DNA from: Antedon mediterranea
Lineage: Eukaryota > Animalia > Echinodermata
Reading direction: 5' to 3'
Length of the DNA stretch: 64,000 bases
NCBI RefSeq assembly: GCF_964355755.1
Contig: NC_092671.1
Span: 15,557,742-15,621,741 of the forward strand
In this document: piece after piece, positions 1-64,000 of the stretch
Position numbering within the stretch: position 1 is the stretch's first letter
Layout: the number at the start of each line of letters is the position of its first letter
The notes under the pieces: generated by a model
Seen by the model: the letters and a program-made list of their open reading frames with translations, nothing else
Database searches by the model: none
Told to the model about the DNA's origin: nothing
Made by a program: the position numbers and the translations under genes

Positions 1-3000
1 TGCATTGCTGGTTATCGTGGAGATCAGTGTCAAAGTCGTAAGTATTACAGTAATGTTATTTATATTTTTTACATACAGTCACAATAACATACAGTCACAA
101 TAGCATACAAGTGTTTTTTAGTACTTATGTTAATCAGAATTTGACGCAATTACAATAGGCACCAAAGAAGCTAGTGTTTGTCAATTTGGTTACCAATCAT
201 TATTTACACACAGACACCATTCAGACAAGACATAAACAAATTATTAGAAAATATATACATTATAACAATTTTTTTTAAATAATTTAAAAAAATAGGCCGC
301 CCACAACATCATCATCTCTAGTGAGACACTTCCTTGTAAGAGCTTTGAGTCCAAACATTTGTGTGTAGTTTCAAAATAAGTTAAAATGACAGAAAAAAGG
401 TATACTGTATTTAGATCTTGTTGTAAATGTTTAAAAGTCTCCCTTTTCAGTGTGAAGTCATACCTAATTTCTTCACATCATGTAGTGAGTGTATTTTGTC
501 GATAAATAAAAGTAATTTTACATTACCTATATGATTCAATTTTAGCTTGCAAGGAAAACTTTTGGGGTGTGGCGTGTGCTGAGAAATGTCAATGTGAAAA
601 TGGTGCTTCTTGTGACCCACTTAATGGAATATGTTCCTGTACCCCTGGATTTACAGGTCTGTAAATAATAATATTTATATAATAAAGAAAGATAATTTTG
701 ATAATTGAAACTACCAATATCGCATGTTGATTTTTTTCCTGAACAAAGATCATTTACATTCCAGGTGCAAATTGCAATGCTACATGCAGTGTTGGTCTTT
801 ATGGACAAGACTGCTTGTTACCTTGTGAATGTAAGAATGATGCCGAATGTGACCCTGTCAATGGTGTCTGTAAATGCAAACCTGGCTTCACAGGACCCTA
901 GTAAGTGGTCACTTATTTTGTAACTAAATAATCATGTTAAGCTCTGTCTACACTATCAAATTTTATGTGAAAAAAATGTGACGTGCCCATATATGGGCAT
1001 GATGATGTTCCCATATATGGGCATGATGATGTCATTTTTTTAAAAAGATATTTTGATAGTGTAGACAGAGCTTTAAATTAATTTATATTCACATTGTGTA
1101 TTTTATGTTGTGTGTGTGTGTTGTGTGGAAAAAAAATTACTATACTATACTACCTTACTACTACCGAACATGTACATACATGCAAAATGTTAGCAGAAAA
1201 GGCAATTGCGTCATCTAACTACGAAATAATATTACTACTACTTGACATGACCAGTACATTTGACACGGTGCGGAGGAATACTCTATTCGACATACTGACA
1301 CATATATTACAAGATGATGAACTACACATGTTGAAAGTTTTGACAAACAATGTAAAATTAAGCGTTCGAATTGGAAAACAGACAGGAAAATTGTTTACTA
1401 CTACACTAGGAGTACCACAAGGTGACTGCATGTCTCCGATACTGTTCACACTATACCTAGCAAAGGCATTCGAATCAGCAAACACAACACCACTACCCCT
1501 ACAACAGCTTAATATCCAGATGCAGTATGCAGATGACATTTCATTTATTAGCGACTCAAAAGAACAATGTAACAGAAAAATTAGCAGAATTCAATCTAAA
1601 GATAAACGAAAGTAAAACAGAAGAATACCTAATAGGAAGAAACACAGATAGTAAATGGGAAGAATGCAAATACCTCGGTAGTAACTTGGACACAGAAAAA
1701 GACATTAAAAGAAGAAAATCACTAGCAACTATGGCATATAACAAGCTGAAGTCGTCGCTAGAACACAAAACGATGTCTATAGACGTGAAATCCCGTTTGT
1801 TTGACGCATACATAGCAAGTATTTTCTTATATAACAGTGAACTCTGGGTACTAAACAAAAAATTACAAGAGAGTATAGATATATATCACAGGAAAATGTT
1901 GCGAAAGATGATAGATATTAAATTAACAGATAGAGTGTGTAACACAAAAATATACGAGATAACAAAACAAGAAGAATGGAGTAAAAGAATTAAACGAAGG
2001 AGACTAAAATGGTATGGACACATAATTAGATTACCGGATGATACCCCAATCAAACAAACAATGAAGGAAACTAACAGGAAAGTAAAACGACCCGTAGGAA
2101 GACCAAGAAATAACTGGATGAATCAAATAAAGAAAGACTTACAAGGACTAGTAGACACTAACACAATAACAAACCATCCTGCCATAAACAGAAAAAAATG
2201 GAAACAAATTGTGGAAAGCGTAATGTCGGAAGACGGAAAACGTTAGCAACAACAACAACTACCTTTAAACCAATATGTTTGTATAAGGAATGAGGAATTT
2301 ATATTTATCTTTGTCTTCACACCTCTAGCTGTGAATCGACTTGTCCAAGCGGCACTCATGGCTTAAACTGTGCCTTAGAATGTAGCTGTCACCATGGATC
2401 GTGCCATCATGAAACAGGGGAGTGCACATGTGAAGCTGGATGGAAGGTAAATATTATATAAAAGAGTCATGTGTATTTTAATTTACTAAAGATTATTAGT
2501 TTAACATTGTTTGCAATACTATTTACAGGGTGAAATGTGTTCAATAAAGATTATTAATTTTAAAATTGTTTGTAATAATATTTACAGGGTGAAATTTGTT
2601 CAATAAAGATTATTAATTTTAAATGTGTTTGTAATACTATTTACAGGGCGAAATTTGTTCAATACCGTGTGAACAAGGCACATACGGTGCTAATTGCACC
2701 GAGAAATGCGAATGCGATAATGCAGTATCATGTGACATAGCAACAGGAGAATGTACATGTCTTCCTGGTTACATCGGGCGAAGATGTAGAAAGAGATGCA
2801 AACAAGGTTTCTACGGTGGTGAATGTCTAGAAAGTTGTGGTTGCCAAAATGGTGCTTCATGTTCACACATTGATGGAGAATGCACGTAAGTACATGTCTC
2901 ACTCAATTATCAACCATTTCTGTGACCAGAGTTTAGTGGTGTACTTATACATATCATATTCAGAAATCTAATTCAAAAGTAAGAAAAATTACGTTTTAGA

Positions 3001-6000
3001 GTTAATACACTTTTTAAATGTATTTTCTGTTGCAGGTGTCAGCCTGGATATGCTGGACTACAGTGTGAACAAGATGGTACATTTATTTTTTAATTTAAAA
3101 AAATGATTATCTCCTAATGTGTACATAATGTATGGTGGCAGTTTTCAGGGAGTACAGTTTCAATAGAATAATAATATTTTTTTGGCATAGAGAACATGAT
3201 AGAATTGCTAGGAAAATCAAATCAGCATACACTTTGATTTATTAGAGTGATATGGCGTAATTGTATGGATATCAGAATACCATGTGAGAGGCATGGTTTC
3301 AAGACCTGCCAGTGTCATAAAGCATCTTACCTTGGGCAAAATGCTTTAAGCTCTGTCCACACTATCAAACTAGTTGTGATGTGCCCTAATAATGTAGTGA
3401 TATGACATCATCATGTCCATGTATGGGCACATCACATTTTTTTTGTAGCATAAAGTTTGATAGTGTAGACAGAGCTTTACTCATTGCCTTGTAAACCGTT
3501 GGACCTGTGTATATATATTGTGCATGATAAAGGACTTGGTAAACTATTTAACAAGAGAAAGGAAATCACCTTCCGTACTGTGCCATCTGGGAGAGAAAAT
3601 TCTTGCACTGAAAGAGGTCACCCAGTTTATAGAAGTTCAATAATCAAATCAAAGTTAACTCTATTAAGAAAGTCAATCAACTTTATCTTTCACAGAATGC
3701 AGTGCATGGAAATATGGAAGTGATTGTACAAAGGATTGCATATGTAATAAAGAGAAAGCTTCAAGGTATTTCTCAATATCCTTTTTTATTACTAACATGA
3801 TGTTCCAATAAATATCAGATGTTTCTTGATATATTGCATAGGCATGCCAATTTTCTAAGAATGCACATGCCCCAAAAGATACATGAATCGGTCCAGATCT
3901 ATATTATTTCCCCCATGATTTTATCCTTAAACAAGCATGTTCTTTTCATCAACAATTCATCTCCAACTTAACTTTATGTTTTAAAATTTAGTCTTCCGTA
4001 TGATTTATGTAATGTACACTCCATTTTTTATGATTTTATTTATAGATGTCTGAGCCATACTGGTGAATGTGTCTGTTCACCTGGGTACGAGGGTAGCAAC
4101 TGTGAATCTCTATGTTCATTTGGATTCTATGGTCTTGAGTGTAAAGAATTGTGTGGGTGTCTGCATGGAAGTAAATGTAACCCTATCAATGGGTCTTGTA
4201 CATGTACTGCAGGGTGGCGTGGAAAACAGTAAGTTGTTTAAAAATACTGTTCATTAGCTATATAGTAAATTTCATGACATAATATATGTTTTCCAAAAAC
4301 TGTACATATATTTTTATAACAATTTCAATTTTTTGTTTTACTATTTTAAAAGGTACCGTTATCACTTTTCACTTTAATACTTAACAAAATCCATATACTC
4401 TATTTCAGTTGTGAAATACCATGCATGTCTGGGTCATATGGATTGAACTGTGACCTTACATGCAAATGTTTGAATGGAGCAGTTTGTGACAATGTTGATG
4501 GTACTTGTGACTGTGCCCCAGGTATGTGCTCTCAAAATGTTGGTGAAATTTTACTGGAAAGAAAACGTATTTTTTATTTACAATGGTAAATCACACTCAT
4601 GGTTTACCAACTGATCTAAAGTTCTGTCTACACTATCAAACAAAAAGTGTGATGTGTCCAAATATGGTAGTGATATGCCCAAATATGGTAATGATATGAT
4701 ATCATCATGTCCATGTGTAAATCACATTTTTTTGTCACATAAAGTTTGATAGTGTAGACAGAGCTTAAAGTTAATAAATAAACTTGTTTACTTTGTTGGC
4801 AGGGTGGGATGGTATCCTGTGTGAGAAGCCTTGTACATCAGGTTTCTTTGGCAAGGGTTGTAATATGTCTTGCAATTGTGATAATGGTGCACCATGTGAT
4901 CCTGTCAGAGGAACTTGTATATGCCCTGCAGGCTTTACAGGTGAAAAATGTGAGATGCCCTGTCAGGTACAGTATACATGATTTCTACTATAATGTTAAT
5001 TCTTCGTCTATGTTGTTCCTAAAAAAGTAACACTACTACAAAATACTTATAATTTAGGCAAGTATACCTCGCTGATTAGATGTTTGTATATAAAAAATAT
5101 TTGACAAATTTACAGTATTTACAATTTAATGTACACTCAATTATAGGCATCTATGTTTGGAATTGACTGTCAAAATAATTGCAGTTACTGTGGGTTAAAT
5201 TCAAATGGATGTGACAATGTGATTGGTCAATGTATCTGTCTCCCTGGTTACACAGGTAAGTCCCAATTACATCATTGTTATTTCCATTTGTTTATTTTGT
5301 ACACTATATAAATCTTTCTTATTCTTATCAACTATACTTGTTTTCAACAGGTGTCAATTGTAATAGCACTTGTCCTGATGGTTTCTGGGGACCAAACTGC
5401 AAACGGACATGTAGTTGTAAAAACAAAGGATCATGTGATCAATTTGATGGTTCGTGTATCTGTCCTCCAGGATTTTCCGAAAAACATTGTGAAAACTGTA
5501 TGTTGGTGTTTTTTTAAAATTAGTATGTTTATAATTAAATTCCTTTGAATATTAAAAAAAAACAAATAATAAAGTAAATTATGTAAAAGTAAAGTAAAGT
5601 AAAACTTTGTTCATTTCTGACTGTAGAAAACTAGGTTTTGCAATTTACGATATACATATTAAAATATGATAACATTTTAAAAATATAAATAAATATCATA
5701 CATATAAAAATTACTTTACGAGATATTGCAGAGATATTTTTGTAATTCTTATATATGAAGTTTTGTATTGTATTTGTTAGTGTGCAAGGATGGATTCTAT
5801 GGTTTTGAGTGTGATTATGCTTGCCCTGATTGCCCAACTGGAACTTGTCACTCACGAAACGCCAGCTGTGTCTGCCCGTCGGGATTTACAGGTCCAAAAT
5901 GCTCACAAAGTAAGCAACAAATCTTCCTTTTGCATTAAGTTATATCAAGAAGTATTTAGTGTAAAGCAGTTGTAATAATAAATCATACAATTCATTTGAA

Positions 6001-6698
6001 AAATTTTGTAACAAAATATTTAAGTTCTGCATGGGAGAAACATACTTAAAGTATCCCAATGATCGATTTATAGTATTGTATTGTTACTTATAAATAGTTT
6101 TGAGTTTAATTACAGTTTAGTTATTCATGTCTTTTTATTTTTCAATATGTTCTGTTTTGTTTCTTGGACCGCACCGCATATATTGTGAGTGCCACCGATT
6201 CAAAGGTGCATGGTCAACAAACAAATAAATAAATAAATAAACTGGAAAAAATGTTGATTTCTTATAATATTATTGCTCTAATAGTAAGTACAATATTCTG
6301 AAAAATATTGTGTATAACAGATATTTCATATAAATATTTACAGAAAATTTATATGGAAAACAGTGATGAGAGCCAAGTGAAATAATTTAAATCCAACATA
6401 AAGTAGACAGCCAGAGAACGATGACAGGCAATTAGAAAATACTCCATATTCTATGTTGGAGCTAAATATTTCTTTGCTATTCATATTTACATTCTCACTT
6501 GTGTAGGTTGTGATAATTATATGTATGGACACAATTGTGAAGATGTATGTCAGTGCCTGAACCGTGCAGACTGCAATTCTGTTAATGGTGAATGTCTGTG
6601 TCAACCAGGATTCCAAGGTCACTACTGTGAAAACCGTAAGTCACTATCTTATCTAAAATATATGAAATAATTTCAAGTCTGTTCACATAAAGATTTAG

Positions 6699-6729
<31 letters not shown>

Positions 6730-9700
6730 TAATTTGAATTTATGAATTTCTTTTGTACAAACTAATCAGAATAAAAGAAACAACAGTTTTTAATTCATTT
6801 GGTACTACAAACCACATTTAATTGACAAAGGTATAAAATGAGGTTTGTTCACATAATGGTTTAGAAGAAATCTGTGTTAATTTGAATTTAGACATTTATT
6901 TTTAACAAAGCAATCAGAATAAAAAAAGTAAAAGCCAGATGATTTTTTTTACATTTAATTGACAAAGTATGAAATGAGGTCAATTCTGTTGACATACTAA
7001 AGATTTTTAGAGAAAATCTGTGTTGATTTGAATTCAGAAATGTCTTTTTAACAAAGTAATCAGAATTAAAACTACCCAGATGAACATTTTTACATTTACA
7101 ATCAAGAAATATGGATCTTTATATATTTTCATATCACACAAGTAAAATATCTTTGCAGTATTATCAAATATCATTAAATATTATTATTATTATTATTATT
7201 ATTAAATATTATGTTTATGTTCTCGTTTTGATAGCATGTGACCAAGGTTTCTATGGGTTTGGCTGTGAATCAGAGTGTAAATGCCAAAATTCTATGTCAT
7301 GTGATCCTTACGATGGAGAGTGTGTATGTAAGCCAGGCTGGCATGGTGTCTTTTGTTCAGAACGTAAGTATGCCGCCTATTTTTAGAATACATAGTATAT
7401 TGATGTTTGTGCAGCAGTATTGTGACAGAAACACTGAATACTGAAATCCTTTATTTGTCCTATATCATAATAAAATAACAATAGAAATTAATTTTAAAGA
7501 TTGGCAAATATTAGTACTAATCAGTATAATTACTGTAGTACAGATAAATATAAAATATTTAAACAAATTAATATATAGAATACACACACATATTACACAA
7601 AAATTAATTTTTAAAATGCGGTTACAATTTAAAAGATAAAATAATAAATAAGATGAAATACAAATATAAAATAAAACATTCGTAATTTATTTCAGATTGT
7701 CCAGATGGAAAGTTTGGCAAGAACTGTTCTGAAGATTGTAAATGTGGGAACGGAGCGGACTGCGAGGCTGACACTGGGAAGTGTACATGTCAACCTGGTT
7801 GGAGTGGACTATTGTGTAATATACGTACGTATTCTTTATTGTCAGCATTATACCTAGAATTAATTATTATAGTATTGCTCAATAATTTCAATTTTAAGAT
7901 TTGTAACTTTTTTATCTAGTGGTACACGGACAATGTTTTAGGTAACCAGAAGTAGTCAAGAATAAAAGAAAACTAATTGTTTATTCTCAAACTTTTATTA
8001 CTTTTAATAGGAGCTGCTTTTTCTGGTTTTGGTTTCAATGATGCCCATTAGTTAAAAATATAATTTCTGAGGTCATGTCCATATTCCCTAGCTTTTTTTT
8101 TTTACACCTTATACATTTATAAAACAAACTGTTTATATTTATGTCTTGCAGCATGTGAGGCAGGGTCGTTTGGAGTAAATTGCAAAGACAAATGCCAATG
8201 TGAAAATGATAAATTTACATGTGATCGTATATATGGATGTGTATGTCCTGATGAATATAAGGAAGGTTGTGTATCAAGTAAGTATTCCTGCATGGTTTTA
8301 TAAAATGGTATTTTGAACTTTATCTTGTAATGCAATGACCTGATTGTCTGAATTGCTGATTGCTTTTATGAATATAAATATGATAAGTTAGCTTAGTTTA
8401 ATCATAGCTCTTAAAGTAATCCAGAAATCTTTCACAGCAAATTTCTTACTTAAACAACTCGGCTTTGTTAATCATATTTTTGTTTTATTACAGAAATCCA
8501 AGCAAATGCTGATAGATTGCTAGATGGAATTGACGGCGAAGAAGAGGGATCAAACTACATTCTGCCTCTTGTCATATCTTTTCTTCTTATCATTCTTCTC
8601 ATAGCTATTATCCTATTCCTGATACTAAGACGTCGAAGGAAAGAAAAAAGTCATTTACCAGCCGTATCGTAAGTAATTGATTATTCATCATTCAATTGTT
8701 TCTGTTAGTCTTAGTTAGAAGAATACTGTATGTATGTTTATTATAGCATGAGCAATAAAGCATCCAAATATAAAATAATTTTTGCAATTTAATATTTTAG
8801 TTTGATAGCAGATTATTCTTTATTGCATTATGCATCAATTTGTTTATTACATTTCAAATTTATTTTCAAACATATTTCTTTGTCTTTTAAATTTAAAGAC
8901 TCTTCAAATTTTGAACATAAATCCTTCAAAAGTTGAATTTTCAGAACGTTGATAAGAATTTAGCAATAAAAATTTTCACATCAACAGATATTCAGCATCA
9001 ACTAATAATAGCAGCGGACGCTCGTATATGCAAGTACCACCTAGTGACGATTACAGGTTTGACATTCTTGCCAATAGCGTTTTATCATTTCGACTCTGTT
9101 TTCATCCACGCTTCTGTCTCATAATTATTGACATAGTACAGTCACTTTATTACATTTTCACATACATAGCCATGTTATTGATAATTTTGTCAATGTTTAA
9201 TTAGATAATGAGGATGATTTATATATTGTGTATGCTGGTAGATTTTATTTGTTGAATTTTTTGTGTTTTCTGCATGCATTATGCACTTATGCACTATACG
9301 ACCCAGTGAGTGGGGTGCGTCATTTGTCCGATGTGCGTCATACGATATGAATATAATGACGCACCCCTGCGTCAAAAAAGTGACTTACCTTTAGATAACC
9401 ATGACGAGCCCGTTTTGAAGGACATTGACACACCATTGTTTATTGATTATTATGATATGACCATTTAGATTTTTTGACACACTATGAATCAATAATTATT
9501 TATAAATGATGCACCCATGACGTGCCTGTCCCGGAGGTTGTATACTGGGCCATACAATTGACAAGTGCATTACCATATTAACAGCAGGCAATCCTGTATA
9601 AACAATTTATTATTCACATAGATGCACATACATGCACTGTAATTTAGTATACTTATATAACTGTGGCTCTTTGCTTTTGCCTCTGATACAATTGTTTTAT

Positions 9701-11412
9701 TCTTTATTTTCAAGCAGTTAAGGCACTACAACCTAGCCATCAAATCGACACATGTCTTTCTTAAGTTCTGTCTACACTATCACATTTTATGTGACAAAAA
9801 TGGTGATGTGCCCATATATGGACATGATGATGTCATATATTGTATTATATTTGGGCATATCACTACCAAATTTGGACACATTATACTTTTTTGGTCAAAC
9901 TAGTTTGATAGTGTCGACAGAGCTTTAGTTCTGAGGGTAGAGTAACAACCCCTGTCATTAAAGACAGATGAGAAAGAGCGCTGTTTAGTGGTGAAGGGAT
10001 CCTTACAGTAGGGAGACGGAAGTTTCTGTCTGTGTTGTCCATTATTCAAGCAAAAACAACATTTAATAGTAATCTTAATTTTCCACCATGTTTCAGCATT
10101 TAAGTGTGACCATATTGCTTACTTTTTTAGTTTTAGAGGGAACGCAACCACGAATCATTATTTTGATTGCCCGATGGAGTTCAACCCATGTACGGTGCCT
10201 GTGGGTGGTGCTAGGGGTGCAATACAGTTGCAAAATAATGACCTCTTTGATGAGCCCTTGAAGAAAGGTGCTGGATCCAAGAATGTGGATCTCATGGGTG
10301 CTTGTGGTGGCAAAGAAGACCCTATTAATACTAAAAGTAAGTTTAAGTTTTAAGTTAATTTTTTCTCTGGTATATTCAACCAATGATAACATTTTTTTGA
10401 AAAGTAATTACCATAATATATCCTCTAGTATAATCACACCCCCATAAAAGGGGAGACTTTGGGAAGTGGAACTCGGGGCAACCCTGGTTCAGGGAAAAAA
10501 TGTTTGTTATGCATCTGGACTTACTAGAGAGAGGCCTATACTAAGACTATACCTTGGGATATGCGTGTTTGTGAAAAACATAAAGTATGGGGTGGGATTG
10601 TACCTGAGGTGGGATTATACCCGAGGATACAGTATATGGTAAATAATTTGAAATAAAATAAATAAAAGGTGTTGGTGAATTGAATTGATTGGTTCAGTTT
10701 TAACCATATTTTTTGTATTTACAGATGCTGAAGCAGATCAGTATAATCCATATAGATCAACACCGCCCCCAATCCCACCTCATGCTAACGTTAATTGTTA
10801 CAATGGTTCTAATATTGACAAAGTTCCAGCTGAGAAAAGTAATTGTAAGTATAAGTATATTTAACTTTACACTATTAGACAATATTATTAAATAAACTTT
10901 ATTTATTCACAAGACTTAGGCCTATATTAATAAAACATTATGAATTCAGAACACATGCAATTATTAAGTAAACAAAATACTATAATTCTCTTCCACATTT
11001 CTTCATAAACTTTTCACAGCTGATTATTTACTTGTTATAAACATAATGATAGATTGGACCCTAATACAATATTATACTACAACTATAAAAATATATTCAA
11101 ATTGCATTTTTATTTCTTAGTGTTTGCAGAGAGGTCTCGAGAACATGGGGCTGTTGAGGGTGCTAGTCAATCACAGAAACCTCAAAATTTCTATGGCAAC
11201 CCACCACGACAATCTGAAATTGCTCCAGGTGTGTATTGCAACATCCGTTTGTTAGTAGTTACAGTTGTAGTAAATGAAAACTATATTCTTTTCATATCAT
11301 TTCTTTTTCAGCTACCACATATGAAGTTCCAAGGCAACAGCCTGTGTATGCAGAAATTCCAGAAGCTTATGAGAATGTGTCACTTGGAGGTTACAGCTAT
11401 CCACCATTTTGA
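1..11412 (+). CDS. Multiple-EGF-like-domains type I membrane protein (MEGF10/11/Draper-like), 3' portion; 5' end lies outside the window
   Basis: 22 in-frame exons with AG/GT boundaries, reading phase checked across every junction. There are about 14 laminin-type EGF repeats (C..G..G..C...C.C.NG..C....G.C.C..G..G..C), mostly one repeat per 129-nt phase-1 exon. The TM exon 8494-8668 encodes [22 protein letters not shown] followed by RRRRKEK. The tail exons run to the TGA stop at 11410-11412. Exons: 1-37, 546-656, 765-900, 2329-2446, 2647-2885, 3036-3076, 3696-3765, 4046-4228, 4409-4521, 4803-4966, 5147-5255, 5351-5497, 5781-5909, 6507-6635, 7235-7363, 7696-7824, 8152-8277, 8494-8668, 10131-10336, 10724-10843, 11121-11228, 11312-11412. 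Confidence 0.85.
546..656 (+). CDS. MEGF-like exon (EGF repeat [37 protein letters not shown])
   Basis: Acceptor tttag|ct and donor acag|gtctgt; phase continuous with the 1-37 exon. Confidence 0.8.
765..900 (+). CDS. MEGF-like exon (EGF repeat)
   Basis: ccag|gtgcaa ... ccta|gtaagt; encodes [44 protein letters not shown]. Confidence 0.8.
939..1074. mobile_element. MITE family A copy (TIR AAGCTCTGTCTACACTATCAAA)
   Basis: Perfect terminal inverted repeats of about 22 bp. The internal core has a duplicated cccatatatggg (CArG-like) motif. Confidence 0.8.
1085..2265 (+). mobile_element. 5'-truncated non-LTR retrotransposon (LINE) reverse-transcriptase fragment, frameshifted
   Basis: ORFs 1094-1615 and 1527-2246 carry the RT motifs [17 protein letters not shown] and YADDI, then a thumb-like tail [14 protein letters not shown]...GRPRNNW. 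A (CAA)n-like tail lies at 2249-2262. The fragment sits in a MEGF intron, same strand as the host gene. Confidence 0.8.
2329..2446 (+). CDS. MEGF-like exon (EGF repeat)
   Basis: ctctag|ctgtg ... ggaag|gtaaat; encodes [39 protein letters not shown]. Confidence 0.8.
2507..2646 (+). repeat. About 59-bp tandem repeat x3 that triplicates a splice acceptor plus the first 17 nt of the following exon
   Basis: Three copies of ttgtttgtaata(a/c)tatttacagGG(T/C)GAAAT(G/T)TGTTCAATA. Only the third copy continues into the open EGF exon. Copies 1 and 2 run into stop codons. Confidence 0.85.
2647..2885 (+). CDS. MEGF-like exon (two EGF repeats)
   Basis: ttacag|ggcgaaatt ... tgcac|gtaagt. It is preceded by two tandem decoy copies of the acceptor. 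Confidence 0.8.
3036..3076 (+). CDS. MEGF-like micro-exon ([13 protein letters not shown])
   Basis: tgttgcag|gtgtcag ... gatg|gtacat; required to keep phase. Confidence 0.65.
3347..3478. mobile_element. MITE family A copy
   Basis: Same TIRs (gctctgtccacactatcaaa ... tttgatagtgtagacagagc). Confidence 0.75.
3696..3765 (+). CDS. MEGF-like exon ([22 protein letters not shown])
   Basis: tttcacag|aatgc ... tcaag|gtattt. Flanking exons only stay in frame if this exon is included. Confidence 0.7.
4046..4228 (+). CDS. MEGF-like exon (EGF repeats)
   Basis: tttatag|atgtc ... aaaca|gtaagt. Confidence 0.8.
4409..4521 (+). CDS. MEGF-like exon
   Basis: tatttcag|ttgtg ... cccag|gtatgt. Confidence 0.8.
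4619..4767. mobile_element. MITE family A copy
   Basis: Same TIRs; core contains ccaaatatgg twice. Confidence 0.75.
4803..4966 (+). CDS. MEGF-like exon
   Basis: ttggcag|ggtggg ... tgtcag|gtacag. Confidence 0.8.
5147..5255 (+). CDS. MEGF-like exon
   Basis: ttatag|gcatc ... cacag|gtaagt. Confidence 0.8.
5351..5497 (+). CDS. MEGF-like exon
   Basis: tcaacag|gtgtc ... aaaact|gtatgt. Confidence 0.8.
5781..5909 (+). CDS. MEGF-like 129-nt EGF exon
   Basis: ttgttag|tgtgc ... acaaa|gtaagc. Confidence 0.8.
6507..6635 (+). CDS. MEGF-like 129-nt EGF exon
   Basis: gtgtag|gttgtg ... aaacc|gtaagt. Confidence 0.8.
6650..7090. repeat. About 130-bp intronic tandem repeat x3
   Basis: A repeated block ...ttgacaaag(g)tatgaaatgagg(t)...ctgtgtt(a/g)atttgaattt... 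appears three times. Confidence 0.7.
7235..7363 (+). CDS. MEGF-like 129-nt EGF exon
   Basis: ttgatag|catgtg ... gaac|gtaagt. Confidence 0.8.
7696..7824 (+). CDS. MEGF-like 129-nt EGF exon
   Basis: tttcag|attgtcc ... atac|gtacgt. Confidence 0.8.
8152..8277 (+). CDS. MEGF-like EGF exon
   Basis: cttgcag|catgtg ... tcaa|gtaagt. Confidence 0.8.
8494..8668 (+). CDS. MEGF-like transmembrane exon
   Basis: ttacag|aaatcc ... gtatc|gtaagt; hydrophobic 22-aa helix then RRRRKEK stop-transfer. Confidence 0.85.
8988..9056 (+). CDS. Candidate 69-nt in-frame cassette exon in the cytoplasmic tail ([22 protein letters not shown])
   Basis: tcaacag|atattc ... ttacag|gtttga. Length is a multiple of 3, so the frame is kept whether it is included or skipped. 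Local GC is higher than the surrounding intron. The donor is weak. Confidence 0.35.
9763..9926. mobile_element. MITE family A copy
   Basis: Same TIRs; core gtgcccatatatggacatgatg. Confidence 0.75.
10131..10336 (+). CDS. MEGF-like cytoplasmic-tail exon
   Basis: acttttttag|ttttagagg ... ctaaaa|gtaagt; encodes [68 protein letters not shown]. Confidence 0.75.
10425..10640. mobile_element. MITE family B copy (TIRs containing GGTATAATCCCACC)
   Basis: Ends atatatcctctagtataatcacaccccc ... gtgggattatacccgaggatacagtatat; related to the elements at 21964 and 34225. Confidence 0.6.
10724..10843 (+). CDS. MEGF-like cytoplasmic-tail exon ([18 protein letters not shown]...)
   Basis: ttacag|atgctg ... 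aatt|gtaagt. Confidence 0.75.
11121..11228 (+). CDS. MEGF-like cytoplasmic-tail exon
   Basis: tttcttag|tgtttg ... ctccag|gtgtgt. Confidence 0.75.
11312..11412 (+). CDS. MEGF-like terminal coding exon ([33 protein letters not shown] then stop)
   Basis: ctttttcag|ctacc ... ttt tga; the Tyr-rich tail (YAEI, YENV) is ITAM-like, as in Draper/MEGF10-type receptors. Confidence 0.8.
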
Positions 11413-13176
11413 TGACCTTTGACTTTCAACCTCAAATTTAACCATCAAATCCACTTTCAACATGAGCAGTACAATATCGGATAGAATTAATTAAGATCGT
11501 TCATTTGTAGAGAAAAGATATATTTTCAAGATAAAGATATATTTGAGGTTTATATATCATAATTAAGTGATCATGTTAATAATAGATAAATTTATAAAGT
11601 ACATATAAACTAGGTCTGTACGTATGTGCTCAACAACTGGAAAGAAAAGTGACTGAAGAATGTAGAGAGCCACCAAGGTACCACCCTAACCAGTGTGGTA
11701 ACCAAATATCTGTGTGTATGCCATTCCTGAAATCTCTTCATTGATCCAGTGCCAAAAGTCTTGAGATGTTTATAATTTAAGATAGTCAATGAAGGAGTGG
11801 TGTTAAAGCAACACCCAGAAATAATTGAGGTCAAAAGTTGTAGATCTCCGTACCCAAATAGTTGCAAGACTAAAACAATGTATAGCTGATGCCAACACAG
11901 TCAATAGTGACTATGATGCCAGCCATATTTGTTTGGTAAGGCATCCTACATAATTGGTTGGCAAGAACTACACCATCTACATTCTTGTGAATTTGAAATT
12001 GCTGCAACCATATTTTATCATTTCAGGAATTTTTATCAAAAAGGTTCTGTGTAATTTATACATAATACTGTTAAATGTTTTGCGGTATTTTGTGTATCAA
12101 TTCTGAAACTTTCGACAGGACCATGGTCATTTTTCCAAAAGACACAGACTATAATTTGAAGGCTTCTTGGGCCAGGTCAACTGATTTTCTCGGTTATGAA
12201 AATATTAGTTACGCGTTAAAACGTTTTTGTAAATCAGTGATTCTATCTCGATCAACAAAGCATGAGGCTATAATGATAGCGCTTTACAAGGTTTGAATCT
12301 GCAAAAACAATACAAGTGAAGTGAAAATAGCACACAAGTAAAAAGGTGCACAAAAAGAAAAGAAATCATAAAAAAACAATAGGACTTCGTCTTTCAATTC
12401 TTCAAGTTTACAATCTGCCACAATGTGCTAAACATTTATTTAGTAGTGTAAGTATATAAAAACAATGGTCATTTTGTAAAAACTTTGGACTTCAGTGCTG
12501 TGTGGATCGCAAGTAAATACTAGTGAGTTGAGGTGCAGTATCATCAATGGCAGTACAGCTCTTCATAGTAATGTGCAAGCTAGACTAGGTTCTAGCATGT
12601 AATAAAAAAATAAATATTTTGGCACATATGGCATTTCATACGCATACTATAATACTTACAATTATGTATTTTGAGACAAAAATTGAAACGTCGACGAGAC
12701 ACTAATTACAGAATTGGGGCAAGTCTATGTGCAAGCATGCAAAGAAGAAGATTTGGAACTTCATACTGTAGATAAGAATGCTAAACATTTAAATTTGTTT
12801 TAGTAATTGAAACTTTGTAGCTAACAATTTATAAAATCCATCTTTGAAAAAAGGAGATTCTTTTTAAAATTGCACAGCGTTGTGGATATTTATAGTTGAA
12901 ATATAAAATAATTGTTATATGTAGAAAATAGTATAGTACAATATTAGTTGTCATGGTGAATGAACATAACAGTTGACAAAAATAAACAAAATGTGAAAGC
13001 CATGAATAATGATATACGGTTTTCAAAATAAATGCTGTATTTATGTTAGAAAGTGCAGAAGTATTTAGATATATATTTATTGGAAAATATGAAGAAATAT
13101 TTAATATATTTAATTAAATGTATGTCCTATTTCAGAATACTTCAAATTGGTTTTCCATTTGTAATAGTTTATGTAT

Positions 13177-13432
13177 TAGAATTTAGGCATGATCTATATA
13201 AGTATTATACATAAGGAACAGAAGTGCATCCGTTTTTAATATATATACTTTATTTACAAGTTTTTCCAGTTTAGGTATAATGTCTGCCTAAACCAAAATA
13301 GAAAATATTTAGGCATGATCTATACAAGTACACTTGTACATAAGAAACAGAAGTGCATCCGTTTTTAATATATACTTTATTTACAAGTTTTTCCAGTTTA
13401 GGTATAATGTCTGCCTGAACCAGTTTAATCTG
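13177..13432. repeat. About 125-bp tandem repeat x2
   Basis: tttaggcatgatctata...gtgcatccgtttttaatatata...ccagtttaggtataatgtctgcct is repeated. Confidence 0.8.
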
Positions 13433-15039
13433 AAATTACTATAATATTTATATAACTAAAAGAAAGTGTGGTAATTTAATTTGTTCTTGCCAAATTTACA
13501 ATCATAAACATCTTTTATTTAGTGCAATTTTTTAAAATCCTGCCAATACATAATAAAGTTATGTATTCTGAAAAGAGAGACAGTTGTACTTCTGACCTAT
13601 GGGAATAAATTAGCATAAAGGTTGTTTTGTTTTAATTAAATGTGTTAAGCATTATATCATTTATGAATCAATAATATTTATAGTAATATTAAATTTATAT
13701 TTCACATGGGAATACAATGACATAAGTTGTATTACATTATCTTGCTATTAATTTCTATGATTTAATTGATTGTTAAAAAACAGATATAGTTTAGTTACAA
13801 AGTTACATAATGCAAATATCATCAAAACACACATTATGTCAGTGAAAATAAATTATTTCAACTCTTATTATAAGATAGACAAAATCTACTAAAATGTTTT
13901 TTGTAAACGTCAAGTGCTTATTTTTTATAATATATGATTTAATGCAATTCAACATTTTTGTTTGTTTGTACACTCTTTCATATTTTGATTTCCCCACAAA
14001 AACATATTTAATGAATTGTTTATTCTATATAAAATTATTTTTATTTGATTAATGACCCTATTTTTAAATAAAATACTGTAAATTTTTTTTATTGAATCTT
14101 TTTATAACCTATTGTTTTTATGTTTGATTAAATCAAATGATGGTTACAATGATCTGTTTTTAAGAATATATTTAAGGTCCTACTATTGTGTAAACTTGTT
14201 GTACAGAAATACCCCGTGTTGAATTTTGTTTGTAAAATATTTATTCTTGCCATTTTTATGTAAATATGTAATAATTAAGTTTATTTAATATCTTTATTTA
14301 AAACATTTCAGTAGTTTAATAATGTCCTACTTTTTTTACGTCTGTTGTACGCTCTCTGGCAAATAAAATCACATCTCAATACGCCAATATTGTTTATATG
14401 CACGTAGCAGCATGGAGAGTGTCGCTAATTCTGTATGCAAAATCTGACATAAACCTGTTCTGATTGTTTTCTAACAGAAAATAGTTATTTATCCTCTATT
14501 CTCTGGACATTTTATTAAAATTCCAATGTTTATAGTGTCATCATTTTTTTTTATGTATATTCAGTTTAGTATTTTTGTAAATGATAATGAGCAATATTTA
14601 TGAACAAAATAAATACATATTGTCAATTTGTAGTCTGTGTGACTATTTTTATGTTTGTAGGATGAATATTTTTGTACAAACTTATTAATTCACCACATGT
14701 GTTTTCACATTGCAATGTGCATTTAAATATATATGGATAATATCCTTATTAATTTAGTGGGTCCACACAGTACAAATACCTGTCGCTATTCATTACAATG
14801 ACTTGCTTTTCTTAATCTATAATTTCAAACCTGCTACTTGCATGTCTTTGTACATTCAGTTGGATATAATAATTCACATCTTGTTTAATGTGAGCATACA
14901 GTGTTATTGATTATTGTTTTTTCCCTAGTGTACATATAGGTGTCAATACAGCACTTGTTTATGCTAGAGCACTGCGCAGTTTGATTTGTATTAAAAATAC
15001 AGGTAGTACCATTGTTGTATGATACATCGTAGTACGATT

Positions 15040-15520
15040 CTAGATGATGCCTTTAATATTTGTAAAAAGACATGGCGTGTCATACTTATCCTATACTTTA
15101 GTTACAAACAATACTTGGGACAAGTCTAGATGCATTGTTTTTTTTTTTAATGTGCATGAGATAATACATGAATAAGTTTCATACTACATGGCGTGTCATA
15201 CTTATCCTATACTTTAGTTACAAACAAAACTGAAGTTGTTGCCACTTGTAAATGGATACTAAAAACGTAGAAAGATACTTGGGGCAAGTCTAGATGCATT
15301 GTTTTTTTTTTTTTAATGTGCATGAGATAATACATGAATAAGTTTCATACTACATGGCGTGTCATACTTATCCTATACTTTAGTTACAAACAAAACTAAA
15401 GTTGTTGCCACTTGTAAATGGATACTAAAGACGTAGAAAGATACTTGGGGCAAGTGTAGATGCATTGTTTCTTTTTTTAATGCACATGAGATAATACATG
15501 AATAATTCTCATACTTGAAA
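15040..15520. repeat. About 167-bp tandem repeat, about 2.8 copies
   Basis: atggcgtgtcatacttatcctatactttagttacaaaca...gatgcattgttttttt...aatgtgcatgagataatacatgaataagtttcatac is repeated. Confidence 0.8.
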
Positions 15521-18500
15521 ATCCAGGTTAAGTTATAAAACATGCCTGGTGGGCATATAAAAGGTTTGGATTGTCGCTATCGAGTATGGTAAATTGGAAA
15601 CGATAGCAAAATAATAAAAAACATCATTCTTGAAGCTACTTCAATTTATTTAACTGAAACATGTAGACTGTTCAATCATGAAATTACAAATTCAATTATT
15701 GTTTACTAATATTTTCAAAGGTTTCTACATTGAATATAGGATGTATATATATATTTTTTATTTTGGAATTCACAGTAATCATTTTTATAGCAAAACAATA
15801 TTTTACTAATATCACCCTCTGTGTAATAATGGAATATATGTTACTACTATGAAACCCCCCCTTTATTAGTAGACTTTTCCATGTAATAAAAACATGGATA
15901 ATTTGTTCACAACAAAAATATATATTTATTTATCATGACAATTGGAAAAAACAAATAAAATGACAGTCCTCGAGACATAATTGAGAATTAACACTTGGAA
16001 TAATAACTGTATTATCTATTATCATTTATGAACATCAGCATTTTAGACATCACTTAACACGCATGTACATAAATTCATTCATCGGCTAGAATGTTAACTT
16101 CTAAACCGACTAGAAATTTTAAGTCTTTATTTTTACAAAACTTGTACAGTTTTAATGTACAGTAAATAGTCTACAAAAATCAACAGAAATTGCTAATATA
16201 ATCGTAACAACAAAAATGACAAAAAACAATAAATTAAAAATATTTTGGATTTCTCTATTAAATGTTCCGGGAATAATACTTTGCAATTGCCTCATACGTA
16301 ACGGATGTTTTTGGAAATAATGCATACCGTACATTGTTCATTTACGTAACTTAGAATAAAACAATTTAGCACTACAAATACAAATATCTACAATTGATTT
16401 TTAACAGAATTGACATGACAAGCCATTTATGTTGGTAGTGAACATTAGGGTATGCAAACCTATCTATCTACCTATCAAAAATGTTATTGCAAAAATTATT
16501 TTTAGGACACAAAAATAACTTGGTTTTAAAGTAGGTATTTAAGAAATGCGTACTGCTATTTTATATTTCATCATAGACTATGTAGTAAGCCTAGATTGAA
16601 AATTGTCAATAGTATTAACCATGTTAAATTGCAAATGTTTGTTGCACCTTTTCGTTCACATCAATCTATGTTGTCGGTCTTTGGTCCATAAAATATAACT
16701 GTACCACAAATTTTAAACTACCTGTACTGAATAATCTAACAGTTTGGTTGTTCTTCTAATGACATAAATATCGGAATGAGAAATGGGACCAAATGTTTGT
16801 AAAAGAAAATACTATACTCAAGTACAGTAAACAACAGACATCCAGCCAGATACTGGAAATGGGTCAACTATGGGAAGGGGGTGGGGTTTAGATGCAACTA
16901 GAGGACCAAAAATGTAGTTGGTTAGCCTTCTTTTAAACCAAAAACACTGCATTTCTGACAAAGCAAGAAGCCTTATGACTGATAAATACTGATCGAGTTG
17001 CAATGTATGTATGGTAATGACAATTTAAGATGTAAAATTCATAATAAGGGCTTACAATGTAATGAGTTTAAAATTCACTTTACATGGTTTATCCATTTAT
17101 TTACACTGGACTGTGATTTTACAAAACTACCTTCAGTGGATTTGGGAACAAATAAAAAGTGAAACAAATAACAGAATTTGTATACAATATTTATCAGTAT
17201 TATTATTCAGGATTTGTTTTTAAAATCAAGTAGCAGTATTTATTGCATTTAATTAACATACAATATTAATTAATTAGTGAAGAAAGCTCTATAATACACC
17301 AAATGCCTGATGATCCACAATCAAAAAATACTAAATGAAAAACAAAAATCATTTTTTATATACTCAAGGCTAGAATAGTAGAATTATACAAATTAAATAA
17401 AAATAGTGTATTAGGTGGTTATACTGTGTTTTGTGGCTGTTGTTGTTCTCATTAAACTATTATATGCCAGCAAATTTACAAGCACTGGGTATTGCTTTAC
17501 AGGAGTGTGTATATTTGTCAAGCTAGATACTAAGATACCAAGGCTAAGTCAATGCTTTGTAATATTTTATTCTGGGGCTTGTTTTAACAGCTAGCATGTT
17601 TTTCTGCAGAAACAGAAAACTGTTTTTGAAATGCATATTTCAACACAATCATTGTAAGGTTGACATTCAAGTACTGCAACACATACGCAATTAACTGTGT
17701 GTTAGCAATAACCTGTCATGTCAATGATCCAAACAATCTTGTTTGTACATTTACTATGCAAATTGCAAACAGTAACATACTTTATGTGTACTTATGTTTT
17801 CTTTAGCCACTACATAGACAAATATCGTAATATAAGCGGCAAAGGGAAGAATTACATACATTCAGGTTTAACACCCAGAATCTTGTACCAAACATCTAGT
17901 ATATCAGTCTAATTAAACACCACTTTCAAATTTCAGTATTTCACTAGTTTATGTCTGCAAGGAAAAAACATATTATTGGTGTAATTTTTAAACAGAGAGT
18001 TACAGTAAATGTTTGTTGTGCATCAAAATCTGTTTTTAACTTGAAACATTCAACACAAGTAAAAAAAAACAATAACTAATATATACTGATAATTATACAA
18101 TATTATTGTGCAATGATTAACAACCAAAAATTATATAAAAATAAAAAAAACAAAAAAATAATGGACAGGCCGATAAATATCGTGGACCAATTCCATAACC
18201 ATCAGTTGAAGGTTCCATTAATTATCCCATTTTCTTTCCTAAATTTATTGTTCCATTTTCATTGAATCCTGTAGGTGTAAGGTGCTTGTGTGGGTTCTGC
18301 TGGCTGCGAAACACAACGGTGATAACGCCAACAGTTTGGCACGCAATATTCATCCACTTCAGTACCACATCCATTTACTATATACAAATTTATCTGGATC
18401 TGGTAACTCCTTATACAAACGCAACTCGCGTCATTATTTGTAGCGATATTAATCTGCTACAATTAATAGTTGATGTGATCATAGATGTTTTTGTTTCCAC

Positions 18501-18552
18501 AATGCAATAGGATTCTATTATTGACAGATTCAAGAATATAATTGATTAAGCT

Positions 18553-23589
<5,037 letters not shown>

Positions 23590-23839
23590 CTTTTTAGCGA
23601 CTACACTGTAAGCTTCCAACAACTCCTTTCACCTACAACTTCCGGATTCAAAAACCCGTTAGTTTCACAGATCAACAATGGTAGGTGAATATACCGGAGG
23701 AAAAATAGTCAAATATTTTATTGCAATAATACTTTTATAAAATATATGCTCTATAAATGTAGCTGTTCAAACGTCGATGCCTAAGATTTTGTGTGATATT
23801 TTGTATGATTCATTCACTTGAATTTTAGATGACGTTCAC

Positions 23840-23950
23840 ATCGACGACAGCAGATATGGCGGAGTTCAATTTCTAAACGCCCCTTTTTCTAGTTCACTGC
23901 GCATGCAGTGACGTAATCTGTACGCAGCAATTGAAGTAACTGCCCCGGAT
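23840..23950 (-). promoter_or_regulatory. Candidate Rab11 core promoter / CpG-rich segment
   Basis: A local CpG cluster in otherwise AT-rich DNA, 250-350 bp upstream of the Rab11 ATG. It contains the palindrome CTGCGCATGCAG (NRF-1-like GCGCATGCGC core) followed directly by TGACGTAA (CRE/ATF-like). Confidence 0.3.
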
Positions 23951-25029
23951 GTATAACAATAGACAAATTATGCAGTAAATTTATAAAAACAAATTCCCTT
24001 TGTTACTTTTCTTTCCTTTAGAAATTATTGTAGGCCTAATAATAGGACGGAAATCTGCATTGATAATACTACGTGCTCAATTCATATAAAACACATTAAT
24101 GGTTTTATGATAATGCTTATTTTATAAAGTATCGTCATAGTTTATTTGTTTTATCTCATTTAAAATACCTACGATTATCATGCAAAACACAGCAACTTAT
24201 GTAAAACGTGTACACGAGAAGTTACTATTGATTCTCTTTCAAAAATGTTTCTTAACATCTGGAATGCAAATAACATAAACATACTAGAATAGTACAATGT
24301 TTTAGGCCTACTACATTTATTACGTGACAGACTTAATATTGAAAACTTTTGGGCAGATGCATTATATTTTGTACAACAAATACCATTCATTTTTGTTCCC
24401 CATGAAACTTTTTTAAAGATGATCAATCACTGTGATCTCTAACTGTTTAAATAATGTTTTATAGTAGAATAATATGGTGTGCTTCGCAAGTGGCCTCGGA
24501 CATCATTGTGGCCAGGATGGTTCGTTTGTTTCCTTTTGAGGTACGTCCCGGAACATCCGATCATGTCCACCATTACTGCTACACAAGCGAAGAGTAAACA
24601 TAGCTGTAAGCATATCACAACCACCAGGTATTTAAAACCATTATGGTGATTGTCTCGCAAAATAAATTTGCCTCTTCTATGACGAATTTTCCAAAAATTG
24701 CATATTATTTTAGGAAAAAATGTTCTGTAAAATTAATTCCTAAAATTCTAATACTGTATTTCATAATAAATAACATACATTTAGGCTCGACGGTAAATGT
24801 ATCATTCAATCATAATTTTAGGTGATGTTGTATTCGGGTCCTTGCATAAGTAAACAATTTCGCGTTTAGGTTACGCAATGCGCAATTCATTTAGGCCTAT
24901 TTATAAAAACCCGGAAACAACTGAAAATACATCACTTTCGTGCCTATGAATAACTAGAAATAGAAACCCATTTCAATAATTAAATCAACATTTTAAAAAC
25001 TAGGACAACACAATCCAAACTCATCCTCC

Positions 25030-25204
25030 TTAAGTGTTCTGATAGCTTAGGTTTTTGCCGTATGGATCAGAGCGCACCCAAACGTAATCGTAACGTTTAC
25101 GTTGTTCATAAAAATAGCAACCAGCCATACAACAGCAACATACAACGCCCACGAACGTAACGAAACTGACAATGCTAACAGCTACCACAACTATTAACCA
25201 TACT
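25030..25204 (-). CDS. Small Cys-rich TM protein exon 3 (TM, CCCC, tail, stop)
   Basis: Acceptor ttcattttcag|agtatgg; stop TAA at 25032-25030. Confidence 0.55.
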
Positions 25205-26222
25205 CTGAAAATGAAAGTATATTCACATTATTATTATTATTATTATTTCATTTTATGTGTTTAAAAATTATAATATATTATTTATTAAATGATGCGTTTC
25301 TTTCGTTTCCACATTAATCAACACACATCTTCTTTCTTGGATGAGGACATGGCAAAATCAGCATGTCATGTTACAAGAGTAGTCAAAACAATAGGCCTAT
25401 AGATTATCTAATAAAAATCCTAGAAAGTAGGAAACATTTTGCCATTTTGTTCCCTGACTGACTACTCTTTAGAATTTTAGAGGCCAATTAGGCTTAAAAA
25501 TATTGTCTCCCACCCCTGACAAAAAATGTTGTTTGTTGAATATGCCATTTTCTAATGTCATTATTAACTTGAACCAATTGGATGGTAAAAATAATTTTTT
25601 AAATTGACAGTGCCGTCCAATGGAGGTTTTTGCTTGATAATTATTTTGTCTTTTCATATAGTGGTATAAGTAGTAGTATTAGGTCTTTTTATGATACCAA
25701 CATTTTTAATTTTAATATTAAATAACGAATTATTGTTCATGTTTTTGGACCATCATCTTTGATATTACACTTAGGCCTATGGTTATGGTCATTTTTATTT
25801 GTTCGCCGCTCTGTCTATGTCTTATCTGTCGTTCGTTGTCGATCGTTTCTTTAATAAAAAAGAACATTTTTTTAAATTGAACTTACTCGTATGATTCTAC
25901 ACAACATGAATCATGGTTATTGATTTTACAGCACTTTGTTTCTGACGGTGAATCATCTGGTCGTGGACAAATAGGAACGGTAAAACCGTTCGGACATTGG
26001 TCAGACAGAGTATCTATACAAAAAAAAATGCATTTGGAAGCAGATATAAATGTAGCGAAAAAGTCATTAACCTTTTCATATTGTACGACGAAACTAGATC
26101 TGTTCCGATAATGTACTAGGCTAATATATACTGTACTATAATTATTAATAAACTGGTGCCTTAATATAGAAGTTACCTGTAATCAAAATGAATATCACGA
26201 TGCATATTGGAACGAATTTCAT
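25030..26222 (-). CDS. Small secreted/single-pass Cys-rich membrane protein, 115 aa, unknown family (architecture loosely CYYR1/Shisa-like)
   Basis: Three minus-strand exons with GT-AG introns and continuous phase: 26177-26222 (MKFVPICIVIFILIT, signal peptide), 25887-26013 (DTLSDQCPNGFTVPICPRPDDSPSETKCCKINNHDSCCVESYE), 25030-25204 (EVWLIVVVAVSIVSFVTFVGVV-CCCC-MAGCYFYEQRKRYDYVWVRSDPYGKNLSYQNT then stop). Total 348 nt. A TATA-like GATAAAAAGG lies on the minus strand at about 26398-26407. Confidence 0.55.
25887..26013 (-). CDS. Small Cys-rich TM protein exon 2 (6-Cys ectodomain)
   Basis: Acceptor ttttttttgtatag|atactctg; donor tacga|gtaagt. Confidence 0.5.
26177..26222 (-). CDS. Small Cys-rich TM protein exon 1 (signal peptide)
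   Basis: ATG at 26222; donor ttacag|gtaactt. Confidence 0.5.
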
Positions 26223-26397
26223 CTTTCTTTGTTGTATTTAAAGTTAACAAATATATACGACGTTTTTAAACAAGAGAGTGTTCTAACAAGGAAGTAAAAC
26301 AGAAAATATAAGTTTACTGTACTCACATCTTCCTGTTATTCGAGAGTACGCTTCACTGCACCACCGAGTTCGAAATACAGTAAGTAAGTAAGTAGAA

Positions 26398-26407
26398 GGA
26401 CGCCACC
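26398..26407 (-). promoter_or_regulatory. TATA-like box upstream of the small Cys-rich gene
   Basis: Minus strand reads GATAAAAAGG, about 180 bp upstream of the ATG. Confidence 0.3.
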
Positions 26408-27038
26408 TTTTTATCGTCGGCTTGTAATTAGATCATTATTATCATTTTACAACAATATTTTGTAAGTTTATTTATATTTTTTAATAAGAAATAAATATTT
26501 AAAAATAAAAGCAACCTTTTTTATTATATTATCTATTATTTCAGTGAATATTTGATATGATTATCTTATTATAAAAAAAAAAAAAAAAAACAATGTTGAA
26601 AAGACAAACCGGTCACTTTTAAATTTTGTAAAAACGTCATTGAGTTGTTCGTCGTCGATGGTGTTGGTGCGGTGGATCGTCAGATAGATAGGCCTAGGAC
26701 ATATAGGCCTAGGTGAGTTACTAAATTGCGTATAATATGAACTTTTTCTTAATTTTACAATAAGCGTACATGATGGGAGAAAAGTTTAGGTTTGAATTAT
26801 GGTAACCATAGGCCTAGCTAAGCCCTAATTAGTAATAATAATTATAAATCTATCGATTGGTTGGTCTTTTTTAAAAATCTTTATGCCTAGGGCCTAGGCC
26901 TAGCAGTAGCTAGCTGCCCTAGGGCTATGGCTAGGGCGGCCTAATACTAATTATAGCTAGGCCCTGGCTGGCTGTGATGGCCTATCTATTTAATTATAAT
27001 ATCACCTAGGCTAGACCTGAGCTTATTAGGCCTGAGTA

Positions 27039-30016
27039 GGGCGCTACTGCAGTTTCGCACCACACCGTGGTATCTTCGATTTCTCACCTAAACTTTCGTT
27101 TTTTACACTCACAACATAATATTATGTAACATGTTTATACGATTCGACCACTTACGAAGTAATTTTTTTAAAATAACAATACTTTTCAAAACATTTTAAA
27201 CAATACTGAACTCGCTGTCAACACACTGCGAAATGTTCGCCATCTTATATTTATCACTTAATTGCCAGAATTTATGCTTCATTTTACCCCAAAAATTGTA
27301 GAAACTATAGAGGGCAGTGTTATAAACGCTTACACATATAGGCCTACCCTATTTAGTTTTGAAAAGCAAGAAATGTTTTCAGCTGGCGAAATAAAGGTTA
27401 AATTAATATTTAATTGTTAGTATTACTATTAATATTTATATCGCCGTGCTGGGGTAGCACTAACATTTCATTTTGTTTAGCCATTTGGCGAAAGTCAAAA
27501 TATTTTTTTTAGTCAAATCAGTTTATCTATAGTCAAACTGGCTAAAGTCAAATTTTTTTATTTAGCCAAATGAATCGGTTTATAGCCAAAATTTAAAATT
27601 TTTGAAATATAGTGGTAAAAACATTTTAGTCAATTTATCTATGTCAACAGGTCTATACACTGTTCCCTGAAGATTTTTGTAAGGCATTGAGATAAAGAAC
27701 CATGCCTAAATCACTGTATGATTAAAAAAAATATTTTTTTTGTATTTTTTTTACATGATCAAAACAATTGTTCAAATTGTTTTTTAATCATACAGCATTC
27801 ATACAGTTATCAATTTAATAAGAAACATTTTACAGTTTTCTGAAATCCCCTGAACGCTATGTTACTTTTGTTTTTTACGCTTGGCTGGTCATGTTTGCGT
27901 GTGACGGCTTCCATGGCGTACCAGGCGAAAATCGTGTCCTAGAATCACTCAGAATCACCGCCGCGCAGCCGGTTAATGTTTTTAAATTGGGTATGCTCAA
28001 GAGGTGCGAAAGTGCAGAACCACCGGCCTAGGCCTACATAATTATGTACAACAACGCAACGGTCTATCGTATGCTAAAAATATTGAGGAAAATTCCTAGC
28101 AAACGAACACTTGTATCGTTGTTAAACGTAAGATAATATAGGCCAAAGCACAGAGTACACGTACGTCAAGGCTGCGCCGAAGCGTTTCTGTCAGGGCGAG
28201 AAATTTATCCCAATTATTATTTATTTACACAACACAGAAGCCGGCGGCCGGCCCCGCTCAGATGCACGTGTGTGTTTAGCTAAATCCCCGTTAGACTCTA
28301 CCATTTCCCGCATGTTGTTTTGTTTACACTGACGCACGAGCGAAGTTTATTAAGGGTAAAATATGAAACTACATTAAATTGGAAGACTCTAAAATGCATA
28401 ACGCATACATTTTTCATTTCGATAAGATTAAGACGTCATTCATCGAAGATACTATACAGTAATGTTTCTTTTTAATCTGAAAAGTACACCCCTATCGAAA
28501 TATAGACAATCCCGGTAATTAGCCGACCGTCGGCTACGTAGTCGATCGTTTGTGCAGCGCACAACACGTGATAGTTTGGGTAGACTTCATCATCCATGTG
28601 TCGTGTAAAGTCTGTCTCTCTGTGCAGTCTACCTCTGCTATCTCCATCTTCGAAATAACAAAGAGACGCCTGGTACACCGAAACAAGTTGACGAAAAATG
28701 GAGCTTGAAGTAAACAACGTGATAACGAACAAAATAAATGCTTGGAGATCGACAAATGGACCTTTTAGTTGGACTTTATGCTTTCGCCAAAATGATTATT
28801 GAATTATCTATTTTATCATATGTCATCGCCAAAATGGCTAAAGTAGCCGTTTTATTTTTCGCCAATCTAGAAACGTTTTCGCCCATGGCGACTTGGCGAT
28901 CGGCCAGTGCGAGCATAGCCGTGGTTAGGATTCCGGCACCGGAACTCAACTGCCCACCATTAGGGAATCCGACACGCTATTGTGCATGCCCAGAGCTCTC
29001 GGAAGTGAATTATAGCTTGTGCCACACACCACACTAGTACCTGAGAGGATTTACTGTAGCCTATTTAGTCGTTGCGCGAGCAAGAGAGCGATGGATAAAA
29101 CTTGGCCTAGGCCATACATGAATTAATAATTAAAATACGACTACTTCACGCATTAAAATAATTATTATGATATTAATAAGAATCAGTATCTATCTACCGT
29201 AAGAATCGTAATGCTGTAGTAGCATTGCGACCCCCAGTTTTTTAAACATCCACGCGGTGGCTGCCGTCAACAAATTAACTTGTGATTGCATGTTATGTAC
29301 AGTTATAATGCGTTATATGAAAAATCATAAATCTAGTCAACTCATGTAATTATATAATTCATAATTATATGAAGTTTATATATGAATGAAGCAACCACTT
29401 TTTAATTACAAAATAAATAGGCCCACTGGTCACGTCTAGCTGGTAGGCCTAGCCTATAGTATTTACTATTAGTGGATCCCGTATTAGTTGGCATCTACGC
29501 TAGTTCGCCCCGTGGCGGAGCTATGAAATGATCCATCGCTGTTGATAAAGTATAGAGTCGCCGATTACCGGCTCTCTGGGCATGCGCAACAGCGTTTCGG
29601 ATTCCCTAACGGTGGGCAGTTGAGTTCCGGTGCCGGAATCCTAACCACGGCGTATTTATATTAATGGTTCCTATCAATGTTTTATGTACGGACTCATATC
29701 GTCGCCGTTTTGATATGTACAGCTGGTTCTTTATAAAACCACTCTAATTTGCAGTTTAAAAATAAAAACAGAAAATAAAACATACATTGATTTCTGGCAA
29801 TTTTCTGAATCTAAAATGGCCACAGTTCAATCGAAGTTTTCGCGAAAAAAGGAGTTGTTTTGAAAGGCATTTTTATTGTGATAAAGGTAATATAACGGTG
29901 GCTAAATCATGGGAACATGTTACATAATGGCCCAAAATTGTATGATGTGAGTGCGAGAAAAAAATGAAGCAAGAAATCGAAGATATAACAGTGTGGTGCG
30001 AAACTGCAGTAGCGCC
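27039..30016. mobile_element. hAT-like non-autonomous DNA transposon, about 2.98 kb (TIR GGCGCTACTGCAGTTTCGCACCACAC), 8-bp TSD CTGAGTAG
   Basis: 27039 gggcgctactgcagtttcgcaccacac ... gtgtggtgcgaaactgcagtagcgccc 30016. The flanking octamer ctgagtag is present on both sides. There are sub-terminal inverted repeats (28900-28990 versus 29565-29650) and internal palindromes (27715-27795). No intact transposase ORF. Confidence 0.75.
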
Positions 30017-30390
30017 CTGAGTAGGCCTAGACTAGCCTACCTAGCTTCTTAATCTTACTAATTAATAGCATGGTGGTCTGGCTATAATTTGTGTATGATT
30101 TGACAAATCATTGATTTGAAACATTTTTTTTCAACTTAAATTTAAAATTTGAATCAGGCCCATGGCCATGGGCCATACATAGCCTAGGCCCTAGATAGGC
30201 TAGTATGCAACAAAATATCTTATGCAGTATTACTATTATAGGCTATTTATTTTGATGAGAAAAATCAAATGGCAAATGCCTATTCTATAACATTCAGATA
30301 ATTTACTTTCTTCTTTATTATCATAGATAGGGTAGCCTAGTAGGTTTCAGTTTTGGATTATTTTTTTCCAGGAAGAAAATTGTTTAAATA

Positions 30391-30437
30391 ATGGATAACG
30401 TTCACGTTGCTATACGTGTTCGTCCTCTAATAACAAG
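30391..30437 (+). CDS. CENPE: CENP-E-like exon 1 (start)
   Basis: aaata ATG GAT AAC ...; donor acaag|gtcagt. Confidence 0.85.
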
Positions 30438-33400
30438 GTCAGTGAATTTTCATAATTTGTCTATTTTATATATATTGTGTATATTTATACTCTGAGATTT
30501 ACTTCATACAGTATGTGAATATTTATCAAAACCTTTAAGAAATGGAAAGTCTAACGATTATTTGATAATTGTTTTATTTGAATTTAATGTTATAGGGAAT
30601 CCAGTCATGATACAAACTTACATTGGAAGGTGGAAAATAGTACGATATATCAAGTAGATTCAAAGAATAAAAATGTTGGAAAACCCTATACTTTTGGTAG
30701 GTCTTCTGTTCGAAACAGCAAATATGTATGTTGTTTGTTCATTTAAACTAAAAGAAGAGTGTCAATTTATTTTTATATTATCTGATTTTGTTTAGATCTC
30801 ACAAATTGAATTCTGTTCATTTTGTTTCAGATTATGTTTTTCATATGGGACAATCAACAAATGATGTATATTCACAAGTTGCAGAGCCTATTATAGAATC
30901 AGCTATGGATGGATATGATGGTACTATAATAATATATTATATAACACCCAAATAAATTCCTTCCTGGCGTGCAATAGTACGCACTATTGAATTGTTATTC
31001 AATAGTACCTTTTTTCTCTATTTTTCATGTACATAAAACCTTTTTTAAATATAACATTTACTATATTATAAAAAACCTAATATATATATATAATTGTTTT
31101 GCAATCACCTAATTGAAATATAACCTTTCATCATTCACCTCATGTCATTATTTGTACCATTACACTCATAAACATTCATTATTTGTATAATATGATGAAA
31201 ATGAGTAATTAAAGATGTATTGTCCCCCTGAAAAAATAATTTTTGTTGAATATGCCATTTTAATGTAACATAATAGTTATCAACTTTGACCAAAAATTGG
31301 ATCGGAAAAAAAATGTATGTACCTAAAAAAATGTCAAATTGGCTGCCAGCCCAGGGCCGTAGCCAGGATCTGTCAAGGGGGGGTTCGGACACTAAATATT
31401 TAGTGCATCAGGCCCCACCCCCAGATGCGAAGCGAATTTTGTTAAATGACACCCCTAGATGGCCGGAAAAGACACTCTCATGCAGCATTCTACCAATGAG
31501 CAAAAAGATTGTACTTTTTTCCTCCTTCTCAAACACGTCGATAATTTAAAGGACGATAACTATTTGTTGCCGTATGTTAGATGCGCGTGCTCTGTGCGGA
31601 ACCGCCGCTTGTTTGATCATTTACTCCGTATTTTGTTTTGCGTTCAAGTTCAATGCGAACGTACATCTAGGAGCAGCCCCGAAAAAAGCACACTGGTTGA
31701 AGGTAAATGCTATTTGCTAGCTCTATCTATAATATTTATTTACAGCAATTTGTTGAGGAATACAAATATGTAAATAGGTGATATTGATACATTTTAGTAC
31801 GCATCGGCTGGTGGTCTAGAAAAAAATAATCGGATGCCATAATGTGAACTACAGTACTTGATACCATAGATATTATAGTGTAAAATATTAATATTCACTA
31901 TAATCCTCTATGATACATAGTCACACATAAATACTGATGTACGTCGGAAGGCTATATACTTTATGCATGCTGCCTGACTGCCAGTGATCTAAACAATTAT
32001 AGGTACGCAGTTGTCTGGCGGTGTCCTTTGTACGAATCGTTCGTGCCCCAGTTCGCTATGAAACGTGTCAATATCATGTTACATGCAGGGACCAAACATT
32101 TATTTTTCAGGTTAAAATCGGCAATTCATTTGCAGCTTTTAGAAATTTACAGACACGTATCGCTAGTTGACGCTCATACAGAGAAGAAGGTTCACGAACA
32201 AGTTTACGAATTTTTCAATTTACAAACAACTTTTTGTACTGTGGGGCACGTATTTGGAGGATTTTTGGAGATGAGGGTGAGGTATTGGGCATGTCGGGGA
32301 TGGGGGTTCGCAGTCGGTTAAGGGGGTTTCGCTGTAAAGGGGGAGGTTCGCCCGAACCATAAAAACCCCCCCTGGCTACGGGCCTGCAGCCAGTGGGTTT
32401 TTGGTTGAATTTAGCCATTTATTTTATCGTTTTATAAGTGAAAGCATTTTTTTTTTGTTTTTTTTTTCTACAGAAGGGTTTAACTTTTTTAAAACTACAA
32501 AATAACATATTCAAAGTCTGATTTAATTAATCTTCATGTTTTTGGGGGACAATACATCTTTAATCTATTGCTTTTTTTTACTGTACACAATTCAGTCAAA
32601 ATGCTGACATGACATACACAAAGATATACAGTAATGTCACTGTGTATCATAACCCTACCACCACACATTAGAATCTTTGTCTGACTTTTACTATACAAAC
32701 CTCTTGTTGCTAATACTATTGTTGTTTATTTGATGTTAAAGGTACTATTTTTGCCTATGGGCAAACATCCAGTGGCAAAACGTTCACAATGCAGGGTAAT
32801 GCGAGTATACCTGGAATAATTCCAAAGGCAATTCAACAAATTTTTAATACCATTGACCAGGTAGGATGAACTTCAAATAAAAATAATTTAGACACTCTGA
32901 TCTTTGATTAAATTATATTTGTTTTTACATTTCTTGTGTGTACTGTAATATAAAAATATATTTATTTTCAACCAATGGCACTTTTTGACAGCTCTTGGGT
33001 TGTATTTATTTATAATGATTTTTTTCTTTTTGAAATCTATAATTTTTATAATAAATTAATTCAGAATTTTAGGATATCAGATACTGTATATACAAAAAAC
33101 ATGAATTCTTGGTTTTTTTAAGGCATTAACAAAGAATGTTTTTTATAGTCAACTGATAGAGAGTACCTATTGCGAGTTTGTTACATGGAGTTGTACAATG
33201 AAGTCATCACAGATCTTTTGTGTAAAGATGGAAAGGGGCTAAACATCAGAGAACAAGAGGTAAATGAAATAGTATGTGGTAGAAATACAAGCCATTAACA
33301 ATATGTATATTTGCATTTATTCTATGTAAATGCTATGAAGAAATGCACTCATGCCTGATGAATTATTCTTCTCCAATAAGATAACATCAAATTCAAATTA

Positions 33401-36400
33401 TTTGCCCCATTTCACTCATAAACATTCAATAATTATAATGAAGGTTTATGAGTGCAATAGGGCAAATAATTTTATGAGGTGAAAAATGAAAGGTTACATT
33501 TTCACGAGGCGAATCTGAATGAAAATAGATCATTTCATCTTTCCCCGAATTAAATTACAACATCGTCATGTGTTCTGGCTACTCACTGTGACCCACAATC
33601 GTCCAATCAAATGACAAAAATCGAATTAGGTGTGCTATAAAAAGATAACCAAAAGTACATTTTTATTATAGACATAATTCACCTAAGTATAATGTATATC
33701 TTTTCTTGTAGAAACGTGTGTTTGTTAGTGGTTTGACTGAAGAAGTTGTTAATAATGCGGATAAGATAATTGACCTATTAAAGAAAGGGGACCGTAAGTT
33801 TACAGTAACCTCTTTTTTAACAGTTAAAAAATGTATCTAATCTGGTAGAAGATATGTCAATACACACCTAGGTTAACTCTGTTTTATACACGTAAAGCTG
33901 ATCATAATCATATACTAAGTTATAGTGTGATGTCCCCAAATATGGTAGTGATATGACTTTATCGTGTCTATATATAGGTACATCACATTTTTTTGTCACA
34001 TAAAGTTTGATAGTGTTGACAGAGCTTTACATCCATTAACCACGATATAACTCTGATAGCTTTCAGATGTACTGTGCATCCAATGTAACTTTAAAATGAT
34101 ACATTAGTTAGTCAAACAATTCCCATTGGTGGTATCTCAGATGTTTAACCGGTATATGTTGCGCTAGAACAGAACTGCGAGGTAACTCTGATAGTGGAAA
34201 GAGTGTGAAACATAGCTTAATACCATATATCCTCTTGTATAATCCCACCCCCATTGAACACGAGATTGGGCACACTTTGGAGGGTGGGACTATACCTGGG
34301 GAAACCCTGGTTCAGGAAAAAGATGTAAAAAGAAAAGTATTTCTTGTAAAACCTCATCTAAACTGGCTAGAGAGCCTACATCCAGACGAAAAGTCAATAC
34401 TGCAACTATACCTAGGGATGTGCCTTACAAAGAATAGGGGGTTAGACCAGAAGTGGGATTAAACCAGAGGACATACGGTATAGAGTTCTGCGGTGTGACG
34501 TCACAACGATAGATGGCGCTGCGTGGTTGCAAGCCAACCAAAAAATGTGTTCAACACTACTATACTATGTTGATAAACTATATACATCTGTATTTCTATA
34601 AAATTATGTATCTTAGCTTGATTTTTTTTTAACTTAAACTGTAGTTGAAGAATAAATAGATTATTAAAAACAAATATTTAATGATCTTTTGAAATCTTAG
34701 TTTGTTTTTATTAATAATTATTAAGTTTTAAAATGACTAATCAATAAGCCTATTCCAAACCATTGGAGTCACTCGGGCTGGTTGCATGCAGCACCACCTA
34801 CCATCGTGACGTCAGCACAGCAGAACTCTATGTATCATTATCAACCTTTTTTTACAGAACAACGACACGTCGGACGGACAAATATGAATGAACATAGTAG
34901 CAGATCACATACTATTTTCTGTATTGTAAGTCATTTATTTGATAAAAGTTATTTTTTAGACATATAATTGTACAATAATTCATTGAATTCTGGCCTGTAT
35001 TTATGATTTTAAGTGGCTCGTAATATTGAATATTCTATATTATATTTTCCCATTCTGGGTAACATTCATTGATAACAGAAAGAGAATTTGGTTGGAAGTT
35101 CATGATTCATCTATCTACTTGTAGATTTCAACCACATCCACTCCATTGCATCAATACTTTTTCCTATTGTACTATATGCCTACTGTATTTGCTAGATCTT
35201 AATATTTCATTCTAATTCATAGGTTATTGAATCACGTGAAAGAACCAATAATCGCCAGTCATATGATGGAGCTGTTAAAGTTTCTAGACTAGTAAGAATA
35301 CAATAACTTTCTAAATTATTTTAACTAGAACAGAATGAAACAAAGTTTTAAAGTAGTTTATGTCGGTTTTTGTTGGCTAAAATCTGTTTTGAATGAGTCT
35401 TAAATTTATCTAAAATGTTATTTTATGTTTGAAGAATCAAGGAACTTGCCAATGATTATAAATCATTCTGATAATCATAATCATACAGATATATAAATAG
35501 TACTAACAAAAAGTTGTTTTTTTTTAGAACCTTGTTGATTTGGCTGGTTCTGAGCGAATAAATGAAACAAAAGCAGAAGGTGTGCGTTTGAAAGAAGCAT
35601 GTAACATCAACAAGAGTTTGTTTGTATTGGGACAAGTGATCAACAAGCTTAGCTCTGGATCAGATTATATTCCCTTCAGGGACTCAAAGCTGACTCGAAT
35701 CCTGCAACCATCACTTGGAGGCAATGCAAAGACTGCCATAATTTGTACTGTCACACCGGCAGCCATCGATCAGACGCATAACACGCTTCAGTTTGCCAGT
35801 CGGGCCAAGACCATCAAGAACAAACCAGAAATGCATGAAATCTTGTCTGATGAGGCGTTGCTAAGACGATACAAAAGTGAAATTGAAAACCTCAAAAAAC
35901 AAATTGATCAGGTAATTCATTTTTTAAAAAAGATTATGGATTGATAAGTCCAATCTTAACATAGGTTATTTGTCAGGTAATTCATTTAAAAAAGATTATA
36001 CGGATCTAGTCCAATCTTAACATAGGTGTTTGTTGATTAGATTTTTACCGTTTATATAATATTATTCTCAGTTTGATAAACAGGATAAACTAAAAGATGG
36101 TTGGCAATCTCTAGAGAATGAAAAGAGACAAATGGCAGAGGAAAATCAAAAACTGATTGAAGCTAGAAATCGTTTGGAAACAATGGTTATATCAGGCCAG
36201 GGTGAATCCATTCCGAAGAGCAAGAAAAGGGTAAGATTTAAAATAAACAATTGATACCATACTGATGTTGATATAGAAGCCACCTCTGACACAAAATGAT
36301 CAATTCCCAATACATTTTAGTTTCCATATAACCTCACTCCCTATTTACTTTACCAAATTTAATTTTCAAGGGTGGGTTGTCCTTCCTATTAGTAAGGTAT

Positions 36401-39400
36401 AATGCATACATTTTGTAAAGCTTTGTTACTGAGGTAATCATATAAAGAATTGTAAAGGTAGAAATTGTATTATATTTCTGTTAAATCTTAATTACAAAAG
36501 ATTTTGTTATTTAGGAGGTTTGTTTGCTATGTGAGCCAGTTTCATTTTAGAAAAATCCAATTTTGAACACACTCTAAATAAAAGAAAATACTTTTTTTCA
36601 TTTTGTTTTTAGCCAAACCGTCGTGAAACCTGGTGTCCTGGAACAAGAAAGTTTCCCCTTCTAGCATCAGACCCTATTGCTGCAGCCGCTGCAGTGGCAG
36701 CAGAGGTTGGATCATTTGATGTCGCTACCACTTTTAAATTTTCTCCAAAAGCAAAAAGTAGCATAAGCTCTTGCAGTGTCAGCAGTGATGGTATGTTATA
36801 TTTTGCTTATATTACACACAAATAAAAATTAAAGAAAACAACATACATACTATGTAGTCAAAAACACAAAATGTTGATGACATGATTGGTCATTTTAGGT
36901 TACATAAAATCTAGTGAATGTCATATCAGTGTGTAAGTACTACTGTGGTATGAATTTACAGAATTTTCAGATAGCAAGTTTGAAAAGTTTGCTGAAGAAT
37001 GTTCAGGCTTTTTGTCTGATGAATCTATACCCAAAAAGAAACGACGACGGGCTGTGCATTTTTCTGAAATACCACCTATAATGGATGTTAGTATGTCTCA
37101 TGCACAAGAAATTGGCTGTCAGACAGAGGTATGTCAACCCAGTCTAAATTGCTTTCAGGTGTAATTAAAAGTTTAATTAAGGCTTGAAAGATGTATTGTC
37201 CCTTTGACTAATTCCAAAAAAATTTAAAGAAAAAGATTTGAAAAAAGGTGGGTCATTTTGAAGTATCATAATAGTTATTAACTTTCACCAAAAATTAGTC
37301 GGGAAAAAAAATCATTTAACTGAAATACAGACATATTTTGGTTCAAAAAATAACTTTGACTTCCAGTCAAAGTTTTTGATCAAAACATATCTCATAATGC
37401 AACGCCCTTATTTGGCTACTCTGTATGCATAATTATAAAACTTCCTCGCGATCTGTGTGAAAAGACCTTCTCAACCGTGAAGAGTTGTAAACAATCCTAA
37501 TTAGCATCATGCATAATGCATACTCATGGTTTGAAATCTTTGTTTACTTTCGCTCCTGACGATTTTCTAGACGAAATGTAATAAATTAATTTACCTGTTA
37601 ATTACGTACACTTGTATTTTCAACTTAAAGTGAATAACTTTAATATTACTTTGATATGACCAATTTAAATTTAGAATGTTTAGACCTTCATTTTTTGTTT
37701 TTAAAGGGACAATACATCTTTAACACACATAATACATTTAAATAAGATGCGTAATTTTCCTTCTGTATCCACAAACAAATTATTCATGCGGTTTTTCACC
37801 TCTATTTTTTTTGTTTCTAAAGCTCTGTCTACATTATCAAACCATATGTGACAACAAAATGTGATGTGACCATATATAGACATGATGATATCACTATCAC
37901 ATATCACTATCATATTTGGGCACCTCACACTTGTTTTGTCAAACTATTTTTATAGTGTAGACAGACCTTAAATCTGTCACTGGCAACCATTTTTTCAGCC
38001 AAATATTTTTATTTTTTATATATTTATTTCTAGAATGTAATAGATCATGATGTGGCAAGTTCCCATGAAGAACTAAAAGAGTCCATCATTATCTGCGAGG
38101 CACTGATGCAGGAGAAAGATGAACTAAAAAGTGAAAATGAATTAATGCACCAACAGATATTGCAATTAAAGGAAGAAAATCAAGAAATTAATACTAAATA
38201 CATAACAATGTAAGCTTAAAAATATAAACAATAATATTTAAAACAATGTAATTATAAATATTGCTGTATGTTTTACTCTTCTATCAATTGTGCATTACCA
38301 TGTTACGAGTAGTTGAATCATTAAAGTTTCGACGTACGCAAAGCAGAAACTGTTTTGATTGTACGTCTATGGCATCATGCTTACATTGTCGGTTCCCACT
38401 TGGGACACGCAAGGTTTTGTTCTTATGGAACGTTGCGTTGATACATTGCATCTACGTCCTTGCTTTGCGTCCTAGTGGAAACCAAGGTTTATTATGCGTG
38501 ATAATGTTATTGTTGATATTTATAAATATAATGAAAATAAGAAATATATAGTGTTTATGTTGCAGGAATTAGCTCCCTCTCAAAATAAGTCTTTTTTATC
38601 ATGCTTACTAGGTTAGATTTTAATAATCAACTTTTTGTTTTCTCGAATTACAAAGTATTCTTTTGTAATATGATTATACAATTTATCTTTGGAATTGATT
38701 TAATGGCAGGGAAATAGAAGGTAAAAACGTGAAGAAGGAACTTAGTCGACTCACAGAAGAATTCATGGAATTGAAAGAATTTACAAGTATTGAACAAGAA
38801 GTTACTGATACTCACTATAAAGATATTGAGGTATTATTATATAGTTTGTATTTATTATTTATTCGCACTCAAGACCAACCAATTCTGGCTTATGAGTCAA
38901 CATTATAAACCATTTTAAAAGAAAAATAAAAACATACAAAAAGGCATACAATACGGTATATACATCCTTAAAAATACTATACAACCTGTTGATATTTAAA
39001 TGTCATGCTCTAATGGAGTAAAACATTATATATGTATTATTATATTTATTCCATTGTTTTTTGTTTTCCCTAGATAAAACATCAATCAATCGTGAAGGAA
39101 CTTAACCAAACAATTGAAGGAAAGGAGAAGGAAATTGGAAGGCTGAGAAGATCAATCTGTATTCCTATACCTTTACAACCTAGCTCTGATCAGGTAATAA
39201 TTCACATATGTTTTTGAGTCCGTGAACTCCCTGTTAATAAATATATGAAACATTTTAGTTAGTCAGGGCTTGTCATTGTCCCGACCTAGAATTTGCACAA
39301 CTGTTTTAAAAGAAATTGAGTGAAGAAGCGCATCACAATGACCCAATGAATTAACATGACTTGTTCCTAGGTCATATGTGCAACAAATCGAAAGAACCCT

Positions 39401-42400
39401 ATTAGTTTGACTTTTTCATCTGTTTGAGTATTTTAACTTTATGAATCCTCTTATAGTTTTGTTTGAATGTCGTCTATATATTTTTGTATCGTTTATAAAA
39501 GGGCGTCTTCAAGTCAGTTGTACTGCTACTACTACTACTTGTAAAACAAAGTTGAATTGCCTTATAGTGCATGCTTTAATTTTCTTTTATTTTTGTGACA
39601 GACTGGAAATGAAGAATCTTCTCAGAAAATGAAGGAACTGGAAATGAGTTTAGAAGATGCCGAGGCGGTTCTAATGGATACCAACAAAGCATTATCTGAA
39701 ATGAAAGACATTAATGTGGTATTAGAGAAAGAGATGGTAAGGAACAATGTACAATAAAGATAATGTTAATTACTCTTCATTATTCAGTACCTAGTCTAGT
39801 ATACTGTGTCTAATAATATCCCAGGATTGTTGGCAAGTACACATTCCCATCAGGGCTCGATTTATCTTTTTCATGTTGCTAGCCCACTGGGCTAGTTCAC
39901 TGTAGATTTCACTAGCCCATACATTATTTTACTAGCCCACTCTTATTATCGCACCGTGATAGCAGGGCCGCCATATAAATGAATTCAGGCATTTTGTACA
40001 ATAGAGGGCGCACTAATCTAAACGCTCGAGAATTGCTACACATTTACATACAAACTGTATTAAACTATTATTGCATGAAAAATTACACAAAATTGTATTT
40101 CTTTATTGTTCACATCCCGGTTCACATAAAAATTAACTGGCGCTACTGCAGTTTCGCACCACACCATTATATCTTCGATTTCTCACCTAAATTTTTCTTT
40201 TTCACACTCACAACATAATATTATGTAACATGTTTATACGATTCGACCACTTACGAAGTAATTTTTTTTAAATAACAATACTTTTCAAAACATTTTAAAC
40301 AATACTGAACTCGATGTCAACACACTGCGAAATGTTCGCCATCTTATATTTATCACTTAATTGCCAGAATGTATGCTTCATTTTCCCCAAAAAATGTAGA
40401 AACTATAGAGGCCAGTGTAATAAAATCCGATTACACATATATAGGCCTAGGCCTATTTAGTTTTGAAAGGCAAGAAATATTTTCAGCTGGCGAAAGAGAG
40501 GTTTAATTAATATTTCATTATTAATATTAGTATTATTATTCATGTTAATAGGTCCTATCAATGTTTTATGTACAGACTCATATCGTCGCCGTTTTGATAT
40601 GTACAGTGAGCTAGCTGGTTCTTTATAAAAACCACTCTTTGCAGTTTAAAAATAAAAACAGAAAATAAAACATGCATTGATTTATGGCAATTTTCTGATT
40701 CTAAAATGGCCACAGTTCGATCGAGGAAATAGAGCTGTTTTGAAAGGCATTTTTTATTGTGATAAAGGTAAATATAACGGTGGCTAAATCATGGAAACAT
40801 GTTACATAATGACCCAAAATTGTATGATGTGGGTGTGAGAAAAAAATTAAGCGATAAATCGAAGATTTAACAGTGTGGTGCGAAACTGCAGTAGCGCCAA
40901 TTAACTTTGCATTGCGACGCATAGTCTATTTCATGCTCAACATATTCACAGAATCGATTTATTGAGGTCTTTTTGTTGTTGGGCTTCAACCTAGCCAAGA
41001 AAACTAATTAGATTCTGTCTACCTTAGGCTAGAGGCCTAGGCCTAGAGCCTATTATTATAGTAGGGTAGCTAGGATAGACCTACCTACTAGGCCTAGATC
41101 GCATTGGAGCACCTGGCCTACTGTACCAAAATGGTACTATAGGCCTAGCTAGGCCTAGGTAGTATCTAGCTAGGCCTAGCTGCTGCTGAGCAGCCATCAC
41201 GATGCCAAACGATGGCTTTTGATTCTATCTAGGCCTCCTACGCATATTATAAAATATGGCCTCCATGGCCTACCTACAGGGATAGAGCCAGCCACCCGGC
41301 CCTACAAAATATCCCTAGCTTTGATCTGTGACAACCAGGCCTGATGACAAGACTAGACAAGTTATTTTTAACATTGGCAAAATTCTACTACATTTGGCCA
41401 ATCACAGTTCGTTATTTATGGTCATATTTTTGTGACATGTTTGACCTGATAATGAAGCTCCGCCTACTTCACAATAACCAGGGTGACAAAAACATAAATG
41501 GCCAATCATAATTCGGGAAATTTGTTTGATTATGAGAGGCTCCGCCTACATCATCACTTGTTATGGCCACAGCAGCAGCGCGCCAGTGGTTTTTTTTTAT
41601 GATGTTGCCAAGACATATATGTCTTTTATGCTGGAGTTATTTTTATGAGGTCATTTCGTCCCAATTTCGAGTTCCCACAACCTACTAGCCATCCGGGCTT
41701 AAAGGAAGATACTTTAGGTAGCCCGGAGCTGTTTTTACTAGCCATTGTACGCCGGGCTAGCACTAAATCGAGCCCTGCCCATACACTCATTCCCATACAC
41801 TCATTCCCATACACTCATTTAATAAAGTCTCTTAAATACAGTACTACTATAACTTTATAGTTATCTCTTAATAATATTGATATCATTTTATATCAGGGAT
41901 GTCACCACGGCCCCGTCCACCACTCGCAATTTCCGACCACCATTTTCATGACGCCAACCACCACTATATTTACGCATGTAGATAGTAGTCTATTGTTCGT
42001 AACCTACTACTAATGCTACGATGTATTGTTATTATGTAATCGATCTTGTGTGTTTGTCTGTTTGTTAGCAGGATTACTCAAAAAGTAATTACAAGATCTT
42101 TACCAAAATAAATGTAAAGATAGATATGTGGTCAAGGACCATTCCATTAAATTTTGGGACCATTTGAAACCACGGTTCCAATTCTGGACCACTTTTTTGT
42201 ATACTTTTCAGACGTGCTAGTGTTAAAATAAGAGATAGGGCATCCCATGGTGGTGAAATTAGGTGGTATCTCTCATCTAATTGGTGCAGATTTTTTTAGT
42301 CAGATATTGGTACCTAGTTCATCTAACCAAATGTCTCTGGCCTGCCTGTCTGGTAGCCGGACAACCCCCCCACCCGATTTTTTTTGGGGGGAGGGGGGGT

Positions 42401-45400
42401 GTCGTCGACCACCACTCATGCTGGTTACATCCCTGTTATATATAGGAAAGTTTGAAAAAAAGATTACAGCAACTGGAGAATGAGAAGTCCGACTTCCAGG
42501 TGAGCATAGATATTCAGAAGGATAAGAGTGATCGTATGTGTACTGAATTAAGAACAGAATTACAATTGACCTACCAAGAACTTTCTCAGGTCAGAGGTGA
42601 AGAAGTTCATATACCAGAAAATACTCAACATTCGGTACAAGAATTACACAACACTATTGAACGGTAAATATATATGAATGAACTATGGAAGATCTATTTA
42701 TTTACAAAAGATTTAATGTGTGAATTATAAAGCCATGTCTTGTTGAAATATAAATTTAACATTTTCTTTTTAGTCTTACAAAAGAAAGTGTGACTTTGAA
42801 AGAAGACCTACAGTTAAGCATTACAAGTGTAAGTTTTCTTGATACCATTACCACATTTTTTTTCCGGCCATGCACTAATAAATTGAAATAATCAAATATA
42901 GAGATTTGATTTTGCAGAGTGTTGAGATTCAAGAAGATCTTATTAACTGTCAAGAGGAATTGGAACAATGTTCAGACAAGTGCAAGAAATTAAAGACTGA
43001 AGTTTTAACCCTCCACAAGGAACTGGAATGTTCCAGAAAGGTATCAGAAGAAAGAGTTACTCAACCTGAAGTAAGCAACCTACAAGATCAAGAGATGTAT
43101 ACACAAGAGATTGAAGCACTTAATAGCAAAATACTGGCTCTTCAAGAAGAACTGGAATGTTCCAGAAAGGTATCAGAAGTTAATCAACCTGAAGTAAGCA
43201 ACCTACAAGATCAAGAGATGCATACACAAGAGATTGAAGCACTTAATAGTAAAATACTGGCTCTTCAAGAAGAACTGGAGTGTTCCAGAAAGGTATCAGA
43301 AGTTAATCAACCTGAAGTAAGTAACCTACAAGATCAAGAGATGCATACACAAGAGATTGAAGGACTTAATGGCAAAATACTGGCTCTTCAAGAAGAACTA
43401 GAGTGTTTCAGAAAGGCATCTGAAGAAAGAGTTACTCAACCTGTAGTAAGTAATCCACAAGATAGCCAAGAGATGCATAAACAAGAGATTGAAGCACTTA
43501 ATGGCAAAATACTGGCTCTTCAAGAAGAACTTGAGTGTTCCAGAAAGGCATCAGAAGAAGGAGTTACTCAACCAGAAGTAAGCAACCTACAAGAGATGCA
43601 TACACAAGGGATTGAAGCACTTAATAGCAAAATACTGGCTCTTCAAGAAGAACTGGATGGTTCCAGGAAGGCATCAGAAGGAAGAGGTAATGAAAGGGAA
43701 GTAAGCACCATTCAAGAGATGCATAAACAAGAGATCGAAGCACTTAATAGCAAAATACTGGCTCTTCAAGAAGAACTGGATGGTTCCAGAATGTTGGCAG
43801 AAGAAAGAGTTACTCAACCTGAAGTAAGCAACATACAAAACCAACAGATGCATACACAAGAGATTAAAGCACTTAATAGCAAAATACTAGCTCTTCAGGA
43901 TAAACTCCAGCAGAAAGGGGAGAATGCACATGAAGAAGAACTAGAGATTGTCAAGAATATTGAAAAAAAGACAACTGAGGATAATTTGACAGTTTTGACG
44001 ATGCAGGAAACTCTACAGGAACGTGAAAAAGAGTGTGAAACTCAGAGGATTATCATAGTTTCTCTTCAAAAAGAAATTGAGCAACTGTCTTCTAATGATA
44101 TGGAATTACAAGAAAAGGAAGCATGTGATATAAATGGAAGCAATCAGGGGACTAGTAACATGGTTCTTCAAAAAGAATCGGATCACACTGCTGCAGAAAA
44201 GGAACATCCAGACAAAGAATCTGACATAATTTGTAATTTGCAAATGCAATTGAATGTGAAGACAAATGAATGTGAAACTTTAAATGAAATGGTGGTCTCC
44301 CTTCTTGAACAACTAGAAAAAGACAAAGAGTTTAAAGAAAGTGCTGAGGAGAGTGACTTAAAAGTCAAAGTTATAGAGCTTGAACGAAGATTGGAATTAA
44401 GTAGAGATTACGAGGTAGAACTTGAATCTCAAGTAGAAAATTTAAGAGAACTAACTATGATCAATGAATATGAAAATCCAGAAATTAATTCAAAGGAAAC
44501 GTTAATGGATGTTGCTGAGAACGATCCAGAATTGATTTCAGAAAGGGATACTACTTCAGGTAATAAATGCTCAGAAGAAGAAGATATCAGTTTAGATGAA
44601 AGTGAGAATATAACATCAGCCAGTATGGCTACAGTAGAATATGGTGAAAACAGGAAAAAGAATCTTGAATCAAAAGTTACTGAATTACAGGTTCGACTAG
44701 AAGAGATGACAGATTTACTGACGGAAATGTCGAAAAAACTTGAGCACTCGGAAGAGATGCTGAAATTCTCAAAAGATTATGAAGTTGAACTTGAAAGGCA
44801 ATTGGAAGAAGCAAATAAGAGCAAGGAACAGCAGATGGAAATGTTTAATAGGGATCAAGCTGAGACAGAATCAAAATTGGCTGATATGGAAACCAAAGTA
44901 TATGGCTCAGAGGCTAGTTATACAACTATAGAGTCAAAACTGACTGATGCAGAAGCCAAGTTGGTTTTTATGGAGTCTAATATAAGGGAAACCGAGGCGA
45001 AGTTTGCTGAAATGGAATCTAAGATTGTTGAGTTGAAATCAAAGCTTGCTGAATCGGAGGTTAAAGTTGAACAATGGAAGGTTGAAGCGGAAAGGAATAA
45101 ACGTTTGATTGCAGAACAGAGCATGAGCACTGATATGATGACAACACAGTAAGTTGATCTAAATATGAACTAGTATGAGCTTGTATGCTTTCTGCTTTAA
45201 AAATATGGTTCTTGAGACTACATATCTTCTAATACAGTATCTCTATATATTATTGTGAATACTGTGTTCAAAAAGATAATGTTTTTTATATATCCAGGCT
45301 TGAATCGTACAGACAGACTGCTGATCGTGCAAAGGGTGCACTTTTAGCTGAGAGCAACCGTGAGCTTGACCAGCAACGCAAGATTGAAACTCTTGAAAAT

Positions 45401-48400
45401 GCCCAGAAAGAGTCAGTAGCAGTTTTTCAACAGGCCAGTAAAGAAAAAGATGAGATTATTGCAGGTCTGGAGAAGAAGACCAAAGATCTATTGACCAAGT
45501 TAAGACAAACAGAAGCAGAGAGTGATCAAGCCACCCACAGGTCATTGCAGATGGAAAGAGAATCCCAGGTATAATTAATTATTTCAATTGTAAAATAGAT
45601 TACGGATAGAAATTGAACAGAGAATGGCCTATTAAAAAAATTACATTCATTTATACAAAGAAAATACAATTAACAGATTTACAATAAAAATCAGTACTGT
45701 ATAGATCATAAAAATACAATGTTATATTTCATCTTCTCTACCAGCCATGATGTTCTCGCATGTTATCAATGTTATGGTATACATACCTAACAAAAAGCTT
45801 GAAAAGCCTGCTATAAATGAGATCGCAGAAATTATCGAAGGTATTGAGTGTAGTCACCCTGAGGCGCTTGTAATTATCAATGGCGATTTCAACAGATGCA
45901 AGCTCAAGAAAACAACTGCCACATATTATCAGCATGTTACATGTAAAACGAGGGACAACGCGATTCTTGATTTATGCTACTCTAGTGTGAAGGATGCCTA
46001 TATTTCGACCCCACTACCGAACTTGGGCAAATCTGATCATAATTTGATTTTACTCAGTCCTAAATATCGCCCGTTAAATAAGACATGCCAACCAAAAATT
46101 ATTAATGTACGTAAATGGTCTCCTGAAGCCGAGGAAGCCCTGATAGCAGAATTTGAATCTACCGATTGGGATATTTTTACGGAGGATGAAGATTTGAATA
46201 GTATTACTTATGCAGTGAGCTCGTACATAAACTTTTGTATTGATAAATGCGTTCCAGTTAAAAAAGTGAAAATCTACCCTAATAACAAGCCATGGATCAC
46301 GAAAGGCGTTAAATTACTGTTGTGTGAGAAACGTAAAGCCTTTAAGATGGGCGACTCTAATCGTATGAAAATATTGACTAGAGAGATTAAATCTGAAATA
46401 AGGAAACAGAAGAACATTTATAGGAAAAAAGTTGAACATAACTTCAGGTCTAATAATATGAAACAAGTTTGGCAGGGTATTAAACTTATGAGTGGTTACA
46501 CAAACGGTGGTAATACACCCACCTCGATTCCGAATGTTACTGTGCAATATGTTAATGAGTTAAATGAATTTTATAACCGTTTTAATGTTCATGATTTTAA
46601 AAAAGAAAGAGAGGCCCTATTTAGCTTGTGTCGGGTGACTGAAGATGATCCCAAATTTAGTATAAGCATTTCTGATGTACATAGCGAATTCATGAAACTC
46701 AATTCATCGAAGGCTGCTGGGCCGGATAGAATCCCACCACGAGTACTTAAGGTCTGCTCTCCTCACCTTGATGGTATATTTACATTTATTTTCAATATGT
46801 GTCTTTCTTATCATGCGTTCCCGGATATTTGGAAACTTTCATGCATAATACCGGTACCTAAGAAACCTAAGATTAACAGCATGAATGATTTGAGACCCGT
46901 TGCACTCACGTCTGTCGCGATGAAAATATTGGAACGTATTATTTTAAAAATTATGCAACCTTATGCTGAAAAAGTGTTAGACCCGTTGCAATTTGCTTAC
47001 CGATCACTCCGTAGTACCAGTGATGCGATTTATTTTAAATTACATAAATTGTATTCACATCTAGATAATGTAAAGAAAGGCCACTCGGCACGTATTATGT
47101 ATTTTGATTTTCAGTCTGCGTTTAATACCATACAACCCCATATCTTAGCAGACAAAATGTTGAATATGGAGTTTCCCCGTCCGATTGTTCGTTTAGTTTT
47201 AAATTTCATTTGTGATAGAAAACAATTTGTTAATATTAATGGTGTTAAGTCAGAAATCGTAACCTCTGACACCGGTGTTCCTCAGGGTACTGTCAACGCA
47301 CCTAAATTATATTCCTTGTATACGGCCGATTACAGATCTTTAAATGATGAGCTTTGCCCCGTTGTTAAATTCGCTGATGACACTAGTACTATTGGTCTCA
47401 TAGTTTCAAACAATGATGAAAATTATCGTAGCGAAATACAAAGATTTGTAAAATTTTGTGACGATAATTATCTCCAAATAAATGCATCAAAAACAAAGGA
47501 GATGATCATTGATTTTAGGACTAAACATAAATTTAATTTTCAACCAATCACTATCAAAGGTAAAGAAATTGAAATTGTTGACCAGTACAAGTATCTAGGA
47601 ATTGTTTTCAATGATAAACTGAATTGGGGAGACCATATAGACTACATCAGCAAAAAATTAAATCCCAGAATGTATTGTATGAGAACTTTATATAAATTTA
47701 ACTCCTGTGATTTGATGTTACTTTCGTTTTATAGATCCGTTATATGTAGTGTTTGGACGTATTGCCTCTCCTGTTGGGCTGGTAATGTTACCGGAGGGAA
47801 TAAAGGACGCCTTGAAACTTTCATCCGTCGGGCTGGTAAAATGATTGGTCTGGAACTGCCTTCCTTTACCGATGTGCACCTAGAACACCTCCAGAAAGAT
47901 TTCGAACGCATTGAGTCGGATGCCTCTCATCCTCTCCACAAAGTGATCATAGACCAACTTAATCCAAGTGGTAGATTGAGGCTCCTCAGTGTGAAAACAA
48001 ATCGATTTGCTAAATCCTTTATTCCCTCCGGTATCATCCAGTACAACAGGAAGTCAAGAAGATAATTTTATCTTGTAATTTTTTAGATGTTTTTATATGA
48101 ATGGTTTTATGCTATATTTGTTTTTATTGTGTTTTCTTTGTTATTATGACGAGCAATGAATTTCCTTGTTGAGGATCAATAAAAGTTATCTTATCTTATC
48201 TTATCTTATGTAATATTTACTTTTATGTTTAAAGGACCTTCGTGATCGTGTAAAGGAGCTGGAGAATCACGCTTTTGATAATCGCCAGTTAACATGCAAA
48301 CAAGATATGGATCCTGCTAAGCTTGCACAACGTTTAAAACAAGTGGAGTTCAACCTTGATATAACAAAGCAAAAGGCAGATAAATTTGAGAAAATAAACA

Positions 48401-51400
48401 AAGAACTTAAAGGTTCGTACATAAATGATAAATGTATTTAAGTAATACCATATACATGAATATTATTAAGTTTAATTTGGACACAAGACTTTGGTAATTC
48501 ATTGATAATGCATGTGCAACAAGTATAATCTCAGCTGATTTTTCACAACTTTTGCACCCAGACATTGTGATACTCATATGCGGGAATAGCAGTAATAGTG
48601 TACTATGGTATGTGCCTATACAGTAAAGCAGAATTGCTGTTTCCTCTCGCATATTTCCATTTTCTTTCTTATTTTATACATTTTTTGGTTATGGTAAATT
48701 TACATTCTCTCTATTTTTTTTTTCAATTTTAGACTCAAATAAGAAATTTGAAGCCAATGAGTTCAAAGCAAATGATCTTGAGAAACAGCTGAGGGATGTC
48801 AACTTTGAATATGAGCGCCATCGCACACAGTATAATCGGTTGAAGTCTCGTTACGATAACATTGTAGTTGAACTAGCAGATATCAAACACAAACTGGCTA
48901 AATCGGAGATGAAAAATGCTGGTATTGATACTGATAAAATGAGGAATGACCTTTGCACTCTTGAGAAAGAGAGCATTAAACTAAAAGACAGAGTCAGCTT
49001 AAGTGATAAGAAAATCCTGCAGCTTGAGAACAGGATTGCAATTGATGATAAGGATAAAGTACACATACAAGATAAAATGAAATCTTTACAGGTAACATTA
49101 ACTATGTACAATAATAAATGTCATATCCATTTTGCCATCAATTATATAACGTGATAGAATTTGTTATTTATTTTTACAGGGTAACCTCTTCAGTCAAAGA
49201 CTGGTCTCCCAGAGGGCCAGTTATAATCAGTGGCTGTGTGTATACTAGTACACAGGGGTAACCCCCTACTCATCTCAAAAAATGTACTAGGTTCTTTAAA
49301 TTGCACATGAGCTAGATGTGTACACTGGACCTACGGTTTATCCGAGAAGACTCGTTCTACTACCAGAACCATATGGAGCGAGTGAGCCTAGAACCCTTGC
49401 CGATGTTATGGCTATGTAATTACGATTCCACTGTCTTAACGGCTCGGCCACTCACTCGCTAAGTACATATAAATATAAAATATTCATTTCATATAGGATG
49501 AGCTGCAGTATAACAAAACTACAATTCAGGAATTACAGTTAGAAAAAGAACACACACTGAAGAAAATGGAACAGAATGAGAAACATTTCAACAGCGTTTG
49601 TCAAGAACTGGAAAATGAGTTGACCGCATGTAAGAAGCTGTTAACAGAATGCCAAGAGCAACTTCAAGATTCAATGGTATTTGGAATATTTATGTATTGT
49701 ATTTAGTGTTTTCAATAAATTAAAAAAGCTTGTGAAAATGTGTAAGACATTGATTGATTGATTATACAGTATTTGACTACATGCATTTTGAAACATACCA
49801 AAGGGATACATTCTACCAAAGTATTATCTTCAATGAAGGCAAGACCGGTTTGGTTTGTAGATCAGTAATTCAATATGATTTGTTGTGATATTACAGGAGA
49901 AGGAAATGAAATTTAAGACAGAAATTGAAGAACTTAACGAAGAGAAAGAAAATGTGAATGAAAGGTTAACGACGATGGAGGAAGAACTAGAAAAGCAAAG
50001 CAGTCAACATGAACAAGAAATTAACACATTACAGGTGGGATGAGCTACATTTATTTATTATTTTTTTATTTAGTAAGTAATTAATTAAGGGCATTTCTAA
50101 TAAATGAAGCTCTGTCTACACTATCAAATTATCTGACGAAAAACTTGATGTGCCCATATATGGACCATATCTAAGCAAATCACTACCATATATGAACATA
50201 TCACACTTTTTGTTGTAAAACTAGTTTGATAGTGTAAACAGAGCTTAGGACAAATTGAAATAATGAACCCAATTTGGTGAGAGTAAGAAAAAAAAACTGT
50301 TTTAATAAACTGAATTAGGAGGATTTTATGAATTGTGTGACCAAGATGGATGCAGTTAGAGAAGAGAACAATCGAGCCAATGAGAGAATTAAAGAAGTGG
50401 AGATAGAAGCTAAGGAAAAAATGGAAAACATTCAGGAAGAGCTAGCTGAACAATCACTGAAACACCAACAAGAAATGGATACATTACAGGTATAGTTATC
50501 TCATCTTCTTTTACTGTGCAGAACTGTGTTTAAGTATAGTGGTACATGATGTTTGCATTTGATAATAACAATTACCGTAAGGAATGTTGCTATCAATTCT
50601 AATCTAATTAATAAATCTAATAGAAAGATGCAATGAAGTATATGGCTGAAATGGCCAACATGAAAGAAGGAAAAGAAATTTCCAATGATCAACTTAGAGA
50701 AGAGTTGACAGAAGCTGAGCTAAAAATAGAAAACATTGAAAAAGAACTTGCAGACCAATCAACAAGATATGAACAGGAACTCAAGTCGTTACAGGTGGGC
50801 TAACATTTTAATCATTTAACTAGAATACAAGAATACGCCACTGCTGTAATTTCTTCATTATTGGTTATTAGTTTAGTACCCTAAAGTATAATTAAATTTT
50901 CTTGAATCTAATTTAATAGGAAGATGGAATGAAATACATGACAGAAATAGAACAACTTAAAGAAGAGAAGGAAAAGATAAATGAAATGTTAAAGGAACAA
51001 ATTGTAGAAGCTGAAAAGAAACTAGAGACAAATCAAGAACAACAAGAAAAACAAAGTATTCAGCATCAACAAGAAATTAGCACATTACAGGTAGGAACCG
51101 CTACATTAATTAAAACAATAAATAGGACAAATTGTCTTAAACTGTAAGTACTTAGAAGCATATCGAACCATGTAAGCATGAACCCAATTTGGTGAGATGA
51201 AAGTGAACATAAATCATTGTCAATACCATACCTTTTTAATTGAATTAGGAGGATTTTATGAATTGTATGAGCAAGAAGGATGCACTTAGAGAAGAGAACA
51301 AACGAGCCAATGAGAGAATTAAAGAAGTGGAGATAGAAGCTAAGGAAAAAATGGAAAACATTCAGGAAGAGCTAGCTGAACAATCACTGAAACACCAACA

Positions 51401-54400
51401 AGAAATGGATACATTACAGGTATAGTTATCTCATCTTCCTTTACTGTGCAGAACCGTGTTTAAGTATAGTGGTACATATTAGGGAGGTTTCGCAACCTTA
51501 CAAATACGATAACGAAAACGGATATGTCATACATTTGTGAAACTTTTGAGCTGATCCCCATTTCATATTCGTAAAGCGTATTCGTGTTGACGAATATCAC
51601 CAGTCATATTCGTAACTACAAAACGAGTATAGTTTTTGATCTATTTTGCACATTTTGCATTTGAATCAGGAATGATTCATGATTATAATATAATTATAGA
51701 TTTATTGAAAGTAATTTACTAAAGTAATTTACTAAAATGCCAAGTCAATTTTGATAAATAGCAGTTTTTAAAGTCCTCACTCGCTTTGATGTTACGCTAG
51801 GCCTAGGCAGCCAAGCACCAAGCAACACGTACCTGCGCTTCGCTCAAATTTACCGCAGTCATATTTTGGACGCGCCTTAATATTTCGTTGCCATGCGAAA
51901 CAGATTTTTTATGACTTACGAAAACGAATATGTGTGCGTGACGTATCCGTTTTTGTTATCGTATTCGTAAGATTGCGAAACCTCTCTAATACTTATGATG
52001 TTTGCATTTAATAATAATAATTGCCATAAGGAATGTTGCTAACAATTCTAATCTAATTAATAAATCTAATAGGGAGATGCAATGAAGTATATGGCTGAAA
52101 TGGCGAACATGAAAGAAGGAAAAGAAATTTCCAATGATCAACTTAGAGAAGAGTTGACAGAAGCTGAGCTGAAAATAGAAAACATTGAAAAAGAACTTGC
52201 AGACCAATCAACAAGATATGAACAGGAACTCAAGTCGTTACAGGTGGGCTAAAATTCAAATACTAGAAAAAAGAATACGATACTGATCCGCAAGATGCAA
52301 TAATATCTCATTATTTGTTTAGATTGTAGATACCTTCAGTTTTTAGTTTGTAAAACTAAAAGTACCCTAAAGTATAGTGTTTTTTTTTCTATAAATGACA
52401 TTCTTCTTGAATCAAATCTAATAGGAAGATGGAATGAAATATATGACAGAAATAGAACAACTTAAAGAAGAGAAGGAAAAGATAAATGAAATGTTAAAGG
52501 AACAAATTGTAGAAGCTGAAAAGAAACTAGAGACAAGTCAAGAACAGCACCAACAGGAAATTAGCACCTTACAGGTAGGAAACACTTCCTTGAAAATTGT
52601 TGATATTGTTTAGATGAGAATGATAACTAGACAAATGACACTCCTATTTGTTTTGAAATGTCTTACATACAGACTGATTCAATCAAATACATGACTAAGA
52701 TGGAAATGCTAAAAGAAGAAAAGGATGCTGCCAATGTCAGACAGATAGAAGATGAAGAAACAATAGAAAGAGTCAAGCAAGAGGTAGCAGATCAATCTAT
52801 TAGATATCAACAAGAAATCAATACATTGATGGTATGTTTACCTAAATGGCCAGTAACTGTTATACAAATAATAAATATAGGAGTTTCAATGTGAAAAATG
52901 TTTCACGAGTTGGAAGATTGGCTATTCAATTTAACGAAATGAGTTTATGCATGCTTGCAATGAACGAAATTATTCCCCTCAATCAACAAGTATAAAACAT
53001 GAATTATTTGTTTTATAACACACCTAACACAATCAATCGATTTTACCATGCAATAAAGTTTATCACAAATAGCGAGAGCGATGCATGATGAAGAAATTGG
53101 GAGCAATAGCGCCACCACCAGTATATAAAGTTATTGGCTATTTCTCCCAACCATTCCCATCATGCATTGTGCAATGACGTTCCTCGCAAAATCAAGCTAT
53201 TTGCAATAGACATTATAGAACTAATACAGGTGTGTTATACAATGTAATGTTGTCGTTGTGTACAAGTACATGATATTATTCCCAAGAACAATATTAGAAA
53301 GAAAGTATCTATGAATGACATTAATGTGTGAAAAGTTCTCATGTAAAGACAATCGAGCTATATTCATGTACACCTGAACAAGGAAGCTATGCATCATGTA
53401 GTTTGTGATCTTGTTTGATGTATTTGTTTAGATTTTAGCATTTGTTCTTTGTTTGTTCTAACTTACAGTGTAGCATAAAGGACTTACAAATGGAGCTAAC
53501 ATCACTGCAGGAAACAAACGAGGCTGCAGAACAAGACGATTGGGCTTTAAGTAAAGTTTGCAATGATCTTAAATTAGAATTGGAGGAAGAACGGCAACAA
53601 AAGAAACAAATGAATGATGTATTGAAGCAAGAACAAGTAAGTTGTAAAAAAAAAATATATGGCTTTATTTAAAAATGTTTCAATTTAACAATTGTATTGA
53701 AGTAACAAAGTACTTGGCGTATTTTATGGTCGCTCTTTGTGTTTTCCAACTGATGAATACGTGTAGATAGTGCACCCTCTTCCGGATGAGATGTTAAGCT
53801 GTTGGTCCTGTGTGCAACATGGCTCATGTGCATGTTAAAGAAATTGGGCAGTACACCAGGAGATTCGAAGATTGTACTGTCCAAGTCGAAGATATCCTTG
53901 GTGTACTACTACTACTGTGTCATGTATAATTATTCTGTTTTTCAGTTATGCATTTCTTCGCATTTGATTACTACTTTAATTGTAATAATTTGATTGTTAC
54001 TTTAAAAAAATGATTATGTATAAGTTATATATCTATTTTTTTCTGTAGGATAAGTGTTCAGATCTGATGTCAAAACATGACTTGTTGGTGAGTCAACTAG
54101 AAAAATTAAAACGTTCAGAATGTGATCTTGAAAAGTTGTGCGATCAGATCCAGGAGGAACAAGAGGAAGAAGAAAGAAAACATAAAGAAACAAAAGAAAA
54201 ATTAAACAAATTAGAGGTAATTTACTAGTTTTTTTGTTGTTTGTGTGCTCAGTCATAAGTTGTAATAAGTGTTTTTCTGGTTTCTTTCATTTATTAAACC
54301 ATACTTAGTATGTAAATTTCTGGAATTGTTTGGAAGTACGGTATATGAAATCCATGTAATTTGACCAATTGTCAATTGGTTTAATTGCTTGTGTTGTGCT

Positions 54401-56671
54401 CTATCCCAAAAATTACTTTCTTCTGCTGCAGGAAAAATATTCAAAACATGACGTTTTAGTGAGTCAACTAGAAAAAATGAAACGTTCAGAAAGTGATCTA
54501 GAAAAGTTGTGTGATCAGATCCAGGAGGAACAAGAAGAAGAAGAAAGAAAACATCAAGAAACAAAGGAAAAATTAAACAAATTAGAGGTAAGAGGCCATT
54601 TGTGTTTTTAATCTATTATTTTTGAATATTTTAGTGTTTTGAAATGGTTGTCTTGTACTTTTATATCCTATACTTTTTATAATCGATTATTTCAATTTTT
54701 TTGTTTTAGAAAAAGTTTTTAGACTTTAAACAAAAATTTGCTGAAATAAATGCAGCATGCGAAAAGATTAAAAAGGAAAAGAAAGACGACGAAACAGAAC
54801 TTAAAAAGACAAAAACTAAACTGGCTGAACTTGAGGTGAGAAGACGTTTAATATTTGAAACAATATTCAATATGTACAATTGTGCAATGCTATATTAAAC
54901 CAATATTTACATTTATTTTACTTCAAAAATTAAATATCGATAATAAAAGCACAACAAAAAAAAACCAACTGTACTGTTCTATCTCAATAGCAATAACCTA
55001 TGTAAATACCGATACTTTTGTTATTTTATTCTTTAGTAATTACATTACCTTTAAATTGTGTTTAAAATTATTTGTTTTGATGTTGTTAGGCCACTGTAAA
55101 AAAGAACCAGTATTTAACAGATGTAAATGCACTAAAGGCCCTTCAACAAGAGCTTCTGGATAAGAAAATGAAAATTGTGTCCTTAGAATCGGAAATTCTA
55201 AAATGTACAGACCCTCTTGAAAAAAGGTAAGCCTTTATATAATTATGAAAGCTAGTGTACACTAGGAAACTTGATCAAACTTTTTTACTTAACAAATCGC
55301 TAGTTTCCTCATATCTTTCACAATTTCATTACAATTGAATTTGCAATACTTTGAAAGTTTGAAATACAATACTATTAGTAAATTTTGTTAATTTTTAGAA
55401 TTTCTCAACTTACCAAGGAACTTGCTGACAGTTTTGAGAAGGTTGAAAGTTGGAAGAATGAAGTGAAAAGATTGCGAAGACTTGATAACGCAGGTACACA
55501 TTTATATAAATATTTTTACCAACAGAATGTCACAATAGTCTTCTTCTCCACATGCCATGTCTTACAAACGATTATGGCTTTCCAATTGTTCAATCTGAAA
55601 CTGTTTCAGTATTCAGTTTGGTGGCAGCACTCGACATGAAGGGACCTTCAGGGGAGTAGAAAGTTGTGGTATGTGTCATCCACACCCAGTAGGCTGCAAG
55701 TTGCAGGTTATTCCCCCATTTACATGGATGTATTATGAAAGTTGGTAATGTGATCATTTGTTTATATTGTAGAGGATGGCAACACCTTGCGAAGATCAGA
55801 GGCTGGTTCTTCCGGGTCTGGCATCATTCAGGAATGTGCTGTGTTTACCCTGAAAGCAGAGAAGTCTAAGCTGGAACTGGAGTTGAAGAAATCAAAACAC
55901 AAAGTTAATGATCTTGAAAAGAAATACAATGAGAAAAGCATGTTTTACCAAGAAGAAATGTGCGTAGTTGGTCACTTGTTGTAGATGTTATGTTATAATA
56001 TAATGGTAGTTTTATTTCAACGGTATGCATTTATCAATTCTCACTGTGTAGTTTTTCTGTTTTTCTTAGTACAAGAAACACAAGACTTCGAGCTGAATTG
56101 AAGCGCTATGTGGAAAAAGTTAGTAGAATTGAGAAATTTCAAGAACCAACAGCTAAAGATGGAAAGAGGCCTCTCAATGGTAAGAGAATGGTTTTCTTTT
56201 ATGTAAATAGTTTCCAAAAATATATCTTTGTAACACAAACATTGGAATTTTGATATTTTATTTAACCTCAACACATGCTAAAATCGTTTACAGAAGCTAA
56301 CATACCAATTGACTGAATAGATGTTTCAATTTAGTCAATCCCGTACAACTGTCATATTCACATTATGTAATAGTAAATATCAGATCAGGAATAACACAAC
56401 ATTTGAGACACATGTACACACTACTTGTTTGATTTGTCTGAAATATGTTAATATAATTTTATACAAAATTTATTTAGATATTCCCACAAATAGTCCGGTT
56501 AAAAAGGCAGCAAAAGTTCACACAACCGTGGAGAGTTTACCAAAAGGTTCGAAGTCTACTACATTAACTGCAATAAAGAAGACAAAACCAAACGACTGGG
56601 ATAATTTTTTGCAGCCTGCCATTGAACAATTAAATGAGGAAGACAATCCTAAACAATGTACTCAACAATAG
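30391..56671 (+). CDS. CENPE: CENP-E-like kinesin-7 (centromere-associated protein E), complete CDS, 40 exons, 2753 aa
   Basis: N-terminal kinesin motor: [25 protein letters not shown]-loop, SSRSHTIF switch [11 protein letters not shown] switch II, neck [15 protein letters not shown] long coiled-coil stalk follows. The C-terminus is ...NPKQCTQQ then stop: a CAAX-type box (vertebrate CENP-E ends CKTQ). Exons, all GT-AG except one GT(gcgt) donor, phase checked, total 8262 nt: 30391-30437, 30596-30696, 30831-30920, 32742-32860, 33149-33259, 33712-33793, 34858-34925, 35223-35291, 35528-35911, 36072-36230, 36613-36790, 36962-37128, 38034-38209, 38710-38830, 39074-39193, 39602-39736, 42446-42663, 42773-42827, 42918-45148, 45298-45568, 48235-48412, 48732-49090, 49497-49676, 49897-50034, 50319-50489, 50624-50794, 50920-51090, 51249-51419, 52073-52243, 52425-52574, 52673-52831, 53469-53636, 54049-54216, 54432-54587, 54710-54835, 55090-55226, 55399-55493, 55773-55959, 56070-56179, 56478-56671. 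Confidence 0.9.
30596..30696 (+). CDS. CENPE: CENP-E-like exon 2 (motor)
   Basis: ttatag|ggaatcc ... ttttg|gtaggt. Confidence 0.85.
30831..30920 (+). CDS. CENPE: CENP-E-like exon 3 (motor)
   Basis: tttcag|attatg ... gatg|gtacta. Confidence 0.85.
31209..32563. mobile_element. Non-autonomous DNA transposon family C, about 1.35 kb (TIR TTAAAGATGTATTGTCCCCC)
   Basis: 31209 ttaaagatgtattgtccccc ... gggggacaatacatctttaa 32563. It has GC-rich sub-terminal inverted repeats (31350-31390 versus 32290-32390). It lies in CENP-E intron 3. The ORFs 31286-31773 and 32215-32418 sit inside the element. Confidence 0.7.
32742..32860 (+). CDS. CENPE: CENP-E-like exon 4 (P-loop GQTSSGKT)
   Basis: ttaaag|gtactatt ... 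gaccag|gtagga. Confidence 0.9.
33149..33259 (+). CDS. CENPE: CENP-E-like exon 5 (motor)
   Basis: ttttatag|tcaactg ... caagag|gtaaat. Confidence 0.85.
33405..33520. mobile_element. Small hairpin/MITE-like element (cactcataaacattca ... tgaaggtttatgagtg)
   Basis: Internal inverted repeat; a related inverted fragment lies at 31120-31160. Confidence 0.4.
33712..33793 (+). CDS. CENPE: CENP-E-like exon 6 (motor)
   Basis: cttgtag|aaacgtg ... ggacc|gtaagt. Confidence 0.85.
33893..34027. mobile_element. MITE family A copy, 5' TIR degraded
   Basis: 3' TIR tttgatagtgttgacagagcttt and core ccccaaatatgg. Confidence 0.5.
34225..34484. mobile_element. MITE family B copy
   Basis: atatatcctcttgtataatcccaccccc ... 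gtgggattaaaccagaggacatacggtatag. Confidence 0.6.
34482..34829. mobile_element. Tc1/mariner-like MITE (TIR AGAGTTCTGCGGTGTGACGTCAC, TA flanks), about 350 bp
   Basis: 34482 agagttctgcggtgtgacgtcac ... gtgacgtcagcacagcagaactct 34829, flanked by TA on both sides. The TIR contains the CRE palindrome TGACGTCA. Its 3' end is 28 bp upstream of the exon 7 acceptor. Confidence 0.65.
34858..34925 (+). CDS. CENPE: CENP-E-like exon 7 (switch I SSRSH)
   Basis: tttacag|aacaacg ... tgtatt|gtaagt. Confidence 0.85.
35223..35291 (+). CDS. CENPE: CENP-E-like exon 8 (motor)
   Basis: ttcatag|gttattg ... gacta|gtaaga. Confidence 0.85.
35528..35911 (+). CDS. CENPE: CENP-E-like exon 9 (switch II DLAGSE, neck)
   Basis: ttttag|aaccttg ... 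gatcag|gtaatt. Confidence 0.9.
35909..36035 (+). repeat. About 65-bp tandem duplication copying the exon 9 splice donor
   Basis: caggtaattcatttttaaaaaagattatggattgataagtccaatcttaacataggttatttgt is followed by a second copy caggtaattcatttaaaaaagattatacggatctagtccaatcttaacataggtgtttgtt. Confidence 0.85.
36072..36230 (+). CDS. CENPE: CENP-E-like exon 10
   Basis: tctcag|tttgat ... aaaagg|gtaaga. Confidence 0.8.
36613..36790 (+). CDS. CENPE: CENP-E-like exon 11
   Basis: tttttag|ccaaac ... tgatg|gtatgt. Confidence 0.8.
36962..37128 (+). CDS. CENPE: CENP-E-like exon 12 (contains KKKRRR basic patch)
   Basis: tttacag|aatttt ... acagag|gtatgt. Confidence 0.8.
37187..37723. mobile_element. Family C MITE copy, about 540 bp (TIR AAAGATGTATTGTCCC)
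   Basis: gaaagatgtattgtcccttt ... aaagggacaatacatctttaa; in CENP-E intron 12. Confidence 0.7.
37820..37968. mobile_element. MITE family A copy
   Basis: agctctgtctacattatcaaa ... tatagtgtagacagacctt. Confidence 0.7.
38034..38209 (+). CDS. CENPE: CENP-E-like exon 13
   Basis: tttctag|aatgta ... acaat|gtaagc. Confidence 0.8.
38710..38830 (+). CDS. CENPE: CENP-E-like exon 14
   Basis: tggcag|ggaaat ... attgag|gtatta. Confidence 0.8.
39074..39193 (+). CDS. CENPE: CENP-E-like exon 15
   Basis: tccctag|ataaaac ... gatcag|gtaata. Confidence 0.8.
39602..39736 (+). CDS. CENPE: CENP-E-like exon 16
   Basis: gtgacag|actgga ... gagatg|gtaagg. Confidence 0.8.
39850..41777. mobile_element. hAT-like non-autonomous element, about 1.9 kb (TIR CAGGGCTCGATTTA), carrying a nested insertion
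   Basis: 39850 cagggctcgattta ... taaatcgagccctg 41777. Sub-terminal tagcccactgggcta / tagcccggagctg repeats. It contains the nested element at 40139-40898 and AGGCCT-rich tracts. It is followed by (CATACACTCATTCC)x3. Confidence 0.55.
40139..40898. mobile_element. hAT-like MITE (short derivative of the 27039-30016 element), 8-bp TSD AATTAACT
   Basis: Same TIRs ggcgctactgcagtttcgcaccacac ... gtgtggtgcgaaactgcagtagcgcc. The first 230 bp and last 380 bp are 90-95% identical to the ends of the 2.98-kb copy. The octamer aattaact is duplicated at both flanks. Confidence 0.8.
41894..42436. mobile_element. hAT-like MITE (TIR CAGGGATGTCACCA), 8-bp TSD TT(T/A)TATAT
   Basis: cagggatgtcaccacgg ... tggttacatccctg. 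Internal palindromic G/C homopolymers (ccccccccacccgattttttttggggggaggggggg). It ends 10 bp before the exon 17 acceptor. Confidence 0.6.
42446..42663 (+). CDS. CENPE: CENP-E-like exon 17
   Basis: tatatag|gaaagt ... gaacg|gtaaat; the acceptor is 10 bp from a hAT-like TE terminus. Confidence 0.8.
42773..42827 (+). CDS. CENPE: CENP-E-like exon 18
   Basis: tttttag|tcttac ... acaagt|gtaagt. Confidence 0.75.
42918..45148 (+). CDS. CENPE: CENP-E-like giant coiled-coil exon 19 (2231 nt) with internal 41-44-aa tandem repeats
   Basis: Corresponds to the six-frame ORF 42906-45152. Acceptor ttttgcag|agtgtt, donor acaca|gtaagt. Confidence 0.9.
43000..43900 (+). repeat. Coding tandem repeat, 123-132-bp units x about 7, inside CENP-E exon 19
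   Basis: The 41-44-aa unit [10 protein letters not shown](ERVT/V)[29 protein letters not shown] is repeated in frame. Confidence 0.9.
45298..45568 (+). CDS. CENPE: CENP-E-like exon 20
   Basis: atccag|gcttga ... cccag|gtataa. Confidence 0.8.
45735..48210 (+). mobile_element. 5'-truncated non-LTR retrotransposon (CR1/L2/Rex1-like) with a long intact RT ORF
   Basis: ORF 45747-48065 (772 aa): C-terminal part of the AP-endonuclease (INGDFNRC), an RT domain with [18 protein letters not shown] and FADDT motifs, and a 3' tail ending in (TTATC)4 at 48190-48210. It lies in CENP-E intron 20, sense orientation, 25 bp upstream of the exon 21 acceptor. Confidence 0.85.
48235..48412 (+). CDS. CENPE: CENP-E-like exon 21
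   Basis: tttaaag|gacctt ... ttaaag|gttcgt. Confidence 0.8.
48732..49090 (+). CDS. CENPE: CENP-E-like exon 22
   Basis: atttag|actcaa ... ttacag|gtaaca. Confidence 0.8.
49497..49676 (+). CDS. CENPE: CENP-E-like exon 23
   Basis: atatag|gatgag ... caatg|gtattt. Confidence 0.8.
49897..50034 (+). CDS. CENPE: CENP-E-like exon 24 (ends ..QEINTLQ)
   Basis: ttacag|gagaag ... tacag|gtggga. Confidence 0.8.
50107..50246. mobile_element. MITE family A copy
   Basis: Same TIRs; core gtgcccatatatggacc. Confidence 0.75.
50319..50489 (+). CDS. CENPE: CENP-E-like exon 25 (57-aa module, ends ..QEMDTLQ)
   Basis: aattag|gaggat ... tacag|gtatag. Confidence 0.8.
50624..50794 (+). CDS. CENPE: CENP-E-like exon 26 (57-aa module, ends ..QELKSLQ)
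   Basis: taatag|aaagat ... tacag|gtgggc. Confidence 0.8.
50920..51090 (+). CDS. CENPE: CENP-E-like exon 27 (57-aa module, ends ..QEISTLQ)
   Basis: aatag|gaagat ... tacag|gtagga. Confidence 0.8.
51249..51419 (+). CDS. CENPE: CENP-E-like exon 28 (near-identical duplicate of exon 25)
   Basis: aattag|gaggat ... tacag|gtatag. Confidence 0.75.
51481..51985. mobile_element. MITE (TIR AGGGAGGTTTCGCAA(C/T)CTTAC(A/G)AATACGATAAC(G/A)AAAACGG), about 505 bp
   Basis: About 40-bp terminal inverted repeats. It is present in duplicate copy 2 (the intron after exon 28). The paralogous intron after exon 25 has the empty site ggtacat-gatgtttgc. Confidence 0.8.
52073..52243 (+). CDS. CENPE: CENP-E-like exon 29 (duplicate of exon 26)
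   Basis: taatag|ggagat ... tacag|gtgggc. Confidence 0.75.
52425..52574 (+). CDS. CENPE: CENP-E-like exon 30 (duplicate of exon 27 with a 21-nt deletion)
   Basis: aatag|gaagat ... tacag|gtagga. Confidence 0.75.
52673..52831 (+). CDS. CENPE: CENP-E-like exon 31
   Basis: catacag|actgat ... tgatg|gtatgt. Confidence 0.75.
53469..53636 (+). CDS. CENPE: CENP-E-like exon 32
   Basis: cttacag|tgtagc ... aacaa|gtaagt. Confidence 0.8.
54049..54216 (+). CDS. CENPE: CENP-E-like exon 33
   Basis: tctgtag|gataag ... tagag|gtaatt. Confidence 0.8.
54432..54587 (+). CDS. CENPE: CENP-E-like exon 34 (paralogous to exon 33)
   Basis: gctgcag|gaaaaa ... tagag|gtaaga. Confidence 0.8.
54710..54835 (+). CDS. CENPE: CENP-E-like exon 35
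   Basis: ttttag|aaaaag ... ttgag|gtgaga. Confidence 0.8.
55090..55226 (+). CDS. CENPE: CENP-E-like exon 36
   Basis: ttgttag|gccact ... aaaag|gtaagc. Confidence 0.8.
55399..55493 (+). CDS. CENPE: CENP-E-like exon 37
   Basis: tttttag|aatttc ... cgcag|gtacac. Confidence 0.8.
55773..55959 (+). CDS. CENPE: CENP-E-like exon 38
   Basis: attgtag|aggatg ... gaaat|gtgcgt (non-canonical GTGCGT donor, the weakest junction in the model). Confidence 0.65.
56070..56179 (+). CDS. CENPE: CENP-E-like exon 39
   Basis: tcttag|tacaag ... caatg|gtaaga. Confidence 0.75.
56478..56671 (+). CDS. CENPE: CENP-E-like terminal exon 40 (CAAX-type box CTQQ, stop TAG 56669-56671)
   Basis: atttag|atattc ...; agrees with the six-frame ORF ending at 56671. 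Confidence 0.85.
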
Positions 56672-56772
56672 ATACATAACCTATGTAAATAATATGAATA
56701 ATTTATCTACCTATTAAAATCATTTTAATCAGTGTGTATAGGTCTAATATATATATATTGGAGAGAGACACA

Positions 56773-56891
56773 AGCTCTAGGTCTACACTATCAAACTTTA
56801 TGTGACAAACAAATGTGATGTGCCTATATATGGACATGTCATATCACTACTATATTTCACACTTTTTGGTCAAACTAGTGTAGACAGAGCT
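56773..56891. mobile_element. MITE family A copy (slightly degenerate), in the CENP-E-like 3' UTR region
   Basis: agctctaggtctacactatcaaa ... ctagtgtagacagagctt; core cctatatatgg. Confidence 0.6.
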
Positions 56892-57666
56892 TAATGCATA
56901 AAGCTTGGTTCCAAGTTTGGATGCAACACAATGACGTAGAAGATTGGTCAAATAACTTACGGTGTGCTTGTGTTGCATCCTAATGGGAACCATGTTTGTC
57001 TTACTGTATAAAGTACTGTACAAAATGTGTATGAATCCATCAATAGGATGAGTGTCTTTCAAATATTCCTCATTCCAATTTAGATCATGCATTATAATAT
57101 TAGTTTATTAAGCAAAAACTTACATTTATTAATAATTTTATATTTATAAATTGTATTAGTTTATATTACTTGTTATTGCATTCGTTGAAGTTGCCTTTTA
57201 TTTCTGGTCAAAAGGATAAGTATTTGTTTTTATATTATTTAAATAATGTATAGTGAAATTATAACAAAGAAAGTTTGTATAATTGTTTTTATGCATTTAA
57301 GTAGAGACAGGGAGATTCCCTGGTAACAACTTTCCTAAATAAATTACTAGTAGTTCTACTCCATCTCTGTTTGATATTTTTGTAATCAATCTTATATTTT
57401 CTTATTATCAATAATTGTTTCCACAATAAATATATATAGTGGATTTCTTTAGGTAGATTTTCTCTATATACGAAAAATAACCAGTATGACCTTTTCAAAA
57501 ATCAATTATTATGTAGTAATATTGCTTTATATGCAAATATCTCCCATTATCATTATCATCTTATGTAGTCATATTAACCAGTTATGGCCTACTAAAATAA
57601 AAGGGTCGAAATTTTGCCAATTGTTGAATATTTCTCTGTACTACTATACGGTATATAGTACAGAAA

Positions 57667-57900
57667 GGAGTTGGATAGCCGAGTGGTTAGGACACTTGAC
57701 TGTCATACAGATAGACCCGGGTTCAATTCCCGACAACTCCCAGTTCACTCAGCTGTAAATGAGTACCTAGTTGAAAATACTAGGGAGAAAAAAGGCGGTG
57801 TGGAGAGGAACTGGCCACCCTACCACATAATTCCGAGCCTTGGTACAATGAGCTCCTAACAGCTCATTCCCCTACGTTCAGAATGAACCTTTACCTTTAT
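57667..57900 (+). ncRNA. tRNA-like pol III element (tRNA pseudogene or tRNA-derived SINE head plus body)
   Basis: A perfect 7-bp acceptor stem GGAGTTG/CAACTCC, an A-box TAGCCGAGTGGTTAGG, and a B-box/T-arm GGTTCAATTCC. The D and anticodon arms do not fold. A non-tRNA tail of about 160 bp follows. Confidence 0.35.
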
Positions 57901-60900
57901 AGTACAGGGATTTTTTCCAAAAATGGCAAAAATATCCAGTTTTTAAAATTCAATCATTATTATGCGATAATACAGTATTGCTATATATGTGCATATATTG
58001 CGTTATCATCTTATTATAGATTATTTGTAACCAATTATGTCGAAAAATAAAATGGTCGAAATTTGGTGATTTTTCGAAAATTTCTCTGTACTATACTGCC
58101 CTGTCATGAAAGAACGACTCAACTGACACATTTTTCAAAAATCACTTTTTTAACTTTTTGGGCTATTTAGGGCCGGGAATGATACACCTTGTGGTATATT
58201 CAGATATTCAAAATTTTAACTAGAAATATGAAATTTAAAAATCAAAATACCACTCAATTACAAGTGTGTGTGTTACTATTGTCACCAAAGACTAACTCAA
58301 CTACAAATGCCATGAAAGACTCACTCAAATGACATATTAACACCTATTATCATAGGAAACCCACCATTCAAGTGCACAACAATGGTGTTAATTGCACAGC
58401 AAGCTGTGTAATGTTGTTGTTTTAAATATAAAATAATTTGGTACTGCCCTACGAATAATTGTCAATAATTATTTTATTCAATACTCACTTAAACTTGTTT
58501 AGTTATTATTAGAGTATTAATTTTATTTCTGTAATATTTAGAATTAAATGCCCCGGAGAGAGACTATGTGAACACCGTAATGATATTATTATTGAATATT
58601 CTCCCCCTTAAATTAATACTTAAAACTAAAGTAAAAATACAAGAAACATGAAAAATAATTTTCGAAAATTTCCCTGTACTATAGTACAGGAATTTTTCAA
58701 AAAATGGCAAATTTTCGACCTTTTTATTTTTCGATAAAACTGGTTATAATAGCACAATTGACATGCGCTGAACTCATTATTCGACCCGGCGTATGTTTAT
58801 TATGCAATAGTAACCATTTATGTCAAAATATAAAAGGGTCGAAAATCGGCAATTTTTCAAAAATTTCCCTGTACTATAGTACAGGGATTTTTAAAAAAAT
58901 GGCAATTTTCAACCTTTTTTTTTCTCGATAAAACTGGTTACTATAGCACAATTGACATGCGCAGAATCCATTATTCGCCTCTGCGCATGTTTATTATGCT
59001 ATCTTAACCATTTATGTAAAAACTTCTCTGCGCATGTTTATTATGCAATAGTAACCATTTATGTCAAAAAATAAAAGGGTGGAAAATCGGCAATTTTTCA
59101 AAAATTTCCCTGTACTATAGTACAGGAATTTTTCAAAATATGGCAAATTTTCGACCTTTTTATTTGTCGATAAAACTGGTTAACCACTTTTGACACAAAT
59201 GGTTACTATAGCATAATAAACATGCGCAGAGTCGAATATTGGGTTCTGCGCATGTCAATTTTGCTATAGTAACCGTTTATGTCAAATATGGTTATGATAG
59301 CACAATTGACATGCGCATAACCCATTATTCGACTCTTCGCATGTTTATTATGATATAGTAACCATTTATGTCAAAACTGGATACTGTAGCACAATTGACA
59401 TGCGCAGAACCCATTATTCGTCTCTTCGCATGTTTATTATGCTATAGTAACCATTTATGTCAAAAACTGGTTACTGTAGCACAATTGACATGCGCAGAAC
59501 CCATTATTCGTCTCTGCGCATGTTTATTATGATATAGTAACCATTTTTGTCAAAAAATAAAAGGGTCGAAAATCGGCAATTTTTCGAAAATTTCCCTGTA
59601 CTAGTATAGTACACGAATTTTTTTTTTAAATGGCCAATTTTCGACCTTTTTATTTTTCGATAAAACTGGTTACTATAGGACAATTAACATGCGCAGAACC
59701 ATTTATGTCAAAACTGGTTACTGTAGCACAATTGACATGCGCAGAACCCATTATTCGTATCTGCGCATGTTTATTATGCAATAGTAACCATTTATGTCAC
59801 AAAATTTCCCTGTACTATAGTACAGGGATTTTTCCAAAAATGGCAAATTTTCGACCTTTTTATTTTTCGATAAAACTGGTTACTATAGCACAATTGACAT
59901 GCGCATAACCCATTATTCGCCTCTGCGCAAGTTTATTATGCTATAGTAACCATTTATGTCAAATATGGTTATGATAGCACAAAACAAAAGAGTCGAAAAT
60001 CGGCCATTTTTTCAAAATTTCCCTGTACAGGGATTTTTTTCAAGAAAATTGCCAATTTTCGACCTTTTTATTTTTCGATAAAACTGGTTACTATAGCACA
60101 ATTAACATGCGCAGAACCCATTAGTCGCCTTTGCGCATGTTTATTATGCTATAGTAACCACTTTTGACATAAATGGTTACTATAGCATAATAAACATGCG
60201 CAGAGTCGAATAATGGGTTCTGCGCATGTCAATTGTGCTATAGTAACCATTTATGTCAAATATGGTTATGATATCACAATTGACATGCGCAGAACCTATT
60301 ATTCGACTCTGCGCATGTTTATTATGCAATAGTAACCATTTACGTCAAAAAATAAAAGGGTCGAAAATCGGCCATTTTTCGAAAATTTCCCTGTACTAAT
60401 AGTACAGGAATTTTTTTTTTAAATGGCCAATTTTCGACCTTTTTATTTTTTGATAAAACTGGTTACTATAGCACACTTAACATGTGCAGAACCCATTACT
60501 CGCCTCTGCGCATGTTTATTATGCTATAGTAACCATTTATGTCAAATATGGTTATGATAGCACAATTAACATGCGCAGAACCCATTAGTCGCCTCTGCGC
60601 ATGTTTATTATGCTATAGTAACCATTTATGTCACAAAATAAAAGGGTCGAAAATCGGCAATTTTTCGAAAATTTCCCTGTACTATAGGCTATATAGTTCA
60701 GGAATTTTTCCAAAAATTGCAAATTTTCGACCTTTTTATTTTTCGATAAAACTAGTTACTATAGCACAATTAACATGCGCAGAACCCATTACTCGCATCT
60801 GCGCATGTTTATTATGCTATAGTAACCATTTATGTCAAATATGGTTATGATAGCACAATTGACATGCGCAGAACCCATTATTCGACTCTGCGCATGTTTA

Positions 60901-63900
60901 TTATGCAATAGTAACAATTTTTGTCAAAAAATAAAAGGGTCGAAAATCGGCAATTTTTCGAAAATTTCCCTGTACTAGTATAGTACACGAATTTTTTTTT
61001 TAAATGGCCAATTTTCGACCTTTTTATTTTTCGATAAAACTGGTTACTATAGGACAATTAACATGCGCAGAACCATTTATGTCAAAACTGGTTACTGTAG
61101 CACAATTGACATGCGCAGAACCCATTATTCGTATCTGCGCATGTTTATTATGCAATAGTAACCATTTATGTCACAAAATTTCCCTGTACTATAGTACAGG
61201 GATTTTTCCAAAAATGGCAAATTTTCGACCTTTTTATTTTTCGATAAAACTGGTTACTATAGCACACTTAACATGTGCAGAACCCATTACTCGCCTCTGC
61301 GCATGTTTATTATGCTATAGTAACCATTTATGTCAAATATGGTTATGATAGCACAATTAACATGCGCAGAACCCATTAGTCGCCTCTGCGCATGTTTATT
61401 ATGCTATAGTAACCATTTATGTCACAAAATAAAAGGGTCGAAAATCGGCAATTTTTCGAAAATTTCCCTGTACTATAGGCTATATAGTTCAGGAATTTTT
61501 CCAAAAATTGCAAATTTTCGACCTTTTTATTTTTCGATAAAACTAGTTACTATAGCACAATTAACATGCGCAGAACCCATTACTCGCATCTGCGCATGTT
61601 TATTATGCTATAGTAACCATTTATGTCAAATATGGTTATGATAGCACAATTGACATGCGCAGAACCCATTATTCGTCTCTGCGCATGTTTATTATGATAT
61701 AGTAACCATTTTTGTCAAAAAATAAAAGGGTCGAAAATCGGCAATTTTTCGAAAATTTCCCTGTACTAGTATAGTACACGAATTTTTTTTTTAAATGGCC
61801 AATTTTCGACCTTTTTATTTTTCGATAAAACTGGTTACTATAGGACAATTAACATGCGCAGAACCATTTATGTCAAAACTGGTTACTGTAGCACAATTGA
61901 CATGCGCAGAACCCATTATTCGTATCTGCGCATGTTTATTATGCAATAGTAACCATTTATGTCACAAAATTTCCCTGTACTATAGTACAGGGATTTTTCC
62001 AAAAATGGCAAATTTTCGACCTTTTTATTTTTCGATAAAACTGGTTACTATAGCACACTTAACATGTGCAGAACCCATTACTCGCCTCTGCGCATGTTTA
62101 TTATGCTATAGTAACCATTTATGTCAAATATGGTTATGATAGCACAATTAACATGCGCAGAACCCATTAGTCGCCTCTGCGCATGTTTATTATGCTATAG
62201 TAACCATTTATGTCACAAAATAAAAGGGTCGAAAATCGGCAATTTTTCGAAAATTTCCCTGTACTATAGGCTATATAGTTCAGGAATTTTTCCAAAAATT
62301 GCAAATTTGACATGCGCATAACCCATTATTCGCCTCTGCGCAAGTTTATTATGCTATAGTAACCATTTATGTCAAATATGGTTATGATAGCACAAAACAA
62401 AAGAGTCGAAAATCGGCCATTTTTTCAAAATTTCCCTGTACAGGGATTTTTTTCAAGAAAATTGCCAATTTTCGACCTTTTTATTTTTCGATAAAACTGG
62501 TTACTATAGCACAATTAACATGCGCAGAACCCATTAGTCGCCTTTGCGCATGTTTATTATGCTATAGTAACCACTTTTGACATAAATGGTTACTATAGCA
62601 TAATAAACATGCGCAGAGTCGAATAATGGGTTCTGCGCATGTCAATTGTGCTATAGTAACCATTTATGTCAAATATGGTTATGATATCACAATTGACATG
62701 CGCAGAACCTATTATTCGACTCTGCGCATGTTTATTATGCAATAGTAACCATTTACGTCAAAAAATAAAAGGGTCGAAAATCGGCCATTTTTCGAAAATT
62801 TCCCTGTACTAATAGTACAGGAATTTTTTTTTTAAATGGCCAATTTTCGACCTTTTTATTTTTTGATAAAACTGGTTACTATAGCACACTTAACATGTGC
62901 AGAACCCATTACTCGCCTCTGCGCATGTTTATTATGCTATAGTAACCATTTATGTCAAATATGGTTATGATAGCACAATTAACATGCGCAGAACCCATTA
63001 GTCGCCTCTGCGCATGTTTATTATGCTATAGTAACCATTTATGTCACAAAATAAAAGGGTCGAAAATCGGCAATTTTTCGAAAATTTCCCTGTACTATAG
63101 GCTATATAGTTCAGGAATTTTTCCAAAAATTGCAAATTTTCGACCTTTTTATTTTTCGATAAAACTAGTTACTATAGCACAATTAACATGCGCAGAACCC
63201 ATTACTCGCATCTGCGCATGTTTATTATGCTATAGTAACCATTTATGTCAAATATGGTTATGATAGCACAATTGACATGCGCAGAACCCATTATTCGACT
63301 CTGCGCATGTTTATTATGCAATAGTAACAATTTACGTCAAAAAATAAAAAGGGAACATTTCCCTGTACTATATATAGTACAGGAATTTATTTAAAAAATG
63401 GCAAATTTTCGACCTTTTTATTTTTCGATAAAACTGGTTACTATAGCACAATTAACATGCGCAGAACCCATTAGTTGCCTCTGTGCATGTTTATTATGCT
63501 ATAGTAACCATTTATGTCAAAACTGGTTACTGTAGCAATTTTCGAGAATTTTGATAACGCAACATATGTGCATATATAGCAATATTATCGCATAATAATT
63601 GAATTTAAAAAATTGAATATTTTGGCCAAAGTTAAATTATTATGCGATAATATTGCTATATATGCGCATATGTTGCGTGTTATAACGTGTTATAGAGTGT
63701 TTGTAATGTCGAAAAAGAAAAGGGTTGAAATTTGGTCATTTTTAGACAATAATCCCTGTACTATACTACAGGGATTTTTTCAAGAAATGACCAAATTTCG
63801 GCCTTTCTATTTTTCGACTTAAGTGGTCACTATTATCATAATTTACATGCGCAAAACACGTAAAATGATACTCATTTATGAAAAAAAAATAAAAGTGTCG

Positions 63901-64000
63901 AAATTTTACAATTTGTCGAAAAATGGCCAAAATATGGCCTTTAAAAAAAAAAATTATTATGCAATAATATTATTGCTATATATGCGCATATATCACGTTA
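57900..64000. repeat. Complex palindromic satellite (foldback-like), more than 6 kb, continuing past the window end
   Basis: Two palindromic modules alternate. P1 is about 90 bp centred on CCCTGTACTATAGTACAGGG, with arms ggtcgaaaat.../...attttcgacc. P2 is about 75 bp: GGTTACTATAGCACAATTGACATGCGCAGAAC...TCTGCGCATGTTTATTATGCTATAGTAACC. There is a 791-bp higher-order period (ORF copies at 61004/61795 and 61330/62121/62952). About 70-bp inverted repeats lie at the two ends (57945-58010 versus 63545-63615). The many 60-114-aa ORFs here are repeat translations. Confidence 0.85.

Follow-up and report, generated by a model that had tools for sequence, protein, structure and literature searches.

A triplicated splice acceptor in a MEGF10/Draper-like gene of an echinoderm, probably a mirage-type tandem repeat across an intron-exon boundary

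Known repeats across splice junctions

The structures which come closest to the one described here are the so-called mirages of amphioxus. The term was taken from the amphioxus Adh3 locus, which carries unstable arrays according to the account that Ebner et al. give of it (Canestro et al., 2002, cited in PMC3087553). In the amphioxus globin gene BflGb6 the 3' end of an intron and the 5' portion of exon 2 are tandemly duplicated (Ebner et al., 2010, PMC3087553). The two haplotypes have 3 and 6 units with 81-100% identity, many of the units retain the AG/GT, and RT-PCR found regular splicing (PMC3087553).

The array analyzed here lies in a MEGF-like gene. It was found in a window of 64 kb, by which we mean the whole stretch of DNA that was analyzed, and it consists of head-to-tail tandem copies of a unit holding intron sequence, exon sequence and a splice signal. 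With the amphioxus mirages (Adh3 and the globin genes BflGb6 and BflGb9) it shares a tandem, minisatellite-like unit which spans an intron/exon boundary, and with BflGb6 in particular it shares the composition of the unit, an intron end followed by an exon start. As in amphioxus the authentic copy would lie at the edge of the array, where it is placed here by reading frame and by the spacing in homologues, and as in amphioxus both 5' and 3' boundaries are affected within the window. The size of the unit is different, 59 bp here compared to 150-160 bp in the amphioxus globins and 10-72 bp in Adh3. Length polymorphism, somatic instability and undisturbed splicing have been shown for the amphioxus mirages, whereas the array described here is known from one sequence.

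The host lineage is different as well. The Rab11 encoded in the window has its best database identity (89-90%) to Holothuria, its C-terminal tail is most like that of a sea cucumber, and the Rab11 search gave no Branchiostoma match. Searches with the MEGF-like, CENP-E-like and Rab11 queries gave no protein match from the same species or a close relative, not even an ORF at the level of an exon, and exact-pattern scans of metagenome contigs with exon sequence and with the core of an 89-bp satellite gave 0 matches each.

A second group of related structures is found in human genes. Minisatellites in which the first monomer spans an exon-intron boundary have been described in F7 (a 37-bp VNTR in IVS7), CBS (IVS13), LMNB2, PDGF and an interferon-induced gene (Borensztajn et al., 2006, PMC1557585). 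The pseudo-donors of F7 are competent and are never used; splicing takes place at the authentic site only (PMC1557585). The human arrays are all located at the donor side, have 5-25 copies and are polymorphic, whereas the MEGF-like array is located at the acceptor side and has three diverged copies. What they have in common is that a splice-site sequence is reiterated in the intron and that the site beside the exon body is used, which for the MEGF-like gene is suggested by the reading frame. The window contains one event of the F7 IVS7 donor type, in a CENP-E-like gene, and the unit of this array includes the final 4 bp of the exon, just as the F7 monomer does; the MEGF-like event is the acceptor-side mirror image. 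It should be noted that a rule of scanning which takes the upstream site first would choose the wrong copy at an acceptor-side array, unlike at the human donor-side arrays.

Competition between duplicated acceptors has been studied in artificial globin constructs. In the early experiments the proximal copy was used and another group found the opposite, as these studies are summarised in PMC1557585. The experimental duplications are similar to the array described here in that attached exon sequence is the cue which we propose below; our pseudo-acceptors carry 16-18 nt of exon, the figure depending on the treatment of a 2-nt TA microhomology found at the boundary. They are different in being artificial constructs in mammalian cells or extracts, with conflicting reports on which copy wins. 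Reed and Maniatis (1986, Cell 46:681) reportedly let identical acceptors compete in cis, with proximity and attached exon sequence deciding the outcome.

A model for intron gain should also be mentioned. The Rogers model hypothesizes that introns are gained when an AGGT proto-splice site in an exon is duplicated in tandem (Hellsten et al., 2011, PMC3265369; Lehmann et al., 2010, PMC2891723). In this model, as here, a tandem genomic duplication supplies the splice signals, the duplicate becomes intronic and nonsense-mediated decay (NMD) absorbs the mis-spliced products. However, the duplication takes place within an exon and creates a new intron, whereas in the MEGF-like gene an existing junction is spanned and the intron goes from 82 to 200 nt. 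The array is not a case of AGGT-type intron gain: the duplicate starts 40 nt inside a pre-existing intron with the donor GTAAAT at 2447, and there is no new intron position.

The array and its host gene

The window is AT-rich animal DNA (~32% GC), in which there is also an abundant 89-bp satellite and a 772-aa retrotransposon ORF, for which an exact look-up gave no record. The MEGF-like gene was modelled from the sequence as 18 exons on the + strand, from 1 to 8668, with all introns GT-AG and a shortest intron of 95 nt. The exons have 42.8% GC and the introns 27.9%. A frame of 761 codons runs uninterrupted across the 18 exons, and it holds only with the exon start at 2647. In the predicted product many laminin-type EGF repeats, in which the cysteines recur with a period of ~43 residues, precede a single transmembrane segment and a basic stop-transfer sequence (RRRRK). 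Pfam recognized EGF_laminin (2.3e-47) and EGF_PEAR1L (3.6e-19), and with the spliced MEGF-like segment as query the closest database proteins were PEAR1, MEGF10/11/6 and draper-like proteins at 33-48% identity, the best of the matches reaching 39-48%. Judged by its sequence the host is an intact MEGF10/MEGF11/PEAR1/Draper-like receptor gene, of which the 5' end lies outside the window; the modelled part includes neither the N-terminal EMI domain nor the cytoplasmic motifs. The coordinates of the relevant features are presented in Table 1.

Table 1. Positions in the window of the exons, the intron and the duplicated segments at the two junctions
Feature	Position	Strand	Description
Upstream exon	2329-2446	+	Ends TGT GAA GCT GGA TGG AAG (CEAGWK), phase 0; AG/GT flanks, continuous ORF, Pfam EGF_laminin and EGF_PEAR1L
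Intron	2447-2646	+	200 nt, donor GTAAAT at 2447; 82 nt without copies 1 and 2
Repeat copy 1	2487-2544	+	58 nt, 1-nt deletion compared to copies 2 and 3; pseudo-acceptor 1, AG at 2527-2528
Repeat copy 2	2545-2603	+	59 nt; pseudo-acceptor 2, AG at 2586-2587
Repeat copy 3	2604-2664	+	59 nt (2604-2662) plus 2 nt of boundary microhomology; putative productive acceptor, AG at 2645-2646, and the start (16-18 nt) of the real exon
Downstream exon	2647-2885	+	239 nt; in frame from 2647 only; can be aligned to PEAR1/MEGF homologues across the junction without gaps
Donor-spanning tandem duplication, CENP-E-like gene	35908-36033	+	~65 + 61 nt; last 4 nt of the CENP-E-like exon and the donor

Tandem Repeats Finder reported a repeat with a period of 59 at 2487-2664 (3.0 copies, 91% matches, score 293). 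In pairwise alignments the identity between copies is 88-93%: copies 1 and 2 agree at 53/59 positions with one 1-nt gap, copies 2 and 3 at 55/59, and copies 1 and 3 at 52/59. For a single 55/59 match at any short offset the chance expectation is ~1e-18 over the whole window. The unit is made up of ~41 nt from the 3' end of the intron, the AG and the beginning of the exon, to which the exon-derived part of every copy is identical or nearly so. The sequence TTTACAG/GG is present in all three copies, and in each of them the intron-like part ends with TTTACAG and the exon part continues GG(T/C)GAAAT(G/T)TGTTCAAT. At the ends of the array there is a TA microhomology inside an imperfect 7-mer (TTTACTA / TTCAATA).

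No further copy of the 59-nt unit was found elsewhere in the window when up to 12 mismatches were allowed, and we therefore regard the array as a local duplication; that the unit is a piece of a dispersed repeat or transposon was ruled out on the same ground. One could also suspect a triplication produced by mis-assembly, or a decaying paralogue in which an upstream acceptor is used, since MEGF-like genes are often multi-copy. We find either of these extremely improbable: between the copies there are 4-7 substitutions and one indel, unlike what a collapse or stutter would give, and the frame and the canonical splice sites are kept in all 18 exons.

When the frame is followed from the upstream exon, a start at 2529 (acceptor 1) leads to a stop after 25 codons and a start at 2588 (acceptor 2), which is shifted by 59 nt (2 mod 3), leads to a stop after 50 codons. 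With a start at 2647 (acceptor 3) the whole exon of 239 nt is open. The junction peptide which begins with CEAGWK and continues from 2647 can be aligned without gaps to CTAGWRGASCDEPCPIGTFG in PEAR1 (P0001) and to CKAGWEGSDCSRPCRDGMFG in a sea-cucumber protein (P0002). Because the frame is kept and the spacing of the homologues is matched only from 2647, we infer from reading frame and homology that the third copy is the productive acceptor.

The initial annotation of this DNA had described a 59-bp unit with pyrimidine tract, AG and exon start, present three times in tandem, of which only the third copy continues as an open exon. Both statements are borne out, the first by Tandem Repeats Finder and the alignments, the second by the 239 nt open from 2647. 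The extent given for the triplication (2507-2646) has to be changed to 2487-2664 and the 17 nt of exon to 16-18 nt, the unit of 59 bp is only 58 nt long in copy 1 owing to its 1-nt deletion, and the stop said to follow about 25 codons after either upstream copy is found there for copy 1 but not for copy 2, where it comes after 50.

Strength and context of the three acceptors

In the 22 nt which precede the AG only a few positions distinguish the three acceptors, and they also differ at exon position +3. The 16 other acceptors of the gene were used to build a weight matrix, which gave scores of 0.68, 3.92 and -3.15 for copies 1, 2 and 3, compared to 1.8 +/- 2.7 for the other 16, but the matrix is too noisy for ranking, as true sites span from -1.7 to 8.6. 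A branch-point-like yTnAy motif is found in each copy, TTAAC in copy 1 (at -25) and TTAAT in the two other copies (at -31). By these measures the upstream copies are not detectably weaker, and each of them looks like a self-contained module of branch-point-like motif, T-rich tract and AG. To call them decoys, as was done at first, is thus fair in the sense of look-alike pseudo-acceptors, since neither the matrix scores nor the branch-point-like motifs mark them as weak. NAGNAG or short-distance tandem acceptors were considered and rejected: the AGs are 59 nt apart, with a separate T-rich tract and yTnAy motif for each. No unusual RNA structure which could mask the pseudo-acceptors was found over the region (z = +0.31).

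The sequence that follows the acceptors is different. In the first 59 nt downstream the GC content is 46% for the real acceptor vs 19-20% for the two pseudo-acceptors, and it is at least 32% in every true exon of the MEGF-like gene. The 19-20% found past the pseudo-acceptors is intron-like. We propose that the third acceptor would be preferred because it is the only one which is attached to a real exon body, the cues being the GC content of 46%, a composition normal for exons and, 239 nt downstream, a strong GTAAGT donor. By construction, protein would be made only from the copy which is contiguous with the remaining exon, that is the third, and the two upstream copies would stay intronic. Some points count against this explanation. 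The matrix score of copy 3 is the lowest of the three, in what is a very noisy model. If a short intron is recognized by intron definition, preference might go to the acceptor which is nearest, at 82 nt from the donor, and the early globin experiments with use of the proximal copy point in this direction as well, although the other group found the opposite.

NMD degrades transcripts in which a premature stop lies far upstream of exon junctions. If a pseudo-acceptor were used, the transcript would have its premature stop far upstream of more than 10 exon junctions and would be expected to be removed in this way. This could be turned into a function: the upstream acceptors could be decoys which divert pre-mRNA to stop-containing, NMD-degraded transcripts and thereby tune the receptor level (regulated unproductive splicing). 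The pseudo-acceptors have stayed intact despite the ~7-12% divergence between copies, their scores equal or exceed that of the real site, and both upstream routes run into premature stops, all of which is as such a model would have it. On the other hand, by our own estimate, which was made without computation, chance alone should leave the 9-nt acceptor core intact in a large share of cases, the differences between the copies are spread evenly over the intron-derived and the exon-derived parts, and the analogues in amphioxus and human are silent, polymorphic minisatellites (PMC3087553, PMC1557585). We therefore hold such a function to be very unlikely.

A different use of the array would be as a nascent exon. 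Acceptor 1 (2529) together with a weak donor, AGG/GTGAAA, at 2589 would give a 60-nt cassette of 20 residues joined to 2647. The piece is in frame and contains no stop, weak donors (GTCTGT, GTATTT and GTACAG) are used elsewhere in the MEGF-like gene, and the birth of introns and exons from mirages has been proposed by Ebner et al. (PMC3087553). However, the intron left over would be only 58 nt compared to 95 nt for the shortest in the gene, GTGAAA has no G at +5, and an insert of 20 residues would disrupt a cysteine spacing which is conserved in the homologues, so we give this idea hardly any credence. The array is most likely neutral or slightly deleterious, and the sequence indicates no function.

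Origin of the array and its possible consequences

The second array at a junction, the donor-side one in the CENP-E-like gene, was found by Tandem Repeats Finder with a period of 61 and 1.9 copies. The sequence TCAG/GTAATTCATTT is present at 35908 and again at 35973, with the GT of the authentic donor at 35912-35913 and that of the pseudo-donor at 35977-35978. Reading through the first donor leads to a stop after 10 codons (ORF 35540-35944), and therefore only the first donor, adjacent to the exon, would be productive. The motor-domain product spliced via this donor gives a continuous alignment with a spider CENP-E fragment; the best database identity of the motor segment is 62-78%. A 9-mer, AAAGATTAT, is common to the MEGF-like and the CENP-E-like units. 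It was judged to be a chance occurrence in AT-rich sequence by a hand estimate, and no further similarity was seen by eye.

The event in the CENP-E-like gene had been pointed out in the initial annotation, at 35909-36035, as being of the same kind; it is real, with 35908-36033 as its extent. The two events were taken to suggest that a local mechanism, replication slippage, duplicates exon-intron junctions. This amounts to saying that exon-intron boundaries in this genome promote local tandem duplication. Within 64 kb three arrays do touch junctions (MEGF-like 59 bp x3, CENP-E-like ~61 bp x2, Rab11 22 bp x26), and it has been suggested that mirages occur generally in amphioxus genes (PMC3087553).

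How often a junction would be hit by chance was calculated for a reconstructed MEGF-like gene as it was before the duplications. A random 59-bp segment of this gene has a chance of 22.6% to straddle exactly one junction, or 26.6% when segments which are wholly exonic are left out, and 116 of the 140 placements which touch the ancestral 82-nt intron straddle a junction. An unbiased set was made up of the 42 junctions annotated independently of repeats (MEGF-like 34, Rab11 8), in genes which are covered by tandem arrays to 7.9% (MEGF-like) and 12.3% (Rab11). Of these 42 junctions 2 were found in or against tandem arrays vs 3.7 expected. One of the 2 belongs to the 22-bp x26 minisatellite, which starts at +3 in an intron of Rab11 (minus strand). 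Further arrays within the same introns are clear of junctions, and no older, decayed junction copies were found above background at the other 33 MEGF-like junctions.

With 22.6% straddling and 2 observed vs 3.7 expected, no junction-specific mechanism is needed and chance placement is sufficient within this window of 64 kb; a modest genome-wide enrichment of junction arrays would be compatible with these counts. Targeting of junctions is very unlikely in our opinion. A junction-directed mechanism is not supported; slippage or unequal exchange of the generic kind is plausible, with the TA microhomology and the imperfect 7-mer at the array ends.

We consider it quite probable that the array is the result of a minisatellite-like tandem duplication which happened to span the intron-exon boundary, of the mirage type known from amphioxus. 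An ancestral intron of 82 nt would have grown to 200 nt through two successive duplications of a ~59-bp segment overlapping the acceptor. At short microhomology, replication slippage of the ordinary kind, template switching or unequal exchange would be the likely route. Copy 1 probably split first from the ancestor of copies 2 and 3, because these two are slightly more identical, and 2 would then have separated from 3; with 4, 6 and 7 differences among the copies as its basis, this order is not statistically firm.

The array is a new example of a documented structure, probably in a lineage from which it has not been described before. Amphioxus and human genes have already provided documented cases of the phenomenon and of its likely neutrality, and no new question is opened by it. 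It illustrates how a short intron can grow by duplication of its own boundary. It is also a hazard to annotation: the MEGF-like model will come out frameshifted or truncated if a gene predictor or a spliced aligner settles on the first good acceptor. The spare acceptors left over, together with the open segment of 60 nt, are raw material for alternative exons, and the array is a potential natural experiment on competition among near-identical acceptors.

There is a slight chance that more can be made of it, namely that mirages, which until now have been described in cephalochordates, are common in this echinoderm genome too, and that the acceptor array is a natural test case for splice-site choice, or that its pseudo-acceptors throttle the receptor via NMD. 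In the former case the spliceosome would skip two equally good modules and take the most distant one, so that the context of the exon body would decide the 3' splice site, and neither proximity nor scanning from 5' to 3' would be decisive in this animal. In the latter case the pseudo-acceptors would be used to a substantial extent, and this would lower the expression of a Draper-like engulfment receptor through NMD.

Repeats and mobile elements outside the junctions

The MEGF-like gene, which encodes a receptor resembling MEGF10, Draper and PEAR1, carries a ~147-bp repeat whose three copies (74-86% identity) together fill most of a 599-nt intron and touch neither of its junctions. As this repeat shows, tandem duplication occurs often in the introns of the gene. 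Other introns contain three MITE-like elements, each with a short tandem or palindromic core (TGATGTGCCCATATATGGGCATGA) between terminal inverted repeats (GCTCTGTCTACACTATCAAA ... TTTGATAGTGTAGACAGAGC), and a decayed and frameshifted reverse-transcriptase fragment of the non-LTR type is found in intron 3. An apparently intact retrotransposon ORF of 772 aa lies just downstream of the large exon of the CENP-E-like gene. Judged by eye its translation looks like a reverse transcriptase; an exact-sequence look-up in the protein collection returned no record. In the large satellite block the repeating unit is 89 bp long and is arranged in 293-bp higher-order repeats. The unit contains a palindrome (…ACATGCGCAGAACCC…TCTGCGCATGT…), and an exact scan of metagenome contigs with the core of the satellite gave no match.

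Features described in this part, in window positions
Feature	Position	Strand	Location
MITE-like element	941-1071		MEGF-like intron
MITE-like element	3350-3475		MEGF-like intron
MITE-like element	4621-4764		MEGF-like intron
Non-LTR fragment	1094-2246		MEGF-like intron 3
~147-bp repeat	6712-7071		MEGF-like intron 6636-7234
Rab11 gene	18555-23589	minus	
Rab11 exon 3	20229-20038	minus	Rab11 gene
22-bp minisatellite	19451-20034		Rab11 gene
Double-AG acceptor	36070-36083	plus	CENP-E-like gene
748-codon open stretch	42906-45152	plus	CENP-E-like gene
123-bp array	43020-43897	plus	Within the open stretch
772-aa ORF	45747-48065		Downstream of large CENP-E-like exon
Repeated segments	50613-52498	plus	Downstream of modelled CENP-E-like exons
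Satellite block	58659-63537		

A minisatellite at a Rab11 donor

The protein encoded by the Rab11 gene shares 90% identity with its counterpart in the sea cucumber Holothuria leucospilota and 88% with the one in an acorn worm, and has a holothurian-like C-terminal tail. This resemblance points, if weakly, to an echinoderm or another ambulacrarian as the source of the DNA. The exon-3 donor stands immediately before a minisatellite of ~26 copies of a 22-bp unit, which begins at intron position +3 (...TTTGCAG/GTATTTTACCATTTTATTCCC...). Together with the arrays at the MEGF-like acceptor (59 bp, three copies) and the CENP-E-like donor (~61 bp, two copies) it brings the tandem arrays that touch a splice junction in the window to three. 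Since GT is absent from the sense strand of the 22-bp unit, the minisatellite creates no pseudo-donors, the extra splice-site copies that a junction-spanning duplication leaves in an intron.

Repeats and a double-AG acceptor in and downstream of the CENP-E-like gene

At the acceptor of the intron with the duplicated donor, two AGs (ctcAG/TTTGATAAACAG/GAT) lie in frame with each other at a distance of 12 nt. Use of one or the other could add or remove four residues (FDKQ). In the coiled-coil part a 123-bp (41-residue) unit is repeated in seven tandem in-frame copies, whose identity to the reference copy is 72-97%, and so forms a coding minisatellite. Further downstream there are repeated, seemingly exon-bearing segments, in which an intron end AATAG is followed by GAAGATGCAATGAAG..., spaced at ~300 bp (73-77% identity) and at ~1450 bp (95% identity). 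As read from the sequence, these repeats suggest a recent internal duplication of putative exon blocks.

What the first reader, a model, noticed from the sequence alone, without database searches (positions are those of the whole stretch)
25030..26407. Candidate novel small Cys-rich single-pass membrane protein gene between Rab11 and CENP-E
Three exons on the minus strand splice cleanly with continuous phase. They encode a 115-aa protein of unknown family. It has a classic signal peptide (MKFVPICIVIFILIT). The roughly 40-aa ectodomain has 6 Cys in a C..C...CC....CC pattern. A 23-aa TM helix is followed by a CCCC palmitoylation-like cluster and a Tyr-rich cytoplasmic tail (YFYEQRKRYDYVWVRSDPYG). 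A TATA-like box sits about 180 bp upstream. The architecture loosely recalls CYYR1/Shisa-type proteins, but I cannot recognise a family. None of the provided six-frame ORFs captures it, because it is split across exons.
Basis: seen in the sequence. Interest (0 to 1): 0.7.

Follow-up and report, generated by a model that had tools for sequence, protein, structure and literature searches.

The report
Crinoid Shisa-like small membrane protein gene
The three-exon gene is real and conserved, but it is an ordinary, uncharacterised member of the known Shisa-like group of small cysteine-rich membrane adaptor proteins, and a related feather star already has it annotated.

Summary
Minus-strand exons 26222-26177, 26013-25887 and 25204-25030 join through GT/AG introns into a 115-aa protein. 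It has a signal peptide, a 40-aa ectodomain with six Cys (C-x8-C-x11-CC-x7-CC), a TM helix, a CCCC..C cluster and a Tyr-rich tail.

The gene is real. The feather star Anneissia japonica has a 115-aa orthologue (LOC117110702, 63% identity). It has identical exon lengths (46/127/175), dN/dS about 0.13, unalignable introns, and the same neighbours (CENP-E-like kinesin and Rab11).

A profile search found about 26 small relatives in all five echinoderm classes, hemichordates, a brachiopod and corals. Those tested share the same two intron positions. Nearly all are annotated "uncharacterized".

The ectodomain aligns with all six Cys of vertebrate Shisa-like-2A (hhalign 96.5%, far above shuffled controls). 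Two relatives pass Pfam Shisa_N. The best PDB fold match is the Shisa3 N-domain, though that match is not significant. The window protein itself passes no Pfam threshold.

The crinoid proteins lack the PPxY motifs found in 9 of 27 relatives. They keep an invariant Tyr-based tail instead.

Verdict: a new member of a known kind. Its function is inferred, not shown: a palmitoylated trafficking adaptor. Interest is low to moderate.

The parts
26177..26222 (-). Coding exon 1 (46 nt): ATG plus signal peptide MKFVPICIVIFILIT and the first base of codon 16. The intron that follows is phase 1.
   Evidence: The Anneissia orthologue has the same 46-nt exon and phase. A phase-1 intron sits at the end of the signal peptide in Holothuria and Acanthaster relatives too.
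26014..26176 (-). Intron 1 (163 nt, gt...ag)
   Evidence: It is not alignable with the Anneissia intron (277 nt).
25887..26013 (-). Coding exon 2 (127 nt). It encodes the whole six-Cys ectodomain TLSDQCPNGFTVPICPRPDDSPSETKCCKINNHDSCCVESY. The intron that follows is phase 2.
   Evidence: This is the only part of the gene body found by blastn against Anneissia (26025-25879, 71%). tblastn hits from 17 relatives land here. The ectodomain-only AlphaFold model has pLDDT 82.5 with a beta-hairpin across CC...CC.
25205..25886 (-). Intron 2 (682 nt, gt...ag). It contains two TAGGCCTA sites (25392, 25772).
   Evidence: It is not alignable with Anneissia.
25030..25204 (-). Coding exon 3 (175 nt including stop TAA). 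It encodes the TM helix (W60-C82), the CCCC..C cluster, the basic patch, and the tail DYVWVRSDPYGKNLSYQNT.
   Evidence: It is 73-75% identical in protein to Anneissia, and the last 19 residues are identical at 17 positions. The stop codon is at the same position in both species.
26359..26414 (-). Probable core promoter and transcript start. It holds the TATA-like ATAAAAAG (26414-26407), the conserved GGTGGCGTCCTTCTAC (26407-26392) and TTTCGAACTCGGTGGTG (26375-26359).
   Evidence: Alignment with the Anneissia upstream region shows two near-identical blocks in otherwise unalignable AT-rich DNA. The promoter function is inferred; no transcript data were available.
26279..26299 (-). Second conserved upstream block TTTTACTTCCTTGTTAGAACA, about 60-80 nt before the ATG. 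It is probably 5' UTR. A 5'-UTR intron (donor GATgtgagt at about 26327) is possible but unresolved.
   Evidence: (TTTTACTTCC.TGTT..AACA shared with Anneissia).
24362..24414 (-). Conserved block near the probable 3' UTR end. It includes TGGTATTTGTTGTACAAAATAT, identical over 22 nt.
   Evidence: blastn gives 83.6% over 55 nt, at the same distance (about 620-670 nt) after the stop in both species.
24316..24321 (-). AATAAA polyadenylation signal candidate. It implies a 3' UTR of about 710-730 nt.
   Evidence: Anneissia has AATAAA directly after the same conserved block. This is an inference.

Best explanation
This is a genuine protein-coding gene under purifying selection, lying in a crinoid (feather-star-like echinoderm) genome. 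It encodes a 115-aa type I single-pass membrane protein.

The protein belongs to the Shisa-like (STMC6) superfamily of small transmembrane adaptors. Within it, it falls in an unnamed subfamily defined by the motif 'CP-x3-[YW]-x-F-x2-CPRP-x-D-x4-6-T-x-CC-x7-10-CC-x5-8-W' followed by a TM helix, a Cys cluster and a basic patch.

Shown here:
- The gene model.
- Orthology with Anneissia LOC117110702, including exon structure and synteny.
- Negative selection.
- The wider family and its shared intron positions.
- Profile-level homology of the ectodomain to Shisa-like-2A.

Inferred mechanism:
- The signal peptide is cleaved near S19/D20.
- The 40-residue ectodomain folds into a small knot with three disulfides. 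It serves as the luminal or extracellular binding module for a partner membrane protein, as Shisa proteins do.
- The C80-C83/C87 cluster at the cytosolic end of the helix is S-palmitoylated, as shown experimentally for WBP1L.
- The short tail carries sorting or docking signals: a basic patch, a Y-x-x-hydrophobic motif (DYVWV) and the invariant SDPYGKNLSYQ.

The crinoid proteins lack [LP]PxY motifs. Unlike CYYR1, WBP1L and their own longer relatives, they therefore probably do not recruit NEDD4-type ubiquitin ligases directly. They more likely act through tyrosine-based sorting.
For: Gene reality:
- Clean GT/AG splicing into a 348-nt frame.
- One orthologue at 63% identity (E 1.6e-47) with identical exon lengths 46/127/175 and phases.
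- NG86 dN 0.25, dS about 2, omega 0.13. The third codon position is 51% identical against 85% at the second.
- Introns are unalignable while exon 2, the promoter blocks and a 3'-UTR block are conserved.
- The arrangement of divergent kinesin and downstream Rab is conserved.

Family:
- 27 hits at E<=1e-3 among 1.84e9 representatives.
- Sources are echinoderms, hemichordates, Lingula and Porites.
- C22, C31, P32, C43, C44, C52 and C53 are invariant; D36 and W60 are nearly so.
- Holothuria and Acanthaster relatives have the same two intron positions and phases.
- The Acanthaster relative also lies beside Rab11.

Superfamily:
- hhalign of the family against a verified SHISAL2A alignment gives 96.5% (E 8.7e-10) over the six Cys, with no TM contribution.
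- With the Shisa_N-positive members removed it still gives 94% (full length) and 90% (ectodomain only). The crinoid pair alone gives 90.9%.
- Real scores of 30-38 compare with shuffled-column maxima of 17.7-24.7, including shuffles that keep the CC doublets together.
- P0012 and P0033 pass the Pfam Shisa_N gathering score. P0012 and P0025 carry PF27717 Shisa5_N in precomputed annotation.
- The only PDB ectodomain hit of the family profile is Shisa3 5m0w (E 0.013).
- The ectodomain model's rank-1 Foldseek hit among 350,542 chains is 5m0w (TM 0.52, rmsd 2.0 A, 31% identity).

Functional analogies from the literature:
- The C*C*CC*CC pattern defines Shisa-like/STMC6 proteins, which act in trafficking and degradation (PMC5578492).
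- WBP1L is palmitoylated and binds NEDD4 ligases through [L/P]PxY (PMC6991692).
- CYYR1 binds WWP1 through PPxY at late endosomes (PMC11399591).
Against: - No transcript evidence for this gene or its Anneissia orthologue could be obtained.
- The window protein itself passes no Pfam gathering threshold. Its only hit is WBP-1 at 18.7 bits against 28.1, and it has no Shisa_N hit even at E<=10.
- The precomputed annotation for P0001 lists no Pfam family.
- hhalign E-values are pairwise, not corrected for a database search.
- The domain is short and Cys-dominated, so convergence cannot be strictly excluded.
- The published Shisa phylogeny did not include the six members of this subfamily that I checked.
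- Palmitoylation, topology, disulfides, sorting and partner binding are all inferred by analogy. The PY motif on which the best-studied relatives depend is absent.
Confidence: 0.75

Rival explanations
1. [quoted passage not shown]
For: [quoted passage not shown] The proteins share signal peptide, Cys-rich domain, TM and Cys-in-TM architecture, and a Tyr-rich composition.
Against: The hhalign match covers only CC..CC plus the TM helix and is largely hydrophobic. It does not cover the CP...CPRP half of the domain. No member of the family, P0021 included, hits Pfam CYYR1 at E<=1. The three PPxY motifs essential for CYYR1 function (PMC11399591) are absent from the crinoid protein. The SHISAL2A match is better and covers all six Cys.
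Confidence: 0.08
2. It is a divergent member of the WBP1/WBP1L/VOPP1 family (Pfam WBP-1).
For: WBP-1 is the only Pfam hit of the window protein (E 0.0028, residues 41-87) and it also hits P0001 (E 0.019). Three of 20 family members hit it weakly.
Against: The scores (18.7 and 16.1 bits) are well below the gathering score of 28.1. The match covers CC..CC plus the TM helix only. hhalign against VOPP1 (sequence from memory) gives only 17.7%. No [LP]PxY motif is present. WBP1/VOPP1 are themselves placed inside the Shisa-like superfamily (PMC5578492), so this is a question of sub-branch only.
Confidence: 0.06
3. It belongs to an independent family of small Cys-rich membrane proteins that only converges on the Shisa-like pattern. 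Short CC..CC motifs next to a TM helix arise easily.
For: The window protein passes no curated family threshold. The structural matches are non-significant. The family profile also matches the coronavirus spike TM plus Cys cluster at E 0.004-0.3, which shows that this part is compositionally generic. The subfamily is absent from the published Shisa alignment.
Against: The match to SHISAL2A lies in the ectodomain only. It includes the non-Cys positions F-x-CPRP and the exact CC-x7-CC spacing. It exceeds every one of 150-200 shuffles, even with CC doublets preserved. Intermediate sequences link the family transitively to Shisa_N and Shisa5_N. 5m0w is the rank-1 fold hit.
Confidence: 0.1
4. It is not a functional gene: a chance arrangement of ORFs with splice-like sites, or a decaying pseudogene.
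For: No transcript data were available. The protein is absent from the protein collection searched.
Against: An orthologue has the same length, exon lengths, phases and stop position at dS about 2, with omega 0.13. Promoter and 3'-UTR blocks are conserved. Synteny is conserved.
Confidence: 0.01

Closest known systems
Shisa-like 2 proteins (SHISAL2A/FAM159A, SHISAL2B) and the 'Shisa-like' six-Cys group of Pei & Grishin 2012
   Same: Both are small single-pass proteins with a short N-terminal domain of six Cys in C*C*CC*CC order, sharing the F-x-CPRP ... CC-x7-CC core. The ectodomain profile aligns at 90-96.5% hhalign probability. The ShisaL2 subfamily is reported as deuterostome-specific and expanded in hemichordates (PMC7653359), which fits the taxa found here.
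   Different: Vertebrate SHISAL2A starts directly with the Cys domain and has no signal peptide. It has a WW-rich TM start and a long Cys-poor tail. The crinoid protein has a signal peptide, a CP-x3-Y-x-F first half, a CCCC cluster, a basic patch and a very short Tyr tail. It does not reach the Pfam Shisa_N threshold. The subfamily also occurs in Lingula and Porites, so it is not restricted to deuterostomes.
Shisa proper (Shisa1-9; solved N-domain of mouse Shisa3, PDB 5M0W)
   Same: Both have a Cys-rich N-domain, a TM helix and adaptor-type architecture. 5m0w is the only ectodomain PDB hit of the family profile (E 0.013) and the rank-1 Foldseek hit of the ectodomain model.
   Different: By established knowledge of the Shisa domain, Shisa proper has eight Cys (C*C*CC*C*CC*C). 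It also has a long Pro-rich tail, often with PY or PDZ-binding motifs. Here there are six Cys and a 25-residue tail without PY. The fold match is statistically non-significant.
CYYR1
   Same: Both have a signal peptide, Cys-rich domain, TM with Cys residues and a Tyr-rich composition. CYYR1 is considered part of the STMC6 superfamily (PMC5578492). NCBI labels the sea-star relative 'CYYR1-like'.
   Different: There is no Pfam CYYR1 hit. The three PPxY motifs that mediate WWP1 binding are absent. The similarity is confined to CC..CC plus the TM helix.
WBP1 / WBP1L (OPAL1) / VOPP1
   Same: The CC..CC-TM-Cys arrangement is shared, and there are weak Pfam WBP-1 hits. WBP1L is experimentally palmitoylated (PMC6991692). 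That is the best precedent for the predicted acylation of C80-C83/C87.
   Different: The Pfam score is below threshold, VOPP1 gives 17.7% in hhalign, and there are no [LP]PxY motifs.
Coronavirus spike TM + Cys-rich endodomain (analogy only)
   Same: The family profile matches the W-rich TM start, the helix and the CCxxCC cluster of spike S2 at E 0.004-0.3. By established knowledge, that segment is heavily S-palmitoylated.
   Different: No homology is implied. The match is to the compositionally biased TM and Cys segment only.

Membership tests
Shisa-like / STMC6 superfamily (Pei & Grishin 2012, as summarised in PMC5578492) | Six conserved ectodomain cysteines in the order C*C*CC*CC immediately after the N-terminus or signal peptide | tested here: met
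   The six Cys are C22, C31, C43-C44 and C52-C53. They are invariant in 20 aligned family members.
Shisa-like / STMC6 superfamily | Short single-pass transmembrane protein with the Cys domain outside and the tail inside | tested here: met
   The protein is 115 aa. Hydropathy peaks at 3-14 (signal peptide) and 60-82 (TM). AlphaFold shows a helix at 56-96. A basic patch QRKR follows the helix, consistent with the positive-inside rule. Topology itself is inferred.
Shisa-like / STMC6 superfamily | Detectable sequence-profile homology of the Cys domain to an accepted member | tested here: met
   hhalign against the SHISAL2A alignment gives 96.5%. It gives 90-94% without the Shisa_N-positive members and 90.9% for the crinoid pair alone. 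All scores exceed all shuffles.
Shisa-like / STMC6 superfamily | Cytoplasmic PY ([LP]PxY) motifs for WW-domain ligases (frequent, not universal) | tested here: not met
   There are none in the window protein or in P0001. They are present in 9 of 27 relatives.
Pfam Shisa_N (PF13908) | HMM score at or above the gathering threshold (22 bits) | tested here: not met
   The window protein has no hit at E<=10, and none is recorded for P0001. Family members P0012 (24 bits) and P0033 (26 bits) pass, so the link is transitive only.
Pfam Shisa5_N (PF27717) | HMM score at or above threshold | not testable with these tools
   The model is not in the local Pfam copy. Precomputed hits exist for P0012, P0025 and an Apostichopus neighbour gene. 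None is recorded for P0001.
Shisa proper (Shisa1-9) | Eight-Cys pattern C*C*CC*C*CC*C and a long Pro-rich tail (established knowledge of the family) | tested here: not met
   Only six Cys are present. The Cys between the doublets and the final Cys are missing, and the tail is 25 aa with one Pro.
Shisa proper (Shisa1-9) | Fold of the Shisa3 N-domain (5M0W) | tested here: inconclusive
CYYR1 (Pfam PF10873) | HMM hit and three C-terminal PPxY motifs | tested here: not met
   No CYYR1 hit appeared for any of the 20 members or for P0021. There is no PPxY.
WBP1/VOPP1 (Pfam PF11669) | HMM score at or above 28.1 bits, plus PY motifs | tested here: not met
   Scores are 18.7 bits (window) and 16.1 bits (P0001). 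There is no PY. VOPP1 gives 17.7% in hhalign.
Orthologue of Anneissia japonica LOC117110702 | Best reciprocal similarity, same exon-intron structure, same neighbours | tested here: met
   63% identity over the full length and the only close hit. Exon lengths are 46/127/175 in both. Both are flanked by a kinesin and a Rab gene.

The most novel reading that the evidence does not exclude
The 'CPxxYxFxxCPRPxD...CC...CC...W' proteins may form a distinct, ancient subfamily of Shisa-like adaptors, shared by cnidarians and bilaterians and still unnamed. Pfam thresholds miss them, and the six members checked are absent from the published Shisa phylogeny. In crinoids the usual route of PY motifs recruiting NEDD4 ligases would then have been replaced by an invariant tyrosine-based tail (DY[VI]WVRSDPYGKNLSYQ). 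That would imply a different cytoplasmic partner and possibly a different cellular role.
Probability: 0.3. Interest if true: 0.35.

Novelty: new member of a known kind. Interest (0 to 1): 0.25.

Why it matters
The value is mainly for annotation. A real three-exon gene too small for six-frame ORF lists can now be given a gene model, an orthologue and a superfamily. A set of about 26 invertebrate 'uncharacterized' proteins can be tied to the Shisa-like adaptors.

Biologically, Shisa-like proteins control the surface delivery and degradation of receptors such as Frizzled, FGFR, AMPA receptors and CXCR4 (the last via WBP1L). A PY-less echinoderm branch with a strictly conserved Tyr tail is a small natural experiment in how such adaptors can be rewired.

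It does not open or settle any long-standing question.

Tried and rejected
- **Pfam scans.** I scanned the window protein, P0001 and all 20 aligned members. Only sub-threshold WBP-1 and TMEM52 hits appeared, plus generic TM-region hits (Cadherin_C_2, Comm, EphA2_TM and others), which I regard as compositional.
- **Word-indexed protein searches.** The single sequence found one homologue. The family alignment added little.
- **Synteny beyond crinoids.**
  - Holothuria P0002 and P0017, Apostichopus P0014 and Diadema P0010 have no Rab or kinesin gene within 10 kb.
  - Amphiura P0004 is not on record.
  - Only Acanthaster P0021 lies near Rab11, and in the opposite orientation. I treat that as suggestive, not proof of one-to-one orthology.
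- **Structure searches.**
  - The full-length model gave only noise in Foldseek/PDB, with 5m0w at rank 7 and E 7.
  - The afdb50 library was unavailable.
  - phmmer of the ectodomain against PDB was uninformative.
- **Ectodomain-only structure job.** I repeated it with the exon-2 translation.
- **Literature.**
  - Pei & Grishin 2012 (PMC3295595) is not held, so its family definitions are cited second-hand.
  - Six family peptides were not found in the supplementary Shisa alignment of PMC7653359. The stored files may be truncated.
  - A search for TAGGCCTA returned only primer sequences.
- **Other checks.**
  - Rfam found nothing in 20000-32000.
  - There is no second copy of the family in the window.
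Full report
**1. Observation**

- Exon 1 is 26222-26177 (46 nt), exon 2 is 26013-25887 (127 nt) and exon 3 is 25204-25030 (175 nt including TAA).
- Both introns are canonical gt...ag, with pyrimidine-rich acceptors (tttttgtatag, cattttcag) and good donors (gtaact, gtaagt).
- The 348-nt frame encodes MKFVPICIVIFILITDTLSDQCPNGFTVPICPRPDDSPSETKCCKINNHDSCCVESYEVWLIVVVAVSIVSFVTFVGVVCCCCMAGCYFYEQRKRYDYVWVRSDPYGKNLSYQNT.
- Hydropathy gives two hydrophobic segments, residues 3-14 and 60-82. An AlphaFold model built on the family alignment shows helices at 4-18 and 56-96 and a beta-hairpin across the two CC doublets (mean pLDDT 76, ectodomain 82-86).
- The TATA-like ATAAAAAG sits at 26414-26407.
- The neighbours are Rab11 (exon peptide best matches Rab-11A, E 1e-37) and a CENP-E-type kinesin (motor exon best matches CENP-E 1t5c, E 2.5e-37).
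- The window is AT-rich eukaryotic DNA (about 32% GC).

**2. Is it a real gene?**

One close homologue exists in 5.8 billion clustered proteins: Anneissia japonica (a feather star) 'uncharacterized protein LOC117110702'. It is also 115 aa and is 63% identical over the full length (E 1.6e-47).
- Its locus (L001) has a 2926-aa kinesin upstream on the opposite strand and a 216-aa Ras/Rab gene downstream on the same strand. That is the arrangement in the window. blastn aligns the kinesin and Rab exons of the two loci at 73-87%.
- Threading the Anneissia protein through its DNA gives exons of 46, 127 and 175 nt, with intron phases 1 and 2, identical to the window.
- Nei-Gojobori counts give pN 0.21, pS 0.70, dN 0.25 and dS about 2 (saturated), so omega is about 0.13. 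Identity by codon position is 70%, 85% and 51%.
- The introns do not align at all.
- Four things outside the coding exons do align:
  - Two upstream blocks beside the TATA-like element: GGTGGCGTCCTTCTAC at 26407-26392 and TTTCGAACTCGGTGGTG at 26375-26359.
  - A block about 60-80 nt before the ATG, at 26299-26279.
  - A 55-nt block about 620-670 nt after the stop, containing a 22-nt identical run. An AATAAA follows it in both species.

Together these define a plausible transcript from about 26390 to about 24300. No transcript data could be reached. The exact protein is not in the collection, and P0001 is recorded only on its genome contig. Expression therefore remains inferred from conservation.

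**3. The wider family**

A profile of the two crinoid proteins, searched without a word index against 1.84 billion representatives, gave 27 hits at E<=1e-3.
- All are 103-203 aa.
- They share a signal peptide, 'CP-x3-[YW]-x-F-x2-CPRP-x-D-x4-6-T-x-CC-x7-10-CC-x5-8-W', a TM helix, a CCxCC-type cluster and a basic patch.
- Sources:
  - Sea cucumbers: Holothuria and Apostichopus.
  - Sea urchins: Strongylocentrotus and Diadema.
  - A brittle star (Amphiura) and a sea star (Acanthaster).
  - Hemichordates: Ptychodera and Saccoglossus.
  - The brachiopod Lingula, where the genes form a cluster on one contig.
  - Porites corals.
- Every one is 'uncharacterized' or 'hypothetical' except Acanthaster, which is labelled 'CYYR1-like'.
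- Holothuria P0002 and Acanthaster P0021 have the same three-exon structure. Their phase-1 intron is at the end of the signal peptide. Their phase-2 intron splits the codon two residues before the conserved Trp. This is independent evidence of common descent.
- P0021 lies 6.7 kb from a Rab11 gene, but in convergent orientation. Four other echinoderm members have no Rab or kinesin neighbour. Microsynteny is therefore firm only within crinoids.
- An intronless Logan contig (L005) encodes Holothuria P0017 exactly. That shows at least one family member is transcribed.

**4. Which known family?**

No Pfam model reaches its threshold on the window protein. WBP-1 gives 18.7 bits against a gathering score of 28.1. 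P0001 gives WBP-1 at 16.1 bits and TMEM52 at E 0.09. Across 20 members the hits are scattered and mostly generic to TM regions.

Two relatives do pass Shisa_N: P0012 (24 bits, threshold 22) and P0033 (26 bits). P0012 and P0025 carry PF27717, which names Shisa5_N.

Direct profile-profile comparison gave the clearest result.
- Against a SHISAL2A/FAM159A alignment built from database sequences, the family aligns at 96.5% probability (E 8.7e-10). The alignment runs over C1 to C6 and includes F-x-CPRP and CC-x7-CC, with no TM contribution.
- Removing the Shisa_N-positive members leaves 94% (full length) and 90% (ectodomain only). The crinoid pair alone gives 90.9%.
- Real scores of 30-38 compare with column-shuffle nulls of about 10 +/- 2.5. 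The null maxima were 17.7-20.2, or 20.0-24.7 when CC doublets are kept together.
- CYYR1 (sequence from memory) matches at 94%, but only over CC..CC plus the TM helix. VOPP1 gives 17.7%.
- In the PDB, the only ectodomain hit of the family profile is the Shisa3 N-domain 5m0w (E 0.013). The other hits are the coronavirus spike TM and Cys-cluster segment, which is an analogy of composition.

The literature agrees with this pattern.
- Shisa-like/STMC6 proteins are defined by C*C*CC*CC next to a single TM helix. The group includes WBP1, VOPP1, TMEM92 and CYYR1 (PMC5578492).
- A 2020 phylogeny reports a ShisaL2 subfamily confined to deuterostomes and expanded in hemichordates, and says Shisa1/L1 was lost in echinoderms (PMC7653359).
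- That study's sea-urchin gene (SPU_024991) is a different gene. Six peptides from the present family were absent from its supplementary alignment.

This branch therefore appears to have been overlooked. It sits inside the Shisa-like superfamily, nearest to the ShisaL2-type ectodomain.

**5. How it probably works (inferred)**

- The signal peptide is cleaved around S19/D20, by the small-residue rule at positions -3 and -1 read directly from the sequence.
- The 40-residue ectodomain forms a knot with three disulfides and acts as the binding face.
- The helix from W60 to C82 spans the membrane.
- C80-C83 and C87 at the cytosolic boundary are S-acylated, as shown for WBP1L (PMC6991692).
- The tail begins with QRKR and a Y-x-x-hydrophobic motif (YDYV/YVWV; YIWV in Anneissia). 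A 'basic patch + Y[VI]x[VI]' motif recurs in ten family members.
- The final SDPYGKNLSYQ is identical in the two crinoids despite saturated silent divergence. That argues for a specific cytoplasmic partner.
- Nine of 27 relatives carry [LP]PxY motifs. This is the device by which CYYR1 and WBP1L recruit and activate NEDD4-family ligases. The crinoid proteins have none.

I therefore favour a palmitoylated trafficking adaptor that uses tyrosine-based sorting rather than direct ligase recruitment. My confidence is about 0.35 for that mechanism, about 0.8 for superfamily membership and above 0.95 for the gene being real.

**6. Novelty and verdict**

It is not a new kind of thing.
- An orthologue is already annotated, though uncharacterised.
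- Homologues are widespread in invertebrates.
- The architecture is that of a known superfamily.

What is modestly new is the link between this unnamed subfamily and the Shisa-like proteins, and the PY-less crinoid tail. Interest is 0.25.

**7. Seen in passing**

- The palindrome TAGGCCTA occurs 27 times in the window against 0.39 expected. Eighteen sites lie in the 22.4-30.1 kb span from Rab11 through the small gene to the kinesin, and seven lie at 40.4-41.2 kb. The flanks differ from site to site.
- The orthologous Anneissia locus shows the same enrichment, 11 sites against 0.23 expected, clustered upstream of the small gene and around the Rab11 5' end. I found no explanation in the literature.
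- A 22-bp tandem array of 26 copies lies at 19451-20034, next to a Rab11 exon.

Noticed in passing
window 22458-30029 (18 sites) and 40442-41178 (7 sites); also 10917 and 51798; L001 8961-9400 and 14897-16491: The palindromic 8-mer TAGGCCTA occurs 27 times in the window against 0.39 expected from shuffles. The sites concentrate in the intergenic and promoter span from Rab11 through the small gene to the kinesin, including both introns of the small gene. Flanking sequences differ, so these are not copies of one repeat. The orthologous Anneissia locus shows the same enrichment (11 against 0.23 expected) at corresponding places. It may be a crinoid promoter or insulator-type motif, but it remains unexplained.
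   Followed up: partly
window 19451-20034: There is a tandem array of a 22-bp unit (GTAAAATGAAGGGAATAAAATG), about 26 copies at 92% match. It lies immediately next to the Rab11 exon that encodes [18 protein letters not shown]..., and a mechanical ORF runs through both.
   Followed up: no
window 24362-24414 and L001 11676-11730: A conserved 3'-UTR block contains a 22-nt run identical between the two crinoids (TGGTATTTGTTGTACAAAATAT), just upstream of an AATAAA in both. It is probably a post-transcriptional regulatory element of the small gene. It is a near-match, not an exact match, to a Pumilio-type UGUA element.
   Followed up: partly
window 23534-23956 and L001 15351-15751: A block around the Rab11 5' end is 77% identical over about 425 nt between the two crinoids. 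In Anneissia it begins about 345 nt before the called start of the Rab gene (15696). This points to a long conserved 5' UTR or promoter.
   Followed up: no
proteins P0007, P0013, P0016, P0018, P0019, P0024 (Porites, Saccoglossus, Lingula and unnamed sources): Some relatives carry two or three tandem copies of the CP...CPRP...CC...CC module before the TM helix. Lingula has several paralogues on one 1.09-Mb contig. Apostichopus P0014 has a 121-aa neighbour with a weak Shisa5_N hit. The family therefore expands by tandem duplication of both genes and domains.
   Followed up: no
family profile A4 versus PDB: The TM helix plus Cys-cluster part of the family profile matches the SARS-CoV-2 spike TM and Cys-rich endodomain (E 0.004-0.3). 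This is a compositional analogy to a known heavily palmitoylated segment, not homology.
   Followed up: no
window 27486-27590: There is a 53-bp direct repeat of 2 copies at 76% match, in the intergenic DNA between the small gene and the kinesin gene.
   Followed up: no
window 42000-56000: This stretch shows strong positive GC and AT skew (purine-rich plus strand). That is consistent with the long coiled-coil exons of the CENP-E-like kinesin on the plus strand. Exons were not mapped.
   Followed up: no

What the first reader, a model, noticed from the sequence alone, without database searches (positions are those of the whole stretch)
27039..30016. hAT-like non-autonomous element family with clean 8-bp target-site duplications, nested in another hAT-like element
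A 2.98-kb copy (TSD CTGAGTAG) and a 0.76-kb internally deleted copy (TSD AATTAACT, 40139-40898) share identical 26-bp TIRs and 200-400 bp of sub-terminal sequence. The short copy sits inside a third element (39850-41777, TIR CAGGGCTCGATTTA). Intact TSDs imply recent mobility, so an autonomous partner transposase should exist elsewhere in the genome. TSD length assigns the family to hAT. The TIR sequence itself is not a canonical hAT terminus.
Basis: partly seen in the sequence, partly recalled or inferred. Interest (0 to 1): 0.5.

Follow-up and report, generated by a model that had tools for sequence, protein, structure and literature searches.

The report
Small non-autonomous DNA transposon, nested insertions
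Two copies of an ordinary 760-bp non-coding "cut-and-paste" transposon (a MITE) sit in what looks like a feather-star genome, one split by later transposon insertions; calling it hAT from the 8-bp duplication alone is not justified.

Summary
The perfect 26-bp terminal inverted repeat (TIR) GGCGCTACTGCAGTTTCGCACCACAC occurs exactly four times in the window. It bounds two elements, 27040-30016 and 40139-40898, each flanked by a perfect 8-bp target-site duplication (TSD).

The interpretation needs two corrections.

1. The short copy is not an internally deleted derivative. It aligns end to end with the two ends of the long copy. The long copy is the same ~760-bp element carrying a 2,211-bp insertion (27442-29652) with its own 9-bp TSD, TATTTATAT. 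That insertion is probably two nested elements.

2. An 8-bp TSD does not assign the family to hAT. The termini begin GGCGC, not the CAG/TAG start typical of hAT. A 5'-GG terminus, a TIR of at least 24 bp and an 8-9-bp TSD are the published structural signature of Merlin. Mutator-like, P and other 8-bp superfamilies are not excluded.

No transposase is encoded here, and no further copies could be retrieved, so the superfamily stays unresolved.

The "third element" (39851-41777) is a real transposon with subterminal repeats. It is flanked by a 5-bp repeat, not 8 bp.

This is ordinary MITE biology in a transposon-rich animal genome. Interest is low.

The parts
27032..27039 (.). Left TSD (CTGAGTAG) of the long MITE-A copy
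   Evidence: Read directly. Identical to 30017-30024. Recovered by the TIR+TSD scan.
27040..27441 (+). Long MITE-A copy, left part. Includes the 26-bp left TIR at 27040-27065.
   Evidence: 92% identical to short-copy positions 1-402. TIR has 0 mismatches.
27433..27441 (.). Left copy of the 9-bp TSD (TATTTATAT) made by the nested insertion. This is MITE-A sequence.
   Evidence: The short copy has a single TATTCATGT at the same site.
27442..29652 (.). Nested 2,211-bp insertion inside the long MITE-A copy. Probably element X interrupted by element Y'. No coding capacity.
   Evidence: Absent from the short copy. Longest ORF is 99 aa. ORF fragments from this stretch gave no Pfam hit.
27442..27448 (+). 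Outer tip (CGCCGTG) of X's left TIR, separated from the rest of X by Y'
   Evidence: Joined to 28924 onward it restores CGCCGTGGTTAGGATTCCGGCACCGG, identical to the reverse complement of the right end.
27449..28917 (.). Y': a ~1.47-kb non-coding element inserted in X's left TIR. Boundaries are approximate.
   Evidence: Flanked by GCCGTG (27443-27448 and 28918-23), or by the 8-bp T[C/A]GCCGTG with one mismatch. Sub-terminal inverted motif TTTAGCCATTTGGCGA at 27476-27492 and 28826-28842.
28003..28024 (-). Solo terminus-like sequence GGTGGTTCTGCACTTTCGCACC, related to the MITE-A TIR (18 of 22 bases)
   Evidence: (I6, D10). The core CTGCA[C/G]TTTCGCACC occurs 5 times against 0.06 expected.
28924..29652 (+). 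Remainder of X, a ~736-bp MITE with ~80-bp TIRs (arms 28918-28995 and 29574-29651)
   Evidence: 78-nt inverted repeat, 95% complementary (I1).
29653..30016 (+). Long MITE-A copy, right part. Starts with the right copy of the 9-bp TSD (29653-29661) and ends with the 26-bp right TIR (29991-30016).
   Evidence: 88.5% identical to short-copy positions 399-760. TIR has 0 mismatches.
30017..30024 (.). Right TSD (CTGAGTAG) of the long MITE-A copy
39851..41777 (.). Outer host element: 1,927 bp in all, about 1,159 bp without the MITE-A insertion. 14-bp TIR CAGGGCTCGATTTA. Flanked by CCCAT at 39846-39850 and 41778-41782.
   Evidence: (I12, D7, D4). Five of the 8 ACTAGCC words in the window lie within 100 bp of its ends. 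No Pfam hit.
40131..40138 (.). Left TSD (AATTAACT) of the short MITE-A copy
40139..40898 (+). Short, complete MITE-A copy of 760 bp. TIRs at 40139-40164 and 40873-40898. An imperfect inverted repeat extends about 79 bp inward.
   Evidence: I1, I2. No open frame longer than 76 codons in any of the six frames.
40899..40906 (.). Right TSD (AATTAACT) of the short MITE-A copy

Best explanation
"MITE-A" is a ~760-bp miniature inverted-repeat transposable element (MITE), that is, a non-coding, non-autonomous cut-and-paste DNA transposon.

**Inferred mechanism.** A DDE-type transposase encoded elsewhere in the genome binds the 26-bp TIRs and probably the ~80-110 bp of imperfectly inverted sub-terminal sequence. 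It excises the element and re-inserts it at a cut staggered by 8 bp. Gap repair then produces the 8-bp TSD.

**Shown directly.**
- Both copies are full length.
- The 2.98-kb copy is a 757-bp copy that later received a 2.2-kb insertion with a 9-bp TSD.
- That insertion is best read as a ~736-bp MITE with ~80-bp TIRs (X), itself interrupted in its left TIR by a ~1.47-kb element (Y').
- The short copy landed inside an older non-autonomous element with a CAGGG terminus, sub-terminal repeats and a 5-bp flanking repeat.
- The region therefore records at least five DNA-transposon families inserting one after another.

**Superfamily of MITE-A.** It is not determined. On structural hallmarks the best fit is Merlin (about 0.4), ahead of hAT (about 0.2) and of Mutator-like, P or another 8-bp superfamily (about 0.4 together).
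For: - **Real repeat.** Four perfect 26-bp TIRs against 0 expected. Perfect 8-bp TSDs at both copies, and these are the only such structures in the window.
- **Short copy is complete.** It aligns end to end with the long copy. Breakpoints coincide with a 9-bp direct repeat in the long copy and a single site in the short copy.
- **Non-coding.** No ORF longer than 99 aa in the long copy. No open frame longer than 76 codons in the 760-bp unit. No Pfam transposase domain in ORF fragments of at least 60 aa across 11.6-42.6 kb. No Rfam family or tRNA.
- **Structure of X.** A 78-nt inverted repeat at 95%. A perfect 26-nt terminus is restored once Y' is removed.
- **TIRs kept intact.** All four TIRs and all four TSD copies are unchanged although the copies differ by K2P 0.078. 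P is about 0.005 if all divergence arose after insertion. This is as expected if TIRs were kept intact by the need to be mobilised.
- **Merlin hallmarks.** TIRs of 24-462 bp, a conserved terminal 5'-GG, 8-9-bp TSDs, and "all other Merlin families" start with GG (PMC8101967). A Euglena Merlin copy shows an 8-bp TSD followed by GGTACTTG....
- **hAT for comparison.** 8-bp TSD, TIRs of 5-27 bp, and an example terminus CAG(G/A)GGTAGGC (PMC3517528).
Against: - Only two copies were seen, so TSD length and target preference rest on n = 2.
- No autonomous relative and no further copies could be retrieved. Collection scans for the TIR found nothing relevant. Two composite protein searches returned nothing and were probably uninformative.
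- "GG + 8 bp" is a weak signature. From memory, Mutator-like TIRs also often begin with G/GG.
- A 26-bp perfect TIR is still within the hAT range of 5-27 bp.
- The X/Y' dissection is a model. Y' has no clean TIR, and its flanking duplication is either 6 bp perfect or 8 bp with one mismatch.
Confidence: 0.8

Rival explanations
1. MITE-A is a hAT-superfamily MITE, mobilised by a BED/DDE hAT transposase with an unusual terminus.
For: - 8-bp TSD at 2 of 2 copies.
- The perfect TIR of 26 bp lies within the hAT range of 5-27 bp (PMC3517528).
- CTGAGTAG fits the Hermes/Ac-type target pattern nTnnnnAn (PMC10368747).
- AATTAACT fits the Buster pattern nnnTAnnn.
- hAT is common in animals. The neighbouring outer element has a CAGGG terminus.
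Against: - The terminus is GGCGC, not CAG/TAG.
- The two TSDs each fit a different hAT target consensus, and neither fits both.
- The inverted-repeat similarity runs about 80-110 bp, longer than typical hAT TIRs.
- No hAT domain was found in the ORF fragments scanned (11.6-42.6 kb).
Confidence: 0.2
2. MITE-A belongs to another superfamily that can make 8-bp TSDs, such as Mutator-like, P, Zisupton or Novosib.
For: - The TIR starts with G and extended imperfect TIRs are present. From memory, both are common in Mutator-like elements.
- The same locus holds a Mutator-like-looking MITE, X, with a 9-bp TSD and ~80-bp TIRs, so such transposases may have been active in this genome.
Against: - From memory, Mutator-like TSDs are usually 9-11 bp and vary within a family. 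Here both copies have exactly 8 bp.
- From memory, P-type termini start with CA.
- No positive evidence was obtained for any of these superfamilies.
Confidence: 0.2
3. The 2.98-kb copy is the ancestral form and the 0.76-kb copy arose from it by internal deletion.
For: Deletion derivatives are a common origin of MITEs. The two copies share both ends.
Against: - The extra 2,211 bp is bounded exactly by a 9-bp direct repeat, which is present once in the short copy.
- The extra DNA ends in its own ~80-bp inverted repeats.
- It encodes nothing.
Confidence: 0.03
4. It is not a mobile element. The similarity comes from a local segmental duplication or chance inverted repeats.
For: Only two copies, 10 kb apart and in the same orientation.
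Against: - Homology stops exactly at the TIR tips.
- Each copy has a different perfect 8-bp flanking duplication.
- Flanking sequences are unrelated.
- Zero chance matches to the TIR are expected.
Confidence: 0.01

Closest known systems
Merlin superfamily (eukaryotic relatives of the bacterial IS1016/IS1595 insertion sequences), non-autonomous derivatives
   Same: 8-bp TSD, a TIR of at least 24 bp (here 26 bp perfect, about 80 bp imperfect), and a terminal 5'-GG. All three are published structural hallmarks (PMC8101967; example).
   Different: No DDE_Tnp_IS1595 transposase is linked to these TIRs. Beyond GG there is no similarity to the one Merlin TIR inspected. Merlin was reported as sparse in echinoderms, with 8 sequences in 2 species.
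hAT-superfamily MITEs, for example Mar in Drosophila willistoni
   Same: Non-coding, sub-kilobase, 8-bp TSD, mobilised in trans (PMC3517528).
   Different: The hAT MITE terminus read here begins CAG (Mar: CAG(G/A)GGTAGGC), with an 11-bp TIR. Hermes has 17-bp TIRs (PMC10368747). MITE-A begins GGCGC, and its two TSDs do not share one hAT target consensus.
hAT5 group (hAT elements with 5-bp TSDs). This comparison is for the outer element 39851-41777 only.
   Same: CAGGG terminus, sub-terminal short repeats, and a 5-bp flanking direct repeat. hAT5 is defined by 5-bp TSDs (PMC12730594).
   Different: There is only one copy. The 5-bp repeat lies next to a 14-bp tandem repeat, so it could be coincidental. 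No transposase is present.
Mutator-like MITEs. This comparison is for the nested element X only.
   Same: 9-bp TSD and long (~80-bp) TIRs. The family features are from memory.
   Different: The terminus is CGCCGTGG, there is a single copy, and no transposase is present.

Membership tests
MITE (structural class of non-autonomous TIR transposons) | Short (under about 800 bp), with no coding capacity | tested here: met
   760 bp. No open frame longer than 76 codons. No Pfam hit.
MITE (structural class of non-autonomous TIR transposons) | Conserved TIRs and flanking TSDs, with more than one copy | tested here: met
   Four perfect 26-bp TIRs. Two different perfect 8-bp TSDs. Only 2 copies were seen, and the genome-wide copy number is unknown.
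hAT superfamily | 8-bp TSD | tested here: met
   2 of 2 copies.
hAT superfamily | Short TIRs with a CAG/TAG-type terminus (YARNG consensus, from memory) | tested here: not met
   The terminus is GGCGCTAC. The length of 26 bp is within the 5-27 bp range. The example hAT MITE terminus is CAG(G/A)GGTAGGC.
hAT superfamily | Target consensus nTnnnnAn (Ac/Hermes type) or nnnTAnnn (Buster type) | tested here: inconclusive
   CTGAGTAG fits only the first pattern and AATTAACT fits only the second. n = 2.
hAT superfamily | An autonomous relative with the same TIRs that encodes a hAT transposase (BED zinc finger, DDE, hAT dimerisation domain) | not testable with these tools
   The source genome is not searchable here. 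No such domain was found in the ORF fragments scanned (11.6-42.6 kb).
Merlin superfamily | 8- or 9-bp TSD | tested here: met
   8 bp at both copies. Criterion from PMC8101967.
Merlin superfamily | TIRs of 24-462 bp with a conserved terminal 5'-GG | tested here: met
   A 26-bp perfect TIR starting GG on both ends of both copies. Criterion.
Merlin superfamily | An autonomous relative that encodes a DDE_Tnp_IS1595 transposase | not testable with these tools
   A composite search that included echinoderm Merlin transposases returned nothing, but the candidate list was saturated at 8000, so the result is uninformative. No such domain was found in the ORF fragments scanned (11.6-42.6 kb).
Mutator-like elements | TSD usually 9-11 bp and long TIRs (from memory) | tested here: inconclusive
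   MITE-A has 8 bp at 2 of 2 copies, below the usual range, and imperfect TIRs of about 80 bp.
hAT5 group (outer element 39851-41777) | hAT-type terminus with a 5-bp TSD | tested here: inconclusive
   CAGGG terminus and CCCAT on both flanks. Single copy next to a tandem repeat. Criterion from PMC12730594.

The most novel reading that the evidence does not exclude
MITE-A is the footprint of a fairly recently active Merlin (IS1016-like) transposon lineage in a crinoid. A 2021 survey found only 8 Merlin sequences in 2 echinoderm species, so this would be a notable record for the phylum. Less likely, it belongs to an undescribed superfamily with 8-bp TSDs and GG termini.
Probability: 0.35. Interest if true: 0.25.

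Novelty: new member of a known kind. Interest (0 to 1): 0.1.

Why it matters
The wider significance is small.
- **Annotation.** The finding gives a clean full-length 760-bp consensus candidate for a MITE family. It also gives a nested-insertion chronology useful for repeat annotation of an echinoderm, probably crinoid, genome: the outer element was hit by short MITE-A, and long MITE-A was hit by X, which was hit by Y'.
- **Method.** It is a worked example of why TSD length alone should not be used to assign a non-autonomous element to hAT.
- **If Merlin is confirmed.** It would add a recently active Merlin lineage to a phylum where Merlin has rarely been reported.

Tried and rejected
1. **Further MITE-A copies in the window.** A sensitive blastn search of the window with the known copies masked found only AT-rich low-complexity hits.
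2. **Copies in public collections.** Exact TIR scans of metagenome contigs and viral contigs found nothing. The prokaryote genome scan gave one 21-mer hit inside a GC-rich Xanthobacteraceae contig. The match does not extend, and about 0.3 such hits are expected by chance. A metagenome scan for the window's abundant Tourist-like MITE also found nothing.
3. **Copies via spurious predicted peptides.** A six-frame composite of MITE-A gave no hits. A composite of kinesin coiled-coil exons plus echinoderm Merlin transposases also gave none. In one search the candidate list was saturated at 8000 and even the query proteins' own database entries were not returned. I therefore treat both negatives as uninformative.
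4. **More of the same genome.** The LINE ORF2 is not on record by exact sequence. The one Anneissia japonica locus fetched (L001, 16 kb) shares only the LINE, at 81.6% nucleotide identity, and none of the window's MITEs.
5. **Merlin supplements.** A search of the Merlin paper's supplementary sequences for the TIR gave only chance 10-mer hits.
6. **Rejected readings.**
   - A 10-bp TSD with a GCGC...GCGC TIR fits the long copy only, not the short one.
   - An 8-bp TSD for the 2.2-kb insertion would offset its two termini by one base.
   - Transib or Helitron for the nested insertion: the terminus orientation or the presence of a TSD does not fit.
Full report
**Context**

The window is AT-rich animal DNA, about 32% G+C.
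- It holds LINE reverse-transcriptase ORFs, a Ras/Rab-type exon and a kinesin motor exon.
- It has no tRNA and no Rfam family.
- The intact LINE ORF2 (45747-48065) has its best match, 81% amino-acid identity, to a protein of the feather star Anneissia japonica. The next hits are below 50%.
- The corresponding A. japonica locus shares only that LINE, at 81.6% nucleotide identity, and none of the window's other repeats.
- The host is therefore probably a crinoid, not necessarily A. japonica. This is an inference.

**The observation**

The 26-mer GGCGCTACTGCAGTTTCGCACCACAC occurs four times without mismatch, as two inverted pairs at 27040/30016 and 40139/40898. Shuffled sequence gives none.

Immediately outside the pairs lie perfect 8-bp direct repeats:
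- CTGAGTAG at 27032-27039 and 30017-30024.
- AATTAACT at 40131-40138 and 40899-40906.

For the long copy alone, the G/C bases at the junction would also allow a 10-bp duplication with a GCGC terminus. Only "8 bp + GG...CC" fits both copies.

A window-wide scan for a perfect 12-bp TIR plus a perfect 8-bp TSD returns these two elements only. The element family, which I call MITE-A, is real.

**The long copy is not the parent of the short copy**

The 760-bp copy aligns end to end with the long copy. Positions 1-402 match long-copy 1-397 at 92%. Positions 399-760 match long-copy 2614-2977 at 88.5%.

The extra 2,211 bp (27442-29652) is bounded by TATTTATAT on both sides, at 27433-27441 and 29653-29661. 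The short copy has one TATTCATGT at that position. This is the signature of an insertion with a 9-bp TSD into a full-length MITE-A. It is not a deletion in the short copy.

**Structure of the nested insertion**

The inserted DNA ends on the right in a ~80-bp repeat whose inverted partner lies internally: arms 28918-28995 and 29574-29651, 95% complementary.

Its extreme left end, CGCCGTG (27442-27448), joined to 28924 onward, restores a terminus identical to the right end: CGCCGTGGTTAGGATTCCGGCACCGG.

The simplest model has two steps.
- A ~736-bp MITE with ~80-bp TIRs (X) inserted into MITE-A.
- A ~1.47-kb element (Y', 27449 to about 28917) then inserted 7 bp inside X's left TIR. It duplicated GCCGTG, or the 8-bp T[C/A]GCCGTG with one mismatch.

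Y' carries inverted sub-terminal GCCAAAATGG-type motifs. It also holds a solo 22-nt sequence at 28003-28024 related to the MITE-A TIR. Y' has no clean TIR, so this part is a model rather than a demonstration.

**Coding capacity**

Nothing in the region encodes protein.
- The longest ORF in the long copy is 99 aa.
- The longest open frame in the 760-bp unit is 76 codons.
- ORF fragments of at least 60 aa across 11.6-42.6 kb hit only Ras and kinesin Pfam families, and no transposase.

**The outer element at 39851-41777**

The 14-bp inverted repeat CAGGGCTCGATTTA is perfect. On its own it would be only weakly significant.

However, 5 of the 8 ACTAGCC words in the 64-kb window lie within 100 bp of the two ends. 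This is typical of transposase-binding sub-terminal repeats, so it is a genuine transposon.

It has no 8-bp TSD. Only CCCAT is repeated on both flanks, and the right flank is a 3x tandem repeat of CCCATACACTCATT. hAT elements with 5-bp TSDs exist as the hAT5 group (PMC12730594). "hAT-like" is therefore reasonable for this element, but unproven.

**Age**

The two MITE-A copies differ at 55 of 744 aligned positions (K2P 0.078), plus 8 indel events.

If all of that had accumulated after insertion, about 5.3 changes would be expected in the 136 bp of TIRs plus TSDs. None is seen (P about 0.005).

Part of the divergence therefore reflects different source lineages, with TIRs kept intact by the requirement for mobilisation. 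The insertions are younger than the raw 7-8% suggests. Still, "recent" is relative: the long copy has since been hit at least once, and probably twice.

**Superfamily**

An 8-bp TSD is compatible with hAT and with Merlin, whose published TSD range is 8-9 bp. From memory it is also compatible with P, some Mutator-like elements, Zisupton and Novosib. Repbase classifies non-autonomous elements by terminal sequence as well as by TSD (PMC4455052).

hAT comparison:
- hAT elements have 8-bp TSDs and 5-27-bp TIRs.
- Mar's terminus is CAG(G/A)GGTAGGC.
- Hermes prefers nTnnnnAn targets and Buster-type elements prefer nnnTAnnn.
- MITE-A starts GGCGC.
- Its two TSDs each fit a different one of those patterns.

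Merlin comparison:
- Merlin elements are described as having 24-462-bp TIRs, a conserved terminal 5'-GG and 8-9-bp TSDs. Every family examined starts with GG (PMC8101967).
- A Euglena copy shows an 8-bp TSD followed by GGTACTTG....
- MITE-A meets all three structural criteria.

These are weak criteria, the sample is two copies, and the defining feature, the transposase, could not be tested. I therefore lean towards Merlin (about 0.4) over hAT (about 0.2) and leave the superfamily unresolved.

**Mechanism (inferred from established cut-and-paste transposon biology)**

A transposase supplied in trans binds the TIRs and sub-terminal inverted sequence. It excises the element and integrates it at an 8-bp staggered cut. 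Repair of the gaps creates the TSD.

**Attempts to extend the evidence**

Attempts to find more copies or an autonomous partner failed or were uninformative.

**Verdict**

This is a genuine but ordinary MITE family caught in a stack of nested DNA-transposon insertions in gene-flanking and intronic DNA. The "internally deleted" reading is wrong, and the hAT assignment is not supported by the termini. The finding is a new member of a known kind and of low interest.

Noticed in passing
window 22458-30029 and 40442-41178: The palindromic octamer TAGGCCTA occurs 27 times against 0.39 expected. Nearly all occurrences cluster in the 22.4-30 kb stretch and inside the outer transposon. It also occurs inside both MITE-A copies. 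The long MITE-A copy inserted within a TAGGCCT-GAGT-AGGCCTA quasi-palindrome.
   Followed up: partly
window 939-1073, 3371-3480, 4642-4768, 9757-9891, 33921-34032, 37814-37931, 50107-50246, 56772-56857: An abundant MITE of about 150 bp, with at least 8 copies in 64 kb. Its TIR is AGCTCTGTCTACACTATCAAAC and its flanks read TTA/TAA, which looks like a 3-bp TWA duplication of the PIF/Harbinger (Tourist) type. It was absent from the A. japonica locus L001 and from the JGI metagenome collection.
   Followed up: partly
window 42906-48065 (+): An apparently intact LINE. ORF1 is 748 aa and contains a 123-bp x7 in-frame tandem repeat at 43020-43897. ORF2 is 772 aa with an RVT_1 domain. Its best hit is 81% to an Anneissia japonica protein. 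It appears to lie in an intron of the kinesin-like gene, judged by eye from flanking coiled-coil ORF fragments.
   Followed up: partly
window 19451-20535 (-) and 21498-21743 (+): Rab11-like GTPase exons lie on opposite strands about 1.2 kb apart. The minus-strand exon abuts a 22-bp x26 minisatellite (19451-20034) that reads as an open frame. This could be an inverted pseudogene fragment or an assembly inversion.
   Followed up: no
window 58659-63860: A complex satellite array of about 5 kb. The 89-bp basic unit is itself palindromic (…GCGCAGA…TCTGCGC…) and is organised in 293-bp higher-order repeats with inverted segments.
   Followed up: no
window 50308-51041 vs 51238-52546: A local tandem duplication at 95-97% identity duplicates a coiled-coil exon ([37 protein letters not shown]...) of the kinesin-like gene.
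   Followed up: no
window 27714-27795: A perfect 16-bp inverted repeat, CTGTATGATTAAAAAA / TTTTTTAATCATACAG, with a 50-nt AT-rich spacer inside element Y'. It may be a tiny hairpin element or a further nested fragment (I9).
   Followed up: no
window 2635-9384 (+): A run of EGF/laminin-EGF-like cysteine-rich exons, apparently a MEGF-type gene. This was recognised by eye in ORF translations and was not scanned against Pfam.
   Followed up: no

Follow-up and report, generated by a model that had tools for sequence, protein, structure and literature searches.

Tandem in-frame repeats at several scales in the CENP-E stalk of the crinoid Antedon mediterranea

The locus and its product

The window analysed here is a 64,000-nucleotide stretch of the Antedon mediterranea genome (contig NC_092671.1, positions 15,557,742 to 15,621,741 of the forward strand; all positions below are those of the window). 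It contains a gene that runs on the + strand from start codon to stop codon at 30391-56671, with 40 coding exons and a product, isoform X1, of 2753 residues. The RefSeq protein XP_071942687.1 (P0134) maps to the window without a mismatch through 40 GT-AG coding exons, and the exon numbers that result are those already used in an earlier, sequence-only reading of this DNA. (It should be noted that the inclusion of every Antedon exon is taken from NCBI's gene model.) The exons and coding units described below all lie on the + strand.

The Antedon RefSeq entry is labelled 'uncharacterized protein'; it is probably an orthologue of CENP-E, a kinesin-7, and the sequence-only reading had already named it CENP-E. 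Exons 1-9 (30391-35911) encode the kinesin motor domain and neck. The motor domain, which ends near residue 357 of the 2753, scores 348 bits against Pfam Kinesin, and among solved structures it matches the human CENP-E motor best (1T5C, 351 bits, versus 262 for the next kinesin class); a second CENP-E structure, 6M4I, scores 345 bits. CENP-E is the closest class, and the named motor homologues in a word-index protein search (all matches shorter than 600 residues and at most 57% identical) are mostly CENP-E or KIN-7. Further coding exons placed by RefSeq protein mapping lie at 36613-36790 and 42774-42828. Between motor and tail there is a very long stalk of about 2000 residues, predicted to be mostly helical. 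Among 1.84 billion representative proteins, the sole real homologue of exon 19, within this stalk, is an Anneissia japonica protein named 'centromere-associated protein E-like', a name that is NCBI's own label and not in itself a test of orthology.

The product terminates in ...NPKQCTQQ, and the codons for its CAAX-type box, CTQQ, occupy 56657-56668, immediately before the stop codon (56669-56671). The Anneissia counterpart of the box is CAQQ, so that the cysteine at position -4 and the terminal glutamine are kept in both crinoids; the tail, where CENP-E is characterised by a kinetochore-binding (BubR1-binding) region and a second site for microtubule binding, is 63-73% identical between them. 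For CAAX conservation outside the crinoids we rely on the literature: in the human box, CKTQ, only C2698 and Q2701 matter (PMC10630089). The presence of CTQQ had been taken earlier to suggest prenylation as in vertebrates, and the retained residues are consistent with a crinoid CENP-E that may be prenylated.

Repeat anatomy of the stalk

Exon 19 (42918-45148; 2231 nt, phase 0 to 2) supplies 744 codons of stalk, and its product matches residues 772-1513 of P0121 at 100%. The coordinates given for it in the sequence-only reading were exact, as was the claim that it holds about seven tandem repeats of 123-132 bp: Tandem Repeats Finder reports a period of 123 with 7.0 copies at 43020-43897 (86% matches, score 1115). 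Seven young, in-frame units fill 43017-43898, beginning at 43017, 43146, 43269, 43392, 43524, 43647 and 43770. Their lengths, which a repeat search also returned as start-to-start spacings, are 129, 123, 123, 132, 123, 123 and 129 nt, encoding 43, 41, 41, 44, 41, 41 and 43 residues, so every length difference is a multiple of 3. Pairwise nucleotide identity is 82-96%, and dN/dS is 0.16-0.70. The array extends beyond these units on both sides. Upstream, an incomplete founder unit (TEVLTLH...) begins, its first part occupying 42996-43016; the unit HMM matches it at residues 827-856 with 37 bits, a match that spans 42996-43085 and runs into the first full unit. Downstream, an eighth unit, whose second half has diverged, lies at 43842-43964 (residues 1109-1149, 63.5 bits), and further, weak matches of the HMM (residues 1159-1203 and 1249-1275) suggest that 43992-44342 holds degenerate relic units resembling those of Anneissia.

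AlphaFold2 was run on 370 stalk residues as a monomer, from one sequence only, and with a mean pLDDT of 67 the model is of modest confidence. It predicts for each unit one helix of about 31-40 residues and a low-confidence linker of 5-8 residues; the break in each unit is a proline-containing linker. On exon 19, Pfam returned only sub-threshold matches, which were dismissed as noise from coiled coils: no stretch of the Enterotoxin_b match passed, and Tropomyosin fell short of its cut-off. Also rejected was the view of the array as a non-coding minisatellite or as derived from a transposable element, since the units keep the reading frame, show dN/dS values under 1 and have degenerate homologous units in Anneissia.

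Downstream of exon 19, thirteen consecutive exons, 23-35, are all of phase 0/0. Eight of these form a series of cassettes: exon 24 (49897-50034, 138 nt), exon 25 (50319-50489, 171 nt), exon 26 (50624-50794, 171 nt), exon 27 (50920-51090, 171 nt), exon 28 (51249-51419, 171 nt), exon 29 (52073-52243, 171 nt), exon 30 (52425-52574, 150 nt) and exon 31 (52673-52831, 159 nt). RefSeq mapping bears out the phase symmetry and the 138-171-nt size range claimed for them. They belong to one family, with BLOSUM62 local scores at z = 6-15 and no shuffle out of 500 attaining the score of the real sequences, a similarity above what composition would give. The same shuffle test rejected exons 23 and 32 as members (z no higher than 3.1). 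Two details of the sequence-only reading hold in part. Its 57-residue module describes five of the eight cassettes, the others having 46, 50 and 53 residues, and its ending QE(I/M/L)x(T/S)LQ is found in seven, the exception being exon 31, which terminates in ...QQEINTLM and is closest to the last Anneissia cassette. A crude heptad analysis points to a heptad-like hydrophobic core pattern with two register shifts per 57 residues.

Three of the cassettes have been duplicated together. Exons 25-27 and their introns (50263-51177, about 915 bp) recur as exons 28-30 (51178-52590) in self-BLAST and alignment, exons 25, 26 and 27 being young paralogues of exons 28, 29 and 30 at 97%, 98% and 97% nucleotide identity, respectively. 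(The sequence-only reading had overlooked this duplication.) Relative to exon 27, its copy exon 30 lacks 21 nt, a deletion that keeps the frame. The second block copy has been lengthened by intron indels and by an inserted MITE-like element, bounded by terminal inverted repeats of 53 nt, at 51477-51991 in the intron after exon 28 (no strand assigned), which is absent from the first copy. Same-phase paralogous neighbours with co-duplicated introns are what tandem duplication of symmetric exons leaves.

A second, smaller family lies further downstream. Exons 33 (54049-54216, 168 nt) and 34 (54432-54587, 156 nt), both of phase 0/0, are the paralogous pair that had been proposed, with 90-93% nucleotide identity and a dS of 0.35. 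Exon 35 (54710-54835, 126 nt, phase 0/0) is an older member, with shuffle z scores of 5.8-6.8 against the pair; across the family z is 6-27.

Since the units are either multiples of three in length or bounded by phase 0, every gain or loss of a unit preserves the reading frame. The earlier claim that all the repeat-bearing exons can be duplicated or skipped in frame therefore stands for exons 23-35 and for the internal units of exon 19; it fails for exon 19 as a whole, because its phase changes from 0 to 2.

Copy number and copy age in two crinoids

A comparison of repeat number with an orthologue, which had been suggested as a check on lineage-specific expansion, was carried out with one other species, Anneissia japonica (XP_033109348 and its isoforms). 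The Anneissia gene has the same skeleton with different counts. Exon sizes and phases are as in Antedon for exons 1-18 and for the tail, and both species have a common family of 171-nt phase-0 cassettes; Anneissia has six of these, all of 171 nt, versus eight in Antedon. Three of the six are 94-98% identical in nucleotide sequence and 86-93% in amino acid sequence. In exons 24-29 Anneissia also carries three copies of a two-exon block of its own, which amount to an extra five-exon block relative to Antedon, where one of those exons is present. The exon 33-35 family has three exons in Antedon and two in Anneissia. Exon 19 is longer by 108 residues in Antedon; the corresponding Anneissia sequence is split by an intron and contains only degenerate units of about 43 residues, whereas Antedon has seven young ones. 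In an alignment of the two orthologues, the large gaps all fall within repeat regions, and the extra modules come to 241 residues in three places in Antedon and 418 residues in one block in Anneissia, for products of 2753 and 2926 residues, respectively.

Divergence gives the copies a relative date. Between the species dS runs from 0.7 to saturation, whereas among the young Antedon copies it is 0-0.41, and so the young expansions are lineage-specific. (Selection on the youngest copies cannot be demonstrated from such sequences; exons 25 and 28 differ at five nonsynonymous and no synonymous sites.) It has to be considered whether the young copies, namely the three-exon block, exons 33/34 and the exon-19 units, are instead artefacts of assembly, arising from haplotypes wrongly represented twice or from repeats put together incorrectly. 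Alleles of heterozygous marine invertebrates can diverge enough to span the 96-98% identity that copies show here. However, a 515-bp element with 53-nt inverted ends, a 21-nt in-frame deletion and many intron indels set the block copies apart; divergence among the exon-19 units is 4-18%, with in-frame indels besides; the window contains no Ns; and the independently assembled Anneissia gene has the same kind of duplication in the same place. An artefact of this sort is highly improbable.

A more substantial alternative is that the copies are old and have been homogenised by gene conversion or concerted evolution, in which case low dS would not mean a recent, lineage-specific gain in length. Identity falls to 68%, with numerous indels, between the introns that follow exons 26 and 29, whereas the adjoining exons stay at 97-98%, a pattern that conversion of older copies fits as well as recent duplication does. 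Cassette units also cluster largely by species, and the degenerate Anneissia units show the exon-19 array itself to be ancestral. The other co-duplicated introns, those after exons 25 and 28, are nevertheless 95% identical, and homogenisation does not account for counts that differ between the species (eight and six cassettes, three and two exons in the exon 33-35 family, a longer exon 19) or for alignment gaps confined to the repeats, which require that copy number and not sequence alone has changed. Conversion as the whole explanation is thus unlikely, and lineage-specific duplication remains the preferred account of the young copies.

The Anneissia isoforms raise a separate question, whether the cassettes form a regulated length dial in which skipping of phase-0 exons yields stalk-length isoforms by cell type or stage, and thereby maintains the symmetric exons. 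RefSeq isoforms X5, X6, X8 and X9 of Anneissia lack exactly one or two 57-residue cassettes, and in X7 a GT-AG exitron removes 84 residues of exon 19; the run of phase-0/0 exons and the retention of the 171-nt size in five of eight Antedon and all six Anneissia cassettes point the same way. In Antedon, frame-neutral skipping of cassettes would be structurally possible, and the exon-19 units contain GAA|GTAAGC sites that might act as donors to the acceptor at 43899. The two Antedon RefSeq isoforms, however, differ by 30 residues in exon 17 and leave the cassettes unaffected, and isoforms computed over near-identical tandem exons may stem from ambiguous read mapping. Symmetric phases, moreover, follow automatically from exon duplication, so that selection for skipping is unnecessary. 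A regulated dial is therefore a tentative and somewhat doubtful proposal.

Growth of the stalk and its known counterparts

Taken together, these observations argue, with a probability that we put at roughly 0.85, that the Antedon CENP-E stalk was lengthened by in-frame tandem duplication of DNA at three nested scales. At the smallest, a unit of about 123 nt (41-44 residues) in exon 19 would have been amplified to seven young copies over an older, degenerate array. At the next, a unit of about 300 bp, consisting of a 171-nt phase-0/0 exon and a short intron, would have given rise to the eight-cassette family, and at the largest, a block of about 915 bp with three cassettes would have been duplicated again; exons 33/34 would be the product of a separate single-exon duplication. 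The head-to-tail arrangement and the co-duplicated introns point to unequal crossing-over or replication slippage between adjacent copies as the likely route. Each unit would add alpha-helical rod, presumably in a coiled-coil dimer. At 0.1485 nm per residue, the textbook value for the rise, this would come to about 6 nm for a 41-residue unit and about 8.5 nm for a 57-residue cassette, if fully coiled. Each would also bring a break, either a proline linker (exon 19) or heptad register shifts (cassettes), and the outcome would be a long, discontinuous and flexible tether, joining the motor to a kinetochore-binding, farnesylatable tail as in vertebrate CENP-E.

A wider reading is that stabilising selection holds the length of the tether even as its sequence turns over, with the 171-nt cassettes serving in addition as a splicing-controlled dial in steps of about 8.5 nm. 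The two crinoid lineages would then have independently gained and lost different modules and both ended near the vertebrate length (2701 residues). This is speculative and on present evidence improbable; were it correct, crinoid CENP-E would serve as a natural experiment on the tether length that a kinetochore requires. Growth of the stalk in frame is itself well supported as real and lineage-specific, yet it is ordinary evolution for rod-shaped proteins. Its interest is as a clean, dated example in which the stalk of a kinetochore motor has changed length by intra-exon, single-exon and multi-exon-block duplication, independently in two related animals. Beyond this example and the naming of the probable orthologue, it leaves knowledge of CENP-E or of repeat evolution unchanged.

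The closest parallels in evolutionary mechanism are the PEVK exons of titin and the super-repeat blocks of nebulin, where phase-symmetric exons have been duplicated singly and in blocks, and exon skipping tunes length; the likeness is one of mechanism only, neither protein being a kinesin with a coiled-coil stalk. Other coiled-coil proteins of the kinetochore and the Golgi, CENP-F for example, are likewise long and helical and contain internal duplicated segments, in sequences unrelated to that of Antedon CENP-E. Vertebrate CENP-E/KIF10 (human, Xenopus) has the same N-terminal kinesin-7 motor as Antedon, whose best match is 1T5C. The vertebrate stalk cannot be aligned with that of Antedon, and a full HMMER scan with exon 19 returned two crinoid proteins only. 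The literature searched yielded no account of either young tandem units or duplicated blocks of exons in the vertebrate protein, which is an absence of report and not proof. Shortening the CENP-E stalk impairs function (PMC4116301), and since the length of the human stalk thus matters, the natural length variants of crinoids, and their possible skipping isoforms, could guide experiments on tether length. In overall length the Antedon protein, at 2753 residues, is close to the human one (2701, as implied by Q2701; PMC10630089). The human coiled coil is discontinuous and about 230 nm long and ends in a functional CAAX box (PMC10630089), and Antedon CENP-E would resemble its vertebrate counterparts in just these respects, with a very long, discontinuous and flexible predicted coiled-coil stalk that leads to a C-terminal CxxQ box.

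The CENP-E gene and its neighbourhood

The repeat-bearing exon belongs to a kinesin gene on the plus strand at 30391-56671, defined by a motor-domain match and protein mapping, within AT-rich eukaryotic DNA (window GC ~32%). The assembled motor domain matches Pfam Kinesin with 348 bits, and its closest solved structure is the human CENP-E motor (1T5C, 351 bits; the next kinesin class reaches 262 bits). When the translation of exon 19 (42918-45148, +, 2231 nt) was run through a full HMMER search against 1.84 billion representative proteins, two real matches were obtained. Cluster look-up showed that one (P0121, 2723 aa), 100% identical across all 742 query residues, is the Antedon mediterranea entry XP_071942688.1, named 'uncharacterized protein isoform X2'; the other (P0122, 2873 aa), with 40% identity limited to query residues 339-742, comes from Anneissia japonica, where it is named 'centromere-associated protein E-like'. 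Antedon and Anneissia are both crinoids (feather stars). The longer Antedon isoform X1, XP_071942687.1 (P0134, 2753 aa), maps to 40 GT-AG coding exons with zero mismatches, and the exon numbering of the sequence-only reading matches this map, with exon 19 at 42918-45148, the stalk cassettes in exons 24-31 and a pair of exons at 33/34. (It should be noted that XP_071942687 and XP_071942688 are labelled 'uncharacterized protein' in the source record.) Motor, architecture, orthologue and the CxxQ end identify these products as CENP-E.

The Antedon protein terminates in ...NPKQCTQQ, confirming the CTQQ C-terminus read earlier from the DNA. Within the human CKTQ, farnesyl-dependent function requires no positions other than the -4 Cys and the final Gln, and the CAAX box is reportedly widespread among opisthokont CENP-E (PMC10630089). 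Both residues are kept in CTQQ (Antedon) and CAQQ (Anneissia), and prenylation of these two proteins is reasonable only as an inference from these termini.

Several other features lie in or near the gene. Within the intron after exon 20, and in the gene's own orientation (45747-48065, +), lies an intact 772-aa ORF with a Pfam RVT_1 reverse-transcriptase domain (103 bits); it is probably a non-LTR retrotransposon copy of fairly recent origin. Just downstream of the 3' end is a large satellite array (~58650-63540) with an 89-bp basic unit, higher-order periods of 194, 247 and 293 bp, 77-94% matches, and a short palindromic GCGCAGA...TCTGCGC motif in each unit. Neighbours include a multi-exon gene with laminin-type EGF repeats (500-10000, +) and a Ras/Rab-family GTPase exon (~19400-20540, -; Pfam Ras, 71 bits), adjoined at 19423-20100 by a long tandem repeat in minus-strand translation that is presumably an intronic minisatellite.

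Two scales of repeat in the stalk

The earlier claim of about seven tandem 123-132-bp repeats in exon 19 is confirmed by TRF (43020-43897, period 123, 7.0 copies, 86% matches), by a repeat search (spacings 129/123/123/132/123/123/129) and by the protein register, in which 43017-43898 comprises seven units of 43, 41, 41, 44, 41, 41 and 43 aa, preceded by a partial founder unit and followed by a half-diverged eighth. Pairwise nucleotide identity among the units is 82-96%, their length differences are multiples of three without exception, and dN/dS is 0.16-0.70 in 21/21 pairs; therefore, the array is coding and somewhat constrained. An AlphaFold2 model built from a single sequence, 370 residues long and spanning the array (mean pLDDT 67), predicts for each unit a helix of ~31-40 residues and a low-confidence break of 5-8 residues at ...TQPEVSN.... 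Most units also carry a donor-like GAA/GTAAGC or GTAAGT (43071, 43194, 43317, 43578, 43701, 43824), and an acceptor-like TCTTCAG/G lies at the end of the array (43899); any candidate pairing would take out a multiple of 3 nt.

Exons 24-31 measure 138, 171, 171, 171, 171, 171, 150 and 159 nt and are phase 0/0 throughout, as had been described; the shared QE(I/M/L)x(T/S)LQ end holds for seven of the eight, the remaining one ending ...NTLM. Their mutual similarity (z 6-15) goes far beyond composition, the observed score being reached by 0/500 shuffles, and by the same test the flanking exons 23 and 32 fall outside the family. The proposed paralogy of exons 33 and 34 is borne out, since exons 33-35 make up another small family of their own (z 6-27). 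A crude analysis of the cassettes finds conserved hydrophobic columns at 3-4 spacing, with the best heptad register shifting twice per 57 residues (57 = 8x7+1).

By age, the cassettes fall into three layers, which the sequence-only reading did not see. In the old layer, cassette types share 37-46% amino-acid identity, with dS of at least 1; in the intermediate layer, exon 24 shares 61-64% amino-acid and 77-78% nucleotide identity with exons 27/30; in the young layer, the pairs 25/28, 26/29 and 27/30 share 97-98% nucleotide identity (dS 0.00, 0.07 and 0.20). One duplication event produced this layer: a ~915-bp genomic block of three exons and their introns (50263-51177) is repeated from 51178 to ~52590. 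Such a repeat could be a false assembly duplication, but the second copy has an inserted 515-bp element (51477-51991), an exon 30 shortened in frame by a 21-nt deletion and an intron with many indels, and the window contains no Ns, all of which argue against an assembly error. The inserted element is bounded by terminal inverted repeats of 53 nt (91% complementary), has no further copy elsewhere within the window, and looks like a MITE. The introns after exons 26/29 (50795-50919 and 52244-52424) share only 68% identity and differ by many indels, as against 97-98% for their flanking exons and 95% for the other co-duplicated intron; this may reflect gene conversion confined to part of the block or local indel turnover.

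Comparison with Anneissia japonica

The longest isoform at the Anneissia locus (L001) maps exactly, in 43 exons. Exons 1-18 and the tail exons have equal or nearly equal sizes and equal phases in the two species, and in a global alignment of the orthologues large gaps are confined to the repeat regions. Anneissia has six cassette exons to Antedon's eight, and each of the six is a 171-nt exon of phase 0/0; three, spaced at a genomic period of 367 bp, share 94-98% nucleotide and 86-93% amino-acid identity (dS 0-0.07). The other modules differ as well. Anneissia exons 24-29 are a triplicated two-exon block (180 nt plus 276-309 nt), of which Antedon has the first 180-nt exon only, and Antedon exons 33-35 stand where Anneissia has two exons. 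Antedon exon 19 corresponds to Anneissia exons 19 and 20, separated by a 525-bp intron (42918-45148 versus L001 11327-12961 and 13487-13758), and is 108 aa longer. In all, module differences amount to +241 aa in Antedon and +418 aa in Anneissia, together accounting for the 173-aa length difference.

Searched with a profile of the Antedon 41-aa unit, exon 19 of Anneissia yields ~8 degenerate units of ~43 aa (best conditional E 2e-9), and Antedon itself yields two or three relics further downstream; the array is therefore ancestral, and its seven near-identical copies are Antedon's own. Synonymous divergence between the species in non-repeat exons ranges from 0.7 to saturated, as against 0-0.41 among the young copies (the seven exon-19 units, exons 25/28, 26/29 and 27/30, and the pair 33/34), which places the young expansions after the Antedon/Anneissia split, unless they were reset by gene conversion. 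These values and the module differences support the earlier claim of lineage-specific stalk expansion.

Among the Anneissia RefSeq isoforms, one lacks exactly exon 30 (57 aa), one a different cassette (57 aa) and two a pair of cassettes (114 aa), and X7 loses 84 aa of exon 19 through a GT-AG exitron, in a region corresponding to the candidate splice sites of Antedon exon 19. All of these are computed models, in which junctions between near-identical exons may be mapping artefacts. The two Antedon RefSeq isoforms differ solely by 30 aa (QVSIDIQ...YQELS) in exon 17, fitting in-frame loss of 90 nt at 42500-42589 (window 42499/42590). Judged from sequence, cassette skipping is possible in Antedon.

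Origin of the repeats and relation to known CENP-E

The stalk copies lie head to tail, with introns duplicated alongside exons, a pattern that suggests an origin by unequal crossing-over or replication slippage; the reading frame is kept because the units are multiples of three or bounded by phase-0 introns. This duplication history has left its mark in exons 23-35, thirteen in succession that are all phase 0/0. Taken together, the analysis upholds both the description and the interpretation first given of the stalk repeats. In the papers searched, no account of repeats like these in CENP-E turned up; they are of an ordinary kind, combining tandem duplication inside a long helical protein with symmetric-exon duplication, in a gene already annotated. 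Most useful is that two crinoids have remodelled the stalk independently and in parallel, with total length roughly constant. CENP-E has been described as a discontinuous, flexible coiled coil ~230 nm long (PMC10630089), and the exon-19 model and cassette register shifts, which are limited structural evidence, fit this picture. In human cells, motor regulation, congression and attachment all suffer when most of the stalk is removed (PMC4116301), so stalk length is plausibly constrained.

Follow-up and report, generated by a model that had tools for sequence, protein, structure and literature searches.

A CENP-E gene and its repeat exons

The CENP-E-like (kinesin-7) gene of the feather star Antedon mediterranea spans positions 30391 to 56668, on the forward strand, of the 64-kb stretch of DNA analysed here (the window). 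Its 40 coding exons are placed by exact protein mapping: the RefSeq product XP_071942687.1 (2753 aa) maps onto the window at 100%, which bears out the numbering of exons 25-27 and 28-30 given in the original prediction. A second RefSeq isoform of the same gene, XP_071942688.1 (2723 aa), differs from the first solely in exon 17. The RefSeq record is titled 'uncharacterized protein'. A kinesin motor lies at the N-terminal start of the mapped protein with motor motifs at 32759, 34896 and 35537; P-loop, switch I and switch II are all present. A 128-aa fragment of this motor matches the Pfam Kinesin family (PF00225) with an E-value of 2.4e-40, and among PDB structures it scores best against human CENP-E (1t5c, 3.8e-40; 6m4i, 3.3e-38), followed by kinesin-2 and kinesin-1, a closeness to CENP-E that reflects similarity ranking of the fragment rather than phylogeny. 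The top named database matches of the motor are also CENP-E. The orthologue in Anneissia japonica carries the name centromere-associated protein E-like and shares 45% identity with the Antedon protein over 2825 aligned positions; the C-terminus is conserved between the two, and the Anneissia product has a precomputed match to PF16796 (Microtub_bd), an indirect hint of putative kinetochore-targeting and second microtubule-binding regions at that end. By sequence similarity the gene is thus a kinesin-7/CENP-E orthologue, as had been proposed.

Like other CENP-E/kinesin-7 proteins (PMC4116301), the Antedon product combines an N-terminal motor, nearest to CENP-E among solved structures, with a stalk exceeding 2000 residues, and it has a CENP-E-like orthologue. 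The stalk is long and helical as modelled, and may form a dimeric coiled coil: an AlphaFold2 model of a 335-aa double block from it is almost all helix (mean pLDDT 82). Where the protein departs from the family is in an array of 57-aa repeat exons, which a search of 1.84 billion representatives detected in no proteins but those of the two crinoids, Antedon and Anneissia. In Antedon this array has eight members, all on the forward strand. The first is coding exon 24 (C0, 138 nt, 49897-50034), an older paralogue of the C-type repeat exon with 61-62% amino acid identity to C1 and C2, and the last is exon 31 (D, 159 nt, 52673-52831).

Two serial copies of a three-exon block

Between C0 and D, three exons with their introns occur twice, head to tail. 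Copy 1 comprises exons 25 (A1, 50319-50489), 26 (B1, 50624-50794) and 27 (C1, 50920-51090), each of 171 nt and in phase 0/0; copy 2 comprises exons 28 (A2, 51249-51419) and 29 (B2, 52073-52243), again of 171 nt, and exon 30 (C2, 52425-52574), of 150 nt, all placed by the RefSeq mapping. The length of 171 nt given in the original prediction for exons 25-27 is therefore shared by two of their three counterparts. Exon 30 is shorter because of an in-frame deletion of 21 nt, or seven codons, that are present in C1; residues occupy these columns in every repeat exon but C0 and C2, which identifies the change as a deletion in C2. Self-BLASTN pairs 50546-51107 with 51995-52591 (E 6e-150) and 50256-50547 with 51171-51477 (E 2e-94). 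Identity between the copies reaches 97.1, 97.7 and 96.7% in the three exons and 90.6-96.4% in aligned intron segments, where indels are numerous, and 55 difference events were counted over 836 bp. The predicted tandem duplication is real and far beyond chance. So, too, is the claim upheld that both exon sets are in frame: all six exons have AG/GT splice boundaries and a frame open from the first base, and both RefSeq isoforms carry the two blocks in series, including all eight repeat exons. Inclusion of both blocks in real mRNA is probable, judging from the predicted (XP_) RefSeq model and the divergence of the copies, and the same two observations argue for the correctness of the assembly across the two-block region.

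The arrangement resembles the tandem exon duplications reviewed for animal genes (PMC9013439), in which exon and intron copies lie adjacent in the same orientation and duplicates can turn into alternative exons; as there, the frame is kept because the exons are symmetric. It differs in that the Antedon unit is a block of three exons and not a single one, and in that the annotated protein contains one copy after the other, with no mutually exclusive choice between them. The Anneissia orthologue, from a different assembly, holds the same kind of array, with six 171-nt phase-0 exons, three of which form a triplication with a period of 367 bp (exons 94-98% and introns 96% identical). Repeat exons of the two genera cluster by species, with A1/A2, B1/B2 and C1/C2 as terminal pairs, and the Anneissia array lacks the A-B-C/A-B-C periodicity. 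On these sequence comparisons, the Anneissia triplication is independent of the Antedon duplication and a precedent for it at the same locus.

That the functional Antedon protein does not contain both blocks, because splicing chooses between them or treats their exons as cassettes and so produces stalk isoforms that differ in length or sequence, is possible but rather unlikely. All exons of the array are multiples of 3 in phase 0/0, and therefore any subset would splice in frame; alternative splicing is known to arise from exons duplicated in tandem (PMC9013439); and RefSeq predicts Anneissia isoforms that lack exactly R1, R4, R3+R4 or R5+R6 of the homologous array. However, those isoforms are computational, near-identical exons can cause ambiguous read alignment, and neither of the recorded Antedon isoforms omits any of the repeat exons.

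Divergence between the copies (dN 0.020, dS about 0.076, ratio 0.26; Fisher p = 0.019) is consistent with purifying selection on both of them, and substitution divergence in the introns is about 7%, with many indels. All five differences between A1 and A2 are non-synonymous. The duplication, which had been called recent, appears young relative to the Antedon/Anneissia split but, at this dS, not very recent. The differences are unevenly spread, with difference-free exon tracts of 137, 95 and 82 nt (P = 0.003 for the longest), and gene conversion could explain this in place of age and selection. The two-block structure would then be old and its high identity the product of concerted evolution, for which clustering of the repeat exons by species and not by position is the familiar pattern. 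We consider this improbable. Homology extends through all introns, the indel-rich ones included, and is not confined to exon-centred patches; homogenisation has erased neither the two private transposon insertions nor the many private indels; the six Anneissia repeat exons lack the two-block periodicity; and the clean tracts also fit purifying selection.

Reciprocal filled and empty sites

Each copy of the block contains an intronic element that the other lacks. In copy 1, intron 24 carries a 138-bp element (AGCTCTG...CAGAGCT, 50108-50245) belonging to a family for which 13 end matches were found in the window where none were expected, amounting to six full copies and one solo end. Members are 130-163 bp long with inverted ends of about 22 nt, at least six copies occur in the 64 kb, and five of the six full copies have perfect 3-bp duplications of TTA or TAA. 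Short inverted ends, the TWA duplication and multiple copies make this element a PIF/Harbinger Tourist-like MITE, a group characterised by 3-bp target duplications (PMC9710019). The copy inside the duplication is atypical in being flanked by TGA (50105-50107) and TAG (50246-50248), and no autonomous partner of the family was found. Its flanks, AATAAA and TAGGACAAATTG, are contiguous at 51117-51134 in the junction intron between the blocks, which is the corresponding empty site in copy 2.

The reciprocal pair was the one originally predicted, as a 505-bp MITE at 51481-51985 with 40-bp inverted repeats. The element is real, but its bounds are 51480-51988 (509 bp, bounded by TAGGGAGG...CCTCTCTA), and its inverted arms (51477-51529 and 51939-51991) are 53 nt long and 91% complementary. 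Its predicted fold is a long hairpin (z = -7.8), and it contains neither a long open reading frame nor evidence of a protein family. No second copy was found within the 64-kb window, and its conserved end has no exact match in metagenome or viral contigs from two sequence collections. The label of MITE is a structural one (inverted repeats, small size, no coding capacity), and so is the likeness to hAT elements, here a candidate family only. Elements of the hAT type are recognised by an 8-bp target duplication with an nTnnnnAn preference and by subterminal repeats (PMC10368747). The Antedon element resembles their non-autonomous members in its TAGGG and TAGAG ends, in six ACGAATA-type subterminal motifs near those ends and in flanking 8-mers that both fit nTnnnnAn (GTACATAT at 51472-51479 and ATACTTAT at 51989-51996). 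It differs in that the two 8-mers match at only six of eight positions and in that no transposase-bearing relative was found. At the homologous point in copy 1 the element is absent, as had been claimed, but the site there (50539-50551, GTGGTACATGATG) is 2 bp shorter than the empty site, GTGGTACATATGATG, predicted by every register-equivalent reading.

After excision of a hAT-type element, both target duplications are usually still largely present, apart from minor alterations where the ends rejoin. A case can be made that the A-B intron already carried the 509-bp element when the block was duplicated and that copy 1 then lost it by excision, so that the 'empty' site is a footprint from which the order of events cannot be read; the 2-bp shortfall and the two mismatches between the copy 2 8-mers would suit it. 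This is quite unlikely, since copy 1 has less than a full duplication unit left and contains no bases derived from the element, and a 2-bp slippage between AT and ATAT is the simpler explanation. Insertion after duplication is thus preferred, and the mismatches then mean that the insertion is not a fresh one. Of the original argument on timing, a probable order of events stands; the pair provides no date, and the imperfect flanking duplication speaks against transposition having been very recent.

Transposon insertions can be documented by paralogous or 'related' empty sites: the element-free duplicate shows that a discrete event took place and marks its boundaries. What distinguishes the Antedon case from the usual one is that filled and empty sites lie about 1 kb apart within the same gene, in two reciprocal pairs. 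Because each copy acts as the empty-site control for the other, the internal duplication can be ordered relative to both insertions, with the duplication most plausibly first and the insertions later.

Route of the duplication and growth of the stalk

The junction intron (iJ, 51091-51248, forward strand) joins the two blocks and looks chimeric. Its first nine nucleotides resemble the intron after C2 (8/9 identical), and from nucleotide 10 onward it resembles the intron after C0, namely intron 24 (i0, 50035-50318), which is homologous from about its own nucleotide 10 to 51100-51248. Nucleotides 10-17 are identical to i0 at all eight positions (the 8-mer GCTACATT, at the same offset in both introns), 50263-50318 and 51178-51248 are 92% identical, and the remainder aligns with i0 (z = 7); left of 51178 the alignment with either candidate parent is weak (z = 2.3-3.1), and it is two short matches that place the exchange point. 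The boundaries of the unit are set by the point at which the resemblance of the junction intron switches between the two older introns. Copy 1 would accordingly run from 50044 to 51099 (most of intron 24, exons 25-27 with their introns and 9 nt of the next intron) and copy 2 from 51100 to 52583 (exons 28-30, preceded by the section of the junction intron that derives from i0 and followed by 9 nt of the intron after C2), both on the forward strand. A chimeric junction intron of this kind suggests unequal exchange between older paralogous exon-intron boundaries.

An assembly artefact, in which two haplotypes of a single A-B-C block were wrongly placed in tandem and each chromosome really has one block, is highly improbable: few-percent differences, indels and presence or absence of a transposon may also separate alleles of polymorphic marine invertebrates, but neutral divergence here is about 7% (dS 0.076) against a k-mer heterozygosity of 1.54% in a related feather star (PMC13079724), one 125-nt intron alone holds 12 gaps, the window has no Ns or gaps, the blocks are joined at homologous points in a pair of paralogous exon-intron boundaries, RefSeq models the blocks serially, and the same array was independently triplicated in another species and another assembly.

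The history that we favour, with a probability of about 0.8, is a block duplication driven by exchange and followed by divergence and private insertions. It starts from an old array in the CENP-E stalk, made up of short exons that are symmetric (phase 0/0) and each code for some 57 residues of helical repeat. About 915 bp of this array, comprising exons A, B and C with their introns, then doubled head to tail, most likely through unequal exchange (crossing-over or template switching) between the boundary after C0 and the boundary after C. Splice sites and frame are intact in both copies, which are serial in the predicted protein, and the extra block would add 164 residues to the stalk, or about 24 nm if these form a coiled coil. 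Neutral divergence between the copies would since have reached about 7%, exon C of copy 2 would have lost seven codons, and each copy would have received one private intronic DNA transposon: the Tourist-like MITE in copy 1 and the hAT-like inverted-repeat element in copy 2. A comparable case is human nebulin, in which a region of eight exons is triplicated and copy-number polymorphism is documented. Both genes encode long, rod-like proteins and have undergone internal duplication of a multi-exon block of repeat-coding sequence, by which protein length changes in steps. Nebulin, however, is an actin-binding ruler, whereas the Antedon case concerns a kinesin stalk.

The case is real and tidy, the mechanism and the kind of gene evolution are ordinary, and current understanding is unchallenged; it is chiefly useful as a clean worked example in which an ordered history is read from sequence. 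The two private insertions may serve as markers for copy-number or presence/absence polymorphism in Antedon populations. For feather stars, the comparison indicates that repeated tandem duplications of symmetric exons, specific to each lineage, have lengthened the CENP-E stalk at a locus prone to such change. Stalk length of CENP-E is known to affect kinetochore-microtubule attachment, and experiments with shortened-stalk 'Bonsai' CENP-E have shown that variation of this kind matters (PMC4116301). More tentatively, the interchangeable 171-nt phase-0 exons of crinoid CENP-E might act as a length-tuning device, through lineage-wise expansion (doubling of a block of three exons in Antedon, tripling of one exon in Anneissia) together with alternative splicing. 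If alternative splicing of the repeat exons is real, as the predicted Anneissia isoforms hint, the locus would offer natural stalk-length variants of CENP-E; and if the length-tuning reading is true, the stalk of a kinetochore motor would vary in length over evolutionary time and between transcripts, a natural variation of the 'Bonsai' kind.

A duplicated exon block in the stalk of Antedon CENP-E

Judged by its sequence, the gene that carries the duplicated block is the CENP-E orthologue of the feather star Antedon mediterranea, a crinoid echinoderm. Kinesin motor motifs lie on the + strand (GQTSSGKT at 32759, SSRSH at 34896 and DLAGSE at 35537), followed by ~20 kb of E-, K-, Q- and L-rich exons, and a 128-aa motor fragment matches the Pfam Kinesin family (E 2.4e-40), has human CENP-E (1t5c, 6m4i) as its top solved structures and is closest, among named database relatives, to 'centromeric protein E'. 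The longer Antedon isoform, XP_071942687.1, maps residue for residue onto the window in 40 coding exons (30391-56668), and by this mapping the original prediction's numbering of the duplicated exons as 25-27 and 28-30 is exact. A profile of the translations of eight repeat exons, searched against 1.84 billion representative proteins, returned just two strong matches: XP_071942688.1, 'uncharacterized protein isoform X2 [Antedon mediterranea]', and XP_033109352.1, 'centromere-associated protein E-like isoform X4 [Anneissia japonica]'. The Antedon and Anneissia proteins are 45% identical over 2825 aligned positions. Queried with 774 aa of spliced stalk, a word-indexed protein search returned nothing at E <= 1e-5, the listed matches all being of query-like length and full-length CENP-E probably going unscored, and a literature search found no paper joining CENP-E, coiled coil and exon duplication. 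Upstream of this kinesin gene, an exon run of cysteine-rich EGF-like repeats (2635-8300, +) is MEGF-like by eye.

Exons 24-31 constitute a single family of ~57-residue repeats, here called C0, A1, B1, C1, A2, B2, C2 and D in order. Different repeat types share 37-46% identity, C0 shares 61-62% with C1/C2 (63-64% in an Antedon-only alignment), and the recent pairs share 91-98%. Every exon from 24 to 34 has a length divisible by three and splits no codon, so that any subset of them would splice in frame. The two blocks may accordingly be used alternatively or as cassettes rather than always both being spliced in; both Antedon isoforms include all eight repeat exons, their sole difference being 30 residues in exon 17 (42446-42664, +), where an internal 90-nt stretch suggests an alternative internal splice.

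The duplication is real, and nearly every detail of its first description was accurate. A head-to-tail repeat of exons 25-27 and their introns is visible on reading 49800-53200 and aligning 50250-51180 with 51165-52620, and self-BLASTN of 49400-53400 pairs 50546-51107 with 51995-52591 (E 6e-150) and 50256-50547 with 51171-51477 (E 2e-94). Between copies 1 and 2, exon A (50319-50489 and 51249-51419, both 171 nt) is 97.1% identical, exon B (50624-50794 and 52073-52243, both 171 nt) 97.7% and exon C (50920-51090, 171 nt, and 52425-52574, 150 nt) 96.7%. All six have AG/GT boundaries and are open from base 1, so both sets are in frame, as had been proposed; the length of 171 nt holds for A1, B1, C1, A2 and B2 and fails for C2, from which 21 nt (7 codons) are absent with the frame intact. 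Since the remaining repeat exons, C0 excepted, have residues in those columns, this loss counts as a deletion in C2. The introns align in segments of 90.6-96.4% identity with many small indels, and the copies differ by 55 events in 836 bp.

In an AlphaFold2 model, the 335-residue double block is a near-continuous helix (mean pLDDT 82) with short breaks at a KEGKE motif in each B exon, a prediction that fits a stalk segment. At 0.1485 nm of helix per residue, the 164 residues contributed by the second block correspond to ~24 nm. Two further repeats occur in the same gene. Within the very large coding exon 19 (42918-45149), seven tandem 123-nt units (43020-43897, +; 86% matches) encode a 41-residue repeat, a second, in-exon route of stalk expansion, and coding exons 33 (54049-54216, +) and 34 (54432-54587, +) are a duplicated pair, roughly 90% identical by eye over their shared sequence, whose duplication is older than that of the A-B-C block because their flanking introns no longer align.

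Age and origin of the duplication

Over the three exon pairs, the Nei-Gojobori method counts 6 synonymous and 8 non-synonymous differences (dS 0.076, dN 0.020, ratio 0.26), with a higher rate of change at synonymous than at non-synonymous sites (Fisher p = 0.019), and introns mismatch at ~7%. With this dS and intron divergence, 'very recent' is not borne out for the duplication. The divergence is well above the k-mer heterozygosity of 1.54% reported for another feather star (PMC13079724), and the duplication is far younger than the split between Antedon and Anneissia, whose stalks are only ~45% identical. The low dN/dS suggests purifying selection on both copies and, from that, translation of both, the numbers being small.

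Differences between the copies are clustered, and the longest stretch free of them spans 137 nt (P = 0.003 if they were placed uniformly). Such clustering can be accounted for by selection on the exons, and some gene conversion may also have occurred. That the duplication is old, its similarity maintained by gene conversion, is possible and accords badly with intron-wide homology in which private indels and insertions persist. Exons A1 and A2 (50337-50372 against 51267-51302) differ at five positions, all five non-synonymous (V/M, T/S, M/K, V/L, N/K) and all within the first 54 nt, the other 117 nt being identical; the pattern is odd, but the differences are too few to reach significance.

The origin of the tandem block can be sought in its junction intron, iJ, which follows C1 and begins GTAGGAACCGCTACATT, by comparison with i0, which follows C0 and begins GTGGGATGAGCTACATT, and iD, which follows C2 and begins GTAGGAAACACTTCCTT. 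Nucleotides 1-9 of iJ match iD at 8/9 and i0 at 5/9, nucleotides 10-17 match i0 at 8/8 and iD at 5/8, and the rest is i0-like (whole-intron alignment z = 7; 50263-50318 and 51178-51248 are 92% identical). Such a pattern is expected if the C0/i0 boundary of one chromatid exchanged unequally with the C/iD boundary of the other, the switch lying ~10 nt into the intron; the units would then be 50044-51099 (copy 1) and 51100-52583 (copy 2). The exact switch point is thinly supported, since a pair of short matches places it and iJ, in its left part, aligns weakly to either parent (z = 2.3-3.1). The earlier division at 50265 and 51181 describes the same repeat, cyclically permuted relative to these units. 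A crossover within exon C does not fit, since C1 is just ~87% identical to C0 at its 3' end, and three sites at which C1 agrees with C0 and not C2 are better read as changes in the C2 lineage. An inverted repeat at 52264-52391 was considered as an insertion and rejected, its left arm being found in copy 1 too.

Reciprocal transposon insertions

Each copy of the block carries a private insertion. In copy 2, the A-B intron contains the element that the original prediction described as a 505-bp MITE with 40-bp terminal inverted repeats at 51481-51985; the element is real, with actual limits of 51480-51988 (509 bp, bounded by TAGGGAGG...CCTCTCTA) and inverted arms of 53 nt (51477-51529 and 51939-51991, 91% complementary). 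It has no long ORF, carries six ACGAATA-type motifs, mainly near its ends, and gives a long hairpin when folded as a single strand (z = -7.8). Its ends are TAGGG and TAGAG, and the flanking 8-mers, GTACATAT and ATACTTAT, both fit nTnnnnAn and match each other at 6/8. The hAT element Hermes has an 8-bp duplication, a target preference and subterminal repeats (PMC10368747), and the ends, subterminal repeats and 8-mers of the 509-bp element point to the hAT superfamily. This assignment is weakened by the 6/8 match, by an empty site predicted as GTGGTACATATGATG in all register-equivalent readings where copy 1 actually has GTGGTACATGATG, and by the element's occurring once in the 64-kb window, with no exact match to its conserved end in metagenome or viral contigs. 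Readings with TA, TWA or 9-bp target duplications either predict an empty site further from that of copy 1 or depend on a 2- to 5-bp match of a kind that chance would often produce. By structure the element is therefore MITE-like and hAT-like, a candidate hAT-type MITE. Its insertion after the duplication is the probable order of events and gives no date, and the imperfect 8-bp duplication argues against a very recent transposition. Excision from copy 1 in place of insertion into copy 2 is less parsimonious in view of the sequence remaining at the copy 1 site.

Copy 1 has its own insertion in intron 24, a 138-bp Tourist-like MITE (50108-50245) with ends AGCTCTG...CAGAGCT. Against an expectation of 0, the window has 13 instances of the 22-nt MITE end, which resolve into six full copies, the others at 939-1073, 3348-3477, 4619-4766, 9763-9925 and 37820-37969, and one solo end (34006-34027). 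Members of the family are 130-163 bp long with ends AAGCTCTGTCTACACTATCAAA, and several lie in introns of the window's two genes. Perfect TTA/TTA or TAA/TAA triplets flank five of the six full copies, a 3-bp target duplication being typical of PIF/Harbinger elements and Tourist-like MITEs (PMC9710019); the triplets flanking the intron-24 copy are imperfect (TGA, TAG). The flanks of this copy, AATAAA and TAGGACAAATTG, directly adjoin in the junction intron (51117-51134), and because they are contiguous there, copy 2 keeps the empty site. There are thus two reciprocal filled/empty pairs, and each copy is the control for the other. The Tourist-like MITE end was absent from prokaryote genomes, and one exact instance lies at 317-338 of the AT-rich metagenome contig JAAUYM010039078.1, which probably derives from a crinoid or another eukaryote present in an environmental sample.

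Other repetitive sequences occur nearby. An intact 772-aa ORF (45747-48065, +; Pfam RVT_1, E 2.6e-29) in the intron between CENP-E coding exons 20 and 21, on the same strand, has an Anneissia japonica 'uncharacterized protein' as its closest relative (81% identity) and looks like a young non-LTR retrotransposon. Before the EGF-like exons, a fragmentary open stretch (1082-2243, +) is reverse transcriptase-like by eye, and a Pfam scan of 1461-2243 gave no domain match. Downstream of the CENP-E gene (~59150-63700) lies a satellite-like array of ~300-nt units, with spacings of 791-796 bp and larger (2413 bp) and copies up to 98-100% identical.

Parallel expansion in Anneissia japonica

At the CENP-E-like locus of Anneissia japonica (L002, from assembly GCA_011630105.1), six 171-nt phase-0 exons belong to the family of ~57-residue repeats. 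Three of these, R2, R3 and R4, recur with an exact period of 367 bp (171-nt exon plus 196-nt intron; L002 19770-20674), with exons 94-98% identical and the two full intervening introns 96% identical, and are an independent tandem triplication of a single exon. A neighbour-joining tree groups the repeats by species, with the Antedon A, B and C pairs terminal, and the Anneissia locus holds no relatives of either Antedon transposon. A further large repeat of the Anneissia stalk, DELQ(Y/S)CKA(T/M)IHELESEREHL…, is present in three copies; it is single-copy in Antedon. RefSeq predicts Anneissia isoforms, X5, X6, X8 and X9, without one or two of the 57-residue repeat exons, the missing parts being exactly R1, R4, R3+R4 or R5+R6, a hint that these repeat exons can act as cassette exons, with the proviso that the isoforms are computational models and that reads may align misleadingly to near-identical exons. 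An assembly artefact, in which two haplotypes of one Antedon block were joined in tandem, is improbable in view of how far and in what pattern the copies diverge, the gap-free window (N count 0), the place where the junction falls and this parallel event in a second species.

As a mechanism, symmetric exons duplicated in tandem and followed by intronic transposon insertions are unremarkable, and the RefSeq model already has both blocks. The comparison gives evidence for independent growth of the same exon array in two lineages of feather stars, with exon skipping as a possible accompaniment. CENP-E stalk length is functionally relevant (PMC4116301), and what raises the case slightly above routine is the conjunction of reciprocal filled and empty sites with parallel expansion of an exon array in a motor for which stalk length matters.

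What the first reader, a model, noticed from the sequence alone, without database searches (positions are those of the whole stretch)
57900..64000. Foldback-like satellite built from two alternating perfect or near-perfect palindromic modules
The last 6 kb is not a simple satellite. About 90-bp P1 palindromes (core CCCTGTACTATAGTACAGGG) alternate with about 75-bp P2 hairpin units (30-bp arms GGTTACTATAGCAYAATWRACATGCGCAGA). They organise into a 791-bp higher-order repeat. The array is bounded by about 70-bp inverted repeats (57945-58010 versus 63545-63615). This is the architecture of Foldback-type elements or MITE-derived satellites. Such dense nested palindromes are prone to cruciform extrusion and instability. 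A tRNA-like SINE sits at its 5' edge. The array continues beyond the window.
Basis: seen in the sequence. Interest (0 to 1): 0.65.

Follow-up and report, generated by a model that had tools for sequence, protein, structure and literature searches.

The report
Tandem array of hairpin-forming repeat modules
The last 6.4 kb of the window is a real head-to-tail tandem repeat (satellite-like) array in a feather-star-type genome; its units are hairpin-forming palindromes, but it is not a Foldback transposon, and it is a previously undescribed example of a known kind of repetitive DNA.

Summary
The palindromic modules are real and far beyond chance. P1 is a 101-nt hairpin in a 104-118 bp unit. P2 is a 76-nt hairpin in an 89-bp period. 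All copies lie between 57.6 and 64 kb.

Several details needed correcting:
- Each P1 is followed by one to four P2 units; the commonest period is 293 bp (P1 + 2 P2).
- The 791-bp higher-order repeat covers only 2.4 copies, inside a mosaic of 98-99.8 % identical blocks at offsets of 791, 1374, 2165 and 2413 bp.
- The "bounding" inverted repeat is a third recurrent module (P3). It is present in both orientations and forms its own near-perfect hairpin at 63557-63677.

All 20 P1 copies that carry the left-arm motif, and 28 of 31 full P2 copies, point the same way. The inverted symmetry therefore comes from each module, not from the array, so Foldback architecture is not met. A young homogeneous core (58659-63540) sits inside older diverged copies of the same family, also in direct orientation. 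The hairpins show no compensatory maintenance and are being eroded by microhomology deletions and changes at the palindrome centres. A tRNA-derived SINE with a 10-bp target-site duplication is inserted in a P1 centre.

A MITE origin is plausible but could not be tested here. The LINE similarity points to a crinoid host. Overall this is an ordinary, moderately unusual satellite.

The parts
57500..57553 (+). Weak, old P3-like module at the decayed 5' edge of the repeat region
   Evidence: blastn match to P3 at 71 % over 59 nt, E = 5e-4. This is a borderline match.
57594..57663 (+). Old P1 copy: left arm and centre, up to the SINE insertion point. It includes the upstream target-site duplication TATAGTACAG at 57654-57663.
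   Evidence: nhmmer P1 profile E = 1.2e-12; sequence read.
57664..57897 (+). tRNA-derived SINE (234 bp) inserted into the centre of the old P1 copy. The tRNA-like head is at 57667-57741, with an A box TAGCCGAGTGG (57676-57686) and a B box GGTTCAATTCC (57720-57730). The tail ends ...ACCTTTACCTT.
   Evidence: The 10-bp direct repeats TATAGTACAG at 57654-57663 and 57898-57907 are read directly. Removing the SINE restores a P1 palindrome. Sub-threshold tRNA-like Rfam matches cover 57667-57741. ARAGORN finds no tRNA gene. It is a single copy in the window.
57898..57954 (+). Right arm of the same old P1 copy, starting with the downstream target-site duplication
   Evidence: blastn at 81 % over 58 nt; nhmmer E = 3.9e-9.
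57945..58034 (+). P3 module (copy P3a). It occupies the position that P2 holds in the young array and does not form a hairpin on its own.
   Evidence: Reference copy. Folding z = +1.1. Its 3' part resembles the P2 right arm and spacer only weakly, z = 2-6.
58035..58095 (+). Old P1 left arm, ending at the palindrome centre
   Evidence: blastn at 88.7 % over 53 nt; nhmmer E = 1.7e-11. With P3a it aligns in direct orientation to 63635-63765 (score 132 against a null of 22.6 +/- 2.7).
58096..58658 (.). 563 bp of DNA that is not a P1/P2 repeat, interrupting the repeat region. It is flanked by 25-bp direct repeats of the P1 left arm and centre (58071-58095 and 58659-58683, 24 of 25 identical).
   Evidence: It has no other copy in the window. 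The flanking repeats are read directly.
58659..63540 (+). Young, largely homogeneous core array. It holds 18 P1 copies, each followed by 1-4 P2 units (31 full and 5 partial P2 copies). The order of P1 centre types from 59545 is b a c d e | b a e | b a e* c d e f.
60421..62308 (+). 2.39 copies of the 791-bp higher-order unit. Each unit is three sub-units of 293, 256 and 242 bp: P1e-P2-P2, P1b-half P2-P2, and truncated P1a-P2-P2.
   Evidence: The diagonal at offset 791 is 99.45 % identical over 1097 nt.
59894..60936 (+). 1043-bp block duplicated at 62307-63349 (offset 2413, 99.81 % identical). The duplication junction at 62307 joins a P1 right arm to the inside of a P2 left arm at a short microhomology.
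   Evidence: the junction is read.
59200..59275 (-). Inverted P2 unit. The same inverted arrangement is found at 60174-60249 and 62587-62662. These are the only modules that run against the orientation of the array.
   Evidence: blastn is 93-96.5 % on the - strand against 84-85 % on the + strand. The units align with the others only when reverse-complemented.
63557..63677 (.). Near-perfect hairpin made of an inverted P3 copy (63552-63606) and a direct P3 copy (63636-63701), with 44-nt arms and a 34-nt loop.
   Evidence: Folding energy -47 kcal/mol, z = -12.4; blastn matches.
63709..63817 (+). Old P1 copy on the 3' side, in the same orientation as the array
   Evidence: nhmmer gives 87.0 bits on + against 66.3 bits on -; blastn at 83 %.
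63825..63924 (+). Diverged P2 left-arm remnant (63825-63860), followed by a P1 remnant that has lost its centre (63884-63924)
   Evidence: nhmmer E = 0.019 for the P2 remnant and 8e-4 for the P1 remnant; sequence read.
63953..64000 (+). A further P3 copy, cut by the end of the window
   Evidence: blastn at 86 % over 50 nt, E = 1.3e-9.

Best explanation
This is a locally amplified, complex tandem-repeat (satellite-like) array. It lies in intergenic DNA about 0.8-1 kb downstream of a CENP-E-like kinesin gene, in a crinoid-type genome.

**Structure (shown)**
- The repeat family has a composite unit: one long imperfect palindrome (P1) plus one or more shorter hairpin units (P2 in the young part, P3 in the old part).
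- All units lie head to tail.
- A young core (58659-63540) has grown inside an older, diverged array of the same family.

**How it grows and decays**
- Shown: the core contains 0.3-1.1 kb blocks that are 98-99.8 % identical, at offsets of 791, 1374, 2165 and 2413 bp.
- Inferred: these blocks arose by recent unequal exchange, or by replication-based and microhomology-mediated segmental duplication.
- Shown: matching arms in different copies are more alike than the two arms of one copy, and substitutions in one arm are not compensated in the other.
- Inferred: the palindromes are inherited from the ancestral unit and are not maintained.
- Shown: the hairpins carry deletions of one arm between 4-5 bp direct repeats, near-complete excision of one hairpin, changes at the P1 centres, one local inversion, and two foreign insertions at P1 centres.
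- Inferred: hairpin or cruciform formation makes the array locally unstable and causes these lesions.

**Origin and function (inferred, untested)**
- The ancestral unit of about 200 bp may have been a palindromic non-autonomous DNA transposon (MITE-like).
- There is no evidence for any cellular function.
For: **Real and confined to this region**
- 66 P2-arm matches against 0 expected.
- 20 P1 left-arm motifs against 0.03 expected.
- Sensitive profile search finds significant copies only between 57594 and 63926.

**Head-to-tail orientation**
- 20 of 20 P1 motifs are on the + strand.
- Every P1 copy matches better in + orientation.
- 28 of 31 full P2 copies are +.
- The old flanks 57945-58095 and 63635-63765 align in direct orientation: score 132 for + against 77 for -, null 22.6 +/- 2.7.

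**Nested higher-order blocks** are listed. TRF reports periods of 89 and 293 bp.

**Hairpin potential:** z = -10 for P1, -9.2 for P2 and -12.4 for the P3 pair.

**No maintenance of the hairpins**
- In P2, 88.2 % of cells pair against 88.1 % after shuffling (223 of 500 shuffles reach the observed value). Two positions never pair in any copy.
- In P1, left arms are 0.88-1.00 identical between core copies, but the two arms within one copy are only 0.67-0.85 identical. That is no higher than left-versus-right arm comparisons between different copies.

**Erosion, read directly**
- A 33-bp deletion of the P1 left arm between AAAAT repeats, in the copies at 59801, 61175 and 61966.
- A 42-bp deletion of the P2 loop and right arm between AACC repeats, at 59667-59705 and its duplicates.
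- The remnant TGGTTA|ACC at 59177-59185.
- The shortened centre CCCTGTACAGGG.

**Age and context**
- The SINE with a 10-bp target-site duplication inside an old P1 shows that the peripheral copies predate that insertion.
- Host assignment rests on a LINE that is 81 % identical in protein and 81.6 % in DNA to Anneissia japonica.
Against: - Only one locus could be examined. Copy number in the genome, chromosomal location and the full length of the array are unknown.
- The TE-origin part has no direct support. No termini with target-site duplications were found, there are no solo copies in 57 kb of flanking DNA, and there is no transposase nearby.
- Blocks that are 99-100 % identical could in principle include assembly collapse or expansion, and no reads are available to check this.
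- One old copy (63712-63817) carries the same derived stretch GAAATTTGGTCATTT in both arms, and 3 pairs show changes on both sides. Some arm-to-arm exchange, or a separate subfamily origin, therefore cannot be excluded.
Confidence: 0.72

Rival explanations
1. The array is a multimer of complete MITEs. In this reading the real unit is a palindromic non-autonomous DNA transposon of about 200 bp, read in the other phase. Its ends are ...CCCTG and CAGGG..., and they meet at the P1 centre, flanked by TA as in Tc1/mariner elements. The variable P1 centre would then be the junction between adjacent elements. The array would have arisen from adjacent or nested insertions followed by unequal exchange.
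For: - P1 centres all read CCCTG-TA-(variable)-TA-CAGG, and one variant is exactly CCCTG-TA-CAGGG.
- One boundary between repeat and unique DNA (58095/58096) falls at a P1 centre.
- The whole P2 arm-P1-P2 arm stretch is one long imperfect palindrome, with arms of up to 280 nt at 78 % complementarity.
- Routes from MITEs to satellites are documented for Xstir, miDNA4 and Angel (PMC12628747).
Against: - The other two array boundaries (58659 and about 63540) are not at P1 centres.
- There are no solo copies in 57 kb.
- The variable centres are themselves palindromic. The short variant is equally well explained by a deletion between GTAC repeats, as expected from instability at palindrome centres.
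- The resemblance to a Tc1/mariner end is recalled from memory and was not tested against a TE library.
Confidence: 0.15
2. The region is a Foldback-type transposon. In this reading 57.9-63.6 kb is one element whose long terminal inverted repeats are built of sub-repeats, bounded by the inverted pair 57945-58010 and 63545-63615.
For: - An inverted match of 63 bp at 82.5 % exists at those positions.
- Foldback elements with repeat-built arms are known, including in a sea urchin, and they can seed satellites (PMC4079207).
Against: - The module orientation is uniform across the region, so the two halves are not inverted relative to each other.
- The same P3 module also occurs in direct orientation at 63636-63701 and 63953-64000.
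- The right-hand copy is one arm of a local hairpin.
- The old flanks on both sides are in direct orientation.
- No target-site duplication adjoins the pair; the inverted similarity simply fades out.
Confidence: 0.04
3. The array is carried by a Helitron or Helentron. It would be the internal tandem array of a non-autonomous rolling-circle element, or a product of rolling-circle read-through, as in oysters and Drosophila.
For: - Such elements commonly carry satellite-like arrays and palindromes in marine invertebrates (PMC7492417; PMC12628747).
- The array is short, lies close to a gene and is in euchromatin-like surroundings.
Against: - No Rep/helicase ORF is present, and no recognisable Helitron ends were seen in the window. 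The only TE proteins are LINE reverse transcriptases.
- The hairpins are long and AT-rich, unlike the short GC-rich 3' hairpin of Helitrons (general knowledge).
- This was not tested against a TE library.
Confidence: 0.05
4. The array is a hairpin-RNA or small-RNA locus. It would be transcribed, for example by read-through from the upstream kinesin gene, and its hairpins processed into miRNA-, siRNA- or piRNA-type small RNAs.
For: - Tandem hairpins of 76 and 101 nt have strong predicted stability.
- There are many sub-threshold matches to miRNA precursor models.
Against: - No match reaches any family's gathering score, and the matches occur on both strands, as expected for any long hairpin.
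- There is no compensatory conservation of the stems.
- Individual hairpins are being deleted.
Confidence: 0.03
5. The complex structure is an assembly artefact, produced by mis-joining or duplicating reads from a simpler repeat.
For: Blocks up to 1043 bp long are 99.8 % identical.
Against: - The blocks carry private variants.
- There is a unique duplication junction at a microhomology, at 62307.
- Module variants are interleaved in a consistent order.
- The SINE insertion has a clean target-site duplication.
Confidence: 0.03

Closest known systems
Satellite DNAs with long dyad symmetry inside the monomer. Examples are Tribolium madens TmSat2 (about 600-bp palindrome-like monomer), the T. brevicornis major satellite, and the Trichogramma brassicae 385-bp satellite with 80-bp inverted repeats (PMC13081366).
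   Same: Both are tandem arrays whose repeat unit is largely made of inverted segments able to form hairpins or cruciforms. Both have higher-order repeat structure and two related intermingled module types.
   Different: - This array is 6.4 kb or more and lies next to a gene. The Tribolium arrays are megabase-sized and (peri)centromeric.
- There is no array-level (macro-dyad) inversion of sub-arrays here. The orientation is uniform apart from single inverted P2 units.
- The sequence is unrelated, and the host is a crinoid.
MITE-derived or MITE-borne satellites: Xenopus Xstir and miDNA4, zebrafish Angel, and bivalve pearl-type elements (PMC12628747)
   Same: In both cases short palindromic units are arranged in tandem. 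The proposed mechanisms for those satellites rely on stem-loop formation and microhomology, and both kinds of trace are visible here.
   Different: No parental MITE with terminal inverted repeats and a target-site duplication has been identified here. There are no solo copies in the window.
Foldback transposons: Drosophila FB, Galileo and Tetris; sea urchin TU elements (PMC4079207)
   Same: Both have a modular, repeat-built structure with strong fold-back potential. Tetris shows that repeats of this kind can seed satellites.
   Different: The defining long terminal arms in opposite orientation, the middle domain and the 8-10 bp target-site duplications were tested here and not found.
Human palindromic AT-rich repeats (PATRRs) (PMC3197554)
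   Same: Both are AT-rich, near-perfect palindromes whose centres are polymorphic through central deletions and are preferred sites of breakage. P1 shows seven centre variants, and both foreign insertions sit at P1 centres.
   Different: PATRRs are single-locus palindromes of 450-590 bp, not tandem modules. Cruciform extrusion has been shown for PATRRs and is only predicted here.
Tandem arrays borne by Helentrons or Helitrons: Crassostrea gigas HINE elements and Drosophila DINE-TR1 (PMC7492417; PMC12628747)
   Same: Both are short satellite-like arrays scattered near genes in a marine invertebrate, and palindromic motifs are present.
   Different: No Helitron or Helentron ends or Rep/helicase remnants are seen in the window.

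Membership tests
Satellite / tandem-repeat DNA with higher-order repeats | Repeat units arranged head to tail in one orientation | tested here: met
   20 of 20 P1 left-arm motifs are on the + strand. 28 of 31 full P2 copies are +. TRF reports periods of 89 and 293 bp.
Satellite / tandem-repeat DNA with higher-order repeats | Multi-unit blocks that are more alike than neighbouring units (higher-order periodicity) | tested here: met
   Blocks of 306-1097 nt are 98.0-99.8 % identical at offsets of 791, 1374, 2165 and 2413 bp. Neighbouring units match at only 77-94 %.
Satellite / tandem-repeat DNA with higher-order repeats | High copy number in the genome, or long arrays (tens of kb to Mb) | not testable with these tools
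   Only 6.4 kb is visible and it is cut by the window end. No other sequence from the source genome could be retrieved.
Foldback transposons | Two long terminal arms in inverted orientation, often built of sub-repeats, around a middle domain | tested here: not met
   Orientation is uniform across the array and in both old flanks. The only inverted terminal candidate is a 63-bp module at 82.5 % identity that also occurs in direct orientation.
Foldback transposons | Target-site duplication (8-10 bp) flanking the element | tested here: not met
   There is no direct repeat next to 57945 or 63606. The inverted similarity continues and fades out into 57930-57944 and 63607-63625.
Foldback transposons | Several dispersed copies sharing the same ends | not testable with these tools
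MITE-derived satellite | A parental MITE with terminal inverted repeats and a fixed target-site duplication, present as solo dispersed copies | tested here: inconclusive
   No solo copies in 57 kb. P1 centres fit a TA-flanked end-to-end junction, but they fit palindrome-centre decay equally well. Only 1 of 3 array boundaries lies at a P1 centre.
Helitron/Helentron-borne array | Helitron or Helentron termini flanking the array, or Rep/helicase remnants | tested here: inconclusive
   No such ORF is in the window. The termini could not be tested without a TE library and without the far end of the array.
Known miRNA or other Rfam RNA families | A score at or above the family's gathering threshold | tested here: not met
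   There are no gathering-level matches in the window. The best sub-threshold scores are 70.9 against 110 bits (MIR6217) and 53.6 against 68 bits (mir-85), and matches occur on both strands.
Structured (selected) hairpin | Compensatory changes that keep the stem paired | tested here: not met
   In P2, 88.2 % of cells pair against 88.1 % after shuffling, there is 1 double-sided change, and 2 columns never pair. In P1 the arms within a copy are no more alike than arms from different copies.
tRNA-derived SINE (the inserted element) | A tRNA-like head with A and B boxes, and a target-site duplication | tested here: met
   A box TAGCCGAGTGG and B box GGTTCAATTCC lie 33 nt apart, and there is a 10-bp target-site duplication. 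tRNA-like sub-threshold Rfam matches cover 57667-57741. It is not a functional tRNA.

The most novel reading that the evidence does not exclude
The P1 centre may be a genuine transposon end-to-end junction (...CCCTG-TA-CAGGG...). On that reading the array would be a multimer of a still-unrecognised palindromic DNA transposon specific to crinoids. Alternatively, the hairpin array may be transcribed and processed into small RNAs. Either would make the locus more than a passive satellite. The evidence here excludes neither, because only one locus could be examined and no expression data were available.
Probability: 0.12. Interest if true: 0.45.

Novelty: new member of a known kind. Interest (0 to 1): 0.22.

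Why it matters
- **For satellite biology.** Satellites whose unit is almost entirely long hairpins are described as uncommon (PMC13081366). By my arithmetic, about 85 % of the young core lies in 76-101 nt dyad-symmetric segments.
- **For crinoids.** My searches of the held literature found no crinoid satellite characterisation and no echinoderm satellitome study.
- **As a record of palindrome decay.** The locus shows centre variation, arm loss at microhomologies, an excised hairpin, an inversion, and two insertions at palindrome centres.
- **Limits.** Beyond that it is ordinary repetitive DNA, with no sign of selection on the structures.
- **Practical use.** The region is likely to be hard to assemble and to amplify by PCR.

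Tried and rejected
**Searches for the repeat outside the window all found nothing**
- A full-text literature search for five sub-sequences gave 0 papers.
- Exact-pattern scans of metagenome contigs gave 0 hits for the P2 arm and 0 for the P1 right arm.
- Scans of prokaryote genome contigs and viral contigs gave 0 hits.
- A spurious 114-aa ORF from the array, searched against 5.8 billion proteins in the hope of finding called ORFs on other assemblies, gave no hit.
- The one Anneissia japonica locus that could be fetched (L001, 16 kb) contains only microsatellite-type noise and no P1, P2 or P3.

**Attempts to identify the source species**
- An exact look-up of the LINE ORF found nothing.
- The 748-aa coiled-coil exon found no homologue.
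- The source is therefore probably not A. japonica itself, and its genome is not in the collections.

**Ideas considered and rejected or left open**
- *P3 as a hairpin module.* Rejected: z = +1.1.
- *P3 as an old P2.* Only weak, same-strand, same-phase similarity (z = 2-6). Kept as a possibility only.
- *A known RNA family.* Rejected.
- *A functional tRNA gene at the edge.* Rejected.
- *A transposase or Rep protein near the array.* None found.
- *Arm-to-arm homogenisation of P1.* Not supported overall, apart from one shared stretch in the old copy at 63712.

**Technical dead ends**
- The regex best-match scan under-reported copies and was replaced by blastn, nhmmer and the DNA search.
- The megablast self-comparison culled hits and was replaced by a diagonal scan.


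Full report
**1. What the window is**

The window is AT-rich animal DNA with about 32 % G+C throughout. It carries:
- a Rab-type GTPase exon and a kinesin motor exon. The kinesin exon's best solved relative is CENP-E (1t5c, E = 3.5e-37);
- a long series of coiled-coil exons on the + strand up to about 56.7 kb;
- two LINE reverse-transcriptase ORFs.

The 772-aa LINE ORF is 81 % identical in protein to a protein of the feather star Anneissia japonica. All other hits are 51 % or lower. At the DNA level the two LINEs are 81.6 % identical over 1.5 kb. The host is therefore most likely a crinoid. It is probably not A. japonica itself, because the 748-aa coiled-coil exon finds no homologue at all. 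The repeat region starts roughly 0.8-1 kb downstream of the last plausible exon of the CENP-E-like gene, so it lies in gene-adjacent, intergenic DNA.

Yes.
All matches lie within 58742-63509, and none is expected in shuffles.
- P2 is a 76-nt hairpin with 30-nt arms and a 14-nt loop. With its spacer it repeats every 89 bp. As single-stranded DNA it folds at -27.6 kcal/mol, z = -9.2.
- P1 is a longer imperfect palindrome. It occupies 104-118 bp, of which 101 nt pair, at -33.4 kcal/mol, z = -10.0.
- blastn and a sensitive nhmmer profile search find significant P1 and P2 copies only between 57594 and 63926. None is found in the other 57 kb.
- There are 73 local inverted-repeat pairs within 57400-64000.

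**3. Corrections to the description**

(a) The exact core CCCTGTACTATAGTACAGGG is present in only 4 copies. Among 21 P1 copies, the stretch between CCCTGTAC and GTACAGG takes seven forms: TATA, TAGTATA, TAATA, TATAGGCTATATA, TATATATA, TACTATACGGTATATA, or nothing (CCCTGTACAGGG).

(b) P1 and P2 do not alternate one to one. Each of the 18 P1 copies in the core is followed by 1-4 P2 units. The commonest period is 293 bp, that is P1 plus two P2.

(c) The 791-bp higher-order repeat is real, but it covers only 60421-62308 (2.39 copies, 99.45 % identical). The core is a mosaic that also contains these blocks:
- 59894-60936 matches 62307-63349 (offset 2413, 99.81 %);
- 59477-59982 matches 60851-61356 (98.0 %) and 61642-62147 (98.8 %);
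- 61212-61696 matches 62834-63318 (99.4 %).

Written by P1 centre type, the order from 59545 is b a c d e | b a e | b a e* c d e f.

(d) The "bounding" inverted repeat exists (63 bp, 82.5 %, E = 6e-11), but it is a third recurrent module, P3.
- P3 also occurs in direct orientation at 63636-63701 and 63953-64000, and weakly at 57500-57553.
- P3 alone does not fold (z = +1.1).
- The inverted copy at 63552-63606 and the direct copy at 63636-63701 together form a near-perfect 44-nt-arm hairpin at -47 kcal/mol, z = -12.4.

(e) The SINE is not at the edge of the array. It sits inside an old P1 copy.

(f) The homogeneous array stops near 63540. Only diverged relatives reach base 64000.

**4. Orientation test, the key test for the Foldback reading**

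P1 and P2 are imperfect palindromes, so their arms can be told apart.
- The left-arm-specific P1 motif TTTCYCTGTAC occurs 20 times on the + strand and never on the - strand (0.03 expected).
- Every P1 copy scores higher in + orientation, for example 90-100 % against 77-86 % and 87.0 against 66.3 bits.
- Of the 31 full P2 copies, 28 are +. The 3 that are - are at 59200-59275, 60174-60249 and 62587-62662. The last is a copy of the second through the 2413-bp duplication.
- The diverged flanks on the two sides of the core, 57945-58095 and 63635-63765 (P3 plus P1 left arm), align with each other in direct orientation: score 132 for + against 77 for -, with a null of 22.6 +/- 2.7. They share derived states such as GAAATTTGGTSATTTT.

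The region is therefore a head-to-tail array throughout. A young core is embedded in an older array of the same family. The very long "inverted repeats" (up to 280 nt at 78 %) are a by-product of stringing palindromic modules together.

Foldback elements are defined by long terminal arms in opposite orientation around a middle domain, with 8-10 bp target-site duplications (PMC4079207). None of this is found here.

**5. Are the hairpins maintained?**

No.
- Across 17 distinct P2 sequences, 88.2 % of cells pair, the same as after shuffling partners (88.1 %; 223 of 500 shuffles are as high). There is one double-sided change, and two stem positions are mismatched in every copy.
- Variants in one arm (GGTTATGATAG, CTGTAG, CTATTGC) are not mirrored in the other arm.
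- For P1, left arms of different core copies are 0.88-1.00 identical. The two arms within one copy are only 0.67-0.85 identical, which is no better than left-versus-right arm comparisons between different copies.
- The palindromes therefore predate the amplification and are drifting.
- One exception is noted. The old copy at 63712-63817 has the same derived stretch in both arms, and RNAalifold counts 3 double-sided pairs, all in the old copies. This fits an older subfamily or occasional arm-to-arm exchange.

**6. Traces of instability, read directly**
- A 33-bp deletion of most of the P1 left arm between AAAAT repeats, in the copies at 59801, 61175 and 61966.
- A 42-bp deletion of the P2 loop and right arm between AACC repeats, at 59667-59705, 61041-61079 and 61832-61870.
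- A P2 hairpin reduced to TGGTTA|ACC at 59177-59185.
- CCCTGTACAGGG, which is the loss of TATAGTAC between GTAC repeats.
- A P1 remnant with its centre removed, at 63884-63924.
- An inverted spacer-plus-P2 unit.
- A duplication junction at 62307 that joins a P1 right arm to the inside of a P2 arm at a short microhomology.
- Both foreign insertions lie at P1 centres. One is the SINE. The other is a 563-bp non-repeat segment at 58096-58658, flanked by 25-bp direct repeats of the P1 left arm (24 of 25 identical).

With only two events this is no more than suggestive. It does match what is known for AT-rich palindromes such as human PATRRs, whose centres are deletion-prone break sites (PMC3197554).

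**7. The SINE**
- It spans 57664-57897 (234 bp) and is flanked by the 10-bp direct repeats TATAGTACAG at 57654-57663 and 57898-57907. Removing it restores a P1 palindrome.
- Its head has an A box (TAGCCGAGTGG) and a B box (GGTTCAATTCC) 33 nt apart.
- It gives sub-threshold tRNA-like Rfam matches at 57667-57741.
- ARAGORN calls no tRNA gene.
- It is a single copy in the window.

**8. Most likely explanation**

This is a satellite-like tandem array whose ancestral unit was already a compound palindrome: P1 plus a P2/P3-type unit, about 200 bp in the old flanks.
- *Shown:* head-to-tail organisation, a young core within old flanks, near-identical higher-order blocks, lack of stem maintenance, and microhomology lesions.
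- *Inferred:* growth by unequal exchange and microhomology-mediated duplication, and hairpin or cruciform formation as the cause of the lesions and of the insertion bias.
- *Speculative:* the ancestral unit was a MITE-like DNA transposon. P1 centres can be read as ...CCCTG-TA-...-TA-CAGGG..., which would be two transposon ends meeting. The centres are themselves palindromic, however. Only one of three array boundaries lies at a P1 centre, and no solo copy exists in the window.

**9. Comparison with what is known**
- **Closest in kind.** Satellites with long intramonomer dyad symmetry, such as Tribolium TmSat2, the T. brevicornis major satellite and the Trichogramma 385-bp satellite. These are described as uncommon (PMC13081366). 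Unlike Tribolium, this array shows no array-level inversion and is short and gene-adjacent.
- **Plausible ancestries that could not be tested.** MITE-to-satellite routes (Xstir, miDNA4, Angel) and Helitron/Helentron-borne arrays (PMC12628747; PMC7492417).
- **Known RNA families.** None is matched at threshold.
- **Prior descriptions.** The held literature contains no crinoid satellite description, and the sequence strings occur in no paper.

**10. Verdict**

The Foldback interpretation fails its defining test. The MITE interpretation stays open. This is a new member of a known kind of repeat, of modest interest.

Noticed in passing
window 57654-57907: A 234-bp tRNA-derived SINE with a clean 10-bp target-site duplication (TATAGTACAG) is inserted exactly at the centre of a P1 palindrome. 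It is a single copy in the 64-kb window.
   Followed up: yes
window 58071-58683: A 563-bp non-repeat segment (58096-58658) also starts at a P1 centre. It is flanked by 25-bp direct repeats of the P1 left arm (24 of 25 identical), which is too long for a usual target-site duplication. Its origin is unexplained.
   Followed up: partly
window 35540-35944 and 42906-56700 (+): A CENP-E-like kinesin gene. Its motor exon is closest to the CENP-E structure 1t5c (E = 3.5e-37). It is followed by many coiled-coil exons, and the repeat array begins about 1 kb downstream of the gene.
   Followed up: partly
window 43020-43897 (+): A 123-bp (41-codon) tandem repeat of about 7 copies at 86 % identity lies inside the open 748-aa coiled-coil exon. 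This is an in-frame coding repeat expansion in the kinesin tail. The exon found no homologue in the protein collection.
   Followed up: partly
window 45747-48065 (+) and 1094-2246 (+): There is an intact-looking LINE reverse-transcriptase ORF of 772 aa within the kinesin gene region, and a second, broken reverse-transcriptase ORF pair. The first is 81 % identical to an Anneissia japonica protein, and this is the basis for assigning the window to a crinoid.
   Followed up: yes
window 19451-20034: A 22-bp minisatellite (GTAAAATGAAGGGAATAAAATG, about 26 copies, 92 % identical) abuts a Rab/Ras-family GTPase exon on the - strand (about 20.1-20.3 kb).
   Followed up: no
window 10576-10627 and 21973-22024: A 52-nt inverted-repeat pair (88 % complementary) lies 11.3 kb apart. 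Each arm contains a 17-bp unit repeated twice (GGTGGGATTATACCCGA). They could be the ends of a large DNA transposon, or two copies of a short element in opposite orientation.
   Followed up: partly
window 27040-27439 / 40139-40543 and 29748-30016 / 40638-40898: Dispersed direct repeats of 90-260 nt at 88-95 % identity lie 11-13 kb apart. They are other interspersed repeat families and are unrelated to P1 and P2.
   Followed up: no
window 979-1032 and 4649-4698: Short tandem units contain the palindrome CCCATATATGGG or a variant of it. They may belong to another small palindromic repeat family.
   Followed up: no
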